In this document: one piece after another, positions 1 through 64,000 of the stretch
Layout of the letters: every line of letters begins with the position of its first letter
Numbering within the stretch: position 1 is the stretch's first letter
NCBI RefSeq assembly: GCF_030028105.1
Contig: NC_092383.1
Location: forward strand, 86,943,921 to 87,007,920
Direction of reading: 5' to 3'
DNA from: Mobula birostris
Lineage: Eukaryota
Length of the DNA stretch: 64,000 nt
Position numbers and translations under genes: made by a program
The notes under the pieces: generated by a model
Told to the model about the DNA's origin: nothing
Seen by the model: the letters and a program-made list of their open reading frames with translations, nothing else
Databases searched by the model: none

Positions 1-326
1 ATTTCTTTTTTGGAATATATCTGTCTTGCACCTCCTCACTTCTCGCATAAACTCCAGCCACTGCTGCTGTGTCGTCCGTCCCGCTAGTGTCCCTTTCCAG
101 TCAACTTTGGCCAGTTCCTCTCTCATGCCACTGTAATTTCCTTTACTCCACTGAAATACCGACACATCAGATTTCGGCTTCTCTTTCTCAAATTTCACAG
201 TGAACTCAATCATGTTATGATCACTGCCTCCTAAGGGTTCCTTCACCTCAATCTCCCTAATCACCTCTGGTTCATTACATAATACCCAATCCAGCACAGC
301 CGATCCCCTAGTGGGCTCAACAACAA

Positions 327-805
327 ACAACAGGAATTCTGCAGATGCTGGAAATTCAAGCAACACACATCAAAATTGTTGGTAAATGCAGCAGGCCAGG
401 CAGCATCTCTAGGAGGAGGTACAGTCGACGTTTCAGGCCGAGACCCTTCGTCAGGACTAACTGAAGGAAGAGTTAGTAAGGGATTTGAAAGTGGGAGGGG
501 GAGGGGGAGATCCAAAATGATAGGAGAAGACGGGAGGGGGAGGGATGGAGCCAAGAGCTGGACAAGTGATTGGCAAAGGGGATATGAGAGGATCATGGGA
601 CAGGAGGTCCAGGGAGAAAGACGGGGAGGGGGGGGGGGCGGAACCAAAGGATGGGCAAGGGGTATAGTCAGAGGGACAGAGGGAGAAAAAGGAGAGTGAG
701 AGAAAGAATGTGTGTATAAAAATAAATAACAGATGGGGTACGAGGGGGTGGTGGGGCATTAGCGGAAGTTACGAGGGGGAGGTGGGGCATTAGCGGAAGT
801 TTCAA
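327..805 (-). mobile_element. Penelope-like element 3' pLTR fragment inserted into the CR1
   Basis: Reverse complement of the 3' end of the Penelope at 40380-40800. Flanked by a 14-bp TSD gggctcaacaacaa (313-326 and 806-819). Confidence 0.88.
423..458 (-). ncRNA. Minimal type I hammerhead ribozyme motif in the Penelope pLTR
   Basis: Minus strand reads AGUC-CUGACGA-AGG(GUCUCGG)CCU-GAAAC-GUC^GACU. The catalytic core is intact, stem I (AGUC/GACU) and stem II are present, and stem III is the palindromic ACGU typical of PLE hammerheads. Confidence 0.75.
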
Positions 806-3124
806 GGGCTCAACAACAAGCTGTTCTAAAAAGCCATCTCGTAGACATTCTACAAATTCTCTCTCTTGAGATCCAGTGCCGACCTGATTTTCCCAATCCA
901 TTCGAATGTTAAAATCCCCCACAATTATCATAACACTGCCCTTCTGACAAGCCTTTACTATTTCCTGTTGTAATTTGTAGTCCACATCCCTGCAGCTGTT
1001 TGGAGGCCTGTACAGAACTGCCATCAGGATTCTTTTACCCCTGCAATTTCTTAGCTCAACCCGTAAAGATTCTGCACCTTCCAATCCTATGTCACCTCTT
1101 TCTAATGATTTAATATCATTTCTTACCAATAAAGCCACGCCACCCCACTTATCATTCCGATACACCGTATATCCTTGGATGTTCAGCTCCCAGATGCATG
1201 CATCTTTTAGCCACAGTATCATACTTGCCAATCTGTAGCCGTATGACAAGATCATCCGCCTTATTCCTTATGCTGCGTGCATTTAAGTACACATCTCAAG
1301 TCTAGTATTTGGTACTTTTTGCATTGATTGCACTGCAATTCATCCCAATGGCTGCAAATTTGCCCCATCACCTGCCTGTCCTTCCTGACATCTTTATTAC
1401 TCACTATCTTAGATTTATTTCTGTTTTGCCCCTCCTCCGCTCTATCATTCCAGTTCCCATCCCCGTGCCAAATTAGTTTAAACCCCCCCTAACAGCTCTA
1501 TTAAACCTTCCCACCGGTATATTATTCCCCCTTGGGTTCAGGTGTAACCCGTCCTTTTTGAACAGGTCGTACTTCCCCCAGAAGAGATCCCAATGATCCA
1601 AGAATCTGAAGCCCTGCCCCCTGCACCAGTCTCTCAGCCACACATTCATCTGCCTGATCCTACTATTCTTGCCCTCACTAGCATGTGGCACAGTAGCAAT
1701 CCTGAGATTACTATCCTGGAAGTTCTACTTCTCAGCTTCCTTACTAACTCCCAGAAATTTCTCTTCAGGACCTTCTCTCTTTTCCTATCTATGTCATTGG
1801 TACCAACATGTACCAAGACAGCTGGCTGCTCTTTCTCTCCCTTCGGAATATTCTGGACCCGATCCAAGACATCTCATACCCTGTCACCTGGGAGGCAACA
1901 CACCATGTGGGTATCTATATCAGGCTCACAGAATCTTCTGTCTGTTCCCCTGACTATGAAATTCCCTATGACTACCGCATTCCTCTTCTCCCTCCTTCCC
2001 TCCTGCACAACGGCGCCAGGCTCAGTGCCAGAGACCCGGTCACCATGGGCGTCCCCTGTCAGGTCATCCCTCTCCACAGCATCCAGAATGATATATTTGT
2101 TGCTGAGTGGGGCAGCCACAGGGGTGCTCACCACTATCTGGGCATTTTCCTTCCCTCTTCTGACAGTCACCCAGTTTTCTGACTCCTGTAGCATAGGGAT
2201 AACTACCTCCCTGTAGCTCCTGTCTATTACCTCTTCACTTTCCCTAATAAGCAGTAGGTCATCAAGCTGCAGCTCCAGATCCCTAACAAGGTCTCTGAGG
2301 AGCTGCATCTCAGTGCACCTGGCACAGATGTGGACATCAGGGAGGCTGGAGGTCTCCCAGGAACCCACATCTGATACCCTGAACAAAGCACTAACCCTGC
2401 AGACATGCTACCTAATTCTACAGGAATGAAACAAGGAAAAATAAGTCTACTCACCCACTTACCTCGCCAAACACATGAACTTTTTAAACTGTTAGCTCAT
2501 ACTGTTAGCTGTGTGAGTCCTGTTATTCCTCTGTCTGTCCGGCCTGATTCACCAAGGGGAAAAAAAGAGTTGGTCCTTGTTCTGGCCTAAGCCCGTTGAG
2601 CCAAAGCCCTACACTCTGCTGCCATTCACTCCACTGCCCGCTCTGACCATTGCCCGCTGTATAGGGTGGTCTTCTTTTTAAACTCTCTGTGCTGTCCTGT
2701 CTACATCACATGCCTGCGTAGTCTCGTCCTTCTTGTACGCAAAGTTTTTTTAAAAACTGCCTTCCTTCAGAATTTAGCTCTCACGCTGCCCTTCTTGTCC
2801 CGATCCAAAAAAACACCTGTTGGAAGTTGCTTTCTTTTTTCAGATCTCAGCACTAATAAATAAATAAGTGAAACAATTACAGTATACAGTATATATGTGT
2901 ATGTGTGTATATATTACTGTATTACTTCATCACTTATTTTTATTTCTGTTTCTTCACTCATATTTAATCTAACTATTCAATATATATAATTACTGCAATT
3001 CACAGTTTTATGGTTCCATATTATCCTGTATTGCATTGTACTACTGCCACAAGTTAACAAATTTCAAAATATATGCTGATGATATTTAACCTAATTCTGA
3101 TTTATGGAAGCATATTCTCCTCAG

Positions 3125-3445
3125 TTTCAGGTGCATTGCAGGCAAATAAATATGTAAACGGAGTTGTGGGAAGAGCGATCACTATCGATTGTCACTATGA
3201 AGCAAAGTACCGCTCAAACACAAAGTATTGGTGCGATGGATGGATTCACCAATGTTCAGTTGTAGTGGAAACAAATGGGCAACACAGACAGAATGGACGA
3301 GTGTCAATCACAGATAACCCAGAACGGGGAATATTTACTGTTACTATGGAGGATCTTCATTCTGGAGATACAGGATGGTACAGCTGTGGAATTATAACAC
3401 AAGGTTCTGATCCAAGATTTAATGTACATCTAGAAGTATCTGATG
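3125..3445 (+). CDS. Gene A exon: V-type Ig domain of a CD300/CMRF35-like (pIgR-like) receptor
   Basis: Open exon VSGALQANKYVNGVVGRAITIDCHY..KYWCDGWIHQCSVVV..GRVSITDNPERGIFTVTMEDLHSGDTGWYSCG..VHLEVSD. It has the B-strand Cys, WC plus extra Cys (C-C' disulfide of the CD300/pIgR family) and DxGxYxC. Acceptor ctcctcag at 3117-3124, donor gtaag at 3446, phase 1-1, 321 nt. Confidence 0.93.
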
Positions 3446-5600
3446 GTAAGTTTCTCAGTGATTGATTTTATGTCTCCACTGAAATATCTAATCCAAGTTT
3501 TCTTTGGGAACAGTCAGGGTAGCATTGATATCCAAAAGCTCCGTAGCAGTTACAGGTTTCTACGAGGAATGGGCTGGAGTTGGAAACCACATGCATGTTG
3601 ATCTCACCCAATCCAATATTCCACATATATCTAAAAGTAACTGGCGGTATATTTATCAGGGATTGTCTTGCTGTCCCCATTTAAATATCTGATCTGTGTC
3701 TTCACTGCGAAGGGTCAGGACAGCTCTCATATTCTGAGGGTCCACTGCAGTGTTGAGTCCTGAGGGGAGTGGGCAGGTGTCAGGGAAACCCCACTCATTG
3801 TCCTCACCCACTGAATGGACACACCGATTTCCAGTGGGAGGCTGATCACAATTTTCCTGCCTCTGAACTGTATGAAATGCCAATCTGTCAGAGGTTTGCA
3901 TTCAGACTAAAACTAACGATCCGACCGTAACAGATCAGAAAGAAATTTGTTGCTCATTAGATAATTACCTGAAAACTATAAAAATGGAATCATTTCCCAG
4001 AATGCAACAGATTGCATTTAATTCTTCTAAAGTAGGCCAGTCCAATCAATGGCCTATCTCAGGGATCAATCAGTCCCTCCTAGCTCCCACCACCTGTATC
4101 CCCATAAGTGTGCTCTGAGCCCCCACCCCCAGAACCCACTGACCATCCACTCCGAAACATCCAGCCTCTTCATCCACTCATTACCAGTGGGAATCAGATT
4201 AAGTGAAATATGATGAGATCTTGTCCCATCAGAATCCTTTTGTTTTCCTTTATCCATCTTGCCCTTTTACTCCTTGTCATTCCCCTCCACTGCCCTTGTG
4301 CCCACATCCTCTTCTTTTATTCCATGGTCTACTGTCCTCTCCACTCAAATTCCTCTATCTTTAACCCTTTGCCTCTTCCGCCTATCACCTCCCAATTTAT
4401 CATACTATTCTTTTGCCCCACCCCACCTTCCTACTTTCCTCCTCTCACCTAGATTCACCTATCACCTGTCAGCTTATGCTCCTCCTCCTCTCCCCTCATT
4501 CTTTCCAGTCCTGGTGAAGCATCTCAGTCAGAAACATCACACGTGCATTTTCCTCCAGAGATGTTACCTGACCTGCTGAGTTCCTCCAGCTCCTTTGTGT
4601 GGACATCCACCTTCCTGAGACTTCTGGACTTCACCCACTGCCTCCATGCAAACAGCAGCACCAAAGTACTCCCTTGCTGTAGCAGATCACAGAAACCAAA
4701 CACTTTCTCCCAAAACCCTCCAAACATGTGACAGATATCTGACCATCAGAGCAAATACTGGCAATCTCACTGGCAGAAAGAGGTATAGCAACTAAACAAA
4801 TAGTTAATCACTTTTGTCATTTTTCATTGGCTAAGTATTAGCACATCACTCACATGATGTAATTGCTTTAATTATCAAATAATTCATCATTATCTAAGGA
4901 ATTTTCTTTATCACATCCATAAAAGTGGTGGATTTTTCAGAAGCACTATACAGTATTTCATTTCTTTTTATTCCTTTGCATCACACCCTTTAGCATTAAT
5001 TTCCCTCTAGCATCATTTCTCAGCTCTTTATTTGGATTGATTAATATTTGTATGTTTTTTGTACTCTAAAATAAGCAGAAATCTTTGAACTAAGACTGCT
5101 CACACTGAAGTGGATCACTTCACATTTGTCTACAGAATGATGCATCTGCCATTCATTTGCTAATTCTCTGAATCAGTCCAAATCATGCTTAAGAAACTCC
5201 TCACAGTACACATTGTCACCCGGCTTTGTGCCCTCTGCAAACTTGATATATTGCATTTAATTCCCCTGGACTATGCTGTTAATGTACAATGAGATGAGTT
5301 GGGTTTCCAGCACTGAATACAACAGTTTTCCTCTATAAACTCGCTGCCAGTCAAAAGCAGAGCTCTTCATTCCTGCTGTTTGAATTCTGTCTGTCAACTG
5401 GTTCTCTATCCATATTAGTCCTCTACTCCACCTGCTTTAATCTGACATGCTAATCCATCGTGTCGGACCTTATCAAAAGCTTTCTGGAAATCCAAACACA
5501 CAACATCGACGGACTTGCCGTCATTATTCTGCAGGCTATCTTCTCATCTACTTGCACAGGGAAGCTGTTGAAACTGGATTTTCTCTCCTTATCTCTACAG

Positions 5601-5760
5601 AATCTGGATACATTTCTAAAACTTCTGTAACAGAATCAGTGAGGACTTCACATTCTGAAACTTCTGTAACAGATTCAACAAGGACTTCACATTCTGAAAC
5701 TTCAGAAATAAGAGTCAATGATACTCGAAGAAAAAACATACAATCCATTTCTGCCAAAAG
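5601..5760 (+). CDS. Gene A exon: Ser/Thr-rich (mucin-like) stalk
   Basis: Acceptor ctccttatctctacag, then in-frame (phase 1) ESGYISKTSVTESVRTSHSETSVTDSTRTSHSETSEIRVNDTRRKNIQSISAK, then donor gtacaa at 5761 (phase 2). A paralogous exon lies at 22685. Confidence 0.82.
5621..5698 (+). repeat. 2 x 39-bp coding tandem repeat (TSVTESVRTSHSE / TSVTDSTRTSHSE) in the stalk exon
   Basis: Units 5621-5659 and 5660-5698, read directly. Confidence 0.9.
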
Positions 5761-7554
5761 GTACAATGTTCTCATTTGTCAACGTTTTGATTGACACTAC
5801 TGCCATGCAAGATATGTGATGTTATTGGTGGTGATTGCTTGCGGAGGGTGGGGAATGGGAGGGGCAGGAGGAGGGCGGTACACTCACCTTTCTTTGCTGG
5901 CATTGTACCTGTGAGAGTATTGACTTCAAACATACTGAAATAATGGGAGAGACCTATGCACTGCTCTTTCTCACACATTTCAATCCTGAGGCTCCAAGGT
6001 AAATATTTGTGTTGATTTAAACATGAAAGTTGAAAGCGTTATTTTAGAATCTCACTTATCAAAATGGAAACAGTGCTGGATTTGCATCCGGCTGATTTGC
6101 TCATTGAGAAATAAGAGCGGATTCCTCCCTTTGTCACTCCTCAGAGGATGTACGGCTTGATGTCGGTTGTATTTGTCAAATCTCAGCAATGCTGCTTTGC
6201 CTTGCCATGACCGACTCTGATGTGACCCTGATGGCAAATTTCATGGTCGGTTAAGATAACACTGCTGGTCACTGCATCTGCTGGAAAGTTGTTCCTGGGG
6301 AGTGGGCATAGGTGAGGTCAGTATTACTGCCCTGGACTACACAGCATTAATATAGGGTTACCTTGAAGATATGTTAAAGTAAAAAGACAATTTGGCTCAG
6401 GCAGTCCAATAGTAGATGTCACCCTAGAATCTTTTGTTTGCCTCCCTATCTTGTCTTGGTATGCCTAAAGGGCTTTTTCCCCAGACATAAACAGAATGTT
6501 GCCATGCAGGTTGATAGGGTGGTTAACAAAGAACATTGTGTGTTGGCTTTTATTAGTTGTGGGACTGAATTTAAGAGGCTTGAGGTAATTTGCAACTCTA
6601 TAAAACTCTGATTCATCCACACTTGGAGTATTGTGTTCAGTTCTAGTCACCTCAGTACAGGAAAGATGGAAAAGCTTTAGAAGAGATTTACCAGGCTGCT
6701 GCCTGGTATAGACAACATATTTTATGAGAATGCGATGAGTGAGCTAGGGATTTTCTCAGTGGACAAAAAGAGGTTAAGAGGTGACTTGATAGAGATGATA
6801 GGAGGTATTAGTAGATTCAACAATCAGCATCTTTTTTCCTCGGGTTTTTTTCCGCTAGCAATTTTCCCACTTTCAAGGATTCATCATCTCACGTTCTTGA
6901 TAGTTATTGCTTATATATTTATTATTATTTCTTCCTTTATGTGTTTGCACAGTTTGCTGTGTTCTGCACCCTGATAGAACACCCAAGTTTGGTGGTCTTT
7001 TATTGATTATGTTTTGGTTATTATTCTATAGATTTATTGATTATGCCCACAAGAAAAATGAATCTCAATGTTGTATATCGTGAGGTATATATTTACATTG
7101 AACTTTGAACTTTAATATAAGGGGACATAAGGGGAAAGTATAGGTGGGTTATCAGATGTATGTCTTTTACACAGAGAGTGGCAAGTGCTGGAACTTGCTG
7201 CTGGGGTACTAGTAGAGACAAGTACATTTGGGAGATTTAAGATAGGCACATGAAGAAGGAAATATGAAGGGCTAGGTGGGAGGGAAGTGTTAGATTGATA
7301 TTGAAATAGGTTAAAGGGCCAGCACAACATGGTGGGCCGAAGTGCCTATACTTGGTTGTACTGTTCTATGTTCTATCTGCTTTTCCCTTACATATTTGGT
7401 TTTCTTCTTATTTGTTAACTTCTCTATTATCATCATAAAATGCATTTTACGTTGCTCACTTCATCTTAACTTCCCTACATGTTCTGGTTGATTTACCCTC
7501 TAAATCAGGGGTTCACAACCTGTGGTCCATGGACCCCTTGCTTAATAGTATTGG

Positions 7555-8085
7555 TACATAGAACCATAGAATCATAGAACATTACAGCACAGAAACAGGC
7601 CTTTTGGCCCTTCTTGGCTGTGCCAAACCATTTTTCTGCCTAGTCCCACTGACCTGCACCTGGACCATATCCTTCCATGCACCTCTCATCCATGTACCTG
7701 TCCAATTTTTTCTTAAATGTTGAAAGTGAGCCTGCATTTACCACTTCATCTGGCAGCTCATTCCACACTCCCACCACTCTCTGTATGAAGAAGCCCCCCC
7801 TAATGTTCCCTTTAAACTTTTCCCTCTTCACCCTTAACCCATGTCCTCTGTTTTTTTCTCCCCTAGCCTCAGTGGAAAAAGCCTGCTTGCATTCACTCTA
7901 TCTATACCCATCATAATTTTATATATCTCTATCAAATCTCCCCTCATTCTTCTACACTCCAGGGAATAAAGTCCTAACCTATTCAACCTTTCTCTGTAAC
8001 TGAGTTTCTCAAGTCCTGGCAACATCCTTGTAAACCTTCTCTGCACTCTTTCAACTTTATTAATATCCTTCCTGTAATTTGGTGA
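7555..8085 (-). mobile_element. CR1 LINE 3' fragment
   Basis: ORFs 7834-8175 and 7640-7831 (SPNYRKDINKVERVQRRFTRMLPGL, GGFFIQRVVGVWNELP), plus the ctatg-type tail at about 7560. Confidence 0.9.
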
Positions 8086-8668
8086 CCATAAAAAAGTTTG
8101 GAACCCCTGCTCTAAGTACTCAAATTTGCAAATTCCCTTCATGGTCTCTTTAATCATGGTGTTATGAGTGAGCATGCCCTCAAGCGACTAACTCTCAACC
8201 ATATGTCTTTGGAATATGGAAGGAAACTGGAGCACCCAAAGGAACCTCATGTAGTTTTAGCGAGAATGTACAAACTCTTTACAAATAGTGGCAGGAATTT
8301 AACCCAATGGTACAGCTGACTGTTGTTAATCATTGGATCATGTCAATGACATTACATTGTCCCCAGGCTCATTGTTACCCAACCTCATTGTTTCCTTCCC
8401 TGCCATTTCTAAATCTATCTCCATTATCTACTGTTGCATCATACAGTATCTGCAGTCGTGTTTCCACAATTATGTCTCCAAATGATGATCACAGGTTATC
8501 TTCCCTCCGTCAGTCCAGCATGAGATTAATCTCCCAGCTGAACTTCCCTGGCCTTGCTGCTTTTATTGCTCCACTTCACTAATTTCACAGAGGAACCAAG
8601 TAAATATTTCAAACCCCAAGATGTTTCCTGTTCTCCCACTGATTCAGTGTCTCTTCCCCTTTGTTCAG

Positions 8669-8759
8669 TTACATGATATGGAAAGTGGGACGCTGGCTGT
8701 TCTTTGCTCTGCTGGGGATCTGGACAGTCGCTGTCACATGGTTCACAAGAGACAAAAGG
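8669..8759 (+). CDS. Gene A exon: transmembrane segment
   Basis: Acceptor ctcttcccctttgttcag, phase 2 in frame with the stalk: (S)YMIWKVGRWLFFALLGIWTVAVTWFTRDKR, donor gtaagt at 8760. A 91-nt paralog lies at 31719-31809. Not in the supplied ORF track. Confidence 0.88.
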
Positions 8760-9555
8760 GTAAGTCTAGGTCAGTAGATGCTCCCGAATGGTTTCCATGA
8801 ATTTGAACATAGAACATTGAACATTACAGCACAGGAAATGTCCTTCGGCCCACCATTTTGTGCTGACCTCTTAACCTACTCTAGGATCAATCTATCCTTA
8901 CTCTCCTATACAGCCTTCAAATTTTCTGTGATCCATGCATCTTTGAAAGAGTTTCTTAAATGTCGCTAATGTATCTGCCTCTACCACCAACCCTGGTAGG
9001 ATCCTTCATGCACCCACATCTCTGTTTAAAAACTTTCCTCTGACATTCCCGCGATGCGCTTCTCCAATTACCTTGAATTATTCCCCCTCGTATTAGACAT
9101 TTCTGCCCTTCAAAAATGCCTCAGGCTAAGCAATCAATATACGATTCTTATCTTGTACACCTCTATCAATGTAAAGTACCTGCCATCCTTCTTCACTCCA
9201 AATTCATTCAAATATGCTGGCTATTTAAAGGTAAAAAAACATTCACAAATGAACTTCTAACCTTTTGTCCACCCAAAGCTGCATGAGGATGATATTCTGG
9301 AAGCAGCTTTTCACACTCTGTTCATGTGTAGAATGAAGTGCAGTACTCAACAAGAAAATATATTGGACACCGAATTTCAGACAGAATTATGTTGCGAGGT
9401 GCTCACATGAAATATAAATCAAAGTCAACGTCCACTTTATTGTCCAATGCACAAGCACGTGTATGCATCAGTGCAACGAGTGCAACATCACAGGTGCATA
9501 GAATCATACAGTATTGCATGGTTCCCTGTGTCAATCAATCTGATAATTTCACTTT

Positions 9556-9724
9556 AAAATTGCTGGTGAACGCAGCAGGCCAGGCAGCATCTCTAGGAAG
9601 AGGTACAGTTGACCTGAAACGTCGACTGTACCTCTTCCTAGAGATGCTGCCTGGCCTGCTGTGTTCACCAGCAACTTTGATGTGTGTTGCTTGAAGTTCC
9701 AGTATCTGCAGAATTCCTGTTGTT
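9556..9724 (+). mobile_element. Short Penelope-derived insertion with an inverted (fold-back) head
   Basis: 15-bp TSD tgataatttcacttt (9541-9555 and 9725-9739). Inverted arms 9560-9613 and 9621-9674. Confidence 0.85.
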
Positions 9725-9750
9725 TGATAATTTCACTTTTGCTTTTATAG

Positions 9751-9846
9751 AGATCTGATCAATCAGATCCTCGCAGACTGGTCCAAGAGAAAAAGAGAAG
9801 GATCCCAGATTACACTGATCGTGGGCGAGTGTTGCACCAAGATTAA
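9751..9846 (+). CDS. Gene A probable last coding exon: short cytoplasmic tail
   Basis: Acceptor ttttgcttttatag, phase 0: RSDQSDPRRLVQEKKRRIPDYTDRGRVLHQD-stop (TAA 9844-9846). A homologous acceptor and exon start (SGNVSDPHNLVH-stop) occur at 32065 downstream of the paralogous TM exon. Confidence 0.65.
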   Translation, partial: RSDQSDPRRLVQEKKRRIPDYTDRGRVLHQD

Positions 9847-10809
9847 GTATTCATTACTCATCCGCCCTGTAGAGAATTGATCTCTTGTTATTATATCACA
9901 GAATTGCATTGCTGAAGGTGAAGTCGAACAAAATAATCTTATCATGCTTCAAGTTGGTGGTCTTGCTTAATAGAAATCTGCTTACAACACTTCACCCACA
10001 CTGATCTGAATATTATGACATTGTCTCTTGATTTCCTGCATAAACCCAGCATCAATTTTTAAGCTTTGTATGATCATGAACTGCTCAAAATTCTTTTACC
10101 ATGTTAATATCTCTTCTCGGGCTTCCATCCAGGTACGGGAATCGATGATAACCAATGTTTCGATGACAAGCTCTGCCATCTTCTTCATCATCCCTGGAGT
10201 TGGCAGATTTTGTTATCAAAATGTCAGCTGTAATTGATACCAGTACCTGATTGAAGCCAGAGAAAAGTTTATTCGTCATATATGCCTGGAAAACAAGAGA
10301 TCCTTTTCCATGTTAAAATCTGTTCAATAGATTCAAATTACTGTGTTCCTGTTGTTTATTTCAACAAACAATTCCTAATACATGAATGAAAATGCTTCTT
10401 CATTAAAATTTGTTTTCACAGAAAAATATATCATTTGTTCTGTTTAGAATATAATTTCACTCATAAATTCAGGGTACTAGATTTTCCTTAAGGTGTCAGT
10501 GGTTTAAAACTTTTTTTGAGCGGGAATCAAATAATCTTCAGATCATGATATCCCAATGGAATGATTTTATTGAAAAACATTGACCTGAAATATTAGCTTT
10601 GTTATTCTCCTTGTAGTTGCCGGCTGACCTGTTGAGTATTTCCATCATCTGCAGATTTCATTTCAGACAGGCACACATTTTCCTCATATATTCAGGAATA
10701 TTATTACACAGAGTAATACTGCAATGTTATTCACATTGAGCACAATTATCGACACTGTACAAAGATCTTAAGGACACTGATCAATGGAAAGTAATGCTGG
10801 GTCCTGAAT

Positions 10810-13190
10810 AAAAGTAAATGAACGACTTCTCACTACATGTCCTGAGCACGGTCTTATCATCATGAATACTCTCCTCCACCAGAAAAACAAATTCAAGGCA
10901 TCCTTTGTCATTGTCTGATCTCAGGATTGCCTTCATGTGTAAATATCACACAGGCCATTATTGGCAAAGATGACTGCTGGACAGATTGTTGGCTGATCCC
11001 TCCACCATGTCATCGAGTCATAGAAAAGTTCCGCACACAAACAGGCCCTTCGGTCCATCTAGTCTATGCCAAGACATTTAAGTTGCCTATTCCCATTTAC
11101 TTACACTGGCAACATAGCCCTCCATATTCTTACCATCCACGTACCTATCGAAACTTCTCTTAAATGTTGAAATTGAGTTAACGTGCACCACTTACGCTGC
11201 AGCTCATTCCACACTTCCACAACCATCTGACTGAACAGGTTTTCTTTTCCCTCTTTTTCCCCTTAACCTTTTTACCATTAACCCATAACCTATGATTTCT
11301 AGTTGTAGTCCCTCCCAACCTCAGTGGAAAAAGCCTGTTTGCATATACCCTATCTTTACCCTCATAATCTTGTATACATCTATAAATCTGTCAATCTTCT
11401 CCATTCCAAGGAAAAAAATCTGAACCTATTCAATCTTTCCATATTGCTCAGGACCTCTAGATCCAGCAACATCCATGTCAATTTTCTCCGTACTCTTTCA
11501 AATTTATTTACATCTTTTCAGGAGGTAGGTGACCAAAGATGCACACAAGAATCCAGATTATACCTTACCAATATCTGAAACAACTCCAGCATAACACTCC
11601 ACCCATCTCCTGTACTCAACAGTTTGTTTTTTTTTTTGGTTTATGAAGGCCAAAGTGCTAAAAGCTTTCTTATGACCCTAGCAACTTTTGATGCCACCTT
11701 CGATGAATTATGGACCTGTATTCCCAGATCCTTTGGTTCTAACATAATTCCTCATTGCCCTACTGTTCACTGTGCAGGACCTACCCTGGCTGGTCCTTCT
11801 GAAGTGCAAAACCTCGCACTTGCCTGCATTAAATCCCATCTGCCATTTTTCAGCCCATCTATCCAGTAGATACAAATCTCTCATTGTCCCAATCTTGGTG
11901 TCATCTGTAAATTTGCTGATGCCGTTAATCACATTATCATCCAGATCACTGATATAGATGACAAACAGCAAAGGACCCAGTACCAATCCCTGTGGCACAG
12001 CACATGTCACAGGCCTCCAGTCAGAGAGGCAGACATCTACTACCACTCTCAGGCTTCCGCTACAAAGCCAATGTATCATCCAGTTAACTACCTCATCCTG
12101 AATGCCAAGATCATTGGCCAAGATCTGCCACAGTGAATCCCAATCATGTATAGAATGGACAACAGACTTTTCAACCTCAACCAGTTCAAGACCAAGAACA
12201 AGGTCATCATAAAGCTTCTGTATGCGGATGACAACACCATCACAACACACTCTGAAGAAGACTTCCAATGTATCCTGAATGCCTTTGCCAAGGCATCTAG
12301 TGCCCTAAGTCTTGATTTGAATATAAAAATACACAGATCTTATATCAGCCACCACCTAGCCAGCCATTATTCCACCCTCCATAAACATTGATGATATCAC
12401 CCTTGAAAATATAGATCACCTTCCCTACCTTGGCAGCACTTTCTCCAGAAAAGCAGACATTGACTCAGAGATCAACCACTGCCGGAACAGTGCTAGAGGA
12501 GCATATGAAAGGTTATGGAAAAGGGACTTAGAAAAATCTAAAGGTCTAAACAAAACTGTTGTTCTATAGAGTATTCACCCTTCCTACATTACTGTATGGA
12601 GCTGAATCATGGACCATCAACAGTAGACACCTGAAAGCTCTGGGACAATACCACAAAAGAACCTTATGACAGGTTTTGAGGATCAGCTGGAAGAACAGAC
12701 ACACTAACACCAGTGTACGAGAAGAGTCCAACATGAACAGCATCTCCACTACAATAAGGTAACACCAACCAGATAGATAGGTCATGTTATTCGGATGCCT
12801 AACTCACGTCTCCCCAAACAGATCCTTTACTTCCAGTTGAAGGAAGGTCAACTTCAAAGATAATATTGAAATCGGCCTGAAGAAATTCAAGATTACATCT
12901 AAAAAATGGGAAGATGTTGCATTCAATGGAAGCACTAGGAGAAACCTGTTTAAGACAGAGATGCATTATATGGGAGCAGCCTCTGTGGTGCTGCAGAGAA
13001 CAAGCTGCAGCTGCAAAAGGAGGGAATGAACAACCACAAGACCCAGCAACTAACTATAGGAACCACTTAGTCTTGACCACGTGCACCAGAACATACGGTA
13101 TGCATCCCACATTGGCCTCTACATCCACCTGAGGACTCACAAACAGACAACCCCTTTGGAGAACACCTTACTCGACTCGATTGATCACAC
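10810..13190 (+). mobile_element. Old RTE-clade LINE remnant (endonuclease piece 10810-10985, RT/C-terminus 12125-13190), interrupted by a CR1
   Basis: Translations VNITQAIIGKDDCWTD, YRMDNRLFNLNQFKTK..KLLYADD, and C-terminal ..HIGLYIHLRTH. The 5' piece is also present in the duplicate near 24490-24660. Confidence 0.8.
10990..12125 (-). mobile_element. CR1 LINE 3' fragment nested in the RTE
   Basis: ORF 11708-12268 contains VPQGLVLGPLLFVIYISDLDD..ISKFTDDTK..WAEKWQMGFNAGKCEVLHF. Confidence 0.9.
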
Positions 13191-14769
13191 CACTAAAACG
13201 TGTGAGTTGTATCCTGTTGTGAATTGCAAAGGTCAAGTCACAGGAGGTGAATCTGCAAATCAGAGGAAATACTTTTCTCAACGCTGACCTGTAACTGGAA
13301 CTCGAATACACAATAGAGTGGAGTACAGTACAGCAGAGAAATGAGCCTTTCATCCCAACTCTACCATGCTGAGAGAGATGTGGATTTAAGCTAGACACAT
13401 TCACCTACATTTGGCCCATATTCCACTAAACCTTCCCTATCCAGAGAGCTGTCCACTGTCGTTTAAATGCTGCTATTCTGCCTTCCTTAACCACAGCATG
13501 TCCTACAAATGTACAATCTTCTAATGAAGAGGTTTCCCCTTTTAAATATTTCTCATTCTCCCTAAACATATGCCATTTAGATTTTTAACAATCTCGGATG
13601 GATACACAGAATGTTTTCTCTCATGGGAAGCATGAGAAGAGAATTTTTAAAAATCTAGATATTTACAAAATTCTCATGATTGCATTATGGTAGTTGGAGA
13701 TATTGTCCTGATGAGAACTGGATCAAGAACATCAGGATACTTCTTCCTGCAGTCAATCATCAGTTTTTTGGTTTTGCTAATGTTCAGTGAGAGATAGTTG
13801 TTGTGACAGCATTCAGGCAGATCTTCCATCTCCTCCAATATGCTGATTATCTACACACAAATGCTGGAGGAACTTAGTTGATCAGGCAGCATCTATGGAA
13901 AGGAATAAACAGTTCGCTATTTCAGGCCCAGATCCTTGATTGAATCCAGTTTCAGGTCAGGGACCCTCCTCAGATCTGGATTAAATGTGTAAGAGTGTCA
14001 GTTGAGAAAACAGATCTGCTCTGAGGAATGATGTGTAGGATGAAAGACTATGCTGTTCATTCCCAGGTTATGAACATCTGACTTATGGACACTTCGACAT
14101 ATGAACCAGCTTTTGTAATGGTACTTAGTTCAAAAGTCCATTGTATGTTCATATGTTTACACATGACATAAAGATTGTCGATGTTGTGGATGGTATAGAC
14201 GAGTGTATTTGCATCATTTGCTTTCCTTTGCAGATTGGTAATTTGTCCGTCTTTGTGTGTAGTTTTGATTGATCCTATTGTATTTCATTGTTCTACTGTG
14301 ACTGCCTGTACGAAAATGAATCTCAGGGTGACACATACGTGCAGTACTTTGATAATAAATTTGCTATGAAGTTTTTCAACTTTGATAAGGTGCATAATTA
14401 CTGACGTCCCGTAACACATTTTGTAGAAATGGAATGAGAAAGATACACATGCATGAACATTTCCAGTCACTGTACAAAGGTCTTAAAGGACAACAGGCAA
14501 TGGAAATAAAAGTTGGCTGCTGAATAAAATGAGTGAACTGCAAATTATAGCAGCTTGCATTGGTCATCAGGGTGTGAATCTGCAAATAGAAGGAGTAACT
14601 TTTCTCAGTACTGATCTGTGACTGTGACCCATGAATGTACAATTAAGGGTCTTGAAAATGAGAGAAGCTGAACTGCATTATAATCAGGATAGTATTTGGT
14701 GACATATATGCACTTTGATAATAAATTTAATTTGAATTTTAATCTTTGAAACGTCCTACTCAGGAGGAA

Positions 14770-17700
14770 GAATATCACATGTTACCCTTCACCTGCTTTG
14801 TGAGGACGTGAAGCAATAACACCAGAGTCTGTTTGGAGCTCATTACATCTTCAGCTCAGGGTTATCTGATGGATGTTGGTGAGCCAGAGATAATTCCAGA
14901 TGCAGTGGTCCCACTTGTGAATCTGGACCTGTTAAACCTGAGTCCATTCAGCCCATTGAGTCTGTTCCTCATTCTATTATGGCTGATTTATTATCCCCCA
15001 CAATCCTATTCTCCCCATAACCTTTGACACCCTTACTAATCAAAAATCTATCAAACTCCACTTCAAGTATACTCAATGATGGCCTCCACAGCCATCTGTG
15101 ACAGTGAATTCCACAGAATTGGCACCCTCTGGTCAGCAAGTCACCCACCATAGGAAACATCCTCTCCACATACAGTCCATCTCGGACTTTGGCCCTTCAC
15201 AATTCAAGAGGTTTCAATGCAAACACCACCCTCCCACCCCCCAACACCAGCCATTCTTCTGAACTCCAGCAAGTACAGACTCACAGCGATCAAACACTCC
15301 TCATACGTTAACCCTTTCATTTCTGGGATCATTCTTTGGCACCTCCTCTGGATCTTCTCCAATTACAGCACATACATTCAAAGATAAGGTGCCCAAAACT
15401 GTTTATCATATTCCATGTGCAGCCTGACCAATATTTTATAAAGCTGCAGTTGTTGGATAACTTCACAACAACAGAATAGAAAATGTTTTACAATCCCACT
15501 GTTGTATTGACAGATGTGCACACGATTGGAATTAGGTTTAAACACAGTGCTTAAGTGATGTCTTCACATTTCTACAACAAACTGTTATTGTTGTTCACTG
15601 ATATAGCTGCCGAACAAAAATGCTTTGCTGAAGATGTTTTGTACTTCTGAATTTATTTTCATCAGCATGTGGAACCATGGTTGTTGAGAAGTTTTCCAAG
15701 AGGTGATAGGCAATGCAGGAAGAGACCAGAACAATCTGTATATATATAGCATCCATTGCTACTTCTCTATATTCTGTTTGGTAGGAGAAGTAAAGAAGGC
15801 AGAAGTTCTAACCACATCCATTACTGAGGGTGAACATTACACAGATGACAACAGTGACTGCCACAATAGAGACAGCACTCATACTATACAATGAATTTAA
15901 GCAGGTATACATTCAAAGCTAATATACTGCACTGTTTTCTCCTAAAACAAATGTAGCAAACCCAAAGTAACAAAAGCTCTCCATGTATTCTGAATGATTT
16001 TGTCATTGATCAGTTTATATACTATGTGAAATTAAGTGTTTATACACAATTGTAAAGTCAGCAACAAAAGTTAAGGAAAATATAAACTTAGATCACCTCA
16101 ACCCCCCTCACTACTATGAAATCAAAAGCAACACAAAAAAATGTTGGAGCAACTTAGCAGGTCAGGCAGCATCTATGGAAATGTATAGATAGTCGAGGTT
16201 TCAGGCCGGCCTGTTACATCCCCCGGGATGCCTCCTCCTTCCCTTTCCCCAACGTCCACTCTACTCTCCTCTTAGATTCCTTCTCCAGCACTTTATCTTT
16301 CCCACCGATCTTGTTTCACCTGTCACCTTCCAGACAGCCTCCTTCCCCTCCCCTTCTTTTTATTCAGACGTATTCCCCCTTCCTTCTCAGTCCTGAAGAA
16401 GGGTCTTGGTCCAAAATGTCAACTATCTGTTCATTTCCACAGATGCTGTCTGACCTGTTGAGTTCCTCCAGCATTTTCTGACAGCACTTTGGATTTCCAG
16501 CGTCTGCCAATTTTCTCGTGCGTACAATGAAATCAAAGTTGAACAATTAATATTTTTTAGTTAAACTTCAAGATGGCACTGATAAGTGAAGATTCTGTGA
16601 ACAGCTCAAATGGGAATCATAGAATATGCCCGCTTTGGGCTGCTACAGTATCCCAGTGATATTGAAACTAATTCTGATTCTGTGTAAGTTCTCCAATATG
16701 TGTGACATGTGAGAATTGTTATCCCTTGTACTGAAACTCACCGCAGACTTCATCTGCCCCAGGCATGAATCTGGATGGATCACACTTTGACTAACGTTGA
16801 AAGTTCCAACCTGGTGAACAGGGATGTTGGGAAATTAGCAGCTGAGAATCTGAGCAAAGATTTACAGGGTCGAGGGTCAAGCAGACCATGGGGGTGAAAT
16901 AGTTAAGAGAGAAATGCCTTCTCTTTGGACAAATGTGACCTGTCCATTTACTGTGCCCTTTGATTCTATGAGAAATAGAACATCCAGGGCCTTTCTACTC
17001 ACACTCACCATTTTCTGTCAACATGGAGCTGATTTGGTTTAAGAACAGATCTGACATCGAGTTTACCCATTGCGAATGAGTAGCTCCGTTCAGGAAGTTT
17101 TCCACTAACATCAAACCAAAGCAAAGTGACATCCCATCAGAGGTCTTGAAATTGCACTGACAGATGGAATAGAATTCAGAAAAGGTGAGCTTTAAAGGTT
17201 CCTTCAAAGAGCGGACACTGCTTTCAGAGAGGAGAGGGAATGAAGTGAAGTACTGTACGCTGAGTTTGCATGAAAAGCCCCTTCTACATCACACCTATTT
17301 CTTATTTTGCTCCTTTCTCAGTAGCAAGTTCCCCAAAACACGTTTGATTGAATTATCACCAAGGCAGATCCAGAACAATGTACAAATCTTGGAGTGTAAT
17401 TCCATATCTCCCCAAAATTTGGAACAAAGTGAGATGGTAAAATACGTGGTGAAGAGACCTTATGGGATTGGGCCAGGATTGAACATTCAAAAATTCATGT
17501 TACAAACGTATAAAAATATGGTTAGGACACACTTGGGGAAGGTGTAGTTGTGTCTGTGGGAGCCACAGAACACTGGATATTTGCATAATCAAAGGTACAA
17601 CTTAATGTCAGAGAAAAGTATACAATATACGTCCTGAAATGCTTTTTCTTTGCAACCATCCACGAAGACAGAGGAGTGCCCCAAAGAATGACAGGCAGTT

Positions 17701-19470
17701 AAATGTTAGAACCCCAAAGTCTCCCCCTGCTCCCCCCTCCTGCCCATAAGCAGCAGGGAGCAACAATCCCCCCTCCGCCCCAGCAAAAAAAAGCATCAGC
17801 ATCGCCACCAAGCACTCAAGTGTGAACAAAGCGATAGCATAGACACAGACTTGCAGTTACCCCAAAGACTTGGTATTCAACACACCACAGGTTCCCTCTC
17901 TTCCTAATAAGGGAGAAAGAGATGTCTCCATTTTCCCAGCGAGCGGGGAGACGAAACAAGCAACTCATTGGTTTATGATGTTAAAAGTCCTTTACATCAC
18001 TTTTATCGAGCTCTGTGCCTGAAGATCACAAAGACCCTGGATCTCCAGGCACACAGCAGATATCCCGACTCCCCCGACGACACATGGGACTCCTGTCATG
18101 ACACTGACCCTCAATCTGCCTGTCTCCAGAGCCCCGAGATTCTAGGCTTCTGAATTCGAGCTGGATTCTTAGGCCAAGCCTTTGGTGTGCTGAACAATGG
18201 TCAGTTATGGAACCCCGAGAGTGGGTCCCATTCCCACAAAGAACCAAAGTCAGTGTATAACTCCAGGTCAGGGTTTTCAAAAGAACCCTGAAAGGGAAAA
18301 ATAGAGATATTAAAATGGAAATAGAGCTGTTTCAGAAGATGCAAGCAAAGGAGTCGCTGTTAGGCGCCATTAACCCTCCTAAGCGCCGCCTTCTAAGACC
18401 CCAAAATAAATGTGGGTTTTGGGGGTCTCACATCATTTTTAGAACAGCATTTGAATATATGTAGACACTAAAGGTTTTGAAATCTGGAGTTCTGAGAAAA
18501 CACTTGGAGGACAACAGTGAGCGAAGCAGCATTTGTCAGGGTGACAGAAATTGCTGATGGTTTGGTTGAAGACCCTGCATTCAGTATGAGTGGAGAGGGA
18601 GATAGAGTAAATAGGAAGAGGGGGATGGGTCCACTAGGTGGTTGGGGACTGAGGAGGGGTGAATAATGAAGTGGAATGGGGAGGAAAAGGGGTGGAGTTT
18701 GGAGGTGAGTAAGAAGTGAAAGCACATAAGGAGAATAGTGTGGAGCCAGGTGGGGGGAGAATATGTCCAGGTGGAGAAAATTCCTGGAGGCTGTTAAGCA
18801 GAAACACCAGGTCTACCATTGTTGGAATCCGATCTTACTCTGCAGGGATCACTATGACAATTGATGCTATTATCTTGAAATCAATGTCTTTCCTGAGCCA
18901 TTCCAGTAGGGCAACTGGCAAAAAACATACCTAGATCTGGAGTCAAAAATAAACCAGGGTGGGAAGGGATGAGAGATTTCTGTCCCTCAAGGCCTTTCCA
19001 ATCCAGATGGGATTTTGACCATCTAGTAGTTAATCATTATTATGATTGATATGTGTTTTTTTTCAATTCCTGAAATAATTTCAATGCTTAATGTATCCCT
19101 ACAGAAATTAAATCACACCTGGATTTCTGGACACTAAAATGGTGTCCACTGTTGCAGCATCTTCTAACTACACATAGAAATACTTTACAGGTAAAATACT
19201 TTATAATTTCCATCAGAACCAGAGGGCACAGTTTGAGACATCATGTGGGGTTTCTTTCTGCAGCTAATAAACTGCATCTTTCTGTACATTTGAAAGTTCG
19301 ACATGATTCGAGATAATTGAAAGTTCAACACTGCTGCTCTCCCTCAGTACTGCACTGGAAGGTCAGCCCTGGGTTTCTGCTCAGGACTCTGGAGTGGGAA
19401 GTGATTCCACAATGTACTGACACAGGGGATAGAGCACTGACACAGCTGACACAGTAACAGCACTGACAAG
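14770..19470 (+). repeat. Segmental duplicate of 38110-42690 (5' flank of a receptor gene unit)
   Basis: Collinear blocks: 14770-14945 vs 38110-38270; 15670-16130 vs 38585-39050; 16690-17500 vs 39220-39595 plus 40802-41410; 18410-18620 vs 42365-42570; 19365-19470 vs 42590-42690. The copies differ by copy-specific TE insertions. Confidence 0.85.
16127..16526. mobile_element. Penelope-derived short element, specific to this duplicate copy
   Basis: TSD atgaaatcaaa (16116-16126 and 16527-16537). Absent at the paralogous site near 39040. Confidence 0.75.
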
Positions 19471-20244
19471 ACATCCCTCTATCCTGAGGCTGCAAGCCCT
19501 GGTCCTGGACAGTCACCAGAGGAAACTTCTTCTCTTCATCCACTCTCTCTAGGTCTATCCAGTATTTGGATAGGTTCAATGAGATCCGGCCTCATTCCTC
19601 TAATCTCCAGCAAGTACACGCTTAGATCCATCAGATGGCTCCTCATACATGAAACCTTTCAATTACTGGAATAATTCTAGTGAACGTTCTTTGGTTTCTC
19701 TCCAATGCCAGCACATACTTTCTTTCAAGGCCCCAAAACTGTTCACAATACTAGTGCAGTCTGAAAAATACCTCATAAAGCCTCAGTAAGTCAATCTGCT
19801 TCTGGGAGAAGAGAAACCCAACAAACAGAAGTGCTAAACTTAGAAGCTTCCTGAGATGAATCATTACGGTACAAGGAGAGAGAAGAAAAACCGTCATGAT
19901 TTGCCAGAGACACTCTGTATTTAAAGGTCATATATGGCAGCAATAAATTTTACTGTGACTTAAATGTAATCAGTAACCAGCAGATTTCCTGCTGCTGTGA
20001 GTTCTCAGCCCGCCCAGACAGCCCGCTGTTTCCCCTTTGAGATTTGGAGATCAGTTTCCATTGTGAGGTAGGTTTGAGCTCATCATCATGACCGGATACA
20101 CGCAGAGCAATGCAGAGCTCTCCCCGGTAATGCAGAGCAGCTGCACCAAGGGAGCATCGGTACCATAGTTTTTCCATTATCACTCAGTACCCACACTGAA
20201 CAGTGAGAACGTTAACATGCCAGAACAAGAATGTGAGCTGAAAC

Positions 20245-20815
20245 ATGGGAAAACATCCGTGATAATGCAAAGATTTCAGTTTGTAATAGAACTAAAGCAC
20301 TGCAACTCAAAATTCTGCATAGAGCCCATCTGACTCCAGATCGTCTCTCAAAATTTAAGATGGGGGTTTCTCCAATGTGTTCTGAATGTAAAGTAAATAC
20401 TGGAACTTTCACCCACTGTTTTTGGACTTGTCCCAAGCTTCAGGCATACTGGACTGATATTTTGGGTGAAATGGAAAAGATTCTGAAGATGGAGCTTGAA
20501 CTGAACCCAGTGACCCTGGACTTCTTGGTTGGCATAGATTAATCATGGAATACATTCCTTTGGACTTTTTGAAATGTATGGTACACTCAAAAACAAATAG
20601 TTTTCATAAAACATGGCAACATTTTCAGAGGTATATAGATGTAATCCTGTTTGCTATACTAACAAGGGCTTTTGTATAGGATGTTGTGGTGATATCTATG
20701 TTTTGATGGAAGTGTTCTGATACCTGATGTCTGTGAGGGGAAGAAATGTAAATGTAAGTGTATCTGGAAATTGGAAGTTTTGTTATGCTGAGCAAAAAAA
20801 AATTTTTAAAAAGCA
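20245..20815 (+). mobile_element. L1/Tx1-clade LINE 3' fragment
   Basis: LQLKILHRAHLTPDRLSKFKMGVSPMCSECKVNTGTFTHCFWTCPKL (C-terminal CCHC of L1 ORF2), with an A-rich end near 20790-20810. Confidence 0.85.
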
Positions 20816-20857
20816 TGTGAAAATGTCTTCATTTGTTGAAAAACACACACATTACTT

Positions 20858-21633
20858 TGTTACTAACCCATAGGTTTCGTTTGCTGTGGACTGTCACTTT
20901 AAGAGAGTGCCTGAGTGAGGTGGGACTATGACGTCAGTTACAGACTGCTACGAACTTAAAACTCATAGACAGAGAGAGAGAGATAGAGAGAGACCTGGAG
21001 AGACTGGGGAAGCCGATAGCTTCAGCTTGTCATCGCTTGGGGCTTGGAACCTTCCTATGCCCACAAGGGTGGGTTGATCACGGTGCACAACGAATGTGTG
21101 ATGGTCACCTCGTATAATCCAAAGGAGTGGATTTTGTTTAGGATATCCTGTGGAGGGTTATGTGTTAACCCTTTCCTGGGTATGTGGTGTGGTAGTCACT
21201 TGAAGACGATATCCCTGTGACAAGTCACTTTCGGTGATAATTCATATGTGGATTTGGAATGATATGACAGATAAAATCTACGGTGACTGTTATCTCGTTC
21301 TTACCATCGTGGAACCCGTGGAATTCGACGTAATTGCCTTATCTCTACATTTACCCTGGATTACAAATACCTCTCTCCTATCATTTATTCCGTGGATGAG
21401 CTGATCTTTCCCTACTTTACTATCTCAAGACTCTAACCCTTGCTCCTCCTCCAAGCTCAACGTAGTTTGGGAGTTATATTTATACACATACATACACATA
21501 ACACTATTAACTTTTGTTTATCTTGGTTTAAATTACTATATTATAAGTAATTACTAATAAAGGTAATGGTTTTAACATCAAAACCAGACTCCATGTGTAG
21601 TCTAGTGCTGCTAAAACGTTACAGTTCGTAACA
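20858..21633 (+). mobile_element. Solo LTR (776 bp)
   Basis: Termini TGTTAC...GTAACA, 4-bp TSD actt (20854-20857 and 21634-21637), internal AATAAA near 21556, empty site at about 60675. Strand is inferred from the AATAAA. Confidence 0.88.
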
Positions 21634-22684
21634 ACTTAAATATTAGCTCATTTAAATCAAATAAAAATCTTTAATATAAACTATTTCCCACTGTACCTGG
21701 CAATAAATAATTTGCTGGTCAATCTCAGCAGGTCAGGCATTATCTGCAGAATGAGAAACGGTTAGCATTCTACATCACAGACTCTTCATCAGAATAAAAT
21801 CTCTGCTGACTTTCCTCCCAACAGCCCATTTCTATTCACACTGAGAAAGTGGAAGCTGGAGAAGACCGTTTGGCCCTTTGAACCTGGGGCACCACTCAAT
21901 GTAATCAGAGCTTATCTTCCATATTCAGTCTGTAGCTCCCACCTATCCTTCGATCTCCGATACTTAAGAAATACCTTCAGCTCCTCCCTGGATATACTTA
22001 ATAATTCCACTTCAACTGTTTTCTGAGGTGGAGAGATTGGTTCATTCACCAGTCTCTGGGTGAAGAAATTTCACCACAACTCAGTTTTGAACCTCTTACC
22101 CCATATCCTTAGACAGGGGAACATCTTTCACCAAATTCATTTTTCCAGTCCTTTGAGAAAGATGTTGCTTTTCATTCTTCTAGAACCTTCCATTGATCAC
22201 TCTGAAGTGGATAGTTTCGCGTTTGTCTACAGTATGCTGCATCTGCCATTCATTTGCTGTATCGGCCCAAATGACAGTCAAGATCCTCCTCATTGTACAT
22301 ATTCCTACCTGGCTTTGTGCCCTCTGCAAACTTGATATATTTAATCCCACTGGACTATGTTATTAATATACAATGAGACTAGTTGGGATTCTAGCACTGA
22401 ATACATCAGTTTTCCACTATGAGCTCCCTGCCAGTCAAAAGCAGAGCTGTTCATTCCTGCTATTTGAATTCTGTCTGCCGGACGGTTCTCTATCCATATC
22501 AGTCTTCTAACCCACCTGCTTTAATTTTACATGCTAATCTTTCATGTAGAACCTTATCAAAAGCCTTCTGGAAATCCAAGCACACAACGTCGATAGACTC
22601 GCCGTCAATATTCTGCCAGCTATAATCTCATCATGTTGCACAGAGCAGCTGCTGGAATTGAATTTTACCTCTTTATTGCTACAG

Positions 22685-22793
22685 AATCTAGACATAGCCG
22701 TGAAAATTCTGCAACAGAATCAACAAGGACTTCACATTCTGAAAATTCAGAAATAAGATTCAATGATACTGTAAGATCCAGTTCTATCGAAAG
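22685..22793 (+). pseudogene. Orphan stalk exon of paralog B (no V, TM or tail exon found in its unit)
   Basis: ESRHSRENSATESTRTSHSENSEIRFNDTVRSSSIE aligns with 5601-5760, and the flanking introns align (22220-23000 vs 5135-6430). The donor is gcacaa instead of gtacaa. Downstream DNA jumps to the 3' UTR homolog (23780-24660 vs 9900-10900). Confidence 0.82.
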
Positions 22794-25429
22794 GCACAAT
22801 GTCCTCAATACCAGTGTTTTGATTGACACTACTGCCACATGAAATATAACTGCTGTGATGTTATTGATGGTGGTGGCTTGCAGAGGGTGGAGAGGATGGG
22901 AGAAAGGGGTGCACCCACTTTCAATTGCTGGTGTTACCTTGGAAATACGTTAAAGTAAAAAGACAAATCGGCTCAGACAGTCCAATAGTAGATGTCACCC
23001 GAGATTTTGTTTATCTCCCTGTCTTGTCTTGGTCTACTAAAAGACCTTTGCCTAGACATGAACAGGAACTTGCCATGCAAGTCGATAGGGTGGCTAACAA
23101 AGCACGTTGTGTGTTGGCTTTCATTCGGCGGGGGATTGAATTCAAGAGCCTTGAGGTAACATTTCAGCTCGAAAAACTCTGGTTAGTCCACACTTGGAGT
23201 ATTGTGTTCAGTTCTAGTCACCTCAACATAGAAAGCATGTAGTAGCTTTAGAAGAGACTTACCAGGATGATGCCCTGTATCGACAACATGTTTTATGAGG
23301 ATAGGTTGAGTGAGCTCGGGTTTTTCTCTTGGTGACTTGAGAAAGGTGTTACTAATGGTAGGAAGCATAAGTAGATTGAACAGCCAGCACCTTTTTTAGT
23401 TGGCTTTTTTCCACAGCCATCATTCTCATTTTCAAGGACTCCAGCTCATGTTCTCAATATTGTTTGTTTTTTTTCACTTATTATTATTTCTTTCTTTTCG
23501 TATTTGCACAGTTTGCTGTCTTCTGCACTCTGGATGAACTCCCAAGTTTGGCAGACTTATATTGATTTTGTTATTTTCATTATTCTATAGATTTATTGAG
23601 AATGCCCACAGAAAGTGAATCTCAGTGTTGTATAGGATGTACATTGAGAATAAATTTACTTTCAATTTACTTTGTCAGAAGTAGGTCCACTGCTCGATTT
23701 TGGGTCAAACCTCCTCAGCATTTCATTATGCATTATTTATCCTACTTTGTGGAGATGTAATACAAAATTAATGTTGCTTGTTATTACAACATTGACTTAG
23801 AAGGTGAAATCAAACAAAATAATCTTGTCATACTTCAAGATAGTGACTTTGTTTAATAGAATTCCACCTGCAACTCTTCACCCATGCTGATCTTAATATT
23901 GTGACATCTTCTCAAGATTTCCTGCATCACTCCAGCATCAATTTTAACCTTTGCATGATCGCGAACTGCTCAAAATCTTTTTACTATGTTGAAATCTGTT
24001 CTACAGATTCAAATTACTGGCTTTACTGTTGTTTATTTGAGTAATTAACTATGGATATATAAATAGAAATGCTTCTTCATAATGTTCTGTTTTCAATGAA
24101 CTATGTATCCATTCGCATTGTTCAGAATAAAACTTCTCTCATGAATTCAGGGTCCTAGATTTTCCTTAAAGTGTCAGTAGTTAGAAACTCTTCGGAGAAA
24201 GAATCAAATAATCTTCAGATCATGACATCCCATCAGAATGATTTTATTGAAAAAGGCTGACCTGAAGTATTAACTTTGTTATTTCCCTTGGAGTTGCTGC
24301 CCGACCTACTGAGTATTTCTATCGTCCACAAATTTTATTTCAGACAGGCGCGTGTTTTCCTGATATATTAAGGAATAGCAATACACAGAGAATACTATAA
24401 TAAGTTATTCACTTTGAGCACAGGGACTCTCATTGTACAAAGGTCTTAAGGACAATGGTCAGTAGGAAGTAAGGCTGGGTACTGAATAAAATCAAATAGA
24501 ATATGACTCCCCACATGTGCTGAGCACAATCTTATAATCATAAACAGTCGGTTGCACCAGATAAACAAATTCAAGGCATCTGGGCAGCATACCCAATCCA
24601 AACAGAGTCACCACATTGATGATGTCATTGTCCAAGCTAGGGAACGCAGTGTCATGTCTATCATACAACCATAAGACCTTAAGATATAGGAGCAGATTTA
24701 GGCCATTTTGGCCCATTGAGTTGCTCCACCATTTCATCATGGCTACTCCAATTTTCCTCTCAGCCCCTTTTTCCTGCCTTCTCCCTGAATCCCTTCATGC
24801 CCTGACCAATCAAGAAACTATCAACCTCTGTCTTAAATATACATAAAGACTAGGCCTCCACAGATGCATGTCGCAAAGAATTCCGCAGATCCACCACTCT
24901 CTGGCTAACGAAATTGCTCCTCATCTCCATTCTAAAAGGATGCCCCTCTGTTCTGAGGCTGTGTCCTCTGGTCTTACACCCTCCCACCATAGGAAACCGC
25001 CTCTCCACATCCACTCTATTGAGGCCTTTCACATTCGATATGTTTCAATGAGGTCACCCCTCCTTTTTCTGAATTCTGGTGAATACAGGCTCAGAGCTAT
25101 CAAACACTCTTCATATGTTAAGCCATTCAATCCTGGAATCATTTATCGCAAGTGCCATGATAGACATAGATGAGTGCGAGACAGATGGTCTGCTAATCCA
25201 TAGCACCACATCCATCAGGCTCATGAAAAAGAGGAGGGTTCTCAAGAAGCAGACCAGTCCATGGCTAAGACTTGAGCACCTAGTTGACACTGCCACCCAA
25301 CAGTACCATCCGGCGTCGTTTAGGGAAAACGTCCAACTGGAATACCCAGAGGATATCGAAAAACACTGTTTACTTAATCCACCTTCCTCAATGTCGGCAA
25401 AAAACACCCTTGGTTAAAAGTTCAGAAAA

Positions 25430-28395
25430 CATTGGGACTGTTTTGATGATAATGACATGTCTACCAAACAAAAAATCTTTAATCCAATTAAAAACTCTCC
25501 CACAACCCCCATCTTGTGCAGTTTAATTAACAATCCTTCCTTTCACATCATATCATGGACTTTTTCAATGTCAAAAAACACTGCAACTACTGACTCTTTA
25601 TTTGCCTGAGCCTTTCTTATTTCAGTCTCTAACCTTATCACTGAGTCCATGGAATTCCTTCCCTTCCTAAAACCACTCTGGTAACTTGCCAGCATTCCTC
25701 TCTTCTCAACCTCATACAATAACCTTTCTGTTATCATCCTTTCCATTATCTTACATATATTTGATGTTAATGCTATTGATCTGTAGCTAGTGGGTTTTCA
25801 CGGATCCTTGCCAGGTTTCCTAATTGGAATTACTACTGTTTCTTTCCATGCACTTGGTAATCTGTCCTCCTCCCACACTCTGTTATAAAAATGCAGCAAC
25901 TTCAAGAGTGCTCCTTCTCCTAGATTTTTCAGTATAACATAGCATATCAGATCTTTCCCTGGGGAGGTTGGTCTTGATGTCTTTCTTGCTCTCACCATTT
26001 CTGCCAACGTAAATGGATCATCAATTGTATCATCTGTTTCTTCCCTCCTGTTAACACAGCTAGGTGTTGATCCATTGTTCTTTCCCTTCTCCTTCTCCCT
26101 TCTTCAGACAAATTTTCTGATCTGTGTATCTGTACAAACGACTTGGCCATGATCTCAGCCTTATCCCTACTGGAGACTGCTGTTTCCTTCTCCGATATTA
26201 TTACTGGATATTCCCATTCCCTTCTATTCCCCCCCCCCCCCATCCTCTTAATCATTCCCCATACCTCTCCCACAGGTGTTGTTCTTCCTATTTTGTTGCA
26301 AAAACTCCTCCAACTTGCCCTTTTAGCTTGATGTACAGTTATTTTCACCACTGCCTGTGCCTTCTTATACTGAATCAAATGCTGCATATTATGGGTTCTT
26401 TTAACTAGCCTGAATGCTCTATTTCTGTTTTTTACAGCTTGACAACCCACTTTGCGATTCCACCACTTGGTCTTACTTCAATTATTTCACCCACTGAACA
26501 TAAAACTGGGTAGTGATCATTGCCTACTGCTGAAGCAGTCCAAACCCCCCAGTTACTAACACCAGCCAACGTATTAGACACCAACGTAATATCTAATACT
26601 GACTCAGTTCTTGTTGTTAAGTTTATCCTTGTTCCTCTACCATCATTCATGCACACCAAATCCCTTTCTTCCATCAAATCTTCAATTACCTTTCCATTTG
26701 AATCTGTAATCGTATCCCCCATATTGTGCTATGAGCATTGAAATCTGCACACCACACTAGTTTATGTCTGTTTTGTCTTTGTATCCTTAATAGGCTGTCC
26801 ATATCCAACGTTTTACATGGATTGTAGTAGTTAATTATAACCATTCCCTCCCCTCTTTCCCACACTCCCACCACTATGTATTCCTGATCATCTCCTTTTT
26901 CCAATATCCTATATGGTATACCTTGTTTGATTAACATTGCACAACCCCCTCCTCCCCCTAGAATTCTGTCTTTCCTTATCATTGTATACCCATACACCAC
27001 AAAGTCTAAAGTTGGTTTCAACCAAGTTTCCTGAATACATACTACATCTGGTTTTACAACCATTTCTTTAATAAAGTGCTTGAATTCCTGGCTATTGGCC
27101 AGTAAGCTCCTTGCATTCCATTGCAAAAGAATCACCATAATTAGTATTAACCAACCCATGACACTTCCTGGTTTGACTGATTAGTGAGGTTCTTCCTTAC
27201 TTCTTCCCACGTCAGTCCTATTAACCCTAAATGGTTCATTGCTGCTTTGACCACCAGCTGAATTTTATCACTTTCTGACTTTACCTCAGCTGTACTATTA
27301 ATCACTCCTGCAATGAATGTGACTGGAGCCTTTTTGTCTACATAAATCCTGTCATGTGTTCTTTGTTGCAACTCTCGCATCCCTATTGCTCCCTGTTCAT
27401 TAGGAGCGTTATTCTGTTCTTTTGATATTCTTACAGCTTCTGCATAAGTGATCTTTCTTTTCACTCTTATTTCTTGAAATTTATTCTCCCATCTCATAAC
27501 CTCACACCCACTATATGCAACATTATGAGCTCCTCCACAATTGCAGCATTTTAGTTGCACTCCTGTTCCGCACTTTCCATATTCATGATCACCCCCACAT
27601 CTAGCACATCTCCTCTGCCTTTTACAGTTTTTAGCTTGTGTCCAAACCTTTGATAATTATAGCACCTCAATGGCTTTGGCACATACACCCTTACTGGGTA
27701 ACTCATGAAACCCAGGAACACCTTCCTTGGCACTCTTTCTTCTTCAAATTCAATCGATACTGTTTCACCTTCTTTTTTCATTCTTTCCTTTCTTGTTTTC
27801 AATCTTTGAACATTTATTACTTTTCCTCCTTTGATATTTCTCTTTAACTCCTCCATATTTGTACTTATTGGTACCCTCGTGATCACTCCTTTACATACAC
27901 CGCTATTTCGTGCCCTCACCCTCCTTGAGTATTCCACCTTGCATTTTCCTATCTCTTTTAGCTTGAGTGCTTTCTCAAGTTGTTCCTCATTGGCACATTT
28001 TACCAATAGGTTGCCATCATTAAGGACTTCTGCAAATACTATTTCTCCTATCTTACTTGCCAGAGTTGCTGTTAGCCCAAACAGGTTAATGTTCTTCACG
28101 TTTCCTTGAGCCTTCTCATTAAACATAATTATGACAACACCTTGTCTCTGAACTTGTTTATCTCCCTCACTTTCAGAGCTCTATCCACTGTCATTTCTCA
28201 TTCTTTTATTTCTTTTGTCTTGGTTTTCAATCATCCATCCCCTCACTATCTCCTCATTCCCTTTATTTCTCCCTTCACAATAATCCATTTCTCCCCAGCT
28301 GCCTACCCCTGATCCCAAATCGCTATCCACTCCTTCTCCACTCTCTTTCACTCAACCCCGCCCCCCGCCTTTTCCGTCATTACTTTACCTGTGCA
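25430..28395 (-). mobile_element. I-clade (Nimb-like) LINE: 5' UTR, gag-like ORF1 with CCHC knuckles, ORF2 endonuclease and RT start; 3'-truncated
   Basis: ORFs 27551-28126 and 27147-27560 (KPLRCYNYQRFGH, CCNCGGAHNVAYSGC), 26686-27159 (LLQWNARSLL..CIQETWL), 25798-26007 and 25543-25746 (SYQSGFRKGRNSMD..FFDIEKVHD). Confidence 0.88.
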
Positions 28396-28489
28396 ACCCC
28401 CTACTAGCAATTCCCTCTCCTTCCCCACTCCCTTTTCCTCTTTGGTTCACAAAACAGCAGACTTGCAAAACCCCTGTTCAAGCAATTCA

Positions 28490-28790
28490 AACAATACTGT
28501 TGACACAAAGTAAGAAGATACTCCCCTCTTCGACAGGTACCTTTGCTACATAACTTCTGCTCAGTAGATTTTTTTTTGTTTTTCACACCATTCTCTGTAA
28601 GCTCTAGGGACTGTTGTGCATGAAAATCCAAGAGATCAACAGTTTCTGATATACTCAAACCTCTCCATCTGGTACTAATTATCATTCCATGGTCAAAGTC
28701 ACTAAGATCACATTTGCTCTTCATTCTGATGTTTGGCATGGCCAACAACCGAATCTCTTGACCACGTCTACATGCTATTATGAATTGTTT
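28490..28790 (-). mobile_element. Tc1/mariner transposase N-terminal fragment
   Basis: ORF 28404-28748 KCDLSDFDHGMIISTRWRGLSISETVDLLDF (Tc1 paired-like HTH). Confidence 0.75.
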
Positions 28791-29529
28791 GTCATTGAGG
28801 AAATATTGCCTGAAAAACCTGTGGAATTTTTTGAGGAAAGTACAATGGCCTTGCTTCCAAATGAGACCATAAGATATAGGAGCCGAATTAGGCCATTTGG
28901 CTCATCGAGATGATTAAGGGGGAAATTACAATTTTATTTACTCGGGCAGAATGGCAGCGGCACTATTGTTTTCAGTTCCACAACCAGTAATACAAGCAAT
29001 GTTCTTCTACATGCTTTGGGCCTGAGACTGCAAGATAAATTAATCTCTACAAATATTCTGTAATAACTTAGACATGAAAGTTGATATTCATTTTTATTTT
29101 GGAAGTAGATACTTGGAATGGATAATGGATAACCAACGGGGATAAATTCACTCAACTTCACTTGCCCCAACATTGAAATGTTCCCACAACCAATGGACTT
29201 ACTTTCAAGGACCCTTCATCTTATGTTCTTGATATTTACTTATATCTTCATTTTTGTGTTTGCATAAGTGTCTTCTGCACTCTAGTTGAACACTCTAGTT
29301 GGGTGGTCTTTCATTGATTCTGTGGTGGTTATTATTCTGTAGATTTATTATGTCCATGGGAAAATAAATCCAAGTTTTATATGGTGATATACATGCACTT
29401 TGAAAATAAACCTACTTTGAATGATAAGAATCAGGGTTCACATCCTGTTGTTGTGTAACAGATTCATACGGTCCTAGAGATGTACAGCACAGACAAAGAC
29501 CATGTGGCTTTCCATTGCACATCCATCTA

Positions 29530-29930
29530 CAGTACTGTGCAAATATCTTATGCCCCCTAGATTTTTATTGTTTCAGATGGTATGGGCTCCACAGAGTACT
29601 GATCTCGACATCATTGAGGCTGTCTGGGATTACCTGGAGAGGCAGAAACAAGTGAGACAGTCAAAGTCTGCAGACGAACTGTGGCAAGTTCTCCAATATT
29701 CTTCGAACAACCCACCAGCTGATTTTCTTATAGAATTGCATGACAAAATCCCTAGAGGAACTGATGAAGATTTAAAGGCAAAAGATGGTCACACCAAATA
29801 TTGATTTCATTTAATTTTACTATTGTTTCTTGCTCCTTGTTATTCAGAAACATTTCATTTCATTGTTTTTGAAAGCATCTTCACTATACAGAATTATTTT
29901 ACATGTGCAGAAGACTTTTGCACAGCACTG
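29530..29930 (+). mobile_element. Tc1 internal-deletion derivative
   Basis: TIRs cagtactgtgcaaa / tttgcacagcactg, TA on both sides, transposase C-terminus WAPQSTDLDIIEAVWDYL..LKAKDGHTKY. Confidence 0.9.
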
Positions 29931-31718
29931 TATATAAAGCCTACCTTCCAGCACATGGCCCATTGCTTTTATTGACAGTTGATTTAAGACTGCATTCAGA
30001 CACTTCACAAACACTGACTGTAACTCTGTTTCCACCACTCTCAGGGTAAAAACAATCCCTTCAAATCTCTTCTAAGTCTCTGTCATCTAGATTTATTCAC
30101 TTCTGGGAATGGGAAAGTTTGCTGTCCTCTATCCAACCTGTACATCTCATAATATATATCCCTCAATCATATCCACTCTTAACAACCAATGCTCAATGAA
30201 AAGAAAGACTAGTCTCTTCTAATGTTTATCCTTTGGAAATTAGAATGATTTGCTGCATTCAAAGGTTGTCATGCAGTATTCTCCATGACTACTCCGTCGC
30301 TAACCTCCTCCCATGGTGTGAGATGACTTACATTTACGTGCTTGCCAAACCTGAGGGTGCAGCTTTCTCTTGCTGTGATATTACCTGACATAACATTGAC
30401 TCAGAGATTGCAGGTAAAGCATTAAGCAATAAGGTAACAACTTGCTGTGTTAGCCAAAGTCTCAATGACAGTAACTGTAGAAAAAAAATGTGTAAGCTGC
30501 TGATAACATCCAAACAGGTAATTTTTCAGTGAATAGCATTTTGAAGAATTACACAGGATCTTGATCAGCTGGGTATTTGAGCTGAGGAATTGCAAATGGA
30601 GTCCAATTCAGATACATTTACCACCATATACAACCCTGAGATTTGATTTCATGCGGGCATACTCAGTAAATCCAATAGCCATAATAGAATCAAGGAATGG
30701 CCGCAATGAAAGATGACACCATTGTCTTGAGCCAATTTGTTTTTAATCCTACATGGCTCCTACTTTCTTATCATCATAAGTGCATTATAATCTGGTCATT
30801 TTCATTGCCCTGATTGATTTACCCCATCGCTTCTCTAACTTACAAAGTCTCTTGTTGGCATTTCAGTTCTTCTGTTCTGCATGGGACTTTTTGAAACTGT
30901 TGAACTCAAATTCACTTTTCCCACTGTTGTCCAGGGAATAAAGAGATACTTTTGATCAACCCATGATTATTTTTCTTGGGTCGATATTGAGTCATTTATC
31001 ATTCATTATGTTTCAAATCTACCTACATGGTCTCAATTTCTGTCTTCTTCACAGAATCGGAATCAGGTTTAATATCACTGGCACATATCATAAAATTTGT
31101 TGTTTTGTGGCAGCACTACAGTGCAATACATAAAAAACTATAAATGACAAAAATAAATATATATTCATAAGTAGTGCAAAAATAAAGCAAAATATTGTGA
31201 GGTAGTATTCATGGGTTGGTTTATTTTGTCTTCAGAAATCTGATGGTGGAGGGGAAGAATCTGTTCCTAAAATATTGAGGGTATATCATCATGTTCCTCT
31301 ACCTTCTCCCTGATGGTGGCATTGAGAAGAAATTATGTCCTGGGTGACATGTCCATTACAGCTGTCCACTTCCTCCAATGACATTTCAGTATCATAAAGG
31401 CACCTCTGCAATTCTAACTTCTTTATTTTTCCTAAATCCATTTTCACTGTGTAGCTCTCAATTCAAAGACCTCATCATTTGCACGTGACCAAGTCCCAGT
31501 GATTATGTGTCTGTAACTGGTGATCACAGGTTGTTCCCCTTCCCCCATCCTGTCATTCAGTCAACACCAGTTTACTCTTCTAGTTGAACTCCTCTGGCTC
31601 TGCTTTCTTACCTCACTCCACTCCACTAAGGTTACAGAAGAAACAGAAGGTAAATGTTTCAAACACAAAGCCATCTTGTTTCATTTCATCAATTCTGTAT
31701 CTCTTCCCCTTTACTCAG

Positions 31719-31809
31719 TTTCATAGTATGGAAGGTGGACCATTGGCTGCTCTTCACTCTGCTGATGATCTGCATGATTTCAGTCACATGATTCACAAGG
31801 AAAACTGAG
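31719..31809 (+). pseudogene. Paralogous TM exon with premature stop (remnant B')
   Basis: Same 91-nt length and splice context as 8669-8759: FIVWKVDHWLLFTLLMICMISVT*FTRKTE. TGG to TGA at 31789-31791. The upstream intron aligns (31370-31718 vs 8330-8668). Confidence 0.85.
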
Positions 31810-32064
31810 GTAGGCTTCTGGACATCAGTGGAATTTGCTTTCAAATATACTGATCATTTGAGGAAAGACATTTAAACACATTGACCTTTTCTTATCCAAT
31901 GATCAATACAAAGATATTTGCAGATGATATTGACAAGATGTTGGCACACTGTATGTGTGCAGAATGTTTGATGTGCATATATTGGAGTCCAAGCTCCAGA
32001 TACAACTGCATAGCAGAGTTCCCAGTGTCGATGGGTCTGAAAATTTGACCATTGCCTTTTGCAG

Positions 32065-32103
32065 AGTGGCAATGTATCAGATCCTCACAACCTGGTCCAT
32101 TAG
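32065..32103 (+). pseudogene. Paralogous tail exon of remnant B'
   Basis: Acceptor ttgccttttgcag, then SGNVSDPHNLVH-stop, aligning with 9751 onward. The 3' UTR homolog follows (32180-32410 vs 9880-10110). Confidence 0.65.
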
Positions 32104-32625
32104 GTAAAGTGAAGGCTTCTGACTGCTCGAATTTTGCACCCAGGTAAAATATTCTTCCCACTTTATGAAAAAATTAACCTCTCTTGTCATTAAATTATTA
32201 ACTTCATGAAGGTGAAAAAATAATGTTACCGTACTTCAATACAGTGACTTATTTTTAAGCATTCCATTTCCAACATGTCACCCCCACTGATCTCAATATT
32301 GTGGCACCTTTTATTTTTTGCCACAACAACTATTTTTAGCCCTGTCACAGCTGTGAACTGCTTAAGACCATTTTACTCTATTAAACTCTCTTCTATGGAT
32401 TTAAATGCCAGAGGTCATTGCTGTTAGATATTCCAATGATTAATAAGCTATCAGTTAAGATACTTGCTTATAAACTGCTGGTGTTAATAAGTCATTTATC
32501 CTTTAGGCTTAGATGAGAATAAAACTTTATACATGGCAAACAGATCACATTCGGGCTCCTGGATTTTCTTCAGGGAGTCAGGACCATAAGACCATAAACA
32601 CAGGAGCAGGTTTAAGTCATTCACC

Positions 32626-34054
32626 TGTTTCAGTCATTCCACAAAATAAGTTTGAACAGCATTTCAAAGATTCCAAGCTGAAGCCTGCAAATATTCAACT
32701 AAGAACCTATCCAGGAGAAAAGGCAATTCCTGTGGGAATGACATTTGTAACTGTGAAATACAACAACAGCAACAAGCCACATTGACAACTACTACTTGGT
32801 TGGAAATCCGCTCAATAATTTGCATGTCATAACCCCTGCAAAGAAGCCAACTGAAAACAAATTTAAAAAGGTACTGGATGATGCCACAACTGTCTCCATG
32901 CAGAAAAACATGAACCATTGCCTAGCAGAGGACTAACCAGTGTTGGTGCCAACCTCTGTACTTCTGGTTGGAAAGCATATTGGAACAAGGAAGGACCATG
33001 CTGTTCAGTAGAAGTGTGAAAGTGACGAAAGCACTGGTCTGACTACAACGGTTTTTGTGGGCAACATATCAGTGAAAGTTTCTGGCATGTTAGTCAGACA
33101 GTTATCTGTGAAATATGGCTTGGTTTTAAGCTAGGAGAGAGTTCAAGAAGTTTCAAGAAAGTTGCAAGCATTCGGCTTTTGTGAATACAAAGAATCTACT
33201 CTGCGTGCATTATGTTTGTTGCATGAACTTCAAGTAAGAAACTAAAAGCTGCTTGTAAAAATAGATGCCCAGCTGGATTAATGGAAGGTCAAAAGGAAAG
33301 GAGTCAATGGAGAGTCGAAAGCAGGGGATCCATCAAATGATGATGTGGATGAGAAAACCAAAAGGACAGATCAGATTGTAATGGGAGAAATAGAAGGATT
33401 CAAAAGAGAATACTTCAGTGAACTCATTGCACCTTCCCAACATCAAGATGCATAAACTAAAAGAAGAGAAAGGAAGGAGAAGAAAAATGTTCAGAGCTGT
33501 CAGAACCACTTCCTGCAGTTTTAGAGTCAGTTCCTGCAACCACCACAGAGGACACCCTGGAACCTGAGATTTCACAGCCAAAAGTTTTAACTGCCAGGCA
33601 GAGTGATCTGATTTGTCAGGAAAAATGTTGTCCCACAAGAGCAGGAAATCCTTCACAGCGATTAATTCTTTAGATCTGAATGGGACAAATTAAAATTTAC
33701 TATGCCATGGATATCTGCAAATAGTAGTTGCATGATATATTATACTTTGTATATGATTGAGATACATACCATATTGAGTTGCAATTTACAGCTAAGCAGG
33801 GAGGAGTGTTGTGTATTTAATATTTTAGTAATATTTGAATAATATTGTACATGTTGTTTGATTAAGTACTCTTGTTTGTTTAAATAATTAAATACAGATT
33901 ATAAGTAAAAGACTTGAATTGCATATATCATGACACCAACACATGATACATGCGCACCTCACTTAAAGTAAAAACACAAACTAAGATTTACATTTCTCGG
34001 CTCTGTTGCTTTCCTTTGAATTATTTTACTGTTTTGGAGCTACAAACCATAACA
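32626..34054 (+). mobile_element. Gypsy LTR retrotransposon remnant: protease/linker (32626-32897), integrase tail (about 33487-33670), PPT and 3' LTR (33807-34054)
   Basis: VSVIPQNKFEQHFKDSKLKPANIQLRTYPGEKAIPVGMTFVTVKYNN, then CSELSEPLPAV..CPTRAGNPSQRLIL-stop. PPT agggaggag at about 33798-33806 directly precedes TGTT...AACA. The 5' LTR, gag, RT, RNase H and integrase core are missing. Confidence 0.82.
32940..33486 (+). pseudogene. RBM25: Intronless RBM25 (RNA-binding motif protein 25) fragment covering the RRM; disabled
   Basis: VLVPTSVLLVGKHIGTRKDH..TTTVFVGNISVKVSGMLVRQLSVKYGLVLS*ERVQEVSRKLQAFGFCEYKESTLRALCLLHELQ..KLLVKIDAQLD*WK..REYFSELIAPSQ..RRERKEKK matches vertebrate RBM25 residues about 53-241 as I recall them. 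Several in-frame stops (e.g. TAG 33132-33134). Not in the ORF track. Confidence 0.92.
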
Positions 34055-34272
34055 AGGACCTTTCATCAAACACAGTTTCACTTCAGGGATCCATCCTCAG
34101 ATCCGGCTTAGAAGTGGACGAGTGTTGGTTTAGAAAGCAGATCTATTCAGAGGAGAGCTGTGTAGGATAAGAGACAATACAGTTCATTCCCAAGTTATGA
34201 CAATCTGACTTATGGACACTCCTACAAATGAACGAGCCTTGTTAATGTTGCTGAATTCAAAACCCTACTGTG

Positions 34273-34632
34273 CAGTAATGTGTTAAAGTCGCAGACATTG
34301 TAGATTTTTTATATGGTTTCAGAAGCTATGGCTTCCACAGGGCCCTAATCTCAACATCAGTGAGGCTGTTTGCGATTATCTGGAGGTTCAGAGGCAAGCA
34401 CAACAGCCAAAGTCTGGAGAAGAACTGTGGCAACCTGCCAGATAACTTTCTTATAAAACCACACAACAGTGCAGCTAAGAGGATTGATGCAGTTTTAAAG
34501 GCAAAGGATAGTCTCACCAAATATTGATTTAATGTTTTGTTTTTACTGTTTACTTCTCATTTCATTATTTCTGAAAGCATCTTCACTTTACAGAATATTT
34601 TGATATATGCCTACGACTTCTGCACAGTACTG
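34273..34632 (+). mobile_element. Tc1 internal-deletion derivative (same family as 29530-29930)
   Basis: Degenerate TIR cagtaatgtgttaaagtc / gacttctgcacagtactg, with a transposase C-terminal remnant. Confidence 0.75.
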
Positions 34633-35749
34633 TTTGCACGTGACACAAAGATTGTCGGTATTGTGGATGGTCTAGAGTCTTGTCACAAATTACAACAGGG
34701 TAAAGACAGGATGCGGCGCTGGGTGCAGAAGTGATTGATGGAGCTTAACACAGAAAAATGTGAAGTGATACACCTTGGATGATCGAACTTGAAGGCAGAT
34801 TACAAGGTTAATGGCAGGATTCTGAGCAATGTGGAGGAACCGAAAGATATTGGGTTGCAAGTCCGTAGATTCCTCAAAGTTGCTGTGCAAGTTGAAAGGG
34901 TGTTAAAGAAGGTGTGTGATGTGTATGAATATGGAGGGCTATGTGCTGTGTAGGAGGGAAGGATTAGATTCATCAAGAAGTATAGATTGGCACAATATTC
35001 TGTGCCAAAAGGCCTGTACTGTGCTGTTCTATGTTCCTATAAATAACAGAACGAGTTTTCTTTCCTTCCACTTTTCAAAATTACTCTTTCACCTCAGTTT
35101 TATATGCAGTTATTGCCTTTCATTACAATAGTATGTAAGTATGGATAACATATTGAGTGATATCTGTTGTGTTTTCTGACATAAGGGTAAAATTGACTTA
35201 CAGGTATCTGTAAAAACAGACCCATTCATTCCTCAGGGACGGTCTGTATGGAGGTTGGTTAAGACTGACCTGATCAGTTGATAGGTAAAGCCCTGCCCAC
35301 CAGTGAGCACATCTACAAAGGAGACCTGCCACAAGAGAGCAGAATCCATCATCGAGGACCCACATCATCTAGACATGCTCTCTTCTCGCTGCTGCCGAGC
35401 AGAAGGAGGTACTGGAGCTCAGTTCCCGAACTAACAGGTTCAGGAACAGGGCAGCCACCAGGCTCCTGAACTGGGGGGATAACTTCAGTCACCTCAACAC
35501 TGATATTATCACTGAACACAGCCTATGGAATCACTTTCAAAGATTCTACATCTCATCTCCTCCATATTTTATCCTTATTTATCTATTGTATTTCCATAGT
35601 TTGTCTTCCTTTGCACGTTGTTTGTACATACCTGTATGTAGTTTTTAATTGATGCTACTGTATTCGTTTGCACTACTATGAATGCCTGCAAGAAAATGAA
35701 TCTCTGGGTGAATCTTATGGTGACACAAACAATCTGTATTACAGTGCAG

Positions 35750-38100
35750 TGAAGGTAAATACGGACATGCGAGGGGAGTTGGCCTGAATTGATTGGAAAA
35801 GAACACTGCAGGGATGGCAGTACAGTAGCAATGGGTGAAATTTCTGGAAGCAATTCAGAAGGCACAAGATATTTACATACCAAAGAGGAAGAAGTATTCT
35901 AAATGAAAGATGCACAACCATGAACAAGAGAAGTCAAAGCCAACATAAAAGCCAAAGAGAGGGCATATAATAGAGAAAAGATTAGTGGGAACTTAGAAGA
36001 TGGCGAAGCTTTTAAAAATCAACAGAAGATAACTAAAAAAGTCATTAAGAAGATAAAGATGGAATACAAAAGTAGAATAGCCAACAACATTAAAGAGGAC
36101 ACCAAAAGTTTCTATAGATACATTAAGTGTAAAAGAGAGGCAAGAGTGGATATTGGACTGCTGGAAAATGATGCTGAAGAGATATAGTGGGTGACAAGGA
36201 AATGGAGGATGAACTGAACAAGTATTTTGCATCAGTGTTCGCTGTGAAAGACATTTGCAGTATGCTGGAAATTCAGGTGGGTCAGAGGGCAGAAGAGTGT
36301 GAAGTTGCCATTACTAAGCAGAAAGTTCTTGGGAAACTGAAAGGTCTGAAAGTAAATAAATCACCTGGACCAGATGGTATAACATGAGGTTCTGAAAGAA
36401 GCGTCTGAAGAAATTGTGGAGGCATAAGTAGTGATCTTTCAAGAATCAATTGCTTCAGGAATGGTTCTGAAGGAATGGAAAATTTCAAATGTCACCCCAC
36501 TCTTCAAAAAGAGAGAGAGACAGAAGAAAGGAAATTATAGGCCAGTTAGTCTGACCTCAATGGTTGGAACGATGTTGGAGTTGATTGTTAAAGATGTGGT
36601 TTCAGAATACTTGGAGGCACATGATAAAATAATCCATAGTCAGCATGGTTTCCTTAAGGGAATATCTTGCCTGAAAAATTTGTTGGAATTCTTTGAAGAA
36701 ATAACAAGCAGGATAGACAAAGTTGATGTTGTGTATGTGGATTTTCAGAAGGCCTATGACAAGGTGCCACACATGAGGCTGATTAACAAGCTATGAGCCA
36801 ATGGTATTACAGGGAAGATTCTAGCATGGATAAAGCAGTGGCAGAGGACGCAAAGAGTGGGAATAAAGGGAGTCTTAATATCACAAACAAGAGATAATGT
36901 GTAGATGAGTAGCTGAGTACTCCTCAGCATTTTTCTCCAGTCCTGCAAAAGAGTTTTGGCCCGAAATGTTGACTGTGCTTTTTGCCATAGATGCTGCCTG
37001 GCCTGCTGAGTTCCTCCAGCATTTTGTGTGTGTTGATAAAGGGAGTCTTTTCTGGTTGGCTGCCAATGGTTAATGGTGTTACACAGGGGTCTGTGTTGGG
37101 ACGAATTCTTTTTACCTTGTATGTCAATGATTTGGATGATGGAATTGATATCTTTGTTGCAAAGATTGCAGACGATATGAAGATAGGTGGAGGGTCAGGT
37201 AGTTTTGAGAAAGTAGAGAGGCTACAGAAGGAATTAAACAGATTAGGAGAATGGTTGAAGAACTGGCAGATGGAATACAGTGTAGGGAAGTTTATGGTCA
37301 TGCACTTTGGTAGAAGAAATGAAAGTGTTGACCATTTTCTAAATGGAGAATAAATACAAAAACCTGAGACACAAAGGAACATGGGAGTCCTTGTGTGGGA
37401 TTCTCTAAAGGTTAATTTGCAGCTTGAGTCTCTGGTGAGAAAGGCAAATGCAATGTTAATTTTCATTTCAAGAATACTGGAATATAAACACAAGGATGTA
37501 ATGTTGAAACTTTATAAAGTGCTGGTGAGGCCTTACTTGGAGTATTGTGAGCAGGTCTGGGCACCTAATCTTAGAAAGGATGTGCTCAGCTGGAGAGGGT
37601 TCAAAGGAGGTTCACATAAATGTTTACAGGATTGATTGGCTTCTCATATAAAGAGTGTCTGTTGGCTCTGGGTCTGTATTCATTAGGATTCAAAAGAATA
37701 AGGGATGACCTAATTGAAAACTATCAAAAGGTGTAAAGCCTTGACAGAGTAGAGGTAGAGAAGATGTTTCCTATGGTGGAAGAATTAAAGACCAGTGGAC
37801 TCAACCTAAGAATAAGGGGTAGGGGTGTCCTTTCAGAACATAGACAAGGAAGGATTTCTTTCAACAGAGGGTGGTTCATTTGTGGAACTCTTTGCCACAG
37901 GTAGCTGTGGAGTCCAAGCCTTTATCTGTATTTAAGACAGGGATTGATAGATTCTTGATCGATCAGGGCATGAAAAAATACTGGGAAAAGGTAGGAGATT
38001 GGGGCTGAGAGAAAATTTAGATCAACCATGATGAAATGGTGGAGCAGTCTCGATGGGCCAAGTGGCCTAATTCTGTTCCTATATCTATGGTCTTATAGAA
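35750..38100 (+). mobile_element. CR1 LINE ORF2 (RT), 5'-truncated and degraded
   Basis: ORFs 36187-36387, 36431-36796 (NYRPVSLTS..QHGFLKG..YVDFQKAYDKVPH), 36991-37353 (QGSVLG..KIADDMK), 37381-37635, with tail near 38090. Confidence 0.92.
36877..37035. mobile_element. Penelope-derived short element inserted in the CR1 RT
   Basis: 14-bp TSD ataaagggagtctt (36863-36876 and 37036-37049). Confidence 0.85.
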
Positions 38101-39584
38101 TATGACATGATATCCTTCACCTGTTATGTGAGGATGTGAAGCAATAACACCAGAGTCTGTTTGGAGCTCATGAGTTCTTCGGGTCAGGGTTACCTGATGT
38201 GTGTGGATAGCTGGAGATAATTCCAGATGCAGTGGTCCCACTTGTGAATCAGGACCTGTTATACCTGAGATAATTAATTGTGCAAGGGAAGAAACTTGCT
38301 TTCTTTATTTATGCTGCAAAACAACAAACTTCACATCTGATTCTGACTCTGAACGGGACCCTTTCCCTTTCCGAGGACATCCAAAAGCAATTCCAAAAGG
38401 ATATGGTTGTAACTTGTGTATCTTTACTTACAAAACAGAATTTAGGGAAGGACCAATGGATGGCTCATGTAAACAAATTGTTCCATCCTCTTCCTGCATT
38501 GCTCCATCTCTTAACACCATAGACCAGAAGACCAGAGACACAAAGATGTTTTGTATCTCTGCACTTGCTCACATCAGCGTATTGAACCATGGTTGTTGAG
38601 AAGTTTTCCAAGAAGTGATAGGGCCATGCAGGAAGAGACCACATTTGTCTATTTGTAGCATCCATTGGTACTTCTCAATATTCTGTTTGGTAAGACAAGT
38701 AAAGAAGACAGGGGTTCTAACCACATCCGTTGCTGAGGGTGAACATTACACAGATGGCAGGAGTGGTTGATGCAATGGAGTTAGCACTCATATTATACAA
38801 CGTACAACATTAAAGCAGATAACATTCATGGATAGTATGCTGCACTGTTTTCCCCTAAAACAAATGTAACAAACCCAAAGTAACAAAGGCTGTCCGTGTA
38901 TCATGAATTATTTTATCATTTGTCTATTTATATACAATGTGAAATTAAGTGTTTATAAACAATTGCAAAGCCAGCAACAAAAAAATCAGGGAAATATAAA
39001 TGAGCTACATTCTTGGGTCACCTCAACCCTCACATTCCAATGAAATCAAGATTGAACAATGAAACTACACACACAAAATGCTGGAGGAGCTCAGCAGGTC
39101 AGGCAGCATCTATGGATAAGAATAGATAGTCAACAATTTGGACCACTACAGTTAATTTCATGATGTACACTATGTTGGTGATATGAAACTTGATTTTGAT
39201 TCTGATTCTGCATTACTTCTCCGATATGTGTGACATGTGAGAATTGTTGTACTGCCTTGTACTGAAGCTCTCCTCAGACTTCATCTGCCCCAGGGAATTG
39301 CACAGCATGAATCTGGATAGATCACACTTTGAGTAACATTGGAAGATCTAACCATCATCACAGGTATATTGGGAAACTAGCAATGGTGAAGATGAGCAAA
39401 GGTATACAGGGTCTGGTGCAAAGGAGACCATTGGGGTGAGATAGGTAAGATAGAAATGTCTTCTCCTTGGACAAGTATGACCTATACATTTACTGTGCCC
39501 TACGATTCTATGGGAAATAGAAACAACAGGGGTTGTTTATTCACACAGACCATTTCCTGTCAAAATGGTGTTGATCTGGTTTAA

Positions 39585-40801
39585 TGAAAAATCTGTTTTT
39601 TTAAAGAAAGGGGCTTCCCTTCCTCCACCGTTTCTCAGGAGGAGGCTTTTCATTCCAGGACGAGGGAGATGCCCTCCTTTTTTAAAGAAAGGGGCTTCCC
39701 TTCCTCCACCATCAACTCTGCTCTCAAACGCATCTCCCCCATTTCACGCACATCTGCTCTCACTCCATCCTCCCGCCACCCCACTAGAAATAGGGTTCCC
39801 CTGGTCCTCACCTACCACCTCACCAGCCTCCGGGTCCAACATATTATTCTCCTTAACTTCCGCCACCTCCAACGGGATCCCACCACTAAGCACACCTTTC
39901 CCTCCCCCCCCTCTGCTTTCCACAGGGATTGCTCCCTACGCGACTCCCTTGTCTGTTCATACCCCCCATCCCTCCCCACTGATCACCCTCCTGGCACTTA
40001 TCCGTGTAAGCGGAACAAGTGCTACACATGCCCTTACACTTCCTCCCTTACCACCATTCAGGGCCCCAGACAGTCCTTCCAGGTGAGGCAACACTTCACC
40101 TGTGAGTCGGCTGGGGTGATATACTGCGTCCGGTGCTCCCGATGTGGCCTTCTATATATTGGCGAGACCCGACGCAGACTGGGAGACCGCTTTGCTGAAC
40201 ATCCACGCTCTGTCCACCAGAGAAAGCAGGATCTCCCAGTGGCCACACATTTTAATTCCACATCCCATTCCCATTCTGACATTCTATCCACGGCCTCCTC
40301 TACTGTAAAGATGAAGCCACACTCAGGTTGGAGGAACAACACCTTATATTCCGTCTGGGTAGCCTCCAACCTGATGGCATGAACATTGACTTCTCTAACT
40401 TCCGCTAATGCCCCACCTCCCCCTCGTACCCCATCCGTTATTTATTTTTATACACACATTCTTTCTCTCCCTCTCCTTTTTCTCCCTCTGTTCCTCTGAC
40501 TATACCCCTTGCCCATCCTCTGGGTTCCCCCCCCCCTTGTCTTTCTCCCCGGGCCTCCTGTCCCACGATCCTCTCATATCCCCTTTGCCAATCACCTGTC
40601 CAGCTCTTGGCTCCATCCCTCCCCCTCCTGTCTTTTCCTATCATTTTGGATCTCCCCCTCCCCCTCCCACTTTCAAATCTCTTACTAACTCTTCCTTCAG
40701 TTAGTCCTGACGGAGGATCTCGGCCTGAAATGTCGACTGTACCTCTTCCTAGAGATGCTGCCTGGCCTGCTGCGTTCACCAGCAACTTTGATGTGTGTTG
40801 C
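39585..40801 (+). mobile_element. Penelope-like element, 5'-truncated, with GIY-YIG endonuclease ORF and 3' pLTR
   Basis: ORF 39669-40382 (FKERGFP..CKRNKCYTC..FTCESAGVIYCVRCSRCGLLYIGETRRRLGDRFAEH..PVATHFN). 14-bp TSD ttgatctggtttaa (39571-39584 and 40802-40815). Empty site near 17030. Degenerate hammerhead at 40703-40738. Confidence 0.93.
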
Positions 40802-42257
40802 TTGATCTGGTTTAAGAACAGATCTGATGTGGATTTTACCCTTGTGAATGTGCAATTCCAATCAGTTGGTTTCCCCTCACATCTAACTGAAGCAAAGTGA
40901 AGTCCCATCAGAGGTCCTGAAATTGCACCTATAGATGGAATAGAATTCAGAAGAAGTAAGCTTTAAAAGTTGCTTCATATAGTGGAATCAGCCTTCAGAG
41001 AGGAGAGGGAATGAAGCCAAGTATGTCTGCTGAGTTTGCATGAAAAGCCCCTTCTACATCAAACCTATTTCCCATTTTACTCCTTCCTCAGCAGCAAGTT
41101 CCCAAAAACAGGTTTGATAGAATGATCACAACACACGCAAAAACCTGGAGGAACTCAGCAGGTCAGGCAGCATGTATGGAAAACAGTAAACAGTCGACCT
41201 TTCAGGCCAAGACCATTCATCAGGTCTCATGTCATGTTTTTCTTGTGTCTCTTGTTTGTTTGAATTGTCACCAAGGCAGGTCCAGAACGATGTACAGATC
41301 TTGTGGTGCAAGTCCATAACTCCCTGAGATTTGGAACAGAGGGGGATGGTAAAGTAGGTGGTAAAGAGGGCTTCTGTCATTGGATGAGCATTGAACATTC
41401 AAGAATTCATGTTGCAGAAGAGATTCATCAGATTGGTGCCTTTATTAGAGGACCAAAAGACCAAAGGCATAGGTGCAAAATTAGGCCCTCTCCACCCCAT
41501 TCACCTGCCTTCTCCCACAACTTTTGACACCTTCAATAATCAAGAACCTATCAACCTCCATTTCAAATATATCCAATGACTTGGCCTGAACTGCCATCTG
41601 TGGAAGTGGATTCACAGATTCATCACCATATGCCTGAAGAAATTCCTCCTCGTCTCTGTTCTAAAGGAATGGCCTTGTACTCTGAGGCTGTGTCATCTAG
41701 TTGTAGACTCCCCTACTACAGGAAACATCCTCTCCACATTCACTCTATATAGGCCTTTCAATATTCAATGAGACTCCCTCCCCATTCTTCTAATCTCCAG
41801 TGGGAACAGACCCAGAGCCATCGAATGCTCCTGTGGGCTGGATTATGGGTGATGTAACTTTCTACTCATACTCACAAAACTCAACATGAGCTTGTTCCCT
41901 TTCCACAATTAACTTTTCACCATGAACACTTTCCCCAGTGACACACCACAGCTAACATTTTAATCAAGCAAAAAATAAAAGATCTGGAGGAATCCGGTGG
42001 AATCTGTGGAGGCAGAATAGTCAACATTTCAGATTACCATTTACCATTGCTTCAGATTAGAACATACACTTGTGTCCAATATCTCAACTCTGCTCACCAT
42101 CTTGTTCAGTCTTTGAGAATTATTTAATTGTTTCTGTCTTAGTAATATAACTGAAAATGTTTCGATTGTCACATACCACAGTTGGTCACTGTGGTTTTCT
42201 GATCAAACCTCCTGCTGCCTTGTCTCTCATTTTTATTTCATTGTTATTTCTCTCTAG

Positions 42258-42328
42258 GTCTGATGCGTCATGGCTGATTTTCTGTGAACAAAATACTGTG
42301 GACTTCGATTCTAGTGGTTTCCTGCCCA
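42258..42328 (+). pseudogene. Probable leader (signal peptide) exon of pseudogene C
   Basis: Strong acceptor (tttctctctag) and donor gtgagt at 42329. It reads ATA-CTG-TGG-ACT-TCG-ATT-CTA-GTG-GTT.., resembling a signal peptide start with ATG changed to ATA and a 1-nt frameshift before the phase-1 join to the V exon. Confidence 0.55.
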
Positions 42329-42351
42329 GTGAGTGACAACTTGCGCTGGAC

Positions 42352-42359
42352 ATTTGCAT
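42352..42359. promoter_or_regulatory. Octamer motif ATTTGCAT just 3' of the leader exon; also kept at the paralogous position 17579-17586
   Basis: Exact octamer in both duplicates. Function not shown. Confidence 0.4.
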
Positions 42360-42835
42360 AATCAGTATTGGTTTGGGGATCGTACACCATTTCCAGAACA
42401 GAGCTTGAATACTTGTAGACACGAAAGATATTGAGAACTGGAGTTCAGAGTACACTCTAGAGGAACTCAGTGGGTCAAGCAACATCTGTAAAGGGGAGGG
42501 GAAATGTCAATGGTTTGGGTCAAGGCTTTGCATCAGAGGGAGATAGGGTAATTAGGAGAGAGGGAGAGGTGTGAGACAGGGTAGAGAGCCCTGGGTTTCT
42601 GCTCAGGACTCTGGAGTGGGAAGTGAACCCACAATGTACTGACACAGGGGAGAGAGCACTGACACAGCTGACACAGTAACAGCACTGACTGCAATTCACA
42701 ACAAAATTATTGGCTGTGGTGTCATGGTCAACATGCTGAATGTGACCTGGACATGGTTTTTAATGTCATGTTCAAAGATAACTTTTTTGCATTAAGTTGT
42801 TCCTTTCCCCTCAAATCTGAAAATACCTTCCTCAG

Positions 42836-43156
42836 TTTCAGGTGCATTGTGGGCAGAGAAATATGTAAGAGGAGTTGTGGGAAGAGTGACCACAACTGAT
42901 TGCAACTATAAAGCAAAGTACCGCTTCCACACAAAGTATTGGTGCCATGGATGGACTTACCATTGTGCAACTATAGTGGAAACAAATGGGCAACATGGAT
43001 GGAGTGGATGAGTGTTAGTCACAGATAACCCAGAATGGGGAATATTTTCTGTTACCATGGAGGATCTTCACTCTGGAGATACAGGATGGTATAGATATGG
43101 GATTTCAACAACAGGTCATGATCCAATATTTAATGTACATCCATAAGTATTTAATA
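42836..43156 (+). pseudogene. Pseudogene C: V-type Ig exon
   Basis: 321 nt, collinear with 3125-3445: VSGALWAEKYVRGVVGRVTTTDCNY..KYWCHGWTYHC. Stops TGA 43009-43011 and TAA 43144-43146. The F-strand Cys is changed to Tyr (43096-43098). Donor gtaggt at 43157. Confidence 0.93.
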
Positions 43157-43482
43157 GTAGGTTTCTTAGTGAATAATTTTTCAATGAACTAAATGTCTCA
43201 TCCATGTTTCCTCTGGGAAGGGTCAGTGTATTAGATGTCCTGGGGAGTGACGATGTGCTGATCCCAGGGTTAAGCTTGTTGAATGGATAGATGTCCATCT
43301 CATGGATGTGTCTGAAGAACAGCAATCTCTTCCTCCTCCTGCTCAGCCTCAGGATAGAGTACCAGATTTTTGTCCAGACCCTGTCCATCCCTCAGTATCT
43401 CTGCATTAATATCAGTGTCAAATGTTTCCCTGTCTGTGGCAGGACACTAAACCTAGTCACAATTTCATTTTCCTCTCAAAGC

Positions 43483-44030
43483 CACTGAACATTTTATTAG
43501 GTACCTCCTATGCCTAATAAAGTGACCACTGTATGTTCATGGTCTTCTGCTGCTGTGACCCACTCACTTTAAGCTTCGATGTATTGTGTGTTCAGATGCT
43601 CTTCAGCACTGTCATAACGTGTGGTTATTTGAATTCTTGCCATCATTCTGTCAGCCTGAATTAGTCTGGCCATTCCTCTTTGATTTCTCTCATTAACAAG
43701 CCATTTTTCTCACAAAATTCCTGCTCACTGGACTCTTGTTTGTTTTAGGCAGCACTCTCTGCAAACTCTAGAGACTGCTGTATGTGCAAATCCCACAATA
43801 TCAACAGTTTCTTGGGTACTCACGCCTCTCTGTCTGGCATCAACTATCATTCCACAATCAAAGTCACTAAGATCACACTTCCTCCCTATTCTGATTGCCT
43901 AATCAACAACCGAATCTTTTGATTATATCTGTCTGCTTATGTTGACTGTGTTGCAGCCACATGATTGACTAATTAAATATTTTAATTAATGAACAGATGA
44001 ATAGGAGTACCTAATAAAGTGGCAGATCAG
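43483..44030. mobile_element. Tc1-type non-autonomous element
   Basis: Terminal sequences of the ttattaggtacc / ggtacctaataaagtgg type. Internal sequence resembles 28490-28790 and 53990-54330. Confidence 0.65.
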
Positions 44031-44084
44031 AGTTTAATTTTCAAATGTTCATTCAGTGTCTGAAAATTGAATTCCTCCCCACAG

Positions 44085-45021
44085 AACCTGTGTCTGTCAC
44101 CAGTGTAATGCCCTGGTTCACATCTTTACTGCTTTGCTGTATGTATTTCATTTGGCAGCTCTATGAGAGCTGCTGTTCCGCTTTCAGCCTGTTTGGATTA
44201 TTGTTGAAGATAAGGGATGATGTGGAGTGTGTGGCATCCAATTATCAGGAAGTTTTTTTGATGTGGGACAAAAGGTTGGTCTTGGGGCTTTTGTTCAAGA
44301 GGAGATGAAGAGAGAAGATGTTGGGAAGAACCGGTCGTAGCATACAATCTGGTGGGAGGCCTGTTTGTTCGAGGTGGATTGCAAGCGATGTTCGGAAGGT
44401 GGTGTGTGCTTTCACGTGACCGAGGGCTCAGTGCGTGAGTGACAGAGAAGTTCAAGATGAGCTCCAACATGTGCACATTCAACTGGTTAATTGGAATGGG
44501 CCTTTCTTTTTGTTATTCTTTCCTAACACTTCAGTAAAGATTCATAAATATAATTCCCTTAATCGTATGCAATATACTGTCTGTTACTTTGTTGATTTGT
44601 AACAGGGTAGCAAATGACACAACATCCACACAAACTGAGGTTTGGGAGGGATCAAGCATGCCTCAATGTCATGAGTTTGGCTGGACCAGAGATTGTCTTT
44701 CCTAGACTTACACAGCTGAGGAAACCAAATCGTTTACCAGCAAATGTCTCCCATCTTGGGGGCTCGGTGTCAGTGTCCTATGACTCTCTCCAGAGATCTC
44801 TTCCCATTCGGTACACTTGGTATGAACAAGCCTCATCCGAGCATCTGAACATCTCAGATACTAATGAACTGGCTTTGCACTGTCAATCCTTAGACATCCA
44901 GCCCCCACAAATCACTGCAGTGTCTCAAATAGGCTTGGAGAAAAACACAACAGAACGGTTAATGTGGCAATCTTCAACAACAGAGAGATCTGCAGATATG
45001 AGATGGAAATCAATAGCACCG
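44085..45021 (+). pseudogene. Pseudogene C: second Ig (C2-like) exon, split by an LTR
   Basis: Acceptor ctccccacag, EPVSVT, [LTR 44104-44712], QLRKPNRLPANVSHLGGSVSVSYDS..PIRYTWYEQ..ELALHCQSL, frameshift near 44905, HCSVSNRLGEKHNRTVNVAIFNNREICRYEMEINST, donor gcaagt at 45022. The B-strand Cys is changed to Tyr. Confidence 0.8.
44104..44712 (+). mobile_element. Solo LTR (609 bp) inside the C2 exon
   Basis: Termini TGTAA...TTACA, with cag on both flanks (a clean 4-bp TSD is not evident). Coding sequence resumes immediately after 44712. Confidence 0.75.
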
Positions 45022-45299
45022 GCAAGTTCTAATTTTAAGGGAGGATCATTTAAATGTTTTTTTTTGTTACTCTGTTACTGCTGCTGTTATACTTCTAGTG
45101 AGGGTAAGGAATTTCTTTGCATTTGTAGAAGCTACACATTGCAGCCTCCATGGGGTAGAAAGAAAGTGCAGTGAACGGTTAAGTCTGTCACCTCCTCCAG
45201 GAAGATGCTGAGCATCTCAAAAATTGTTGGACTTGTACATCCAGACAAGTTGAGAGCATTCCATTCATACATCTGGTTTCTGTATTGAATATGCTAGAA

Positions 45300-46160
45300 T
45301 AAGTGTTGAGTTGTGAGACAGTGACACTGTCATAAAAATGAAAGGAAGGTCCTATAATATGGTAAAACTTAGTGAGAAGTCAGAGAATTGGGAAGCTTTT
45401 AAAAACCAACAGAAGGCTACATGAAAAGCGATAAGGAGAGAAAAGATGAAATATAAAGGGAAGCAAGCCAATAATATAAAAGACATGACCAAAATATTTT
45501 CAGACATATGAAGAGTAAAAGCGAAGCAACAGTGGATATCAGATTACTGGATAATGACGCTAGAGAGATAGTAATAATGACAGATGAGGAAATAAAGGAC
45601 ACACCCAATAAATATTTTGCAAAGTTTTTTCACTGAGGAAGACACAAGCAGTATGACACAAAGTAGGCATTATCAGAAGTGAGTGCATTTGTTACTGTAG
45701 AGAAGGAGCTTGGAAGTTAGATAAGTCACCAGGACCAAATAGACAAAACACCAGGAGATTTCATGATACTTGAAGGCACATGACAAAATATGGTTTCCTT
45801 ATGGGCAAATATTGCTTGAAAAATCAGATGGAATTCTTTAAGGAAATTACCAGCAGAATCAACAAAGACGAGTCAGTGGATATTGTTGACTTGGATTTTT
45901 AGAAGGCCTTTGACATGGTGCCACACATGAGGCTGCTAAACAAAATAAGAAGCCTTTGTATTACTGGAAAGATTCTAGCGTGGATAGAAGATTTGCTGAC
46001 TGGCAGGAGGCAAAGACTGTGAATAAAGGATGCCTTCTGTTTCCTAAGAGTGACATGTGCTGTTCTGTAGTGGTCTGTGTTAGGACCGCTTCTTTTCATA
46101 TTTTATCTCAATGATTTGGATGACAGTATTGATGGCTTTGTGGCCAAGTTTGGGGACAAT
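45300..46160 (+). mobile_element. Degraded CR1 ORF2 fragment
   Basis: Remnants such as gatttt-agaaggcctttgacatggtgccacacatgaggctg and gatttggatgac..gtggccaagtttg. The antisense ORF 45899-46099 is the usual shadow. Confidence 0.75.
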
Positions 46161-46348
46161 AAAGTCAAACTCGAAGTCAAAATTTGCATAGTTTCTTGGC
46201 CATTGATCCTGTTCACAGTTACTGTTCTATAGGTTTGCTAAGTATACTGGTAGAAAAAGAATCTCATGGTAGGATGTGGTGACATGTACGTACTCGATAA
46301 TAATTATTTACTTTGACTTTGTCTTTGAATGATAGATAGATAGATAGT

Positions 46349-46600
46349 TGCCTGAATGACTATCGACCTGTGGCTCTGACATCAATTGCTATGAAGTGCT
46401 TCGAGAGATTGGTTATGGCATACATCAACCACAGCCTACCAGTCAACCTCGACACCTTGCAATCCGCCTACCGGAGCAACAGGTCAACGGCAGATGCCAT
46501 CTCTCTGGCCCTACATTCCTCCTTAGAACACCTGGAGAATAAAGACGCATACATAAGGCTCCTTTTCATTGACTACAGCTCTGCCTTTAATACCATCATA
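46349..46600 (+). mobile_element. Rex1/Babar LINE RT fragment after a (gata)n tract
   Basis: [64 protein letters not shown]. Confidence 0.88.
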
Positions 46601-46939
46601 AATGTTAATGTCTGTAATGGCCATGGAATTGTGTATTTTCCAGAATCCAAGCAAAGGCAACAATGAAACCCAGGTACAGACATGAAGTATAAATTATCTG
46701 AATGCTTCAGAATATTTAACAATTGGATTACATTGGAGCTTACAGGTCATTCATCCCCACTAGTCCAGTCCAGTATTAATATTGGACACAAACTTCCGAA
46801 CACTCCTCTCATTGAATCCCATCAGCATATCCTTCCAGTTATTTGTCCCTTTCTCTCATGCTTATCCAGCTTTTCCTTAAGCCTATCCATAATATTTTAT
46901 GTGACTATTCTTCAAAGTGGCAAAGAATGTGAAGACAAA

Positions 46940-49900
46940 AAGTCATCGTGGCTATCCCTCGAGGTCGAGGATGATGGTCTTCATTCTGTTGATCTACTTA
47001 TGGGCTCTCAAGTGGCTTATGAGTCCAATCTTGGCTTTGAAAGTTCTTCCGCATTCAGGGCAGGTAGTTCCAGATGGCAGATCGGGCTTTGGTTGTTGCT
47101 GCCTCTCTTTCCGTTTTCTTCTCTTTTCTTCTAATTCTGCACATCTGTTGGCTTCGAAAGTTGCTGTTCCTTCTCGGATGATGGCTTGCCAAAGTTTCCT
47201 GTCCTTGGCATTGGTTTCCCAATTGTTGATGTCAATGTTACATTTCTTCATGTTGGCTTTTAAGACGTCTTTGAACCTCTTCTGTTGTCCGCCTCTTTTA
47301 CTTTTGCCTTCTTTAAGCTGGGAGCAGAAGATTTGTTTCGGCAGACGTTCGTCTTTCATCTGAACAACATAACCGCTCCATCTTAGTTGGTTCTTGATGA
47401 CGTAGGCTTCAATGCTTGTGCTTTTGCTTCATTTAGCACACTGATGTTGGTTCTTCTATCTTCCCAGCTGATATTTAAGATGTTTCGAAAACAACATTGA
47501 TGGAACTTTTCAAGTGCCTTCAGATGTCGTCGGTATGTTGTCCAGGTTTCTGATGCATACAGGAGCGTTGGGATTACCACTACTTTGTACAGTAACATTT
47601 TGGTGTCTGCTCGGATGTCACGATCATGAAAGACTCTTGTTCGGAGATGTCCAAAAGCTGTTCCGCCGCACTTAATACGATGTTGGATCTCGTCATTAGG
47701 GTCGACATTGGAGGAGAGGTGACTTCCAAGGTACGGAAAGTGGTCCACGGTTTCCAGGGTTGTTTCGCCAAATTGAATTGATGGTTCTATCCGATTTCTC
47801 TCAATTGGTGACGGTTGATAGATGATCTGAATCTTCTTGGAATTGATGGTAAGTTCAGGTTTCATGTATGCACGCACAGTTGAAGGCAGTCAGAATCTGT
47901 TGTAGGTGGTTTTCTGAAAGAGCTGCAACACTGTTGTCATCTGCGTATTAGAACTCAATGAGGGAACTCGTAGATGTCTTTGTTTTGGACTTGAGATAGG
48001 CAAGATTGAAAAGTCTGCCATCTGTTCTGTAGACGATTTCGATTCCTGGGGGTAGGTTGCCCTTGATAATGTGGATGATTGTCGCAATGAAGATGGTGAA
48101 CAAAGTTGGGGCAATCACGCATCCCTGTTTTACTCCTGATCTAACTTGAAAAGACTCACAGTTACTGTTGCTGACCATGACTGTGGCAAGCATGCCATCA
48201 TGGAGGAGTCTCAGGATTCAAATGTACTTTTCAGGGCATCCAAAGGTGGATAGGACATCCCATAGGAGTTCCCTTGATACCAAGTCAAAGGCTTTGGTGA
48301 GGTCATTGAATGCCAAGTACAAAGGTTGAAGTTGTTCATGACATTTTTCTTATAGTTGTCGCATTGTGAAGATCATGTCGATTGCTCCATGTGGTGGTCT
48401 AAAACCGGCTTGTGTCTCCGGAAGGATCTTCTCAGCTAAAGGCTTGAGCCAGTTGTTCATGATGCGGGTGAGGACCTGTCCTGCTGTTGCTAACAGGGAA
48501 ATTCCACGACAGTTTCTGCATTTGGATCGATCGCCTTTCCTTTTGTAGATGGTAACAATTACTGAGACTCTAAAGTCTGCTGGTACATATTCATTTATCC
48601 AGATCTTGATGAGAAGTTAATGCAGTTGATAATGAAGTGGGTTACCTCCAATTTTGTAGACCTTGGCTGGTATTCCATCGAGTCCAGCGACCTTGTTGAT
48701 TTTCAAGGTTTTGATGGCTTCCTTGACTTCTTCAAGTGTTGCTTTTTGCTTAGGGAGTCGACAACGGGCTGTTTTGGAATGTTGTTAATCACATTCCTGT
48801 CAAATGAGACGGTTTGATTTAGAAGATCTTCAAAGTTCTCCCTCCATCTAAAATTGATGTCAGCATTGCTCTTCAGGATGGTTGAACCAGCTTTGATTTT
48901 GAGAGGGGCTTGACCGTGAGTGGATGGGCCAAAAATAGCTTTAGTTGCGTTGAAAAAGCCTCGCTTGTCGTTGACGTCTGCTAGTTGTTGGATTTCCTGA
49001 GCTTTCTTCCTCCACCATTGGTTTTTCAGGTTTCAGGTGCTCTTCTGGACTGCAGCCTTGCATTCCTGATAGTGTTTCCTTTTGGTAGCCAATTGTTGGT
49101 CATTTTGTAAGGTAATGAAAGCTTTTCTCTTTTTGTCGATGAGTTGTTGGAGTAGTTTGTCATTATCATCGAACCAATCCTGATGTTTTTTCGTCTTGAA
49201 CCCAATTGTTTCTTTGCAGGAGGTGATGATAGCGTTCTTCAATTGATTCCAGTGTTCTTCTACAGATGGTGGGATTTGTTGAGGCAGTTGTTACTGAAGA
49301 TTTTGTTGGAACTTCTGTACATGGCTGATGTCTTGAAGGATGTCAATATTAAATTTCTTAAGTGTTCTGATTTTGGTGTTTCCTTTTGGGCTGAATCTAC
49401 ATTCCCATGATGGACGAGATGAGTCGAGGGTCTGTCCAGCACTCGTCAGCACCAGTAACAGCTCTTGTATTCAGTACATCTTATTGGTCCCGAGATCGTA
49501 CGATGATGTAGTCAATGAGGTGCTAGTGTTTGGGGCGTGGATGCTGCCAGGAGACTTTGTGCCTGTTTTTCTGGTGAAATAGGGTGTTTGTAATCACCAG
49601 GTTGTTTTCAGCACATTTGGTGAGGACGAGTGTTCCATTGGCGTTGACCTTGCCAACTCCTTCCTTGCTTATTATCCAGTCCAGAGCCTATGATCGTTCC
49701 CGACTCTGGCATTGCAGTCTCCCAAGAGAATGATCTTGTTTTTGTTGGGAACAGAGGAAAGGACGTGGTCAAGTTGGACGTAGAAGTTCATCTTTACTTC
49801 ATCTTCAGCGTCCAGAGTTGGAGTATAGGTGCTGATGATGGTGGCGTGTTGGTTCTCGACAAATTGGATCCGCAGAGTCATGAGACGTTCGTTGATTCCC

Positions 49901-50500
49901 AGTGGTTGCTGTGTCAGCTTCTGAAGTAGGCTGTTTCAGATGGCAAAACCTACTCCATGGATCCTCGGTTGTTCAGGATCAAGCCCTTTCTAGAAAAAGG
50001 TGTACTGACCTTGCTCTTCCTTCAGTTGTCCTTCTCCAGCTCTGTGGGTCTCACTCAGAGCAACAATGTCAAAGTTGAATTCTTGGAGTTCCCGGGCAAC
50101 AAAGGCAGTTCTCCTCTCTGGTTGGTCTGAGTCTGGGTTATCCATCAGAGTTCATATATTCCAGGTTCCAAATTTCATAGTTTCACTTCTTGATGTTTTT
50201 CGACCACATGATGGTGATCCCTCTGAACGCGGCTTTCCAGACAGGATGGGGTGAAGCAGACTATTTTTAGGGCACCTTTTCTAGCCCTTTCCCAGTTCAG
50301 GGTGAGCAGAGTGGATCCTAAATAGGGCTGCTCAGATGTGAATACTGCTGCTGAACAACTTTCCTGCTTCTGCCCAAAAGTTGAGCGACTGAATGAACTA
50401 TTCACCGCTTTCGTGCTGGTTCTTGACTAGGAGCCTCCAGCCATCACAGTGCCTGCTCCTGTCGCCCTCCCTTGATCACCGAAAGACTTGAAGAAGTGGC
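46940..50500 (-). mobile_element. RTE-clade LINE, near full length, degraded
   Basis: Endonuclease (ISTYTPTLDAEDEVK..ILLGDCNARVG), RT (GVKQGCVIAPTLFTIF..YRTDGRLFNL), C-terminal C2H2 (TCPECGRTFKAKIGLISHLRAH). Multiple stops and frameshifts. Confidence 0.92.
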
Positions 50501-50943
50501 CCACAGAGTGAAGATGCCTGTGTGTGTATTTGTTTAACGTGTACTTAATGTTGCACTCCAAGAAGCACACGATACTTCACAAATCAACCAACTGATACCA
50601 ATGGCATGGAAACCACAACGATTGGAGCTGATGGGTTTGTTGCAGCCTTCATCCGCCTTCACAGCTGTTGAGACTGAAGTAACTTCGTCCGCCTGTTCCA
50701 CCGTTGAGGTCTTGGTTGGATTGTTCTTTGTCAGGGACCTCACCCTCGACCTTACTGCCATGGGTGACCCTACCAGGAGCATAGCTCCAGATAGCATTGC
50801 TCTCGGGATCACAGGACCACACAAGCCTCTCCACCGTGACAAGGTGACAATCCATGGAGAAGGACAAAAAGATGGCACATCTGAAACATTTATTACTTCT
50901 ATAATTAATATAAGGCAAGGTGCTTCGATAGGAATAAACTAAC

Positions 50944-53858
50944 ATACAGAGAGGCTTTGAGGAAAGAGAAGCAGAATAAATGGTGTAAAGACAGTAAGGT
51001 AGAAGGGCTGAAATGTGTGTATCTCAATGCAAGAAGCATCAGGAACAAAGGTGATGAACTGAGAGCTTGGATACATACATGCAATTATGATGTAGTGGCC
51101 ATTACAGAGACTTGGCTAGCACCAGGGCAGGAATGGATTCTCAATATTCCTGGATTTCAGTGCTTTAAAAGGGATAGAGAGGGCGGAAAAAGGGAAGGAG
51201 GGGTGACATTACTGGTCAGAGATACTATTACAGCTACAGAAAGGGTGGGTAATGTAGCAGGATCCTCTTTTGAGTCAATATGGGTGGAAGTCAGGAACAG
51301 GAAGGGAGCAGTTACTCTATTGGGGGTATTCTATAGGCCCCTGGTAGCAGCAGAGATACAGCGGAGCAGATTGGGAGGCAGATTTTAGAAAGGTGCAAAA
51401 ATAACAGGGTTGTTATCATGGGTGATTTTAACTTCCCTAATATTGATTGGCACCTCATTAGTTCCAAGGGTTTAGATGGGGCAGAGTTTGTTAAGTGTGT
51501 CCAGGACTGATTCCTGTCACAGTATGTGGACAGGCCAACCAGGGGGAATGCCTACTAGATTTAGTACTAGGTAATGAACCGGGTCAGGTCACAGATCTCT
51601 CAGTGGGTGAGCATCTGGGGGACAGTGACCACCGCTCCCTGGCCTTTAGCATTATCATGGAAAAGGATAGAATCAGAAAGGACAGGAAAATGTTTAATTG
51701 GGGAAAGGCAAGTTATGAGGCTAGAAGGCTAGAACTTGCAGGTGTGAATTGGGATGATGTTTTTGAAGGGAAATGCACTATGGACATGTGGTTGATGTCT
51801 AGAGATCTCTTGCAGGATGTTAGGGATAAATTTGTCCCAGTGAGGAAGTCAAAGAATGGTAGGGTGAAGAAACCATGGGTGACAAGTGAGGTGGAAAATC
51901 TAGTCAGGTGGAAGAAGGCAGCAAACATGAGGTTTAGGAAGCAAGGATCAGATGGGTCTATTGACGTATATAGGGAAGCAAGAAAGGAGCTTAAGAAGGG
52001 GCTGAGAAGAGCAATAAGGGGGCATGAGAAGGCTTTTGCGAGTAGGGTAAAGGAAACCCCAAGGCATTCTTCAATTATGTGAAGAAAAAAAGGATGACAG
52101 GAGTGAAGGTAGGACCGGTTAGAGATAAAGGTGGGAAAATGTGCCTGGAGGCTGTGGAAGTGAGCGGGTCCTCAATGAATACTTCTCTTTGATATTCACC
52201 AATGAGAGGGAACTTGACGACGGTGAGGACAATATGAGTGAGGTCGATGTTCTGGAGTATGTTGATGTTAAGGGAGAGGAGGTATTGGAGTTGTTAAGAT
52301 AGATTAGGACAGATAAGTCCCCGGGGCCTGATGGAATATTCCCCAGGCTGCTCCACGAGGCGAGAGAAGAGATTGCTGAGCCTCTGGCTAGGATCTTTAT
52401 GTCCTCGTTGTCCACAGGAATGGTACCGGAGGATTGGAGCGAGGCGAATGTTGTCTCCTTGTTCAAAAAAGGTAGTAGGGATAGTCCGGGTAATTATAAA
52501 CCAGTGAGCCTTACGTCTGTGGTGGGAAAGCTGTTGGAAAAGATTCTTAGAGATAGGATCTATAGGCATTTAGAGAATCACGGTCTGATCAGGGACAGTC
52601 AGCATGGCTTTGTGAAGGTCAGATCATGTCTAACAAGCCTGATAGAGTTCTTTGAGGAGGTAACCAGGCATATAGATGAAGGTAGTGCAGTGGATATGAT
52701 CTATATGGATTTTAGTAAGGCATTTGACAAGGTTCCACACAGTAGGCTTATTCAGAAAGTTAGAAGGCATGGGATCCAGGGAAGTCTGGCCAGGTGGATT
52801 CAGAATTGGCTTGCCTGCAGAAGGCAGAGGGTGGTGGTGGAGGGAGTACATTCAGATTGGAGGATTGTGACTAGCGGTGTCCCACAAGGATCTGTTCTGG
52901 AACCTCTACTTTTCGTGATTTTTATTAACGACCTGGATGTGGGGGTAGAAAAGTGGGTTGGCAAGTTTGCAGACGACACAAAGGTTGGTGGTGTTGTAGA
53001 TAGTATAGAGGATTGTCGAAGATTGCAGAGAGACATTGATAGGATGCAGGAGTGGGCTGAGAAGTGGCAGAAGGAGTTCAACCCGGAGAAGTGTGAGGCG
53101 GTACACTTTGGAAGGACAAACTCCAAGGCAGAGTACAAAGTAAATGGCAGGATACTTGGTAGTGTGGAGGAGCAGAGGGATCTCAGGGTACAAGTCCACA
53201 GATCCCTGAAAGTTACCTCACAGGTGGATAGGGTAGTTAAGAAAGCTTATGGGGTGTTAGCTTTCATAAGTCGAGGGATAGAGTTTAAGAGTCGCGATGT
53301 AATGATGCAGCTCTATAAAACTCTGGTTAGGCCACACTTGGAGTACTTTGTCCAGTTCTGGTCACCTCACTATAGGAAGGATGTGGAAGCATTGGAAAGG
53401 GTACAAAGGAGATTTACCAGGATGCTGCCTGGTTTGGAGTGTATGCATTATGATCAAAGATTAAGGGAGCTAGGGCTTTACTCTTTGGAGAGAAGGAGGA
53501 TGAGAGGAGACATGATAGAGGTATACAAGATATTGAGAGGAATAGATAGAGTGGATAGCCAGTGTCTCTTCCCCAGGGCACCACTGCTGAATACAAGAGG
53601 ACATGGCTTTAAGGCAAGGGGTGGGAAGTTCAAGGGGGATATTAGAGGAAGGTTTTTTACTCAGAGAGTGGTTGGTGCGTGGAATGCACTGCCTGAGTCA
53701 GTGGTGGAGGCAGATGCATTGGTGAAGTTTAAGAGACTACTAGACAGGTATATGGAGGAATTTAAGGTGGGGGCTTATATGGGAGGCAGGGTTTGAGGGT
53801 CGGCACAACATTGTGGGCCGAAGGGCCTGTACTGTGCTGTACTATTCTATGTTCTATG
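50944..53858 (+). mobile_element. CR1 LINE, 5'-truncated, relatively young; RT/C-terminal ORF 52399-53796 (465 aa) open
   Basis: Endonuclease 50957-51388 (YLNARSIRNK..ITETWL), RT motifs QHGFVK, YMDFSKAFDKVPH, VPQGSVL, FADDTK, and 3' tail ctattctatgttctatgt. Confidence 0.95.
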
Positions 53859-56800
53859 TAACTAGTTAATAGGCTTCATCACTAAAACAATTACCTCATG
53901 TAAGTAATGACCTAAAATTTAGCCAATGAAAAGTGAGAAAGCTGATAAATTATCAGTTTAACTGCTATACCACTTTTTGCCAGTAAGTGGGGATAAACCA
54001 GCATGTACTGTGAAAAGTACATGAGTTTGTTAAAAAGTACAAACCTTATAAAAAGTATTATTTTAAAAAGGCAGTGGTTTCCAATACATCTGACCTCTCT
54101 CATTAACAAGGCATTTGCACGCACAGAACTGCCGCTCACTATATGCTTTTTGTTAATTGCTTATGTCACATTTTTTCTCAATTCCAGTCTTTCGTCTGAA
54201 CAACTGAACCTCTTGACCAGATCTGCATGCTTTTATACACTGATTTGCTGCCACATGCTTGGCTGATTAGGTATTCGAATTAACAAGCAGATGTACAGGT
54301 GTAGCTAATAAAGTGGTGACTGAGTGTAACTCTTCTGCCTTAATCTAGCCACATAATTACTTTGTCAAGCTGATTCTGAGATGCTTCTTCCACACACCCA
54401 GCTTTCCAGTTCTCCTTCATCAGCAAGTATAACCAAATGGCAGTAAGGGTCTAAGTCCAAATCATCTCTGTGTTATTGCCTGTTACACCGCTGGCGTTTG
54501 GGGCTGCAAAGAAGATTCTCCATTTCTGCTGGTGTTCAGGGCTCCCTTCATCATGTCATCAGTGTCCTTTCAGTTTTCACTATTGTTAATCATGCAAGTC
54601 GTGGGTTGAAGCTCAACAATAGCATCACACTCGGATGTAAAATGATTCCTTATTGCTGTTACCACAACAGTTTTATTTTACCTATCAGGGTTGTTAGTCC
54701 TGGGCTGAACTCCTGAACCTGGAGGACCAATGGACCACTCTTAATCTGGCCTCTAACCTTTGAACTGTGTGGCAAGGGTGTCCCTACCAAAAGCCAAATC
54801 ATAATGCCTTGAATCCAGCTAAATTAACTCTTTGGGTCATTGAGGCACACAAACCTTCAAACCACGACAAAGTTGTGATCCTCTTAGAGACTAGATCACA
54901 TCTTCGAATGTCAAAATGCTCTTGCCTCTTACTCTGACTTCTACAATATCCACTCTGACACCCCACTCCCACCACCCGCTCCTCAATCATAATATCCTTC
55001 AGGTATTTAAATACTAACAGAGTGATTATCATGTTCCGAGTATATAGAGCTTTACTAAGACTGCATCTGGACCATTTTGTATGGCTCTGTTTTTTTCCAC
55101 ATAAGGAAGGATATATTTACAATGGACTGAGTTACAGCAAAGTTTTCCCAGAAAGATTCTTGGGACTTTGAGTTTTTATATATTAAGAAAGATTGCTGTA
55201 TGAGGCTGACTGAAAATCTACTCTCTCAACTTCAGAGGCAATTTAAGCGAAACAAAGAATATAGAACATAGATCATATCAGGGTATAACACAGGGAAAGG
55301 CCCTTTGGCTCACCCTGTCTGTACTGACCATTATTCCAATCTAACTAATCCCATCTGCCTGCACATATTCCTACCTGTCCATGTGTCTGGTTAAATATCT
55401 TTTCAATGTTGCTATTGTATCTGCTTCCGCCACGTCCCTTGGTAGACTATTCCAGGCATCATTTATTGCCCCTACATAAAAAAATGACTGCCACATCTCT
55501 TTCAAGGATTTCTCCTGGTCACTACAAATGCATGTCTCTTAATATTTTATACTTTTACACAGGGAACTAAGACTATCTCCCCTGTCAATGTCTTTCATAA
55601 TTTTACACTCTTCTAATAGGTTGCCCCTCAGGCGCTGACACTCCAACTTTGCCCAAGCTCTCCATGTAGCATGCAACTCATTGATATCTATTACAAGCAA
55701 CAGAGGTCCGAACACTGAACCTTGCAGAGCTCCACTGCTTACAGGCCTCGAGTCAGATAATCACCCCTCCACCACTGACCTCAGTTGCTTATCAACATGC
55801 CAACTTAGTTTCTAACTGACAAACTCACTCTGGATCTGGTGTGACTTAACTTTGTGGACCAGCATCATATGAGGGACCATGTCAAATGCTTTACAAAAGA
55901 CCATGTCTAAAGCATCCACTGCACTCCACTCATTAATCATTTTCTTCACTGCCGTGTATTATTCTGGAGTAATGAAATTATATAGATAATTGATATTAAT
56001 TAAACATGGAAACCAAGCTTCCTGAAATACAATGTAATCCACTGATAGTCTAAGGGTTTTGAAACTAGTCACTGAGAGTGGGACGTTCTGATTTTATAAC
56101 AACACACACAAAATGCTAGAGGAACTCAGCAGATCAGGCAGCAGCCATGGAAATGAATGAACAGTCAGTGTTTGGGACCGAGACCCTTCATCTGGAGTGG
56201 AAAGGAAAGGGGAAGACGTCAGAATAAAAAGTGGAGCTGGGGGGAACGGAAAGAGGATAGCTTAAAGGTGACAGGTGAAAGCAGGTGGTTTGGAAAGTTA
56301 AAGGACAGGAGAAGAAGGAATCTGATAGGACAGAATCAGAATCAAGTTTATTATCACCGGCATGTGATGTAAAATTTGTTAACTTAGCAGCAGCAGTTCA
56401 ATGCAATACATAATCTAGCAGAGTGAAAAAATAATAAATAAGATAAAAATAATAATGATAATAATAAATAAACAAGTAAATCAATTACATATATTGAATA
56501 GATTTTAAAAATGTGCAAAAACAGAAATACTGTATATTAAAAAAAAGTGAGGTAGTGTCCAAAGAGTCCACTATAGGAGAAAGGGGGAGGAGCTGTGGGA
56601 GGTAATCAGCAGATGAGAAGAGATAAGAGGCCAGAGTGGGGAATAGAAGAAGAGGGGAGGGGGAGGGATTTTTTTTAACTGGAAGGCGATACCAATATTC
56701 ATGCCATCAGGTTGGAGGCTAACCAGACAGAATATAAGGTATTTCTCCTCCACCCTGAGGGTGGCCTCATCTGATTCTATACCATTCCAGGGTGAGACAA

Positions 56801-57389
56801 TACATGAATGGTGATGTTAACTTGTACTTAATGAAGCCTTCAGGATAAGATCAGGGGAGCCATTAAGTGGCCATCTCCTGTATTAACGCAGTGTTCAAAT
56901 TGTATACCTGCCGTTGTATAGTCAGGGGTCATTGCTCAACTCTGCAATAAAAGATTTAGATTTTGGGTGCCTGGTATTTATGCTCAGAAGCTCTTTGACC
57001 AGCCGCTAATCTATCAAAATTCAGATGTGCTGTTCATTTGGGATGTTCTCCCATTGTAAATATGCAATTCTGCAAATGTTGCCTGCCTATTTTCAAAAAT
57101 TAAAGTTAAAGGTTAGATAACAATAGCTATTAAAATGCAGTGAATCAGTGATTGTTGTCTTTTTGTTCACAAAGTATAAAACATCACTGTACTGTTCTGT
57201 GAGGAGAGAGCAGAAATAGATTCTCTAGATCCACTGTGTTGAATAAAGTTCTTCTGTATCTCACACTTTCGGTTTCCATATGGCTCAGTTCAGCACTCAC
57301 AACAATCTCGTAGAGTTACAGAGCAATACAGCATGGATTGTCCATGCTGATCATAGTGCCCACTATGGTCCGAGCTGGTCTGAGTTCAG

Positions 57390-57920
57390 GAAGGGGAAAT
57401 CGAGTGAACACACACCAGTCCACAACAAGGGATCAGCAGTGGAAAGACTGAGTAGTTTCAAGTTCCTCAGTGCCAACATTTCTGAAGATCTACCCTGGGC
57501 CCAACACATTGATGCAATTACAAAGGAAGCACGACAGCGGCTATACTTCATTAGAAATTCGAGGAGGCTTGGTCTGTCATCAATGACACTCAGATTTCTG
57601 CAGATGTACAGCGGAGACCATTCTAGCGAGTTGCACCACTGTCTGGTACGGAAGGATACACTGCTGTGGACATGAAAAAATAACTGCAGCAAGTTGTAAA
57701 CTCAACCAGCTCCATCATGGCCACTGATTCTTCCCAGCATTGAGGACACCTTCAAAAGTCGATGCCTCAGAAAGGCAGCATCCTTCATTGAAGTCCCCCA
57801 TTACCCAGGACATGAACTCTGCTCATTGTTACCATCACGGAGGAGGTACAGAAGCTGAAAACAAACACCCAGTGTTTCAGAAAAAAGATTCAACCCCTCC
57901 ACCAGCAGATTTCTGATTGG
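57390..57920 (+). mobile_element. Rex1/Babar LINE 3' fragment
   Basis: AVERLSSFKFLSANISEDLPWAQHIDAITKEARQRLYFIR. Confidence 0.82.
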
Positions 57921-58489
57921 ACAGTGAACCCATGATCACTACCTCATTACTTTTCCCTCTCTTTTTACATTCCCTATTTAATTTATATATACACATATAT
58001 TAATTTACATTTTTATTATTGTTTTTATTGTTATCAATGTACCTCTGATGCAAAGCAAATTTCACGACATAGGGCAGTGATATTAAACCTGATTCTGATT
58101 CTGATATCCTGCATTCAGCCCACATCTGTGAGCTCTGCCCCTCCATGTACCTATCCAAGTGTTTTTTAAATGGTGCTTTTGTACCTGCCTCAATCACTTC
58201 CTCTGGAAGACTCCACCGCTCAAACCTCTGCTGCCCTGCAGCTATACTCACTCATGGGTAAGGCTTGCGGAGTATCCGGAGCTGGGGTCCCTATTCCAGT
58301 CCTACGTTGATTCCAATGTTGATTAGCAACTCCTGTGACAACTCTGTTGTTCCTTTGGAATCATCAGTTGTGTAGAAAGTGGGAGCCTGCTATATGAGCG
58401 ACAGCTTGCTCTCCATATTGTACTAGCTTGTTAATCATGTAGGCAGCTGGGATGCAACATCCATGGTTGATCTCGACCAATGGAGGGCC

Positions 58490-59520
58490 TCTTATTATGT
58501 TTAAAAAATTTCTCAGCTCAACTGGTAAAACCCGAAGTACAGCCAAAGACAAGGACACTCACTTCTCAATTGCCCAGAGCTCTCAGACTAGTCTTCTGGT
58601 GTTTACTATTGTGACTTTCTGGAGATTTACATAAATATTGCTGTGTGGGCCTAATTGTTTAATACTATTGTGTTGCAACTTTGGGAGACACCAGTTGCAG
58701 ATATTACTGCTGGGGCAATGAATATCCCATTCCTGTTCCTTAATCTTTCAATTTCCTCTATTAATTCAATACATTTCTGTTTTTTTTCACTTATTTATTT
58801 CTGTATGATGTGGGTGCTTGGGATGGCTATATCTGTTAAGTAAGTTGTTCTTGCTTGTTTATACTGTAATATTACATTGGGTGGTTATTGTGAATGGTCC
58901 CATCTGTAATAATGGATTGGTTGTAATATAATTTGTTGAACTTTGACTCCAAAACTGGATAGGGCTCATAGTTATCAGAAGGTATGGTGGCTTTTATGAG
59001 TTTGTATTTTAAAGAAAGATTTTGGTGAATGATATTTGCCACTTGATTGTGCCCATGCACATCATCAGATTGAGTTAAACTGCTGCGGAGGCATTATTAT
59101 TATTTTTATTTTTTTTCTTAACTCATTTCTCAATTGCTCAGGACTTTTAGATTATTCTACTGGTGTTTAGTATTGTGGCTTTCTGAAAATTTGTATAGAC
59201 ATTTCTGAGTAGCCCTAATTATTTAATGCTATTGTGTAGTGCTTTTGGGATGATACCAATGTAGATATTACCCTGTTCATGTCCAAGGTCTTTCAATTTT
59301 CTCTTTTAATTCAGCATATTTCTAGTGTTTTTCACTTACTGATTTCTGTAAGTTGTGTGTGTTTGGAATGGCTATATCTATGAAGTTTTTTCTTGCTAGT
59401 TTATCCTGTATTATTATATTGAGATAGTTATTACGGATTCTCCAATCTGTAGTAACAAATCAGTCAAAATATAACTTGTTGGATTCTGACTCTGAAAGTG
59501 GATCAGGCCTGTATCTATGT
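58490..59520 (-). mobile_element. Two tandem 5'-truncated R4/Dong-clade (restriction-like endonuclease) retrotransposon 3' ends
   Basis: Copy 1 about 59090-58490: HGHNQVANIIHQNLSLKYKLI..IITDGTIHNN..DIAIPSTH. Copy 2 about 59520-59095: IDIAIPNTHNLQKSVSEKH*KYAELKEKIER. Both end in TAA repeats on the minus strand. Confidence 0.8.
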
Positions 59521-61086
59521 TAAGGTAATGAATTCCACCAATTCACCACCCTCTGGCTAAAGAAATTGCTCCTCTTCTCTGAATGGACTTCCCTTTATTC
59601 TGAGGCTGTAACCTCTGGTCCTTGACAATCATTGTAGGAAGCATCCTCCCCTCATCCACTGTATCCATATCTTTCAATATTGAATAGGTTCAAATAGATC
59701 CCACCTCATTCTTCTAATCTCTAGCAAGTAAAGGCCCAGAAACCATCAAAGAGTTCCTCATACCCTAACCCTTTCATTACCGGAATCATTCTAGTGAACT
59801 TTCCCTTTACAACACTAGCACATATTTTCTTCGAAAAGGAGCCCACAACTGTTCACAATACTAATGCAGTCTGAAAAAATACCTTATAAAGCCTCAGTAA
59901 GTCAATCTGCTTCTGGGAGAAGAGAAACCAGACGAACAGAAGTGCTAAGCTTAGAAGTTCCCTCAGATGAATCATTACAGTACAAGATGAAAAAATACCC
60001 ATCATGATTATTAAGACATGTTCAGTATTATTTCTGAATTGAATAAATCACAATTAAGAGAGTCAGTAACACAAGGGAATACATTTAAGATTGCTATCAA
60101 ATGACAGAGTTTGGAAAGGTTATTGATGCAAAATGGTTAAAAAGATGTAGACTGGCTGATTTGAACAAGGGTCAGGGAATAAGGTTTGTCAGCCTTTGTT
60201 TATGTGAGCTTTTACATAAATTCTATTGTATTTCTTTATTCTCCCTGTGAATGTCAACAAGAAAATGAATTTCAAGGTTGTAACTGGTAAGATTTCCCTT
60301 TGAGAATTGGAGATAATTTTCCATTGCGAGGCAAGTTTGAGCCCATCAGCCTGACTGGGGGCACCGTAGTGCAGCACAGAACTCCCCTCAAAGCCGCAGA
60401 GCAGCTGCCCCGATGGGCCATTCAGTATCATAGTTTTTGAACAGTCTCTCAGTACCCATGCTGAACGACAAGAAAGTTAATTAAAACAGAAACAAGAGAG
60501 AATCTGCAGATGCTGGAAATCCAAGTAACACACACACAATGCTGGAAGAGTTCTGGCCTGAAACATTGACTGTAGTTCTTTCTGTAGATGAGTTCCTTCA
60601 GCATTTTGTGTGCATTGTTTGCTAGCAAGAAACTTAACACCTGAGAATGTTTTTGGTTGCTGAAAAACACACAAGCTTAAATATTAGCTCATTTCAATCA
60701 AATAAAAACCTTTAATATGAACTATTTCATGCTGTTTCTCAAAATAAATAATTGATTAATCTCAGCAGGTCAGGCATAATCTGCAGAATGAGAAATGGTT
60801 AACATTCTGCGCTGCAGACTGTTTAACAGAATTTTGTTCCCTGGATCTGGCGTACCTTGTGCTACTGTGCAGACCTTTTTGGCTTTCTAGGGAATTTGCA
60901 GCTGTTTTATTATCACAGATGTGTATATTCTGCCGCAGTCTGATACTGACCTGGCTCTCAAGGAACTGTAAAAGACCATCAGCACCCTGAAGAACTGTTC
61001 ACCCAGAGGCTGCCTTTACCATCGCCAGGGAGTTTTATAGAGCGTCACTTACTAAATTTTCTCTGAAGTTTTGTCAACACATCCAG

Positions 61087-63890
61087 GTGTGTACACAGGG
61101 AGATAGAATACTTGCTTCGACCAATCGGTCTCCATGCTACAGGACTGCTTTGAGGACATCAACTGGAATGTCTTTCGTGATGAGGATGTCTCCGAGTTCA
61201 CAGAAGGGGTCAACAGATTCATCCGGAAGCACACCAAGGACGCTGTCCCCAAAAAATGGGTCAGGGTCTATCCAAACCAGAAATCTGGATCAACAGTTCT
61301 GTGCATGCTTCACTTATCACGTGAGATAGAGCTTACCTCACCGGTAATCAACAGGAACTCAAGAAATGCAGCTACAATCTACACCAGGTCTTCAAGGCAG
61401 TGAAACAACAAGACAGGGGCAAGATCCAGACGCAAATCTCCACCAACAATACACGCAACTTATGGCAAGGTCTGTACACCATCGCAGATTTCAAAGATAA
61501 GTGTAGTGATGCTGCCGACATTGCGGCCGCTCCGAATTGATATCATATTTGCTAAATAGGGACCGTGCACAATCCTGATTTGATGGAGATGGACGTGAGA
61601 AGCACGGAGGAACATCTAGAGAAACTTCTGAAATGCCTGATTCGCTGCCGCTGCTAATGTGCGATCGAAATTCTCCAGAGGAGAAGGCCCCAAATCCTTG
61701 GCTTTGCCTATTGCCTGTTGCCAGGGCCGGTGTCAAAGCGCTTGGCAGAGATGGTGCCTGGTGCTTGGTGTCGGAGGACTGGTCGGAGATTCGAAGTTTT
61801 CAGATGGACTCAAGAGTCAGACTGTGGTCAGGTGCTTCCAGGATGCTGCATCGGCAAGTTTGCGGCGCTGGAAGCTCATGGCAGGGAGAGTTTCTCCCTT
61901 CAACCATCTGCGTGAGATGATGGGACTTTCGAGAGACTTTGAGACTTTTTTTTACCGTGCCCATGGTCTGTTCTTTATCAAATTATGGTATTGCTTTGCA
62001 CTGTTGTAACTATATGTTATAATCATGTGGTTTTTGTCAATTTTTTTTAGTCTTGGTTTGTTTTGTGTTTCTGTGATAATATTCTGGAGGAACAAATTGT
62101 ATCATTTGTTAATGCATGCATTACTAAATGACAATAAAAGAGGACTGTGTGTCCTCATAATCTAATCTAACCTAATGTAATCTAATCCCAAATGTGCTAA
62201 ATCTTTTTTACGCTCGGTTCAATGTCACCAACACTGAGCCCCCGAGGAGAGCTGCCATAGTGACTTACTCTTTAGTCATCTCTGAGGCTGAATTACGCAG
62301 GTGTTTCCAATCAGTGGGCAGCTGCAAGGCTGCGGGACCGGACGGCATCCCAGGGCAGCTACTTGGGATGTGTGCAGCACAACTGGCAGGTGTGTTTACA
62401 GAGATTTTTAATCTCTCTCTCTTCCAGTGTAGAGTGCCCTCCTGCTTCAAAACATCCACTAATGCAGGGGTCCCCAACCGTTTTTATGCCATTGACCAAT
62501 ACTATTAAACAAGGGGTCCGTGGACCCTCAGATTGGGAATCCCTGCACTAATGCTCCTGCACCTAAAAAGATCAAGGTTAACATGTCTGAACAACTGGCA
62601 TCCTGACACATTCACCGCAATATTAAGCAAATGGTTTGAAAGACTACCTCTGCAGCATATTAACACCCATACTGGACCACTGACAATTTGCCTACTGACA
62701 CAACTGATTGACAGATGATGCAATAGCCACAGCTCTACATACTGTCCTTACACATCTGGAGAAGAAGGATGCTTATGTGAGAATGCTGTTCTTGGACTAC
62801 AACATTCAATGCCATAATTTCCTCCAGGGTTGACAAGAAGCTCAGAGACCTCAGCCTTCACCCTGCCTTGTGCAGCTGGATTCTGGACTTCCTGTCAGGT
62901 CCTGGGCAGGTGGCAAGAATGTTCTCTCTCACCTCTGCCCCTCTGCTCTCAAAACAGGATCCCCTCAGGACTGTGTCCTAAGCCCCTTTCTTTACTCCCT
63001 GTATATTCATGAATATGTCATCACCCACAGCTCCAATCTGCTAATTAAATTTGCTCACTACATTGCTTGGCCTTAACTCAATAATGAGGCAGCCTACAGA
63101 GAGGAAGTCATCACCCTGACACAGAGGTGTCAAGAGAAGAACCTTGCTCTCAATATCGCAAAAACAAAGGAGCTAGTTGTGGACTACAGGAGGAATGGAG
63201 ACAGGCTAACCTCAAGTGACACCAATGTATCTGGGGTTGAGAGGGAGAACAGCTTTAAGTTCGTCAGCATACACATTACCGAGGATATCACGTGGTCTGT
63301 ACATACCGGCTCTGTGGAGAAGAAAGCACAACAGCACCTTTTTCACTTCAGACGGTTGAAGAAATTTGTTATGGGTCCCCAAATCCTAAGAACTTTCTGC
63401 AGGGGCAAATTGAGAGCACCCTGACTGGCTGCATCACTGCCTGGTATGGGAACAGTACTTCCCTCAATTGCAGGACTCTGCAGAGAGTGGTGCGGACAGC
63501 CTAGTGCATCTGTAGATGTGATCTTCCTACTATTCAGGACATTTACAGAGACAGGTGCGTAAAAAGCACCTGAATCATCATTAGGGACCCGAGTTACCCC
63601 AACCACAAACTGCTCCATCTGCTACCATCTGGGAAACGGTACAGCATCATAAAAGCCAGGACCAACAAGCTCGGGGACAGCTTCCTCCACCAGGCCAACA
63701 GACTGATTAATTCACACTGATAAAATTGTATTTCTATGCTTAAATGATTGTCCTGTTGTAAATATTATTTACTACTGCTACTTATTACAAATTACTATAA
63801 ATTGCACATTGCACATTTAGACGGGTACATAACGCAAAGATTTTTACTCCACACGTATGTGAAGGATGTAAGATATAAATAAAGTCAATT
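61087..63890 (+). mobile_element. Rex1/Babar LINE, degraded, with nested insertions (about 61520-62190 and 62461-62530)
   Basis: LQDCFEDINWNVFRDEDVSEF..VRVYPNQK; LNLFYARF..KAAGPDGIPGQLLGMCAAQLAGVFTEIFNLSL; 3' region with AT-rich tail near 63880. Confidence 0.88.
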
Positions 63891-64000
63891 CAAAGTCATT
63901 TCAATTCCTTCCACTATCTGAAGTACTCCCTGATTGATTAGTGTAATTTCCACCCATCTAGAGGTATCGGAGAGATGATCTTCACAGCATGCCAAATACA

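What the first reader, a model, noticed from the sequence alone, without database searches (positions are those of the whole stretch)
32626..34054. RBM25 mRNA fragment captured inside a Gypsy LTR retrotransposon
Seen: a Gypsy protease region, then about 550 bp of intronless RBM25 coding sequence (RRM) in the same orientation, then directly the Gypsy integrase tail, PPT and 3' LTR. The RBM25 piece has no poly(A) tail and no TSD of its own, it stops mid-CDS, and it sits where RT, RNase H and the integrase core should be. Established: this layout is the signature of LTR-mediated retroposition by template switching on a co-packaged host mRNA, whereas LINE-made retrocopies carry a poly(A) tail and TSD. 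Inference: the purine-rich gagaagaaa at the 3' junction (about 33477-33485) may be the microhomology used. I know of no report of this in cartilaginous fish, but could not search.
Basis: partly seen in the sequence, partly recalled or inferred. Interest (0 to 1): 0.8.

Follow-up and report, generated by a model that had tools for sequence, protein, structure and literature searches.

The report
Dead LTR-element copy carrying RBM25 exons
This is one old, broken and front-truncated copy of a repeat family found in hundreds of copies in at least four related fish genomes: an LTR retrotransposon whose inside was long ago replaced by a spliced piece of the host splicing-factor gene RBM25. The capture is real, but it did not happen at this locus.

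Summary
Window 32882-33488 (+) is a spliced, intronless piece of RBM25. It holds the last 10 nt of one coding exon, a 48-nt alternative micro-exon, and four further complete exons that include the RRM. It is 82.6% identical to the exons of a shark RBM25 locus, where the same exons lie spread over 15 kb. It has six in-frame stops, no poly(A) tail and no target-site duplication.

Upstream (32626-32881) lies a retropepsin-like remnant. Downstream lie a short internal tail, a polypurine tract (33790-33806) and a 248-nt LTR (33807-34054).

Contigs from four organisms pile up exactly over 32626-34054, the RBM25 part included, and paralogous contigs cross the 5' junction. The chimera is therefore itself an amplified, non-autonomous repeat family. 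This copy is 5'-truncated, decayed, and shared with at least one relative.

The original capture by reverse-transcriptase template switching is inferred, not shown. A splice-mediated 5' junction was tested and rejected. The Gypsy assignment and the proposed microhomology remain untested.

The scan has already noted this family on other DNA of this genome (s1-145115 and others). This is a new member of a known kind (LTR-mediated retroposition).

The parts
32626..32881 (+). Internal remnant of the LTR element: the C-terminal half of a retropepsin-like protease plus a linker. The copy is cut off at 32626, and an unrelated repeat lies upstream.
   Evidence: Depth rises about 170-fold in bin 32586-32666. 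In run X10, 122 contigs continue upstream of 32626 with a sequence that reads ..ELDTG... 236 contigs read ..QQATLGLYVV.. after 32767. The nearest named Atlas clusters are retropepsin families at 0.89-0.92, which is weak. Pfam and PDB gave nothing.
32882..32891 (+). Last 10 nt of the RBM25 coding exon that ends ..MAPATT. The 5' junction of the capture lies just before it.
   Evidence: 8 of 10 bases match L007 directly upstream of the micro-exon. Chance of this is about 4e-4. No significant match lies further upstream: score 19 against a shuffle mean of 16.6.
32892..32939 (+). RBM25 alternative 48-nt micro-exon (VSMLYTMNRCPTEGKQ in sharks). It has an in-frame stop at 32934.
   Evidence: Matches L006 3628-3675, a proper exon with cag|..|gtaac sites lying 9 kb upstream of the next exon. 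It is present in the mRNA L007/P0131.
32940..33110 (+). RBM25 exon encoding VLVPT...RQLLA (start of the RRM).
   Evidence: 80.7% identical to L006 12772-12942. The exon borders are conserved in L001, L003, L004 and L005. phmmer representatives hit RBM25 at E 8.6e-6.
33111..33168 (+). RBM25 exon encoding KCGLVLSWKRVQGASGKLQ.
   Evidence: 87.9% identical to L006 15899-15956. Also matches L001 2216-2274 and L003 942-1000.
33169..33311 (+). RBM25 exon encoding AFGFCEYKE...KKKGVNG (end of the RRM). It has 6-nt and 12-nt deletions relative to the shark gene.
   Evidence: 86% identical to L006 17305-17465.
33312..33488 (+). RBM25 exon encoding DTK...KKKEKKEE. It ends in a pure purine run. The 3' junction lies within about 33482-33491.
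   Evidence: 81.3% identical to L006 18572-18748. No match to the next RBM25 exon (DDISAMEMEED) or to the L006 intron.
33489..33789 (+). 3' internal region of the LTR element. An open frame runs to a stop at 33669-33671, followed by non-coding sequence. The name 'integrase tail' is unverified.
   Evidence: Lies inside the high-depth block. In run X1, contigs join 33233 or 33519 or 33552 to 33761-33798, which links RBM25 and the LTR end in other copies (tables 5 and 5c). No family hit.
33790..33806 (+). Polypurine tract (agctaagcagggaggag).
   Evidence: Read directly from the sequence. It lies immediately 5' of the LTR start.
33807..34054 (+). 3' LTR of 248 nt, with termini TGTTGTG...CATAACA.
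   Evidence: The termini form an inverted repeat, 6 of 7 bases. In each run, 278-371 contigs run on before 33807 with unlike sequence (agreement 0.34-0.36), as expected of LTR starts with many different flanks. Depth falls about 10-fold in bin 34044-34124.

Best explanation
Window 32626-34054 is one old, 5'-truncated, decayed copy of a non-autonomous LTR-retrotransposon family. Its internal region (everything between the protease and the end of pol) is replaced by a spliced fragment of host RBM25 mRNA. That fragment holds 10 nt of one exon, an alternative micro-exon, and four exons that include the RRM.

Shown here:
- The fragment is host-derived and spliced.
- The whole chimera, RBM25 included, is high-copy in four organisms, with a shared 5' junction.
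- This copy is truncated, carries six stops, and has changed evenly at all three codon positions.

Inferred:
- The chimera arose once, in an elasmobranch ancestor. A reverse transcriptase copying element RNA inside a particle switched onto a co-packaged RBM25 mRNA at the purine-rich end of one exon, and switched back 607 nt further 5'.
- The product kept the LTRs, PBS, packaging region and PPT. It was then copied many times by the proteins of autonomous relatives.
- This locus is one such insertion, later cut at its 5' side.
For: - Host origin and splicing. Identity to H. perlo exons is 82.6%. Five exon-exon joints are colinear with a locus whose introns measure 1.1-9 kb. One search shows conserved exon borders in four more genomes.
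- Direction of transfer, host to element: the piece carries the gene's own alternative micro-exon and isoform choice (it lacks the 12-nt CFTQ extension, like P0130).
- Family status: laid 13-17 thousand contigs per run in four organisms. Depth steps occur at 32626 and 34054. RBM25 bins in X1 stand at 5.8-75 thousand, against 38-66 for the single listed X1 contigs. Paralogous contigs bridge the 5' junction: X1 record 4, X10 records 13 and 14, X5 record 20, X9 records 27-29. Another copy reads ..GGGCAAACAG|GTGTCGGTGCC.. at the micro-exon/exon joint.
- Age and truncation: X5 record 19 crosses 32626 with 4 differences in 299 nt. X9 record 26 and X10 record 10 cross it at about 90% identity. No 5' LTR is present.
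- Neutral decay: differences by codon position are 32/36/48, against 13/2/53 between the two real genes. There are six stops.
- No LINE hallmarks.
- The kind is described in Tan et al. 2016, including re-mobilisation of such chimeras.
Against: - No autonomous parent and no second full copy could be read, so both template switches and any microhomology are inference.
- Only the 5' junction is shown bridged by clearly paralogous contigs. For the 3' junction, the listed bridging contig (X5 record 21) is probably the ortholog, and X9 record 31 stops at 33483 and runs on unlike.
- The 3' junction coincides with an exon end, which could point to another mechanism.
- The depth figures are not copy numbers, as the tool itself warns.
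- The superfamily (Gypsy) is not established.
Confidence: 0.85

Rival explanations
1. Capture by read-through transcription and splicing (the oncogene-transduction type, Swain and Coffin 1992). An element sitting in an RBM25 intron was transcribed into the gene. Its RNA was spliced onto RBM25 exons, and only the 3' junction was made by a template switch.
For: When only protein alignments were used, RBM25 homology seemed to start exactly at an exon's first base, 32940. The 3' end of the insert coincides, within about 6 nt, with the donor end of an exon.
Against: The mRNA L007 shows that homology runs through the micro-exon and 10 nt (8 of 10 bases) into the upstream exon. The 5' junction is therefore mid-exon, not at an acceptor. 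The 3' coincidence is also explained by the 30-nt purine run at that exon end, a plausible place for pausing or microhomology.
Confidence: 0.08
2. The capture happened at this locus, so this copy is the primary chimera.
For: None beyond the architecture itself.
Against: The same chimera lies on many contigs in four organisms, at 80-95% identity to this copy. This copy lacks its 5' half. It is about 19% diverged from shark RBM25, with flat codon-position differences.
Confidence: 0.02
3. An ordinary LINE-made processed pseudogene of RBM25 that landed inside or beside old LTR-element debris.
For: LINE elements with endonuclease and RT are present in the window.
Against: There is no poly(A), no target-site duplication, and the 3' end of the mRNA is missing. 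The flanks and the insert are amplified together, with a shared junction.
Confidence: 0.02
4. The captured RRM was kept because it served the element, for example as a Gag-protease-RRM fusion that binds RNA. On this reading it is not a passive filler.
For: The upstream frame and the RBM25 frame coincide in this copy from 32784 on. All indels inside the RBM25 part are multiples of three. The family is very successful.
Against: There are six stops, and change is equal at all codon positions in this copy's lineage. Two or three in-frame indels are weak statistics. No other copy could be examined.
Confidence: 0.05

Closest known systems
LTR-mediated retrocopies: chimeric LTR retrotransposons with a captured host mRNA (Tan et al. 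2016, Genome Res 26:1663, PMC5131818; also maize Bs1 and human HERV-K/FAM8A1, both cited there)
   Same: An intronless, partial host transcript replaces part of the element's internal ORFs in the same orientation. It has no poly(A) and no target-site duplication of its own. The chimera can be mobilised again as a non-autonomous element.
   Different: Here the chimera reached hundreds of copies and is shared by several species, whereas the published animal cases have one or a few copies. Microsimilarity at the junctions, their key argument, could not be examined here. The host is a cartilaginous fish, which that study did not sample (no occurrence of 'shark').
Acutely transforming retroviruses (host gene transduction by read-through plus recombination)
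   Same: Spliced host exons lie inside a defective LTR-bearing genome that depends on a helper.
   Different: The 5' junction here is not at a splice acceptor. There is no sign that the insert is functional. The element is a genomic retrotransposon family, not an infectious virus as far as can be seen.
LINE-made processed pseudogenes
   Same: An intronless copy of an mRNA, decayed by stops.
   Different: It lacks the mRNA 3' end, the poly(A) tail and the target-site duplication. It is embedded in, and amplified together with, LTR-element sequence.

Membership tests
LTR-mediated retrocopy / chimeric non-autonomous LTR element | Host gene fragment without introns | tested here: met
   Five exon joints are colinear with L006, where the introns measure 1.1-9 kb. 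Exon borders are conserved in four other genomes.
LTR-mediated retrocopy / chimeric non-autonomous LTR element | Insert flanked on both sides by discontinuous parts of one LTR element, in the same orientation | tested here: inconclusive
   Both flanks are co-amplified with the insert, and the block borders are sharp. A PPT and an LTR lie downstream. A retropepsin-like piece lies upstream. That both flanks come from one parental element could not be shown without a parent.
LTR-mediated retrocopy / chimeric non-autonomous LTR element | No poly(A) tail and no target-site duplication around the insert | tested here: met
   The longest A-run is 5, inside RBM25's own purine run. The longest shared word at the two junctions is 5 nt.
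LTR-mediated retrocopy / chimeric non-autonomous LTR element | Short shared bases (microsimilarity) between element and mRNA at both switch points | not testable with these tools
   This needs natural copies of the autonomous element. Two word searches found none and the window holds none.
LTR-mediated retrocopy / chimeric non-autonomous LTR element | Two LTRs and a target-site duplication of the whole element | tested here: not met
   This copy has only the 3' LTR. It is cut at 32626 and there is no second LTR copy in the window. This is a property of this copy, not of the family.
Ty3/Gypsy superfamily | Gypsy-type RT and the domain order PR-RT-RNaseH-IN | not testable with these tools
   RT, RNase H and IN are absent from the family's chimeric form as seen here. 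Only a half protease remains. Pfam gave nothing and the Atlas lead is to retropepsin families in general.
LINE-made processed pseudogene | 3' end of the mRNA with a poly(A) tail, plus a target-site duplication | tested here: not met
Read-through/splice transduction (oncogene-capture type) | 5' junction exactly at a host splice acceptor | tested here: not met
   Homology continues 10 nt into the upstream exon.
Functional RBM25 paralogue | Open reading frame and purifying selection | tested here: not met
   Six in-frame stops. Codon-position differences are flat at 32/36/48.

The most novel reading that the evidence does not exclude
The RBM25 RRM was not a passive passenger. Fused in frame behind Gag-protease, it may have given the defective element an RNA-binding module that helped its RNA get packaged, or that interfered with host splicing. 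That could explain why this one chimera out-multiplied its relatives across several elasmobranch genomes. The only hints are the shared frame across the 5' junction, the in-frame indels, and the family's success. This copy's own lineage looks neutral.
Probability: 0.05. Interest if true: 0.75.

Novelty: new member of a known kind. Interest (0 to 1): 0.33.

Why it matters
- **Evidence for the process.** The family shows that LTR-mediated capture of a host mRNA operated in cartilaginous fishes. It also shows that such a chimera can become a high-copy repeat shared by several species, whereas published animal cases have one or a few copies.
- **Annotation.** Hundreds of RBM25-like RRM fragments will mislead gene prediction, orthology calls and RNA-seq mapping for RBM25 in these genomes. 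They could also be a source of antisense or small RNAs against an essential splicing factor.
- **Phylogeny.** The family is a dated, single-origin marker usable for elasmobranch phylogeny.
- **This locus.** Taken by itself, it is a dead fragment.

Tried and rejected
- **Pfam on the short open pieces** of the protease, RBM25 and tail regions gave nothing. The pieces are too short and decayed.
- **PDB sequence searches** of three pieces gave nothing useful.
- **Word-based protein searches** with the 57-aa RBM25 piece and the 52-aa protease piece gave no candidates. No other family copy or parent could be fetched this way.
- **Splice-made 5' junction.** I proposed this after seeing RBM25 protein homology start exactly at an exon's first base. 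I rejected it when the shark locus and the mRNA showed an extra micro-exon and 10 nt of the upstream exon.
- **RBM25 homology further upstream,** suggested by a tblastn extension to 32811 with two teleost proteins. This is not significant at DNA level.
- **Continuation into the next RBM25 exon** after 33488. This is only purine-rich similarity and not significant.
- **The 'NTGAG' motif just upstream of 32626** as the protease active site. I rejected this because contigs of other copies diverge at 32625/32626. That stretch also looks to me, from memory, like a repeat common in shark genomes.
- **A Gypsy relative elsewhere in the window.** Only LINE-type EN/RT ORFs were found.
- **Atlas search of the tail** gave no usable hit.
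- **Protein hits that look mammalian or human** (for example P0001, P0002, P0005). Their contigs were not looked up.

Full report
**What is in the sequence.** On the + strand, 32626-34054 reads as follows.
- A short coding remnant.
- About 600 nt that translate, through six stops, into the N-terminal part of RBM25.
- A 60-codon open frame.
- A purine run.
- A 248-nt unit that starts TGTTGTG and ends CATAACA.

Pfam and PDB searches of the short open pieces found nothing. Identification therefore had to come from longer relatives.

**The RBM25 part is real, host-derived and spliced.**
- A phmmer search of the 40-aa RRM piece against 1.8 billion representatives returned only RBM25 N-termini (E 8.6e-6, 71% identity).
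- Several of those hits are genomic ORFs that run from the exon into its intron. Their contigs (L001, L003, L004, L005) show the same exon borders in four genomes...ag|GTN YTG GTN CC... and ...CTT GCN|gtaagt. The window reads straight across both borders.
- A word search with a teleost RBM25 fragment produced 'RNA-binding protein 25-like' of the shark Heptranchias perlo (P0057), on a 27.6-kb contig (L006).
- Its cluster gave an elasmobranch RBM25 mRNA contig (L007, protein P0131).
- All 129 RBM25 proteins then in hand align to 32940-33485. P0131 (fetched afterwards, E 3e-79, 63% identity) and P0057 (E 1e-77) are the best matches.

The window piece is colinear with five exons of L006:

| Exon | L006 | Window | Identity |
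|---|---|---|---|
| 48-nt alternative micro-exon | 3628-3675 | 32892-32939 | 77% |
| First RRM exon | 12772-12942 | 32940-33110 | 81% |
| Second | 15899-15956 | 33111-33168 | 88% |
| Third | 17305-17465 | 33169-33311 | 86% |
| Fourth | 18572-18748 | 33312 to about 33488 | 81% |

- Overall identity is 82.6%.
- Against the mRNA L007, homology begins at 32882. It runs 10 nt (8 of 10 bases) into the preceding coding exon..MAPATT.
- A similar micro-exon appears in a teleost isoform (P0045).
- The piece is closest to shark RBM25: K2P 0.23 to H. perlo, 0.31 to L007 and 0.51 to a teleost. This fits a capture within cartilaginous fishes.

**The two ends of the insert.**
- 5' end: no significant similarity to RBM25 lies upstream of 32882. 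The junction sits mid-exon.
- 3' end: homology ends in the 30-nt purine run that closes the exon (...AAGAAAGAGGAG|gt in L006). It does not continue into the next exon or into the intron. The exact point is uncertain within about 33482-33491.
- There is no poly(A) (longest A-run 5). No direct repeat of 6 nt or more lies at the two junctions.

**The flanks.**
- Downstream, the purine tract 33790-33806 abuts the 248-nt unit 33807-34054, whose ends form an inverted repeat.
- In each of four runs, 278-371 contigs match from 33807 onward but carry unlike sequences before it (agreement 0.34-0.36). This is what LTR starts with many different neighbours look like. Depth drops about 10-fold after 34044.
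- Upstream, other copies continue beyond 32626 with a sequence that reads ..ELDTG.., and read ..QQATLGLYVV.. after 32767. A language-model search puts the 52-aa piece nearest to retropepsin families (0.89-0.92, low shared-feature counts).
- This supports 'LTR retroelement protease'. It does not establish Gypsy.
- The 'integrase tail' has no tool support.

**It is a repeat family, not a local event.** I laid Logan contigs of four organisms on 32100-34500 at 80% likeness or more. The organisms were the source, a close relative holding 37% of the sampled words, and two more distant ones.
- 13-17 thousand contigs were laid per run.
- Summed depth jumps from a few hundred to 41-87 thousand in bin 32586-32666, and falls back after 34044.
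- The RBM25 bins stand at 5.8-75 thousand in X1, where single contigs have depth 38-66. The other three runs show similar ratios. The tool warns that this is not a copy number. I read it only as 'hundreds, roughly'.
- Paralogous contigs at 80-91% identity cross the element/RBM25 junction in all four organisms: X1 record 4, X10 records 13 and 14, X5 record 20, X9 records 27-29.
- One X1 contig reads ..GGGCAAACAG|GTGTCGGTGCC.. at the micro-exon/exon joint.
- Other X1 contigs join the RBM25 part to the PPT/LTR region, with internal deletions.
- The chimera as a whole was therefore the transposing unit.
- This agrees with an earlier follow-up of this scan on another copy (s1-145115). First-stage notes also describe at least six further copies in this genome. 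I used those notes as leads only.

**This copy.**
- It lacks everything 5' of the half protease. No second LTR exists in the window.
- The break at 32626 is crossed by a contig of the close relative with 4 differences in 299 nt. Contigs of the two more distant organisms cross it at about 90% identity. The truncated insertion therefore most likely predates their divergence.
- It differs from most laid contigs by a 2-nt indel at 32768 and a rearranged stretch at 32767-32818.
- The RBM25 part has six stops: 32934, 33009, 33132, 33243, 33279 and 33453.
- Its differences from the shark gene are spread evenly over codon positions (32/36/48). The two real genes differ almost only at third positions (13/2/53). 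This is neutral decay.

**Mechanism.**
- Shown: a spliced host mRNA fragment lies inside an LTR-element skeleton and was amplified as a unit.
- Inferred: the origin was two template switches of reverse transcriptase between element RNA and a co-packaged RBM25 mRNA, as described for animals by Tan et al. 2016 (PMC5131818). The purine run at the 3' junction is a plausible switch site.
- I tested the main rival, a 5' junction made by splicing of a read-through transcript. It failed because the junction is mid-exon.
- The coincidence of the 3' junction with an exon end remains unexplained beyond the purine run.

**Novelty and limits.**
- The kind is known. One full-text search found no paper that links RBM25, retrotransposons and sharks.
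- The unusual aspect is the scale of amplification and the spread across species.
- I built no consensus of the family. That step is referred.
- Contigs of protein hits that look mammalian were not fetched.

Noticed in passing
L006:3628-3675 and L007:272-331; window 32892-32939: RBM25 of sharks has a 48-nt alternative micro-exon (VSMLYTMNRCPTEGKQ) between the Pro-rich first coding exon and the RRM exon. An alternative acceptor adds 12 nt (CFTQ): isoforms P0057 and P0131 have it, P0130 lacks it. A teleost isoform (P0045, Puntigrus) has a similar insert (ALYTPISGVFFKSK) at the same place, so the micro-exon may be old.
   Followed up: partly
L006 (Heptranchias perlo JAYJKY010001031.1), gene 3634-18790: The annotated 'RBM25-like' models X1 and X2 start in the micro-exon and end by reading into the intron after the ...KKEKKEE exon. 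That is nearly the same exon range as the captured fragment. This may only reflect the ends of the 27.6-kb contig. It could also mean that transcripts of the repeat family shaped the gene model.
   Followed up: no
window 29502-29975 and 34308-34633: Two Tc1/mariner-like transposase C-terminal remnants lie in the same orientation, 70-82% identical over the matched blocks and 4.7 kb apart, on either side of the region (families D3, D4, D8). The identification is by reading the ORFs only.
   Followed up: no
window 26686-27159 (-), 50957-51388 (+), 52399-53796 (+): LINE-type ORFs are present: an Exo_endo_phos endonuclease (E 4e-12 and 1.7e-8) and an RVT_1 reverse transcriptase (E 1.8e-32). A 465-aa RT ORF is still open.
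   Followed up: partly
window 32598-32640: At the 5' truncation point, the last 15 nt of the upstream repeat (gtttaagtcattcac) resemble the first 15 nt of the element (gtttcagtcattcca), matching at 13 of 15 bases. This may be microhomology used in the deletion or rearrangement that cut the element, or it may be chance.
   Followed up: no
window 34073-34200 and 13947-14073: The sequence just after the LTR end is another repeat, with an 80% identical copy elsewhere in the window. One X1 contig at 82% identity spans 33940-34196 (record 7). At least one other place in the genome may therefore join the LTR end to the same kind of flank.
   Followed up: no
window 33477-33557: This 81-nt bin, just after the 3' junction, has 20 times the contig depth of its two neighbours in all four runs. 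Many joints skip 33519-33613. The stretch may be shared with a more abundant element, or its neighbours may be variable. This is not explained.
   Followed up: no
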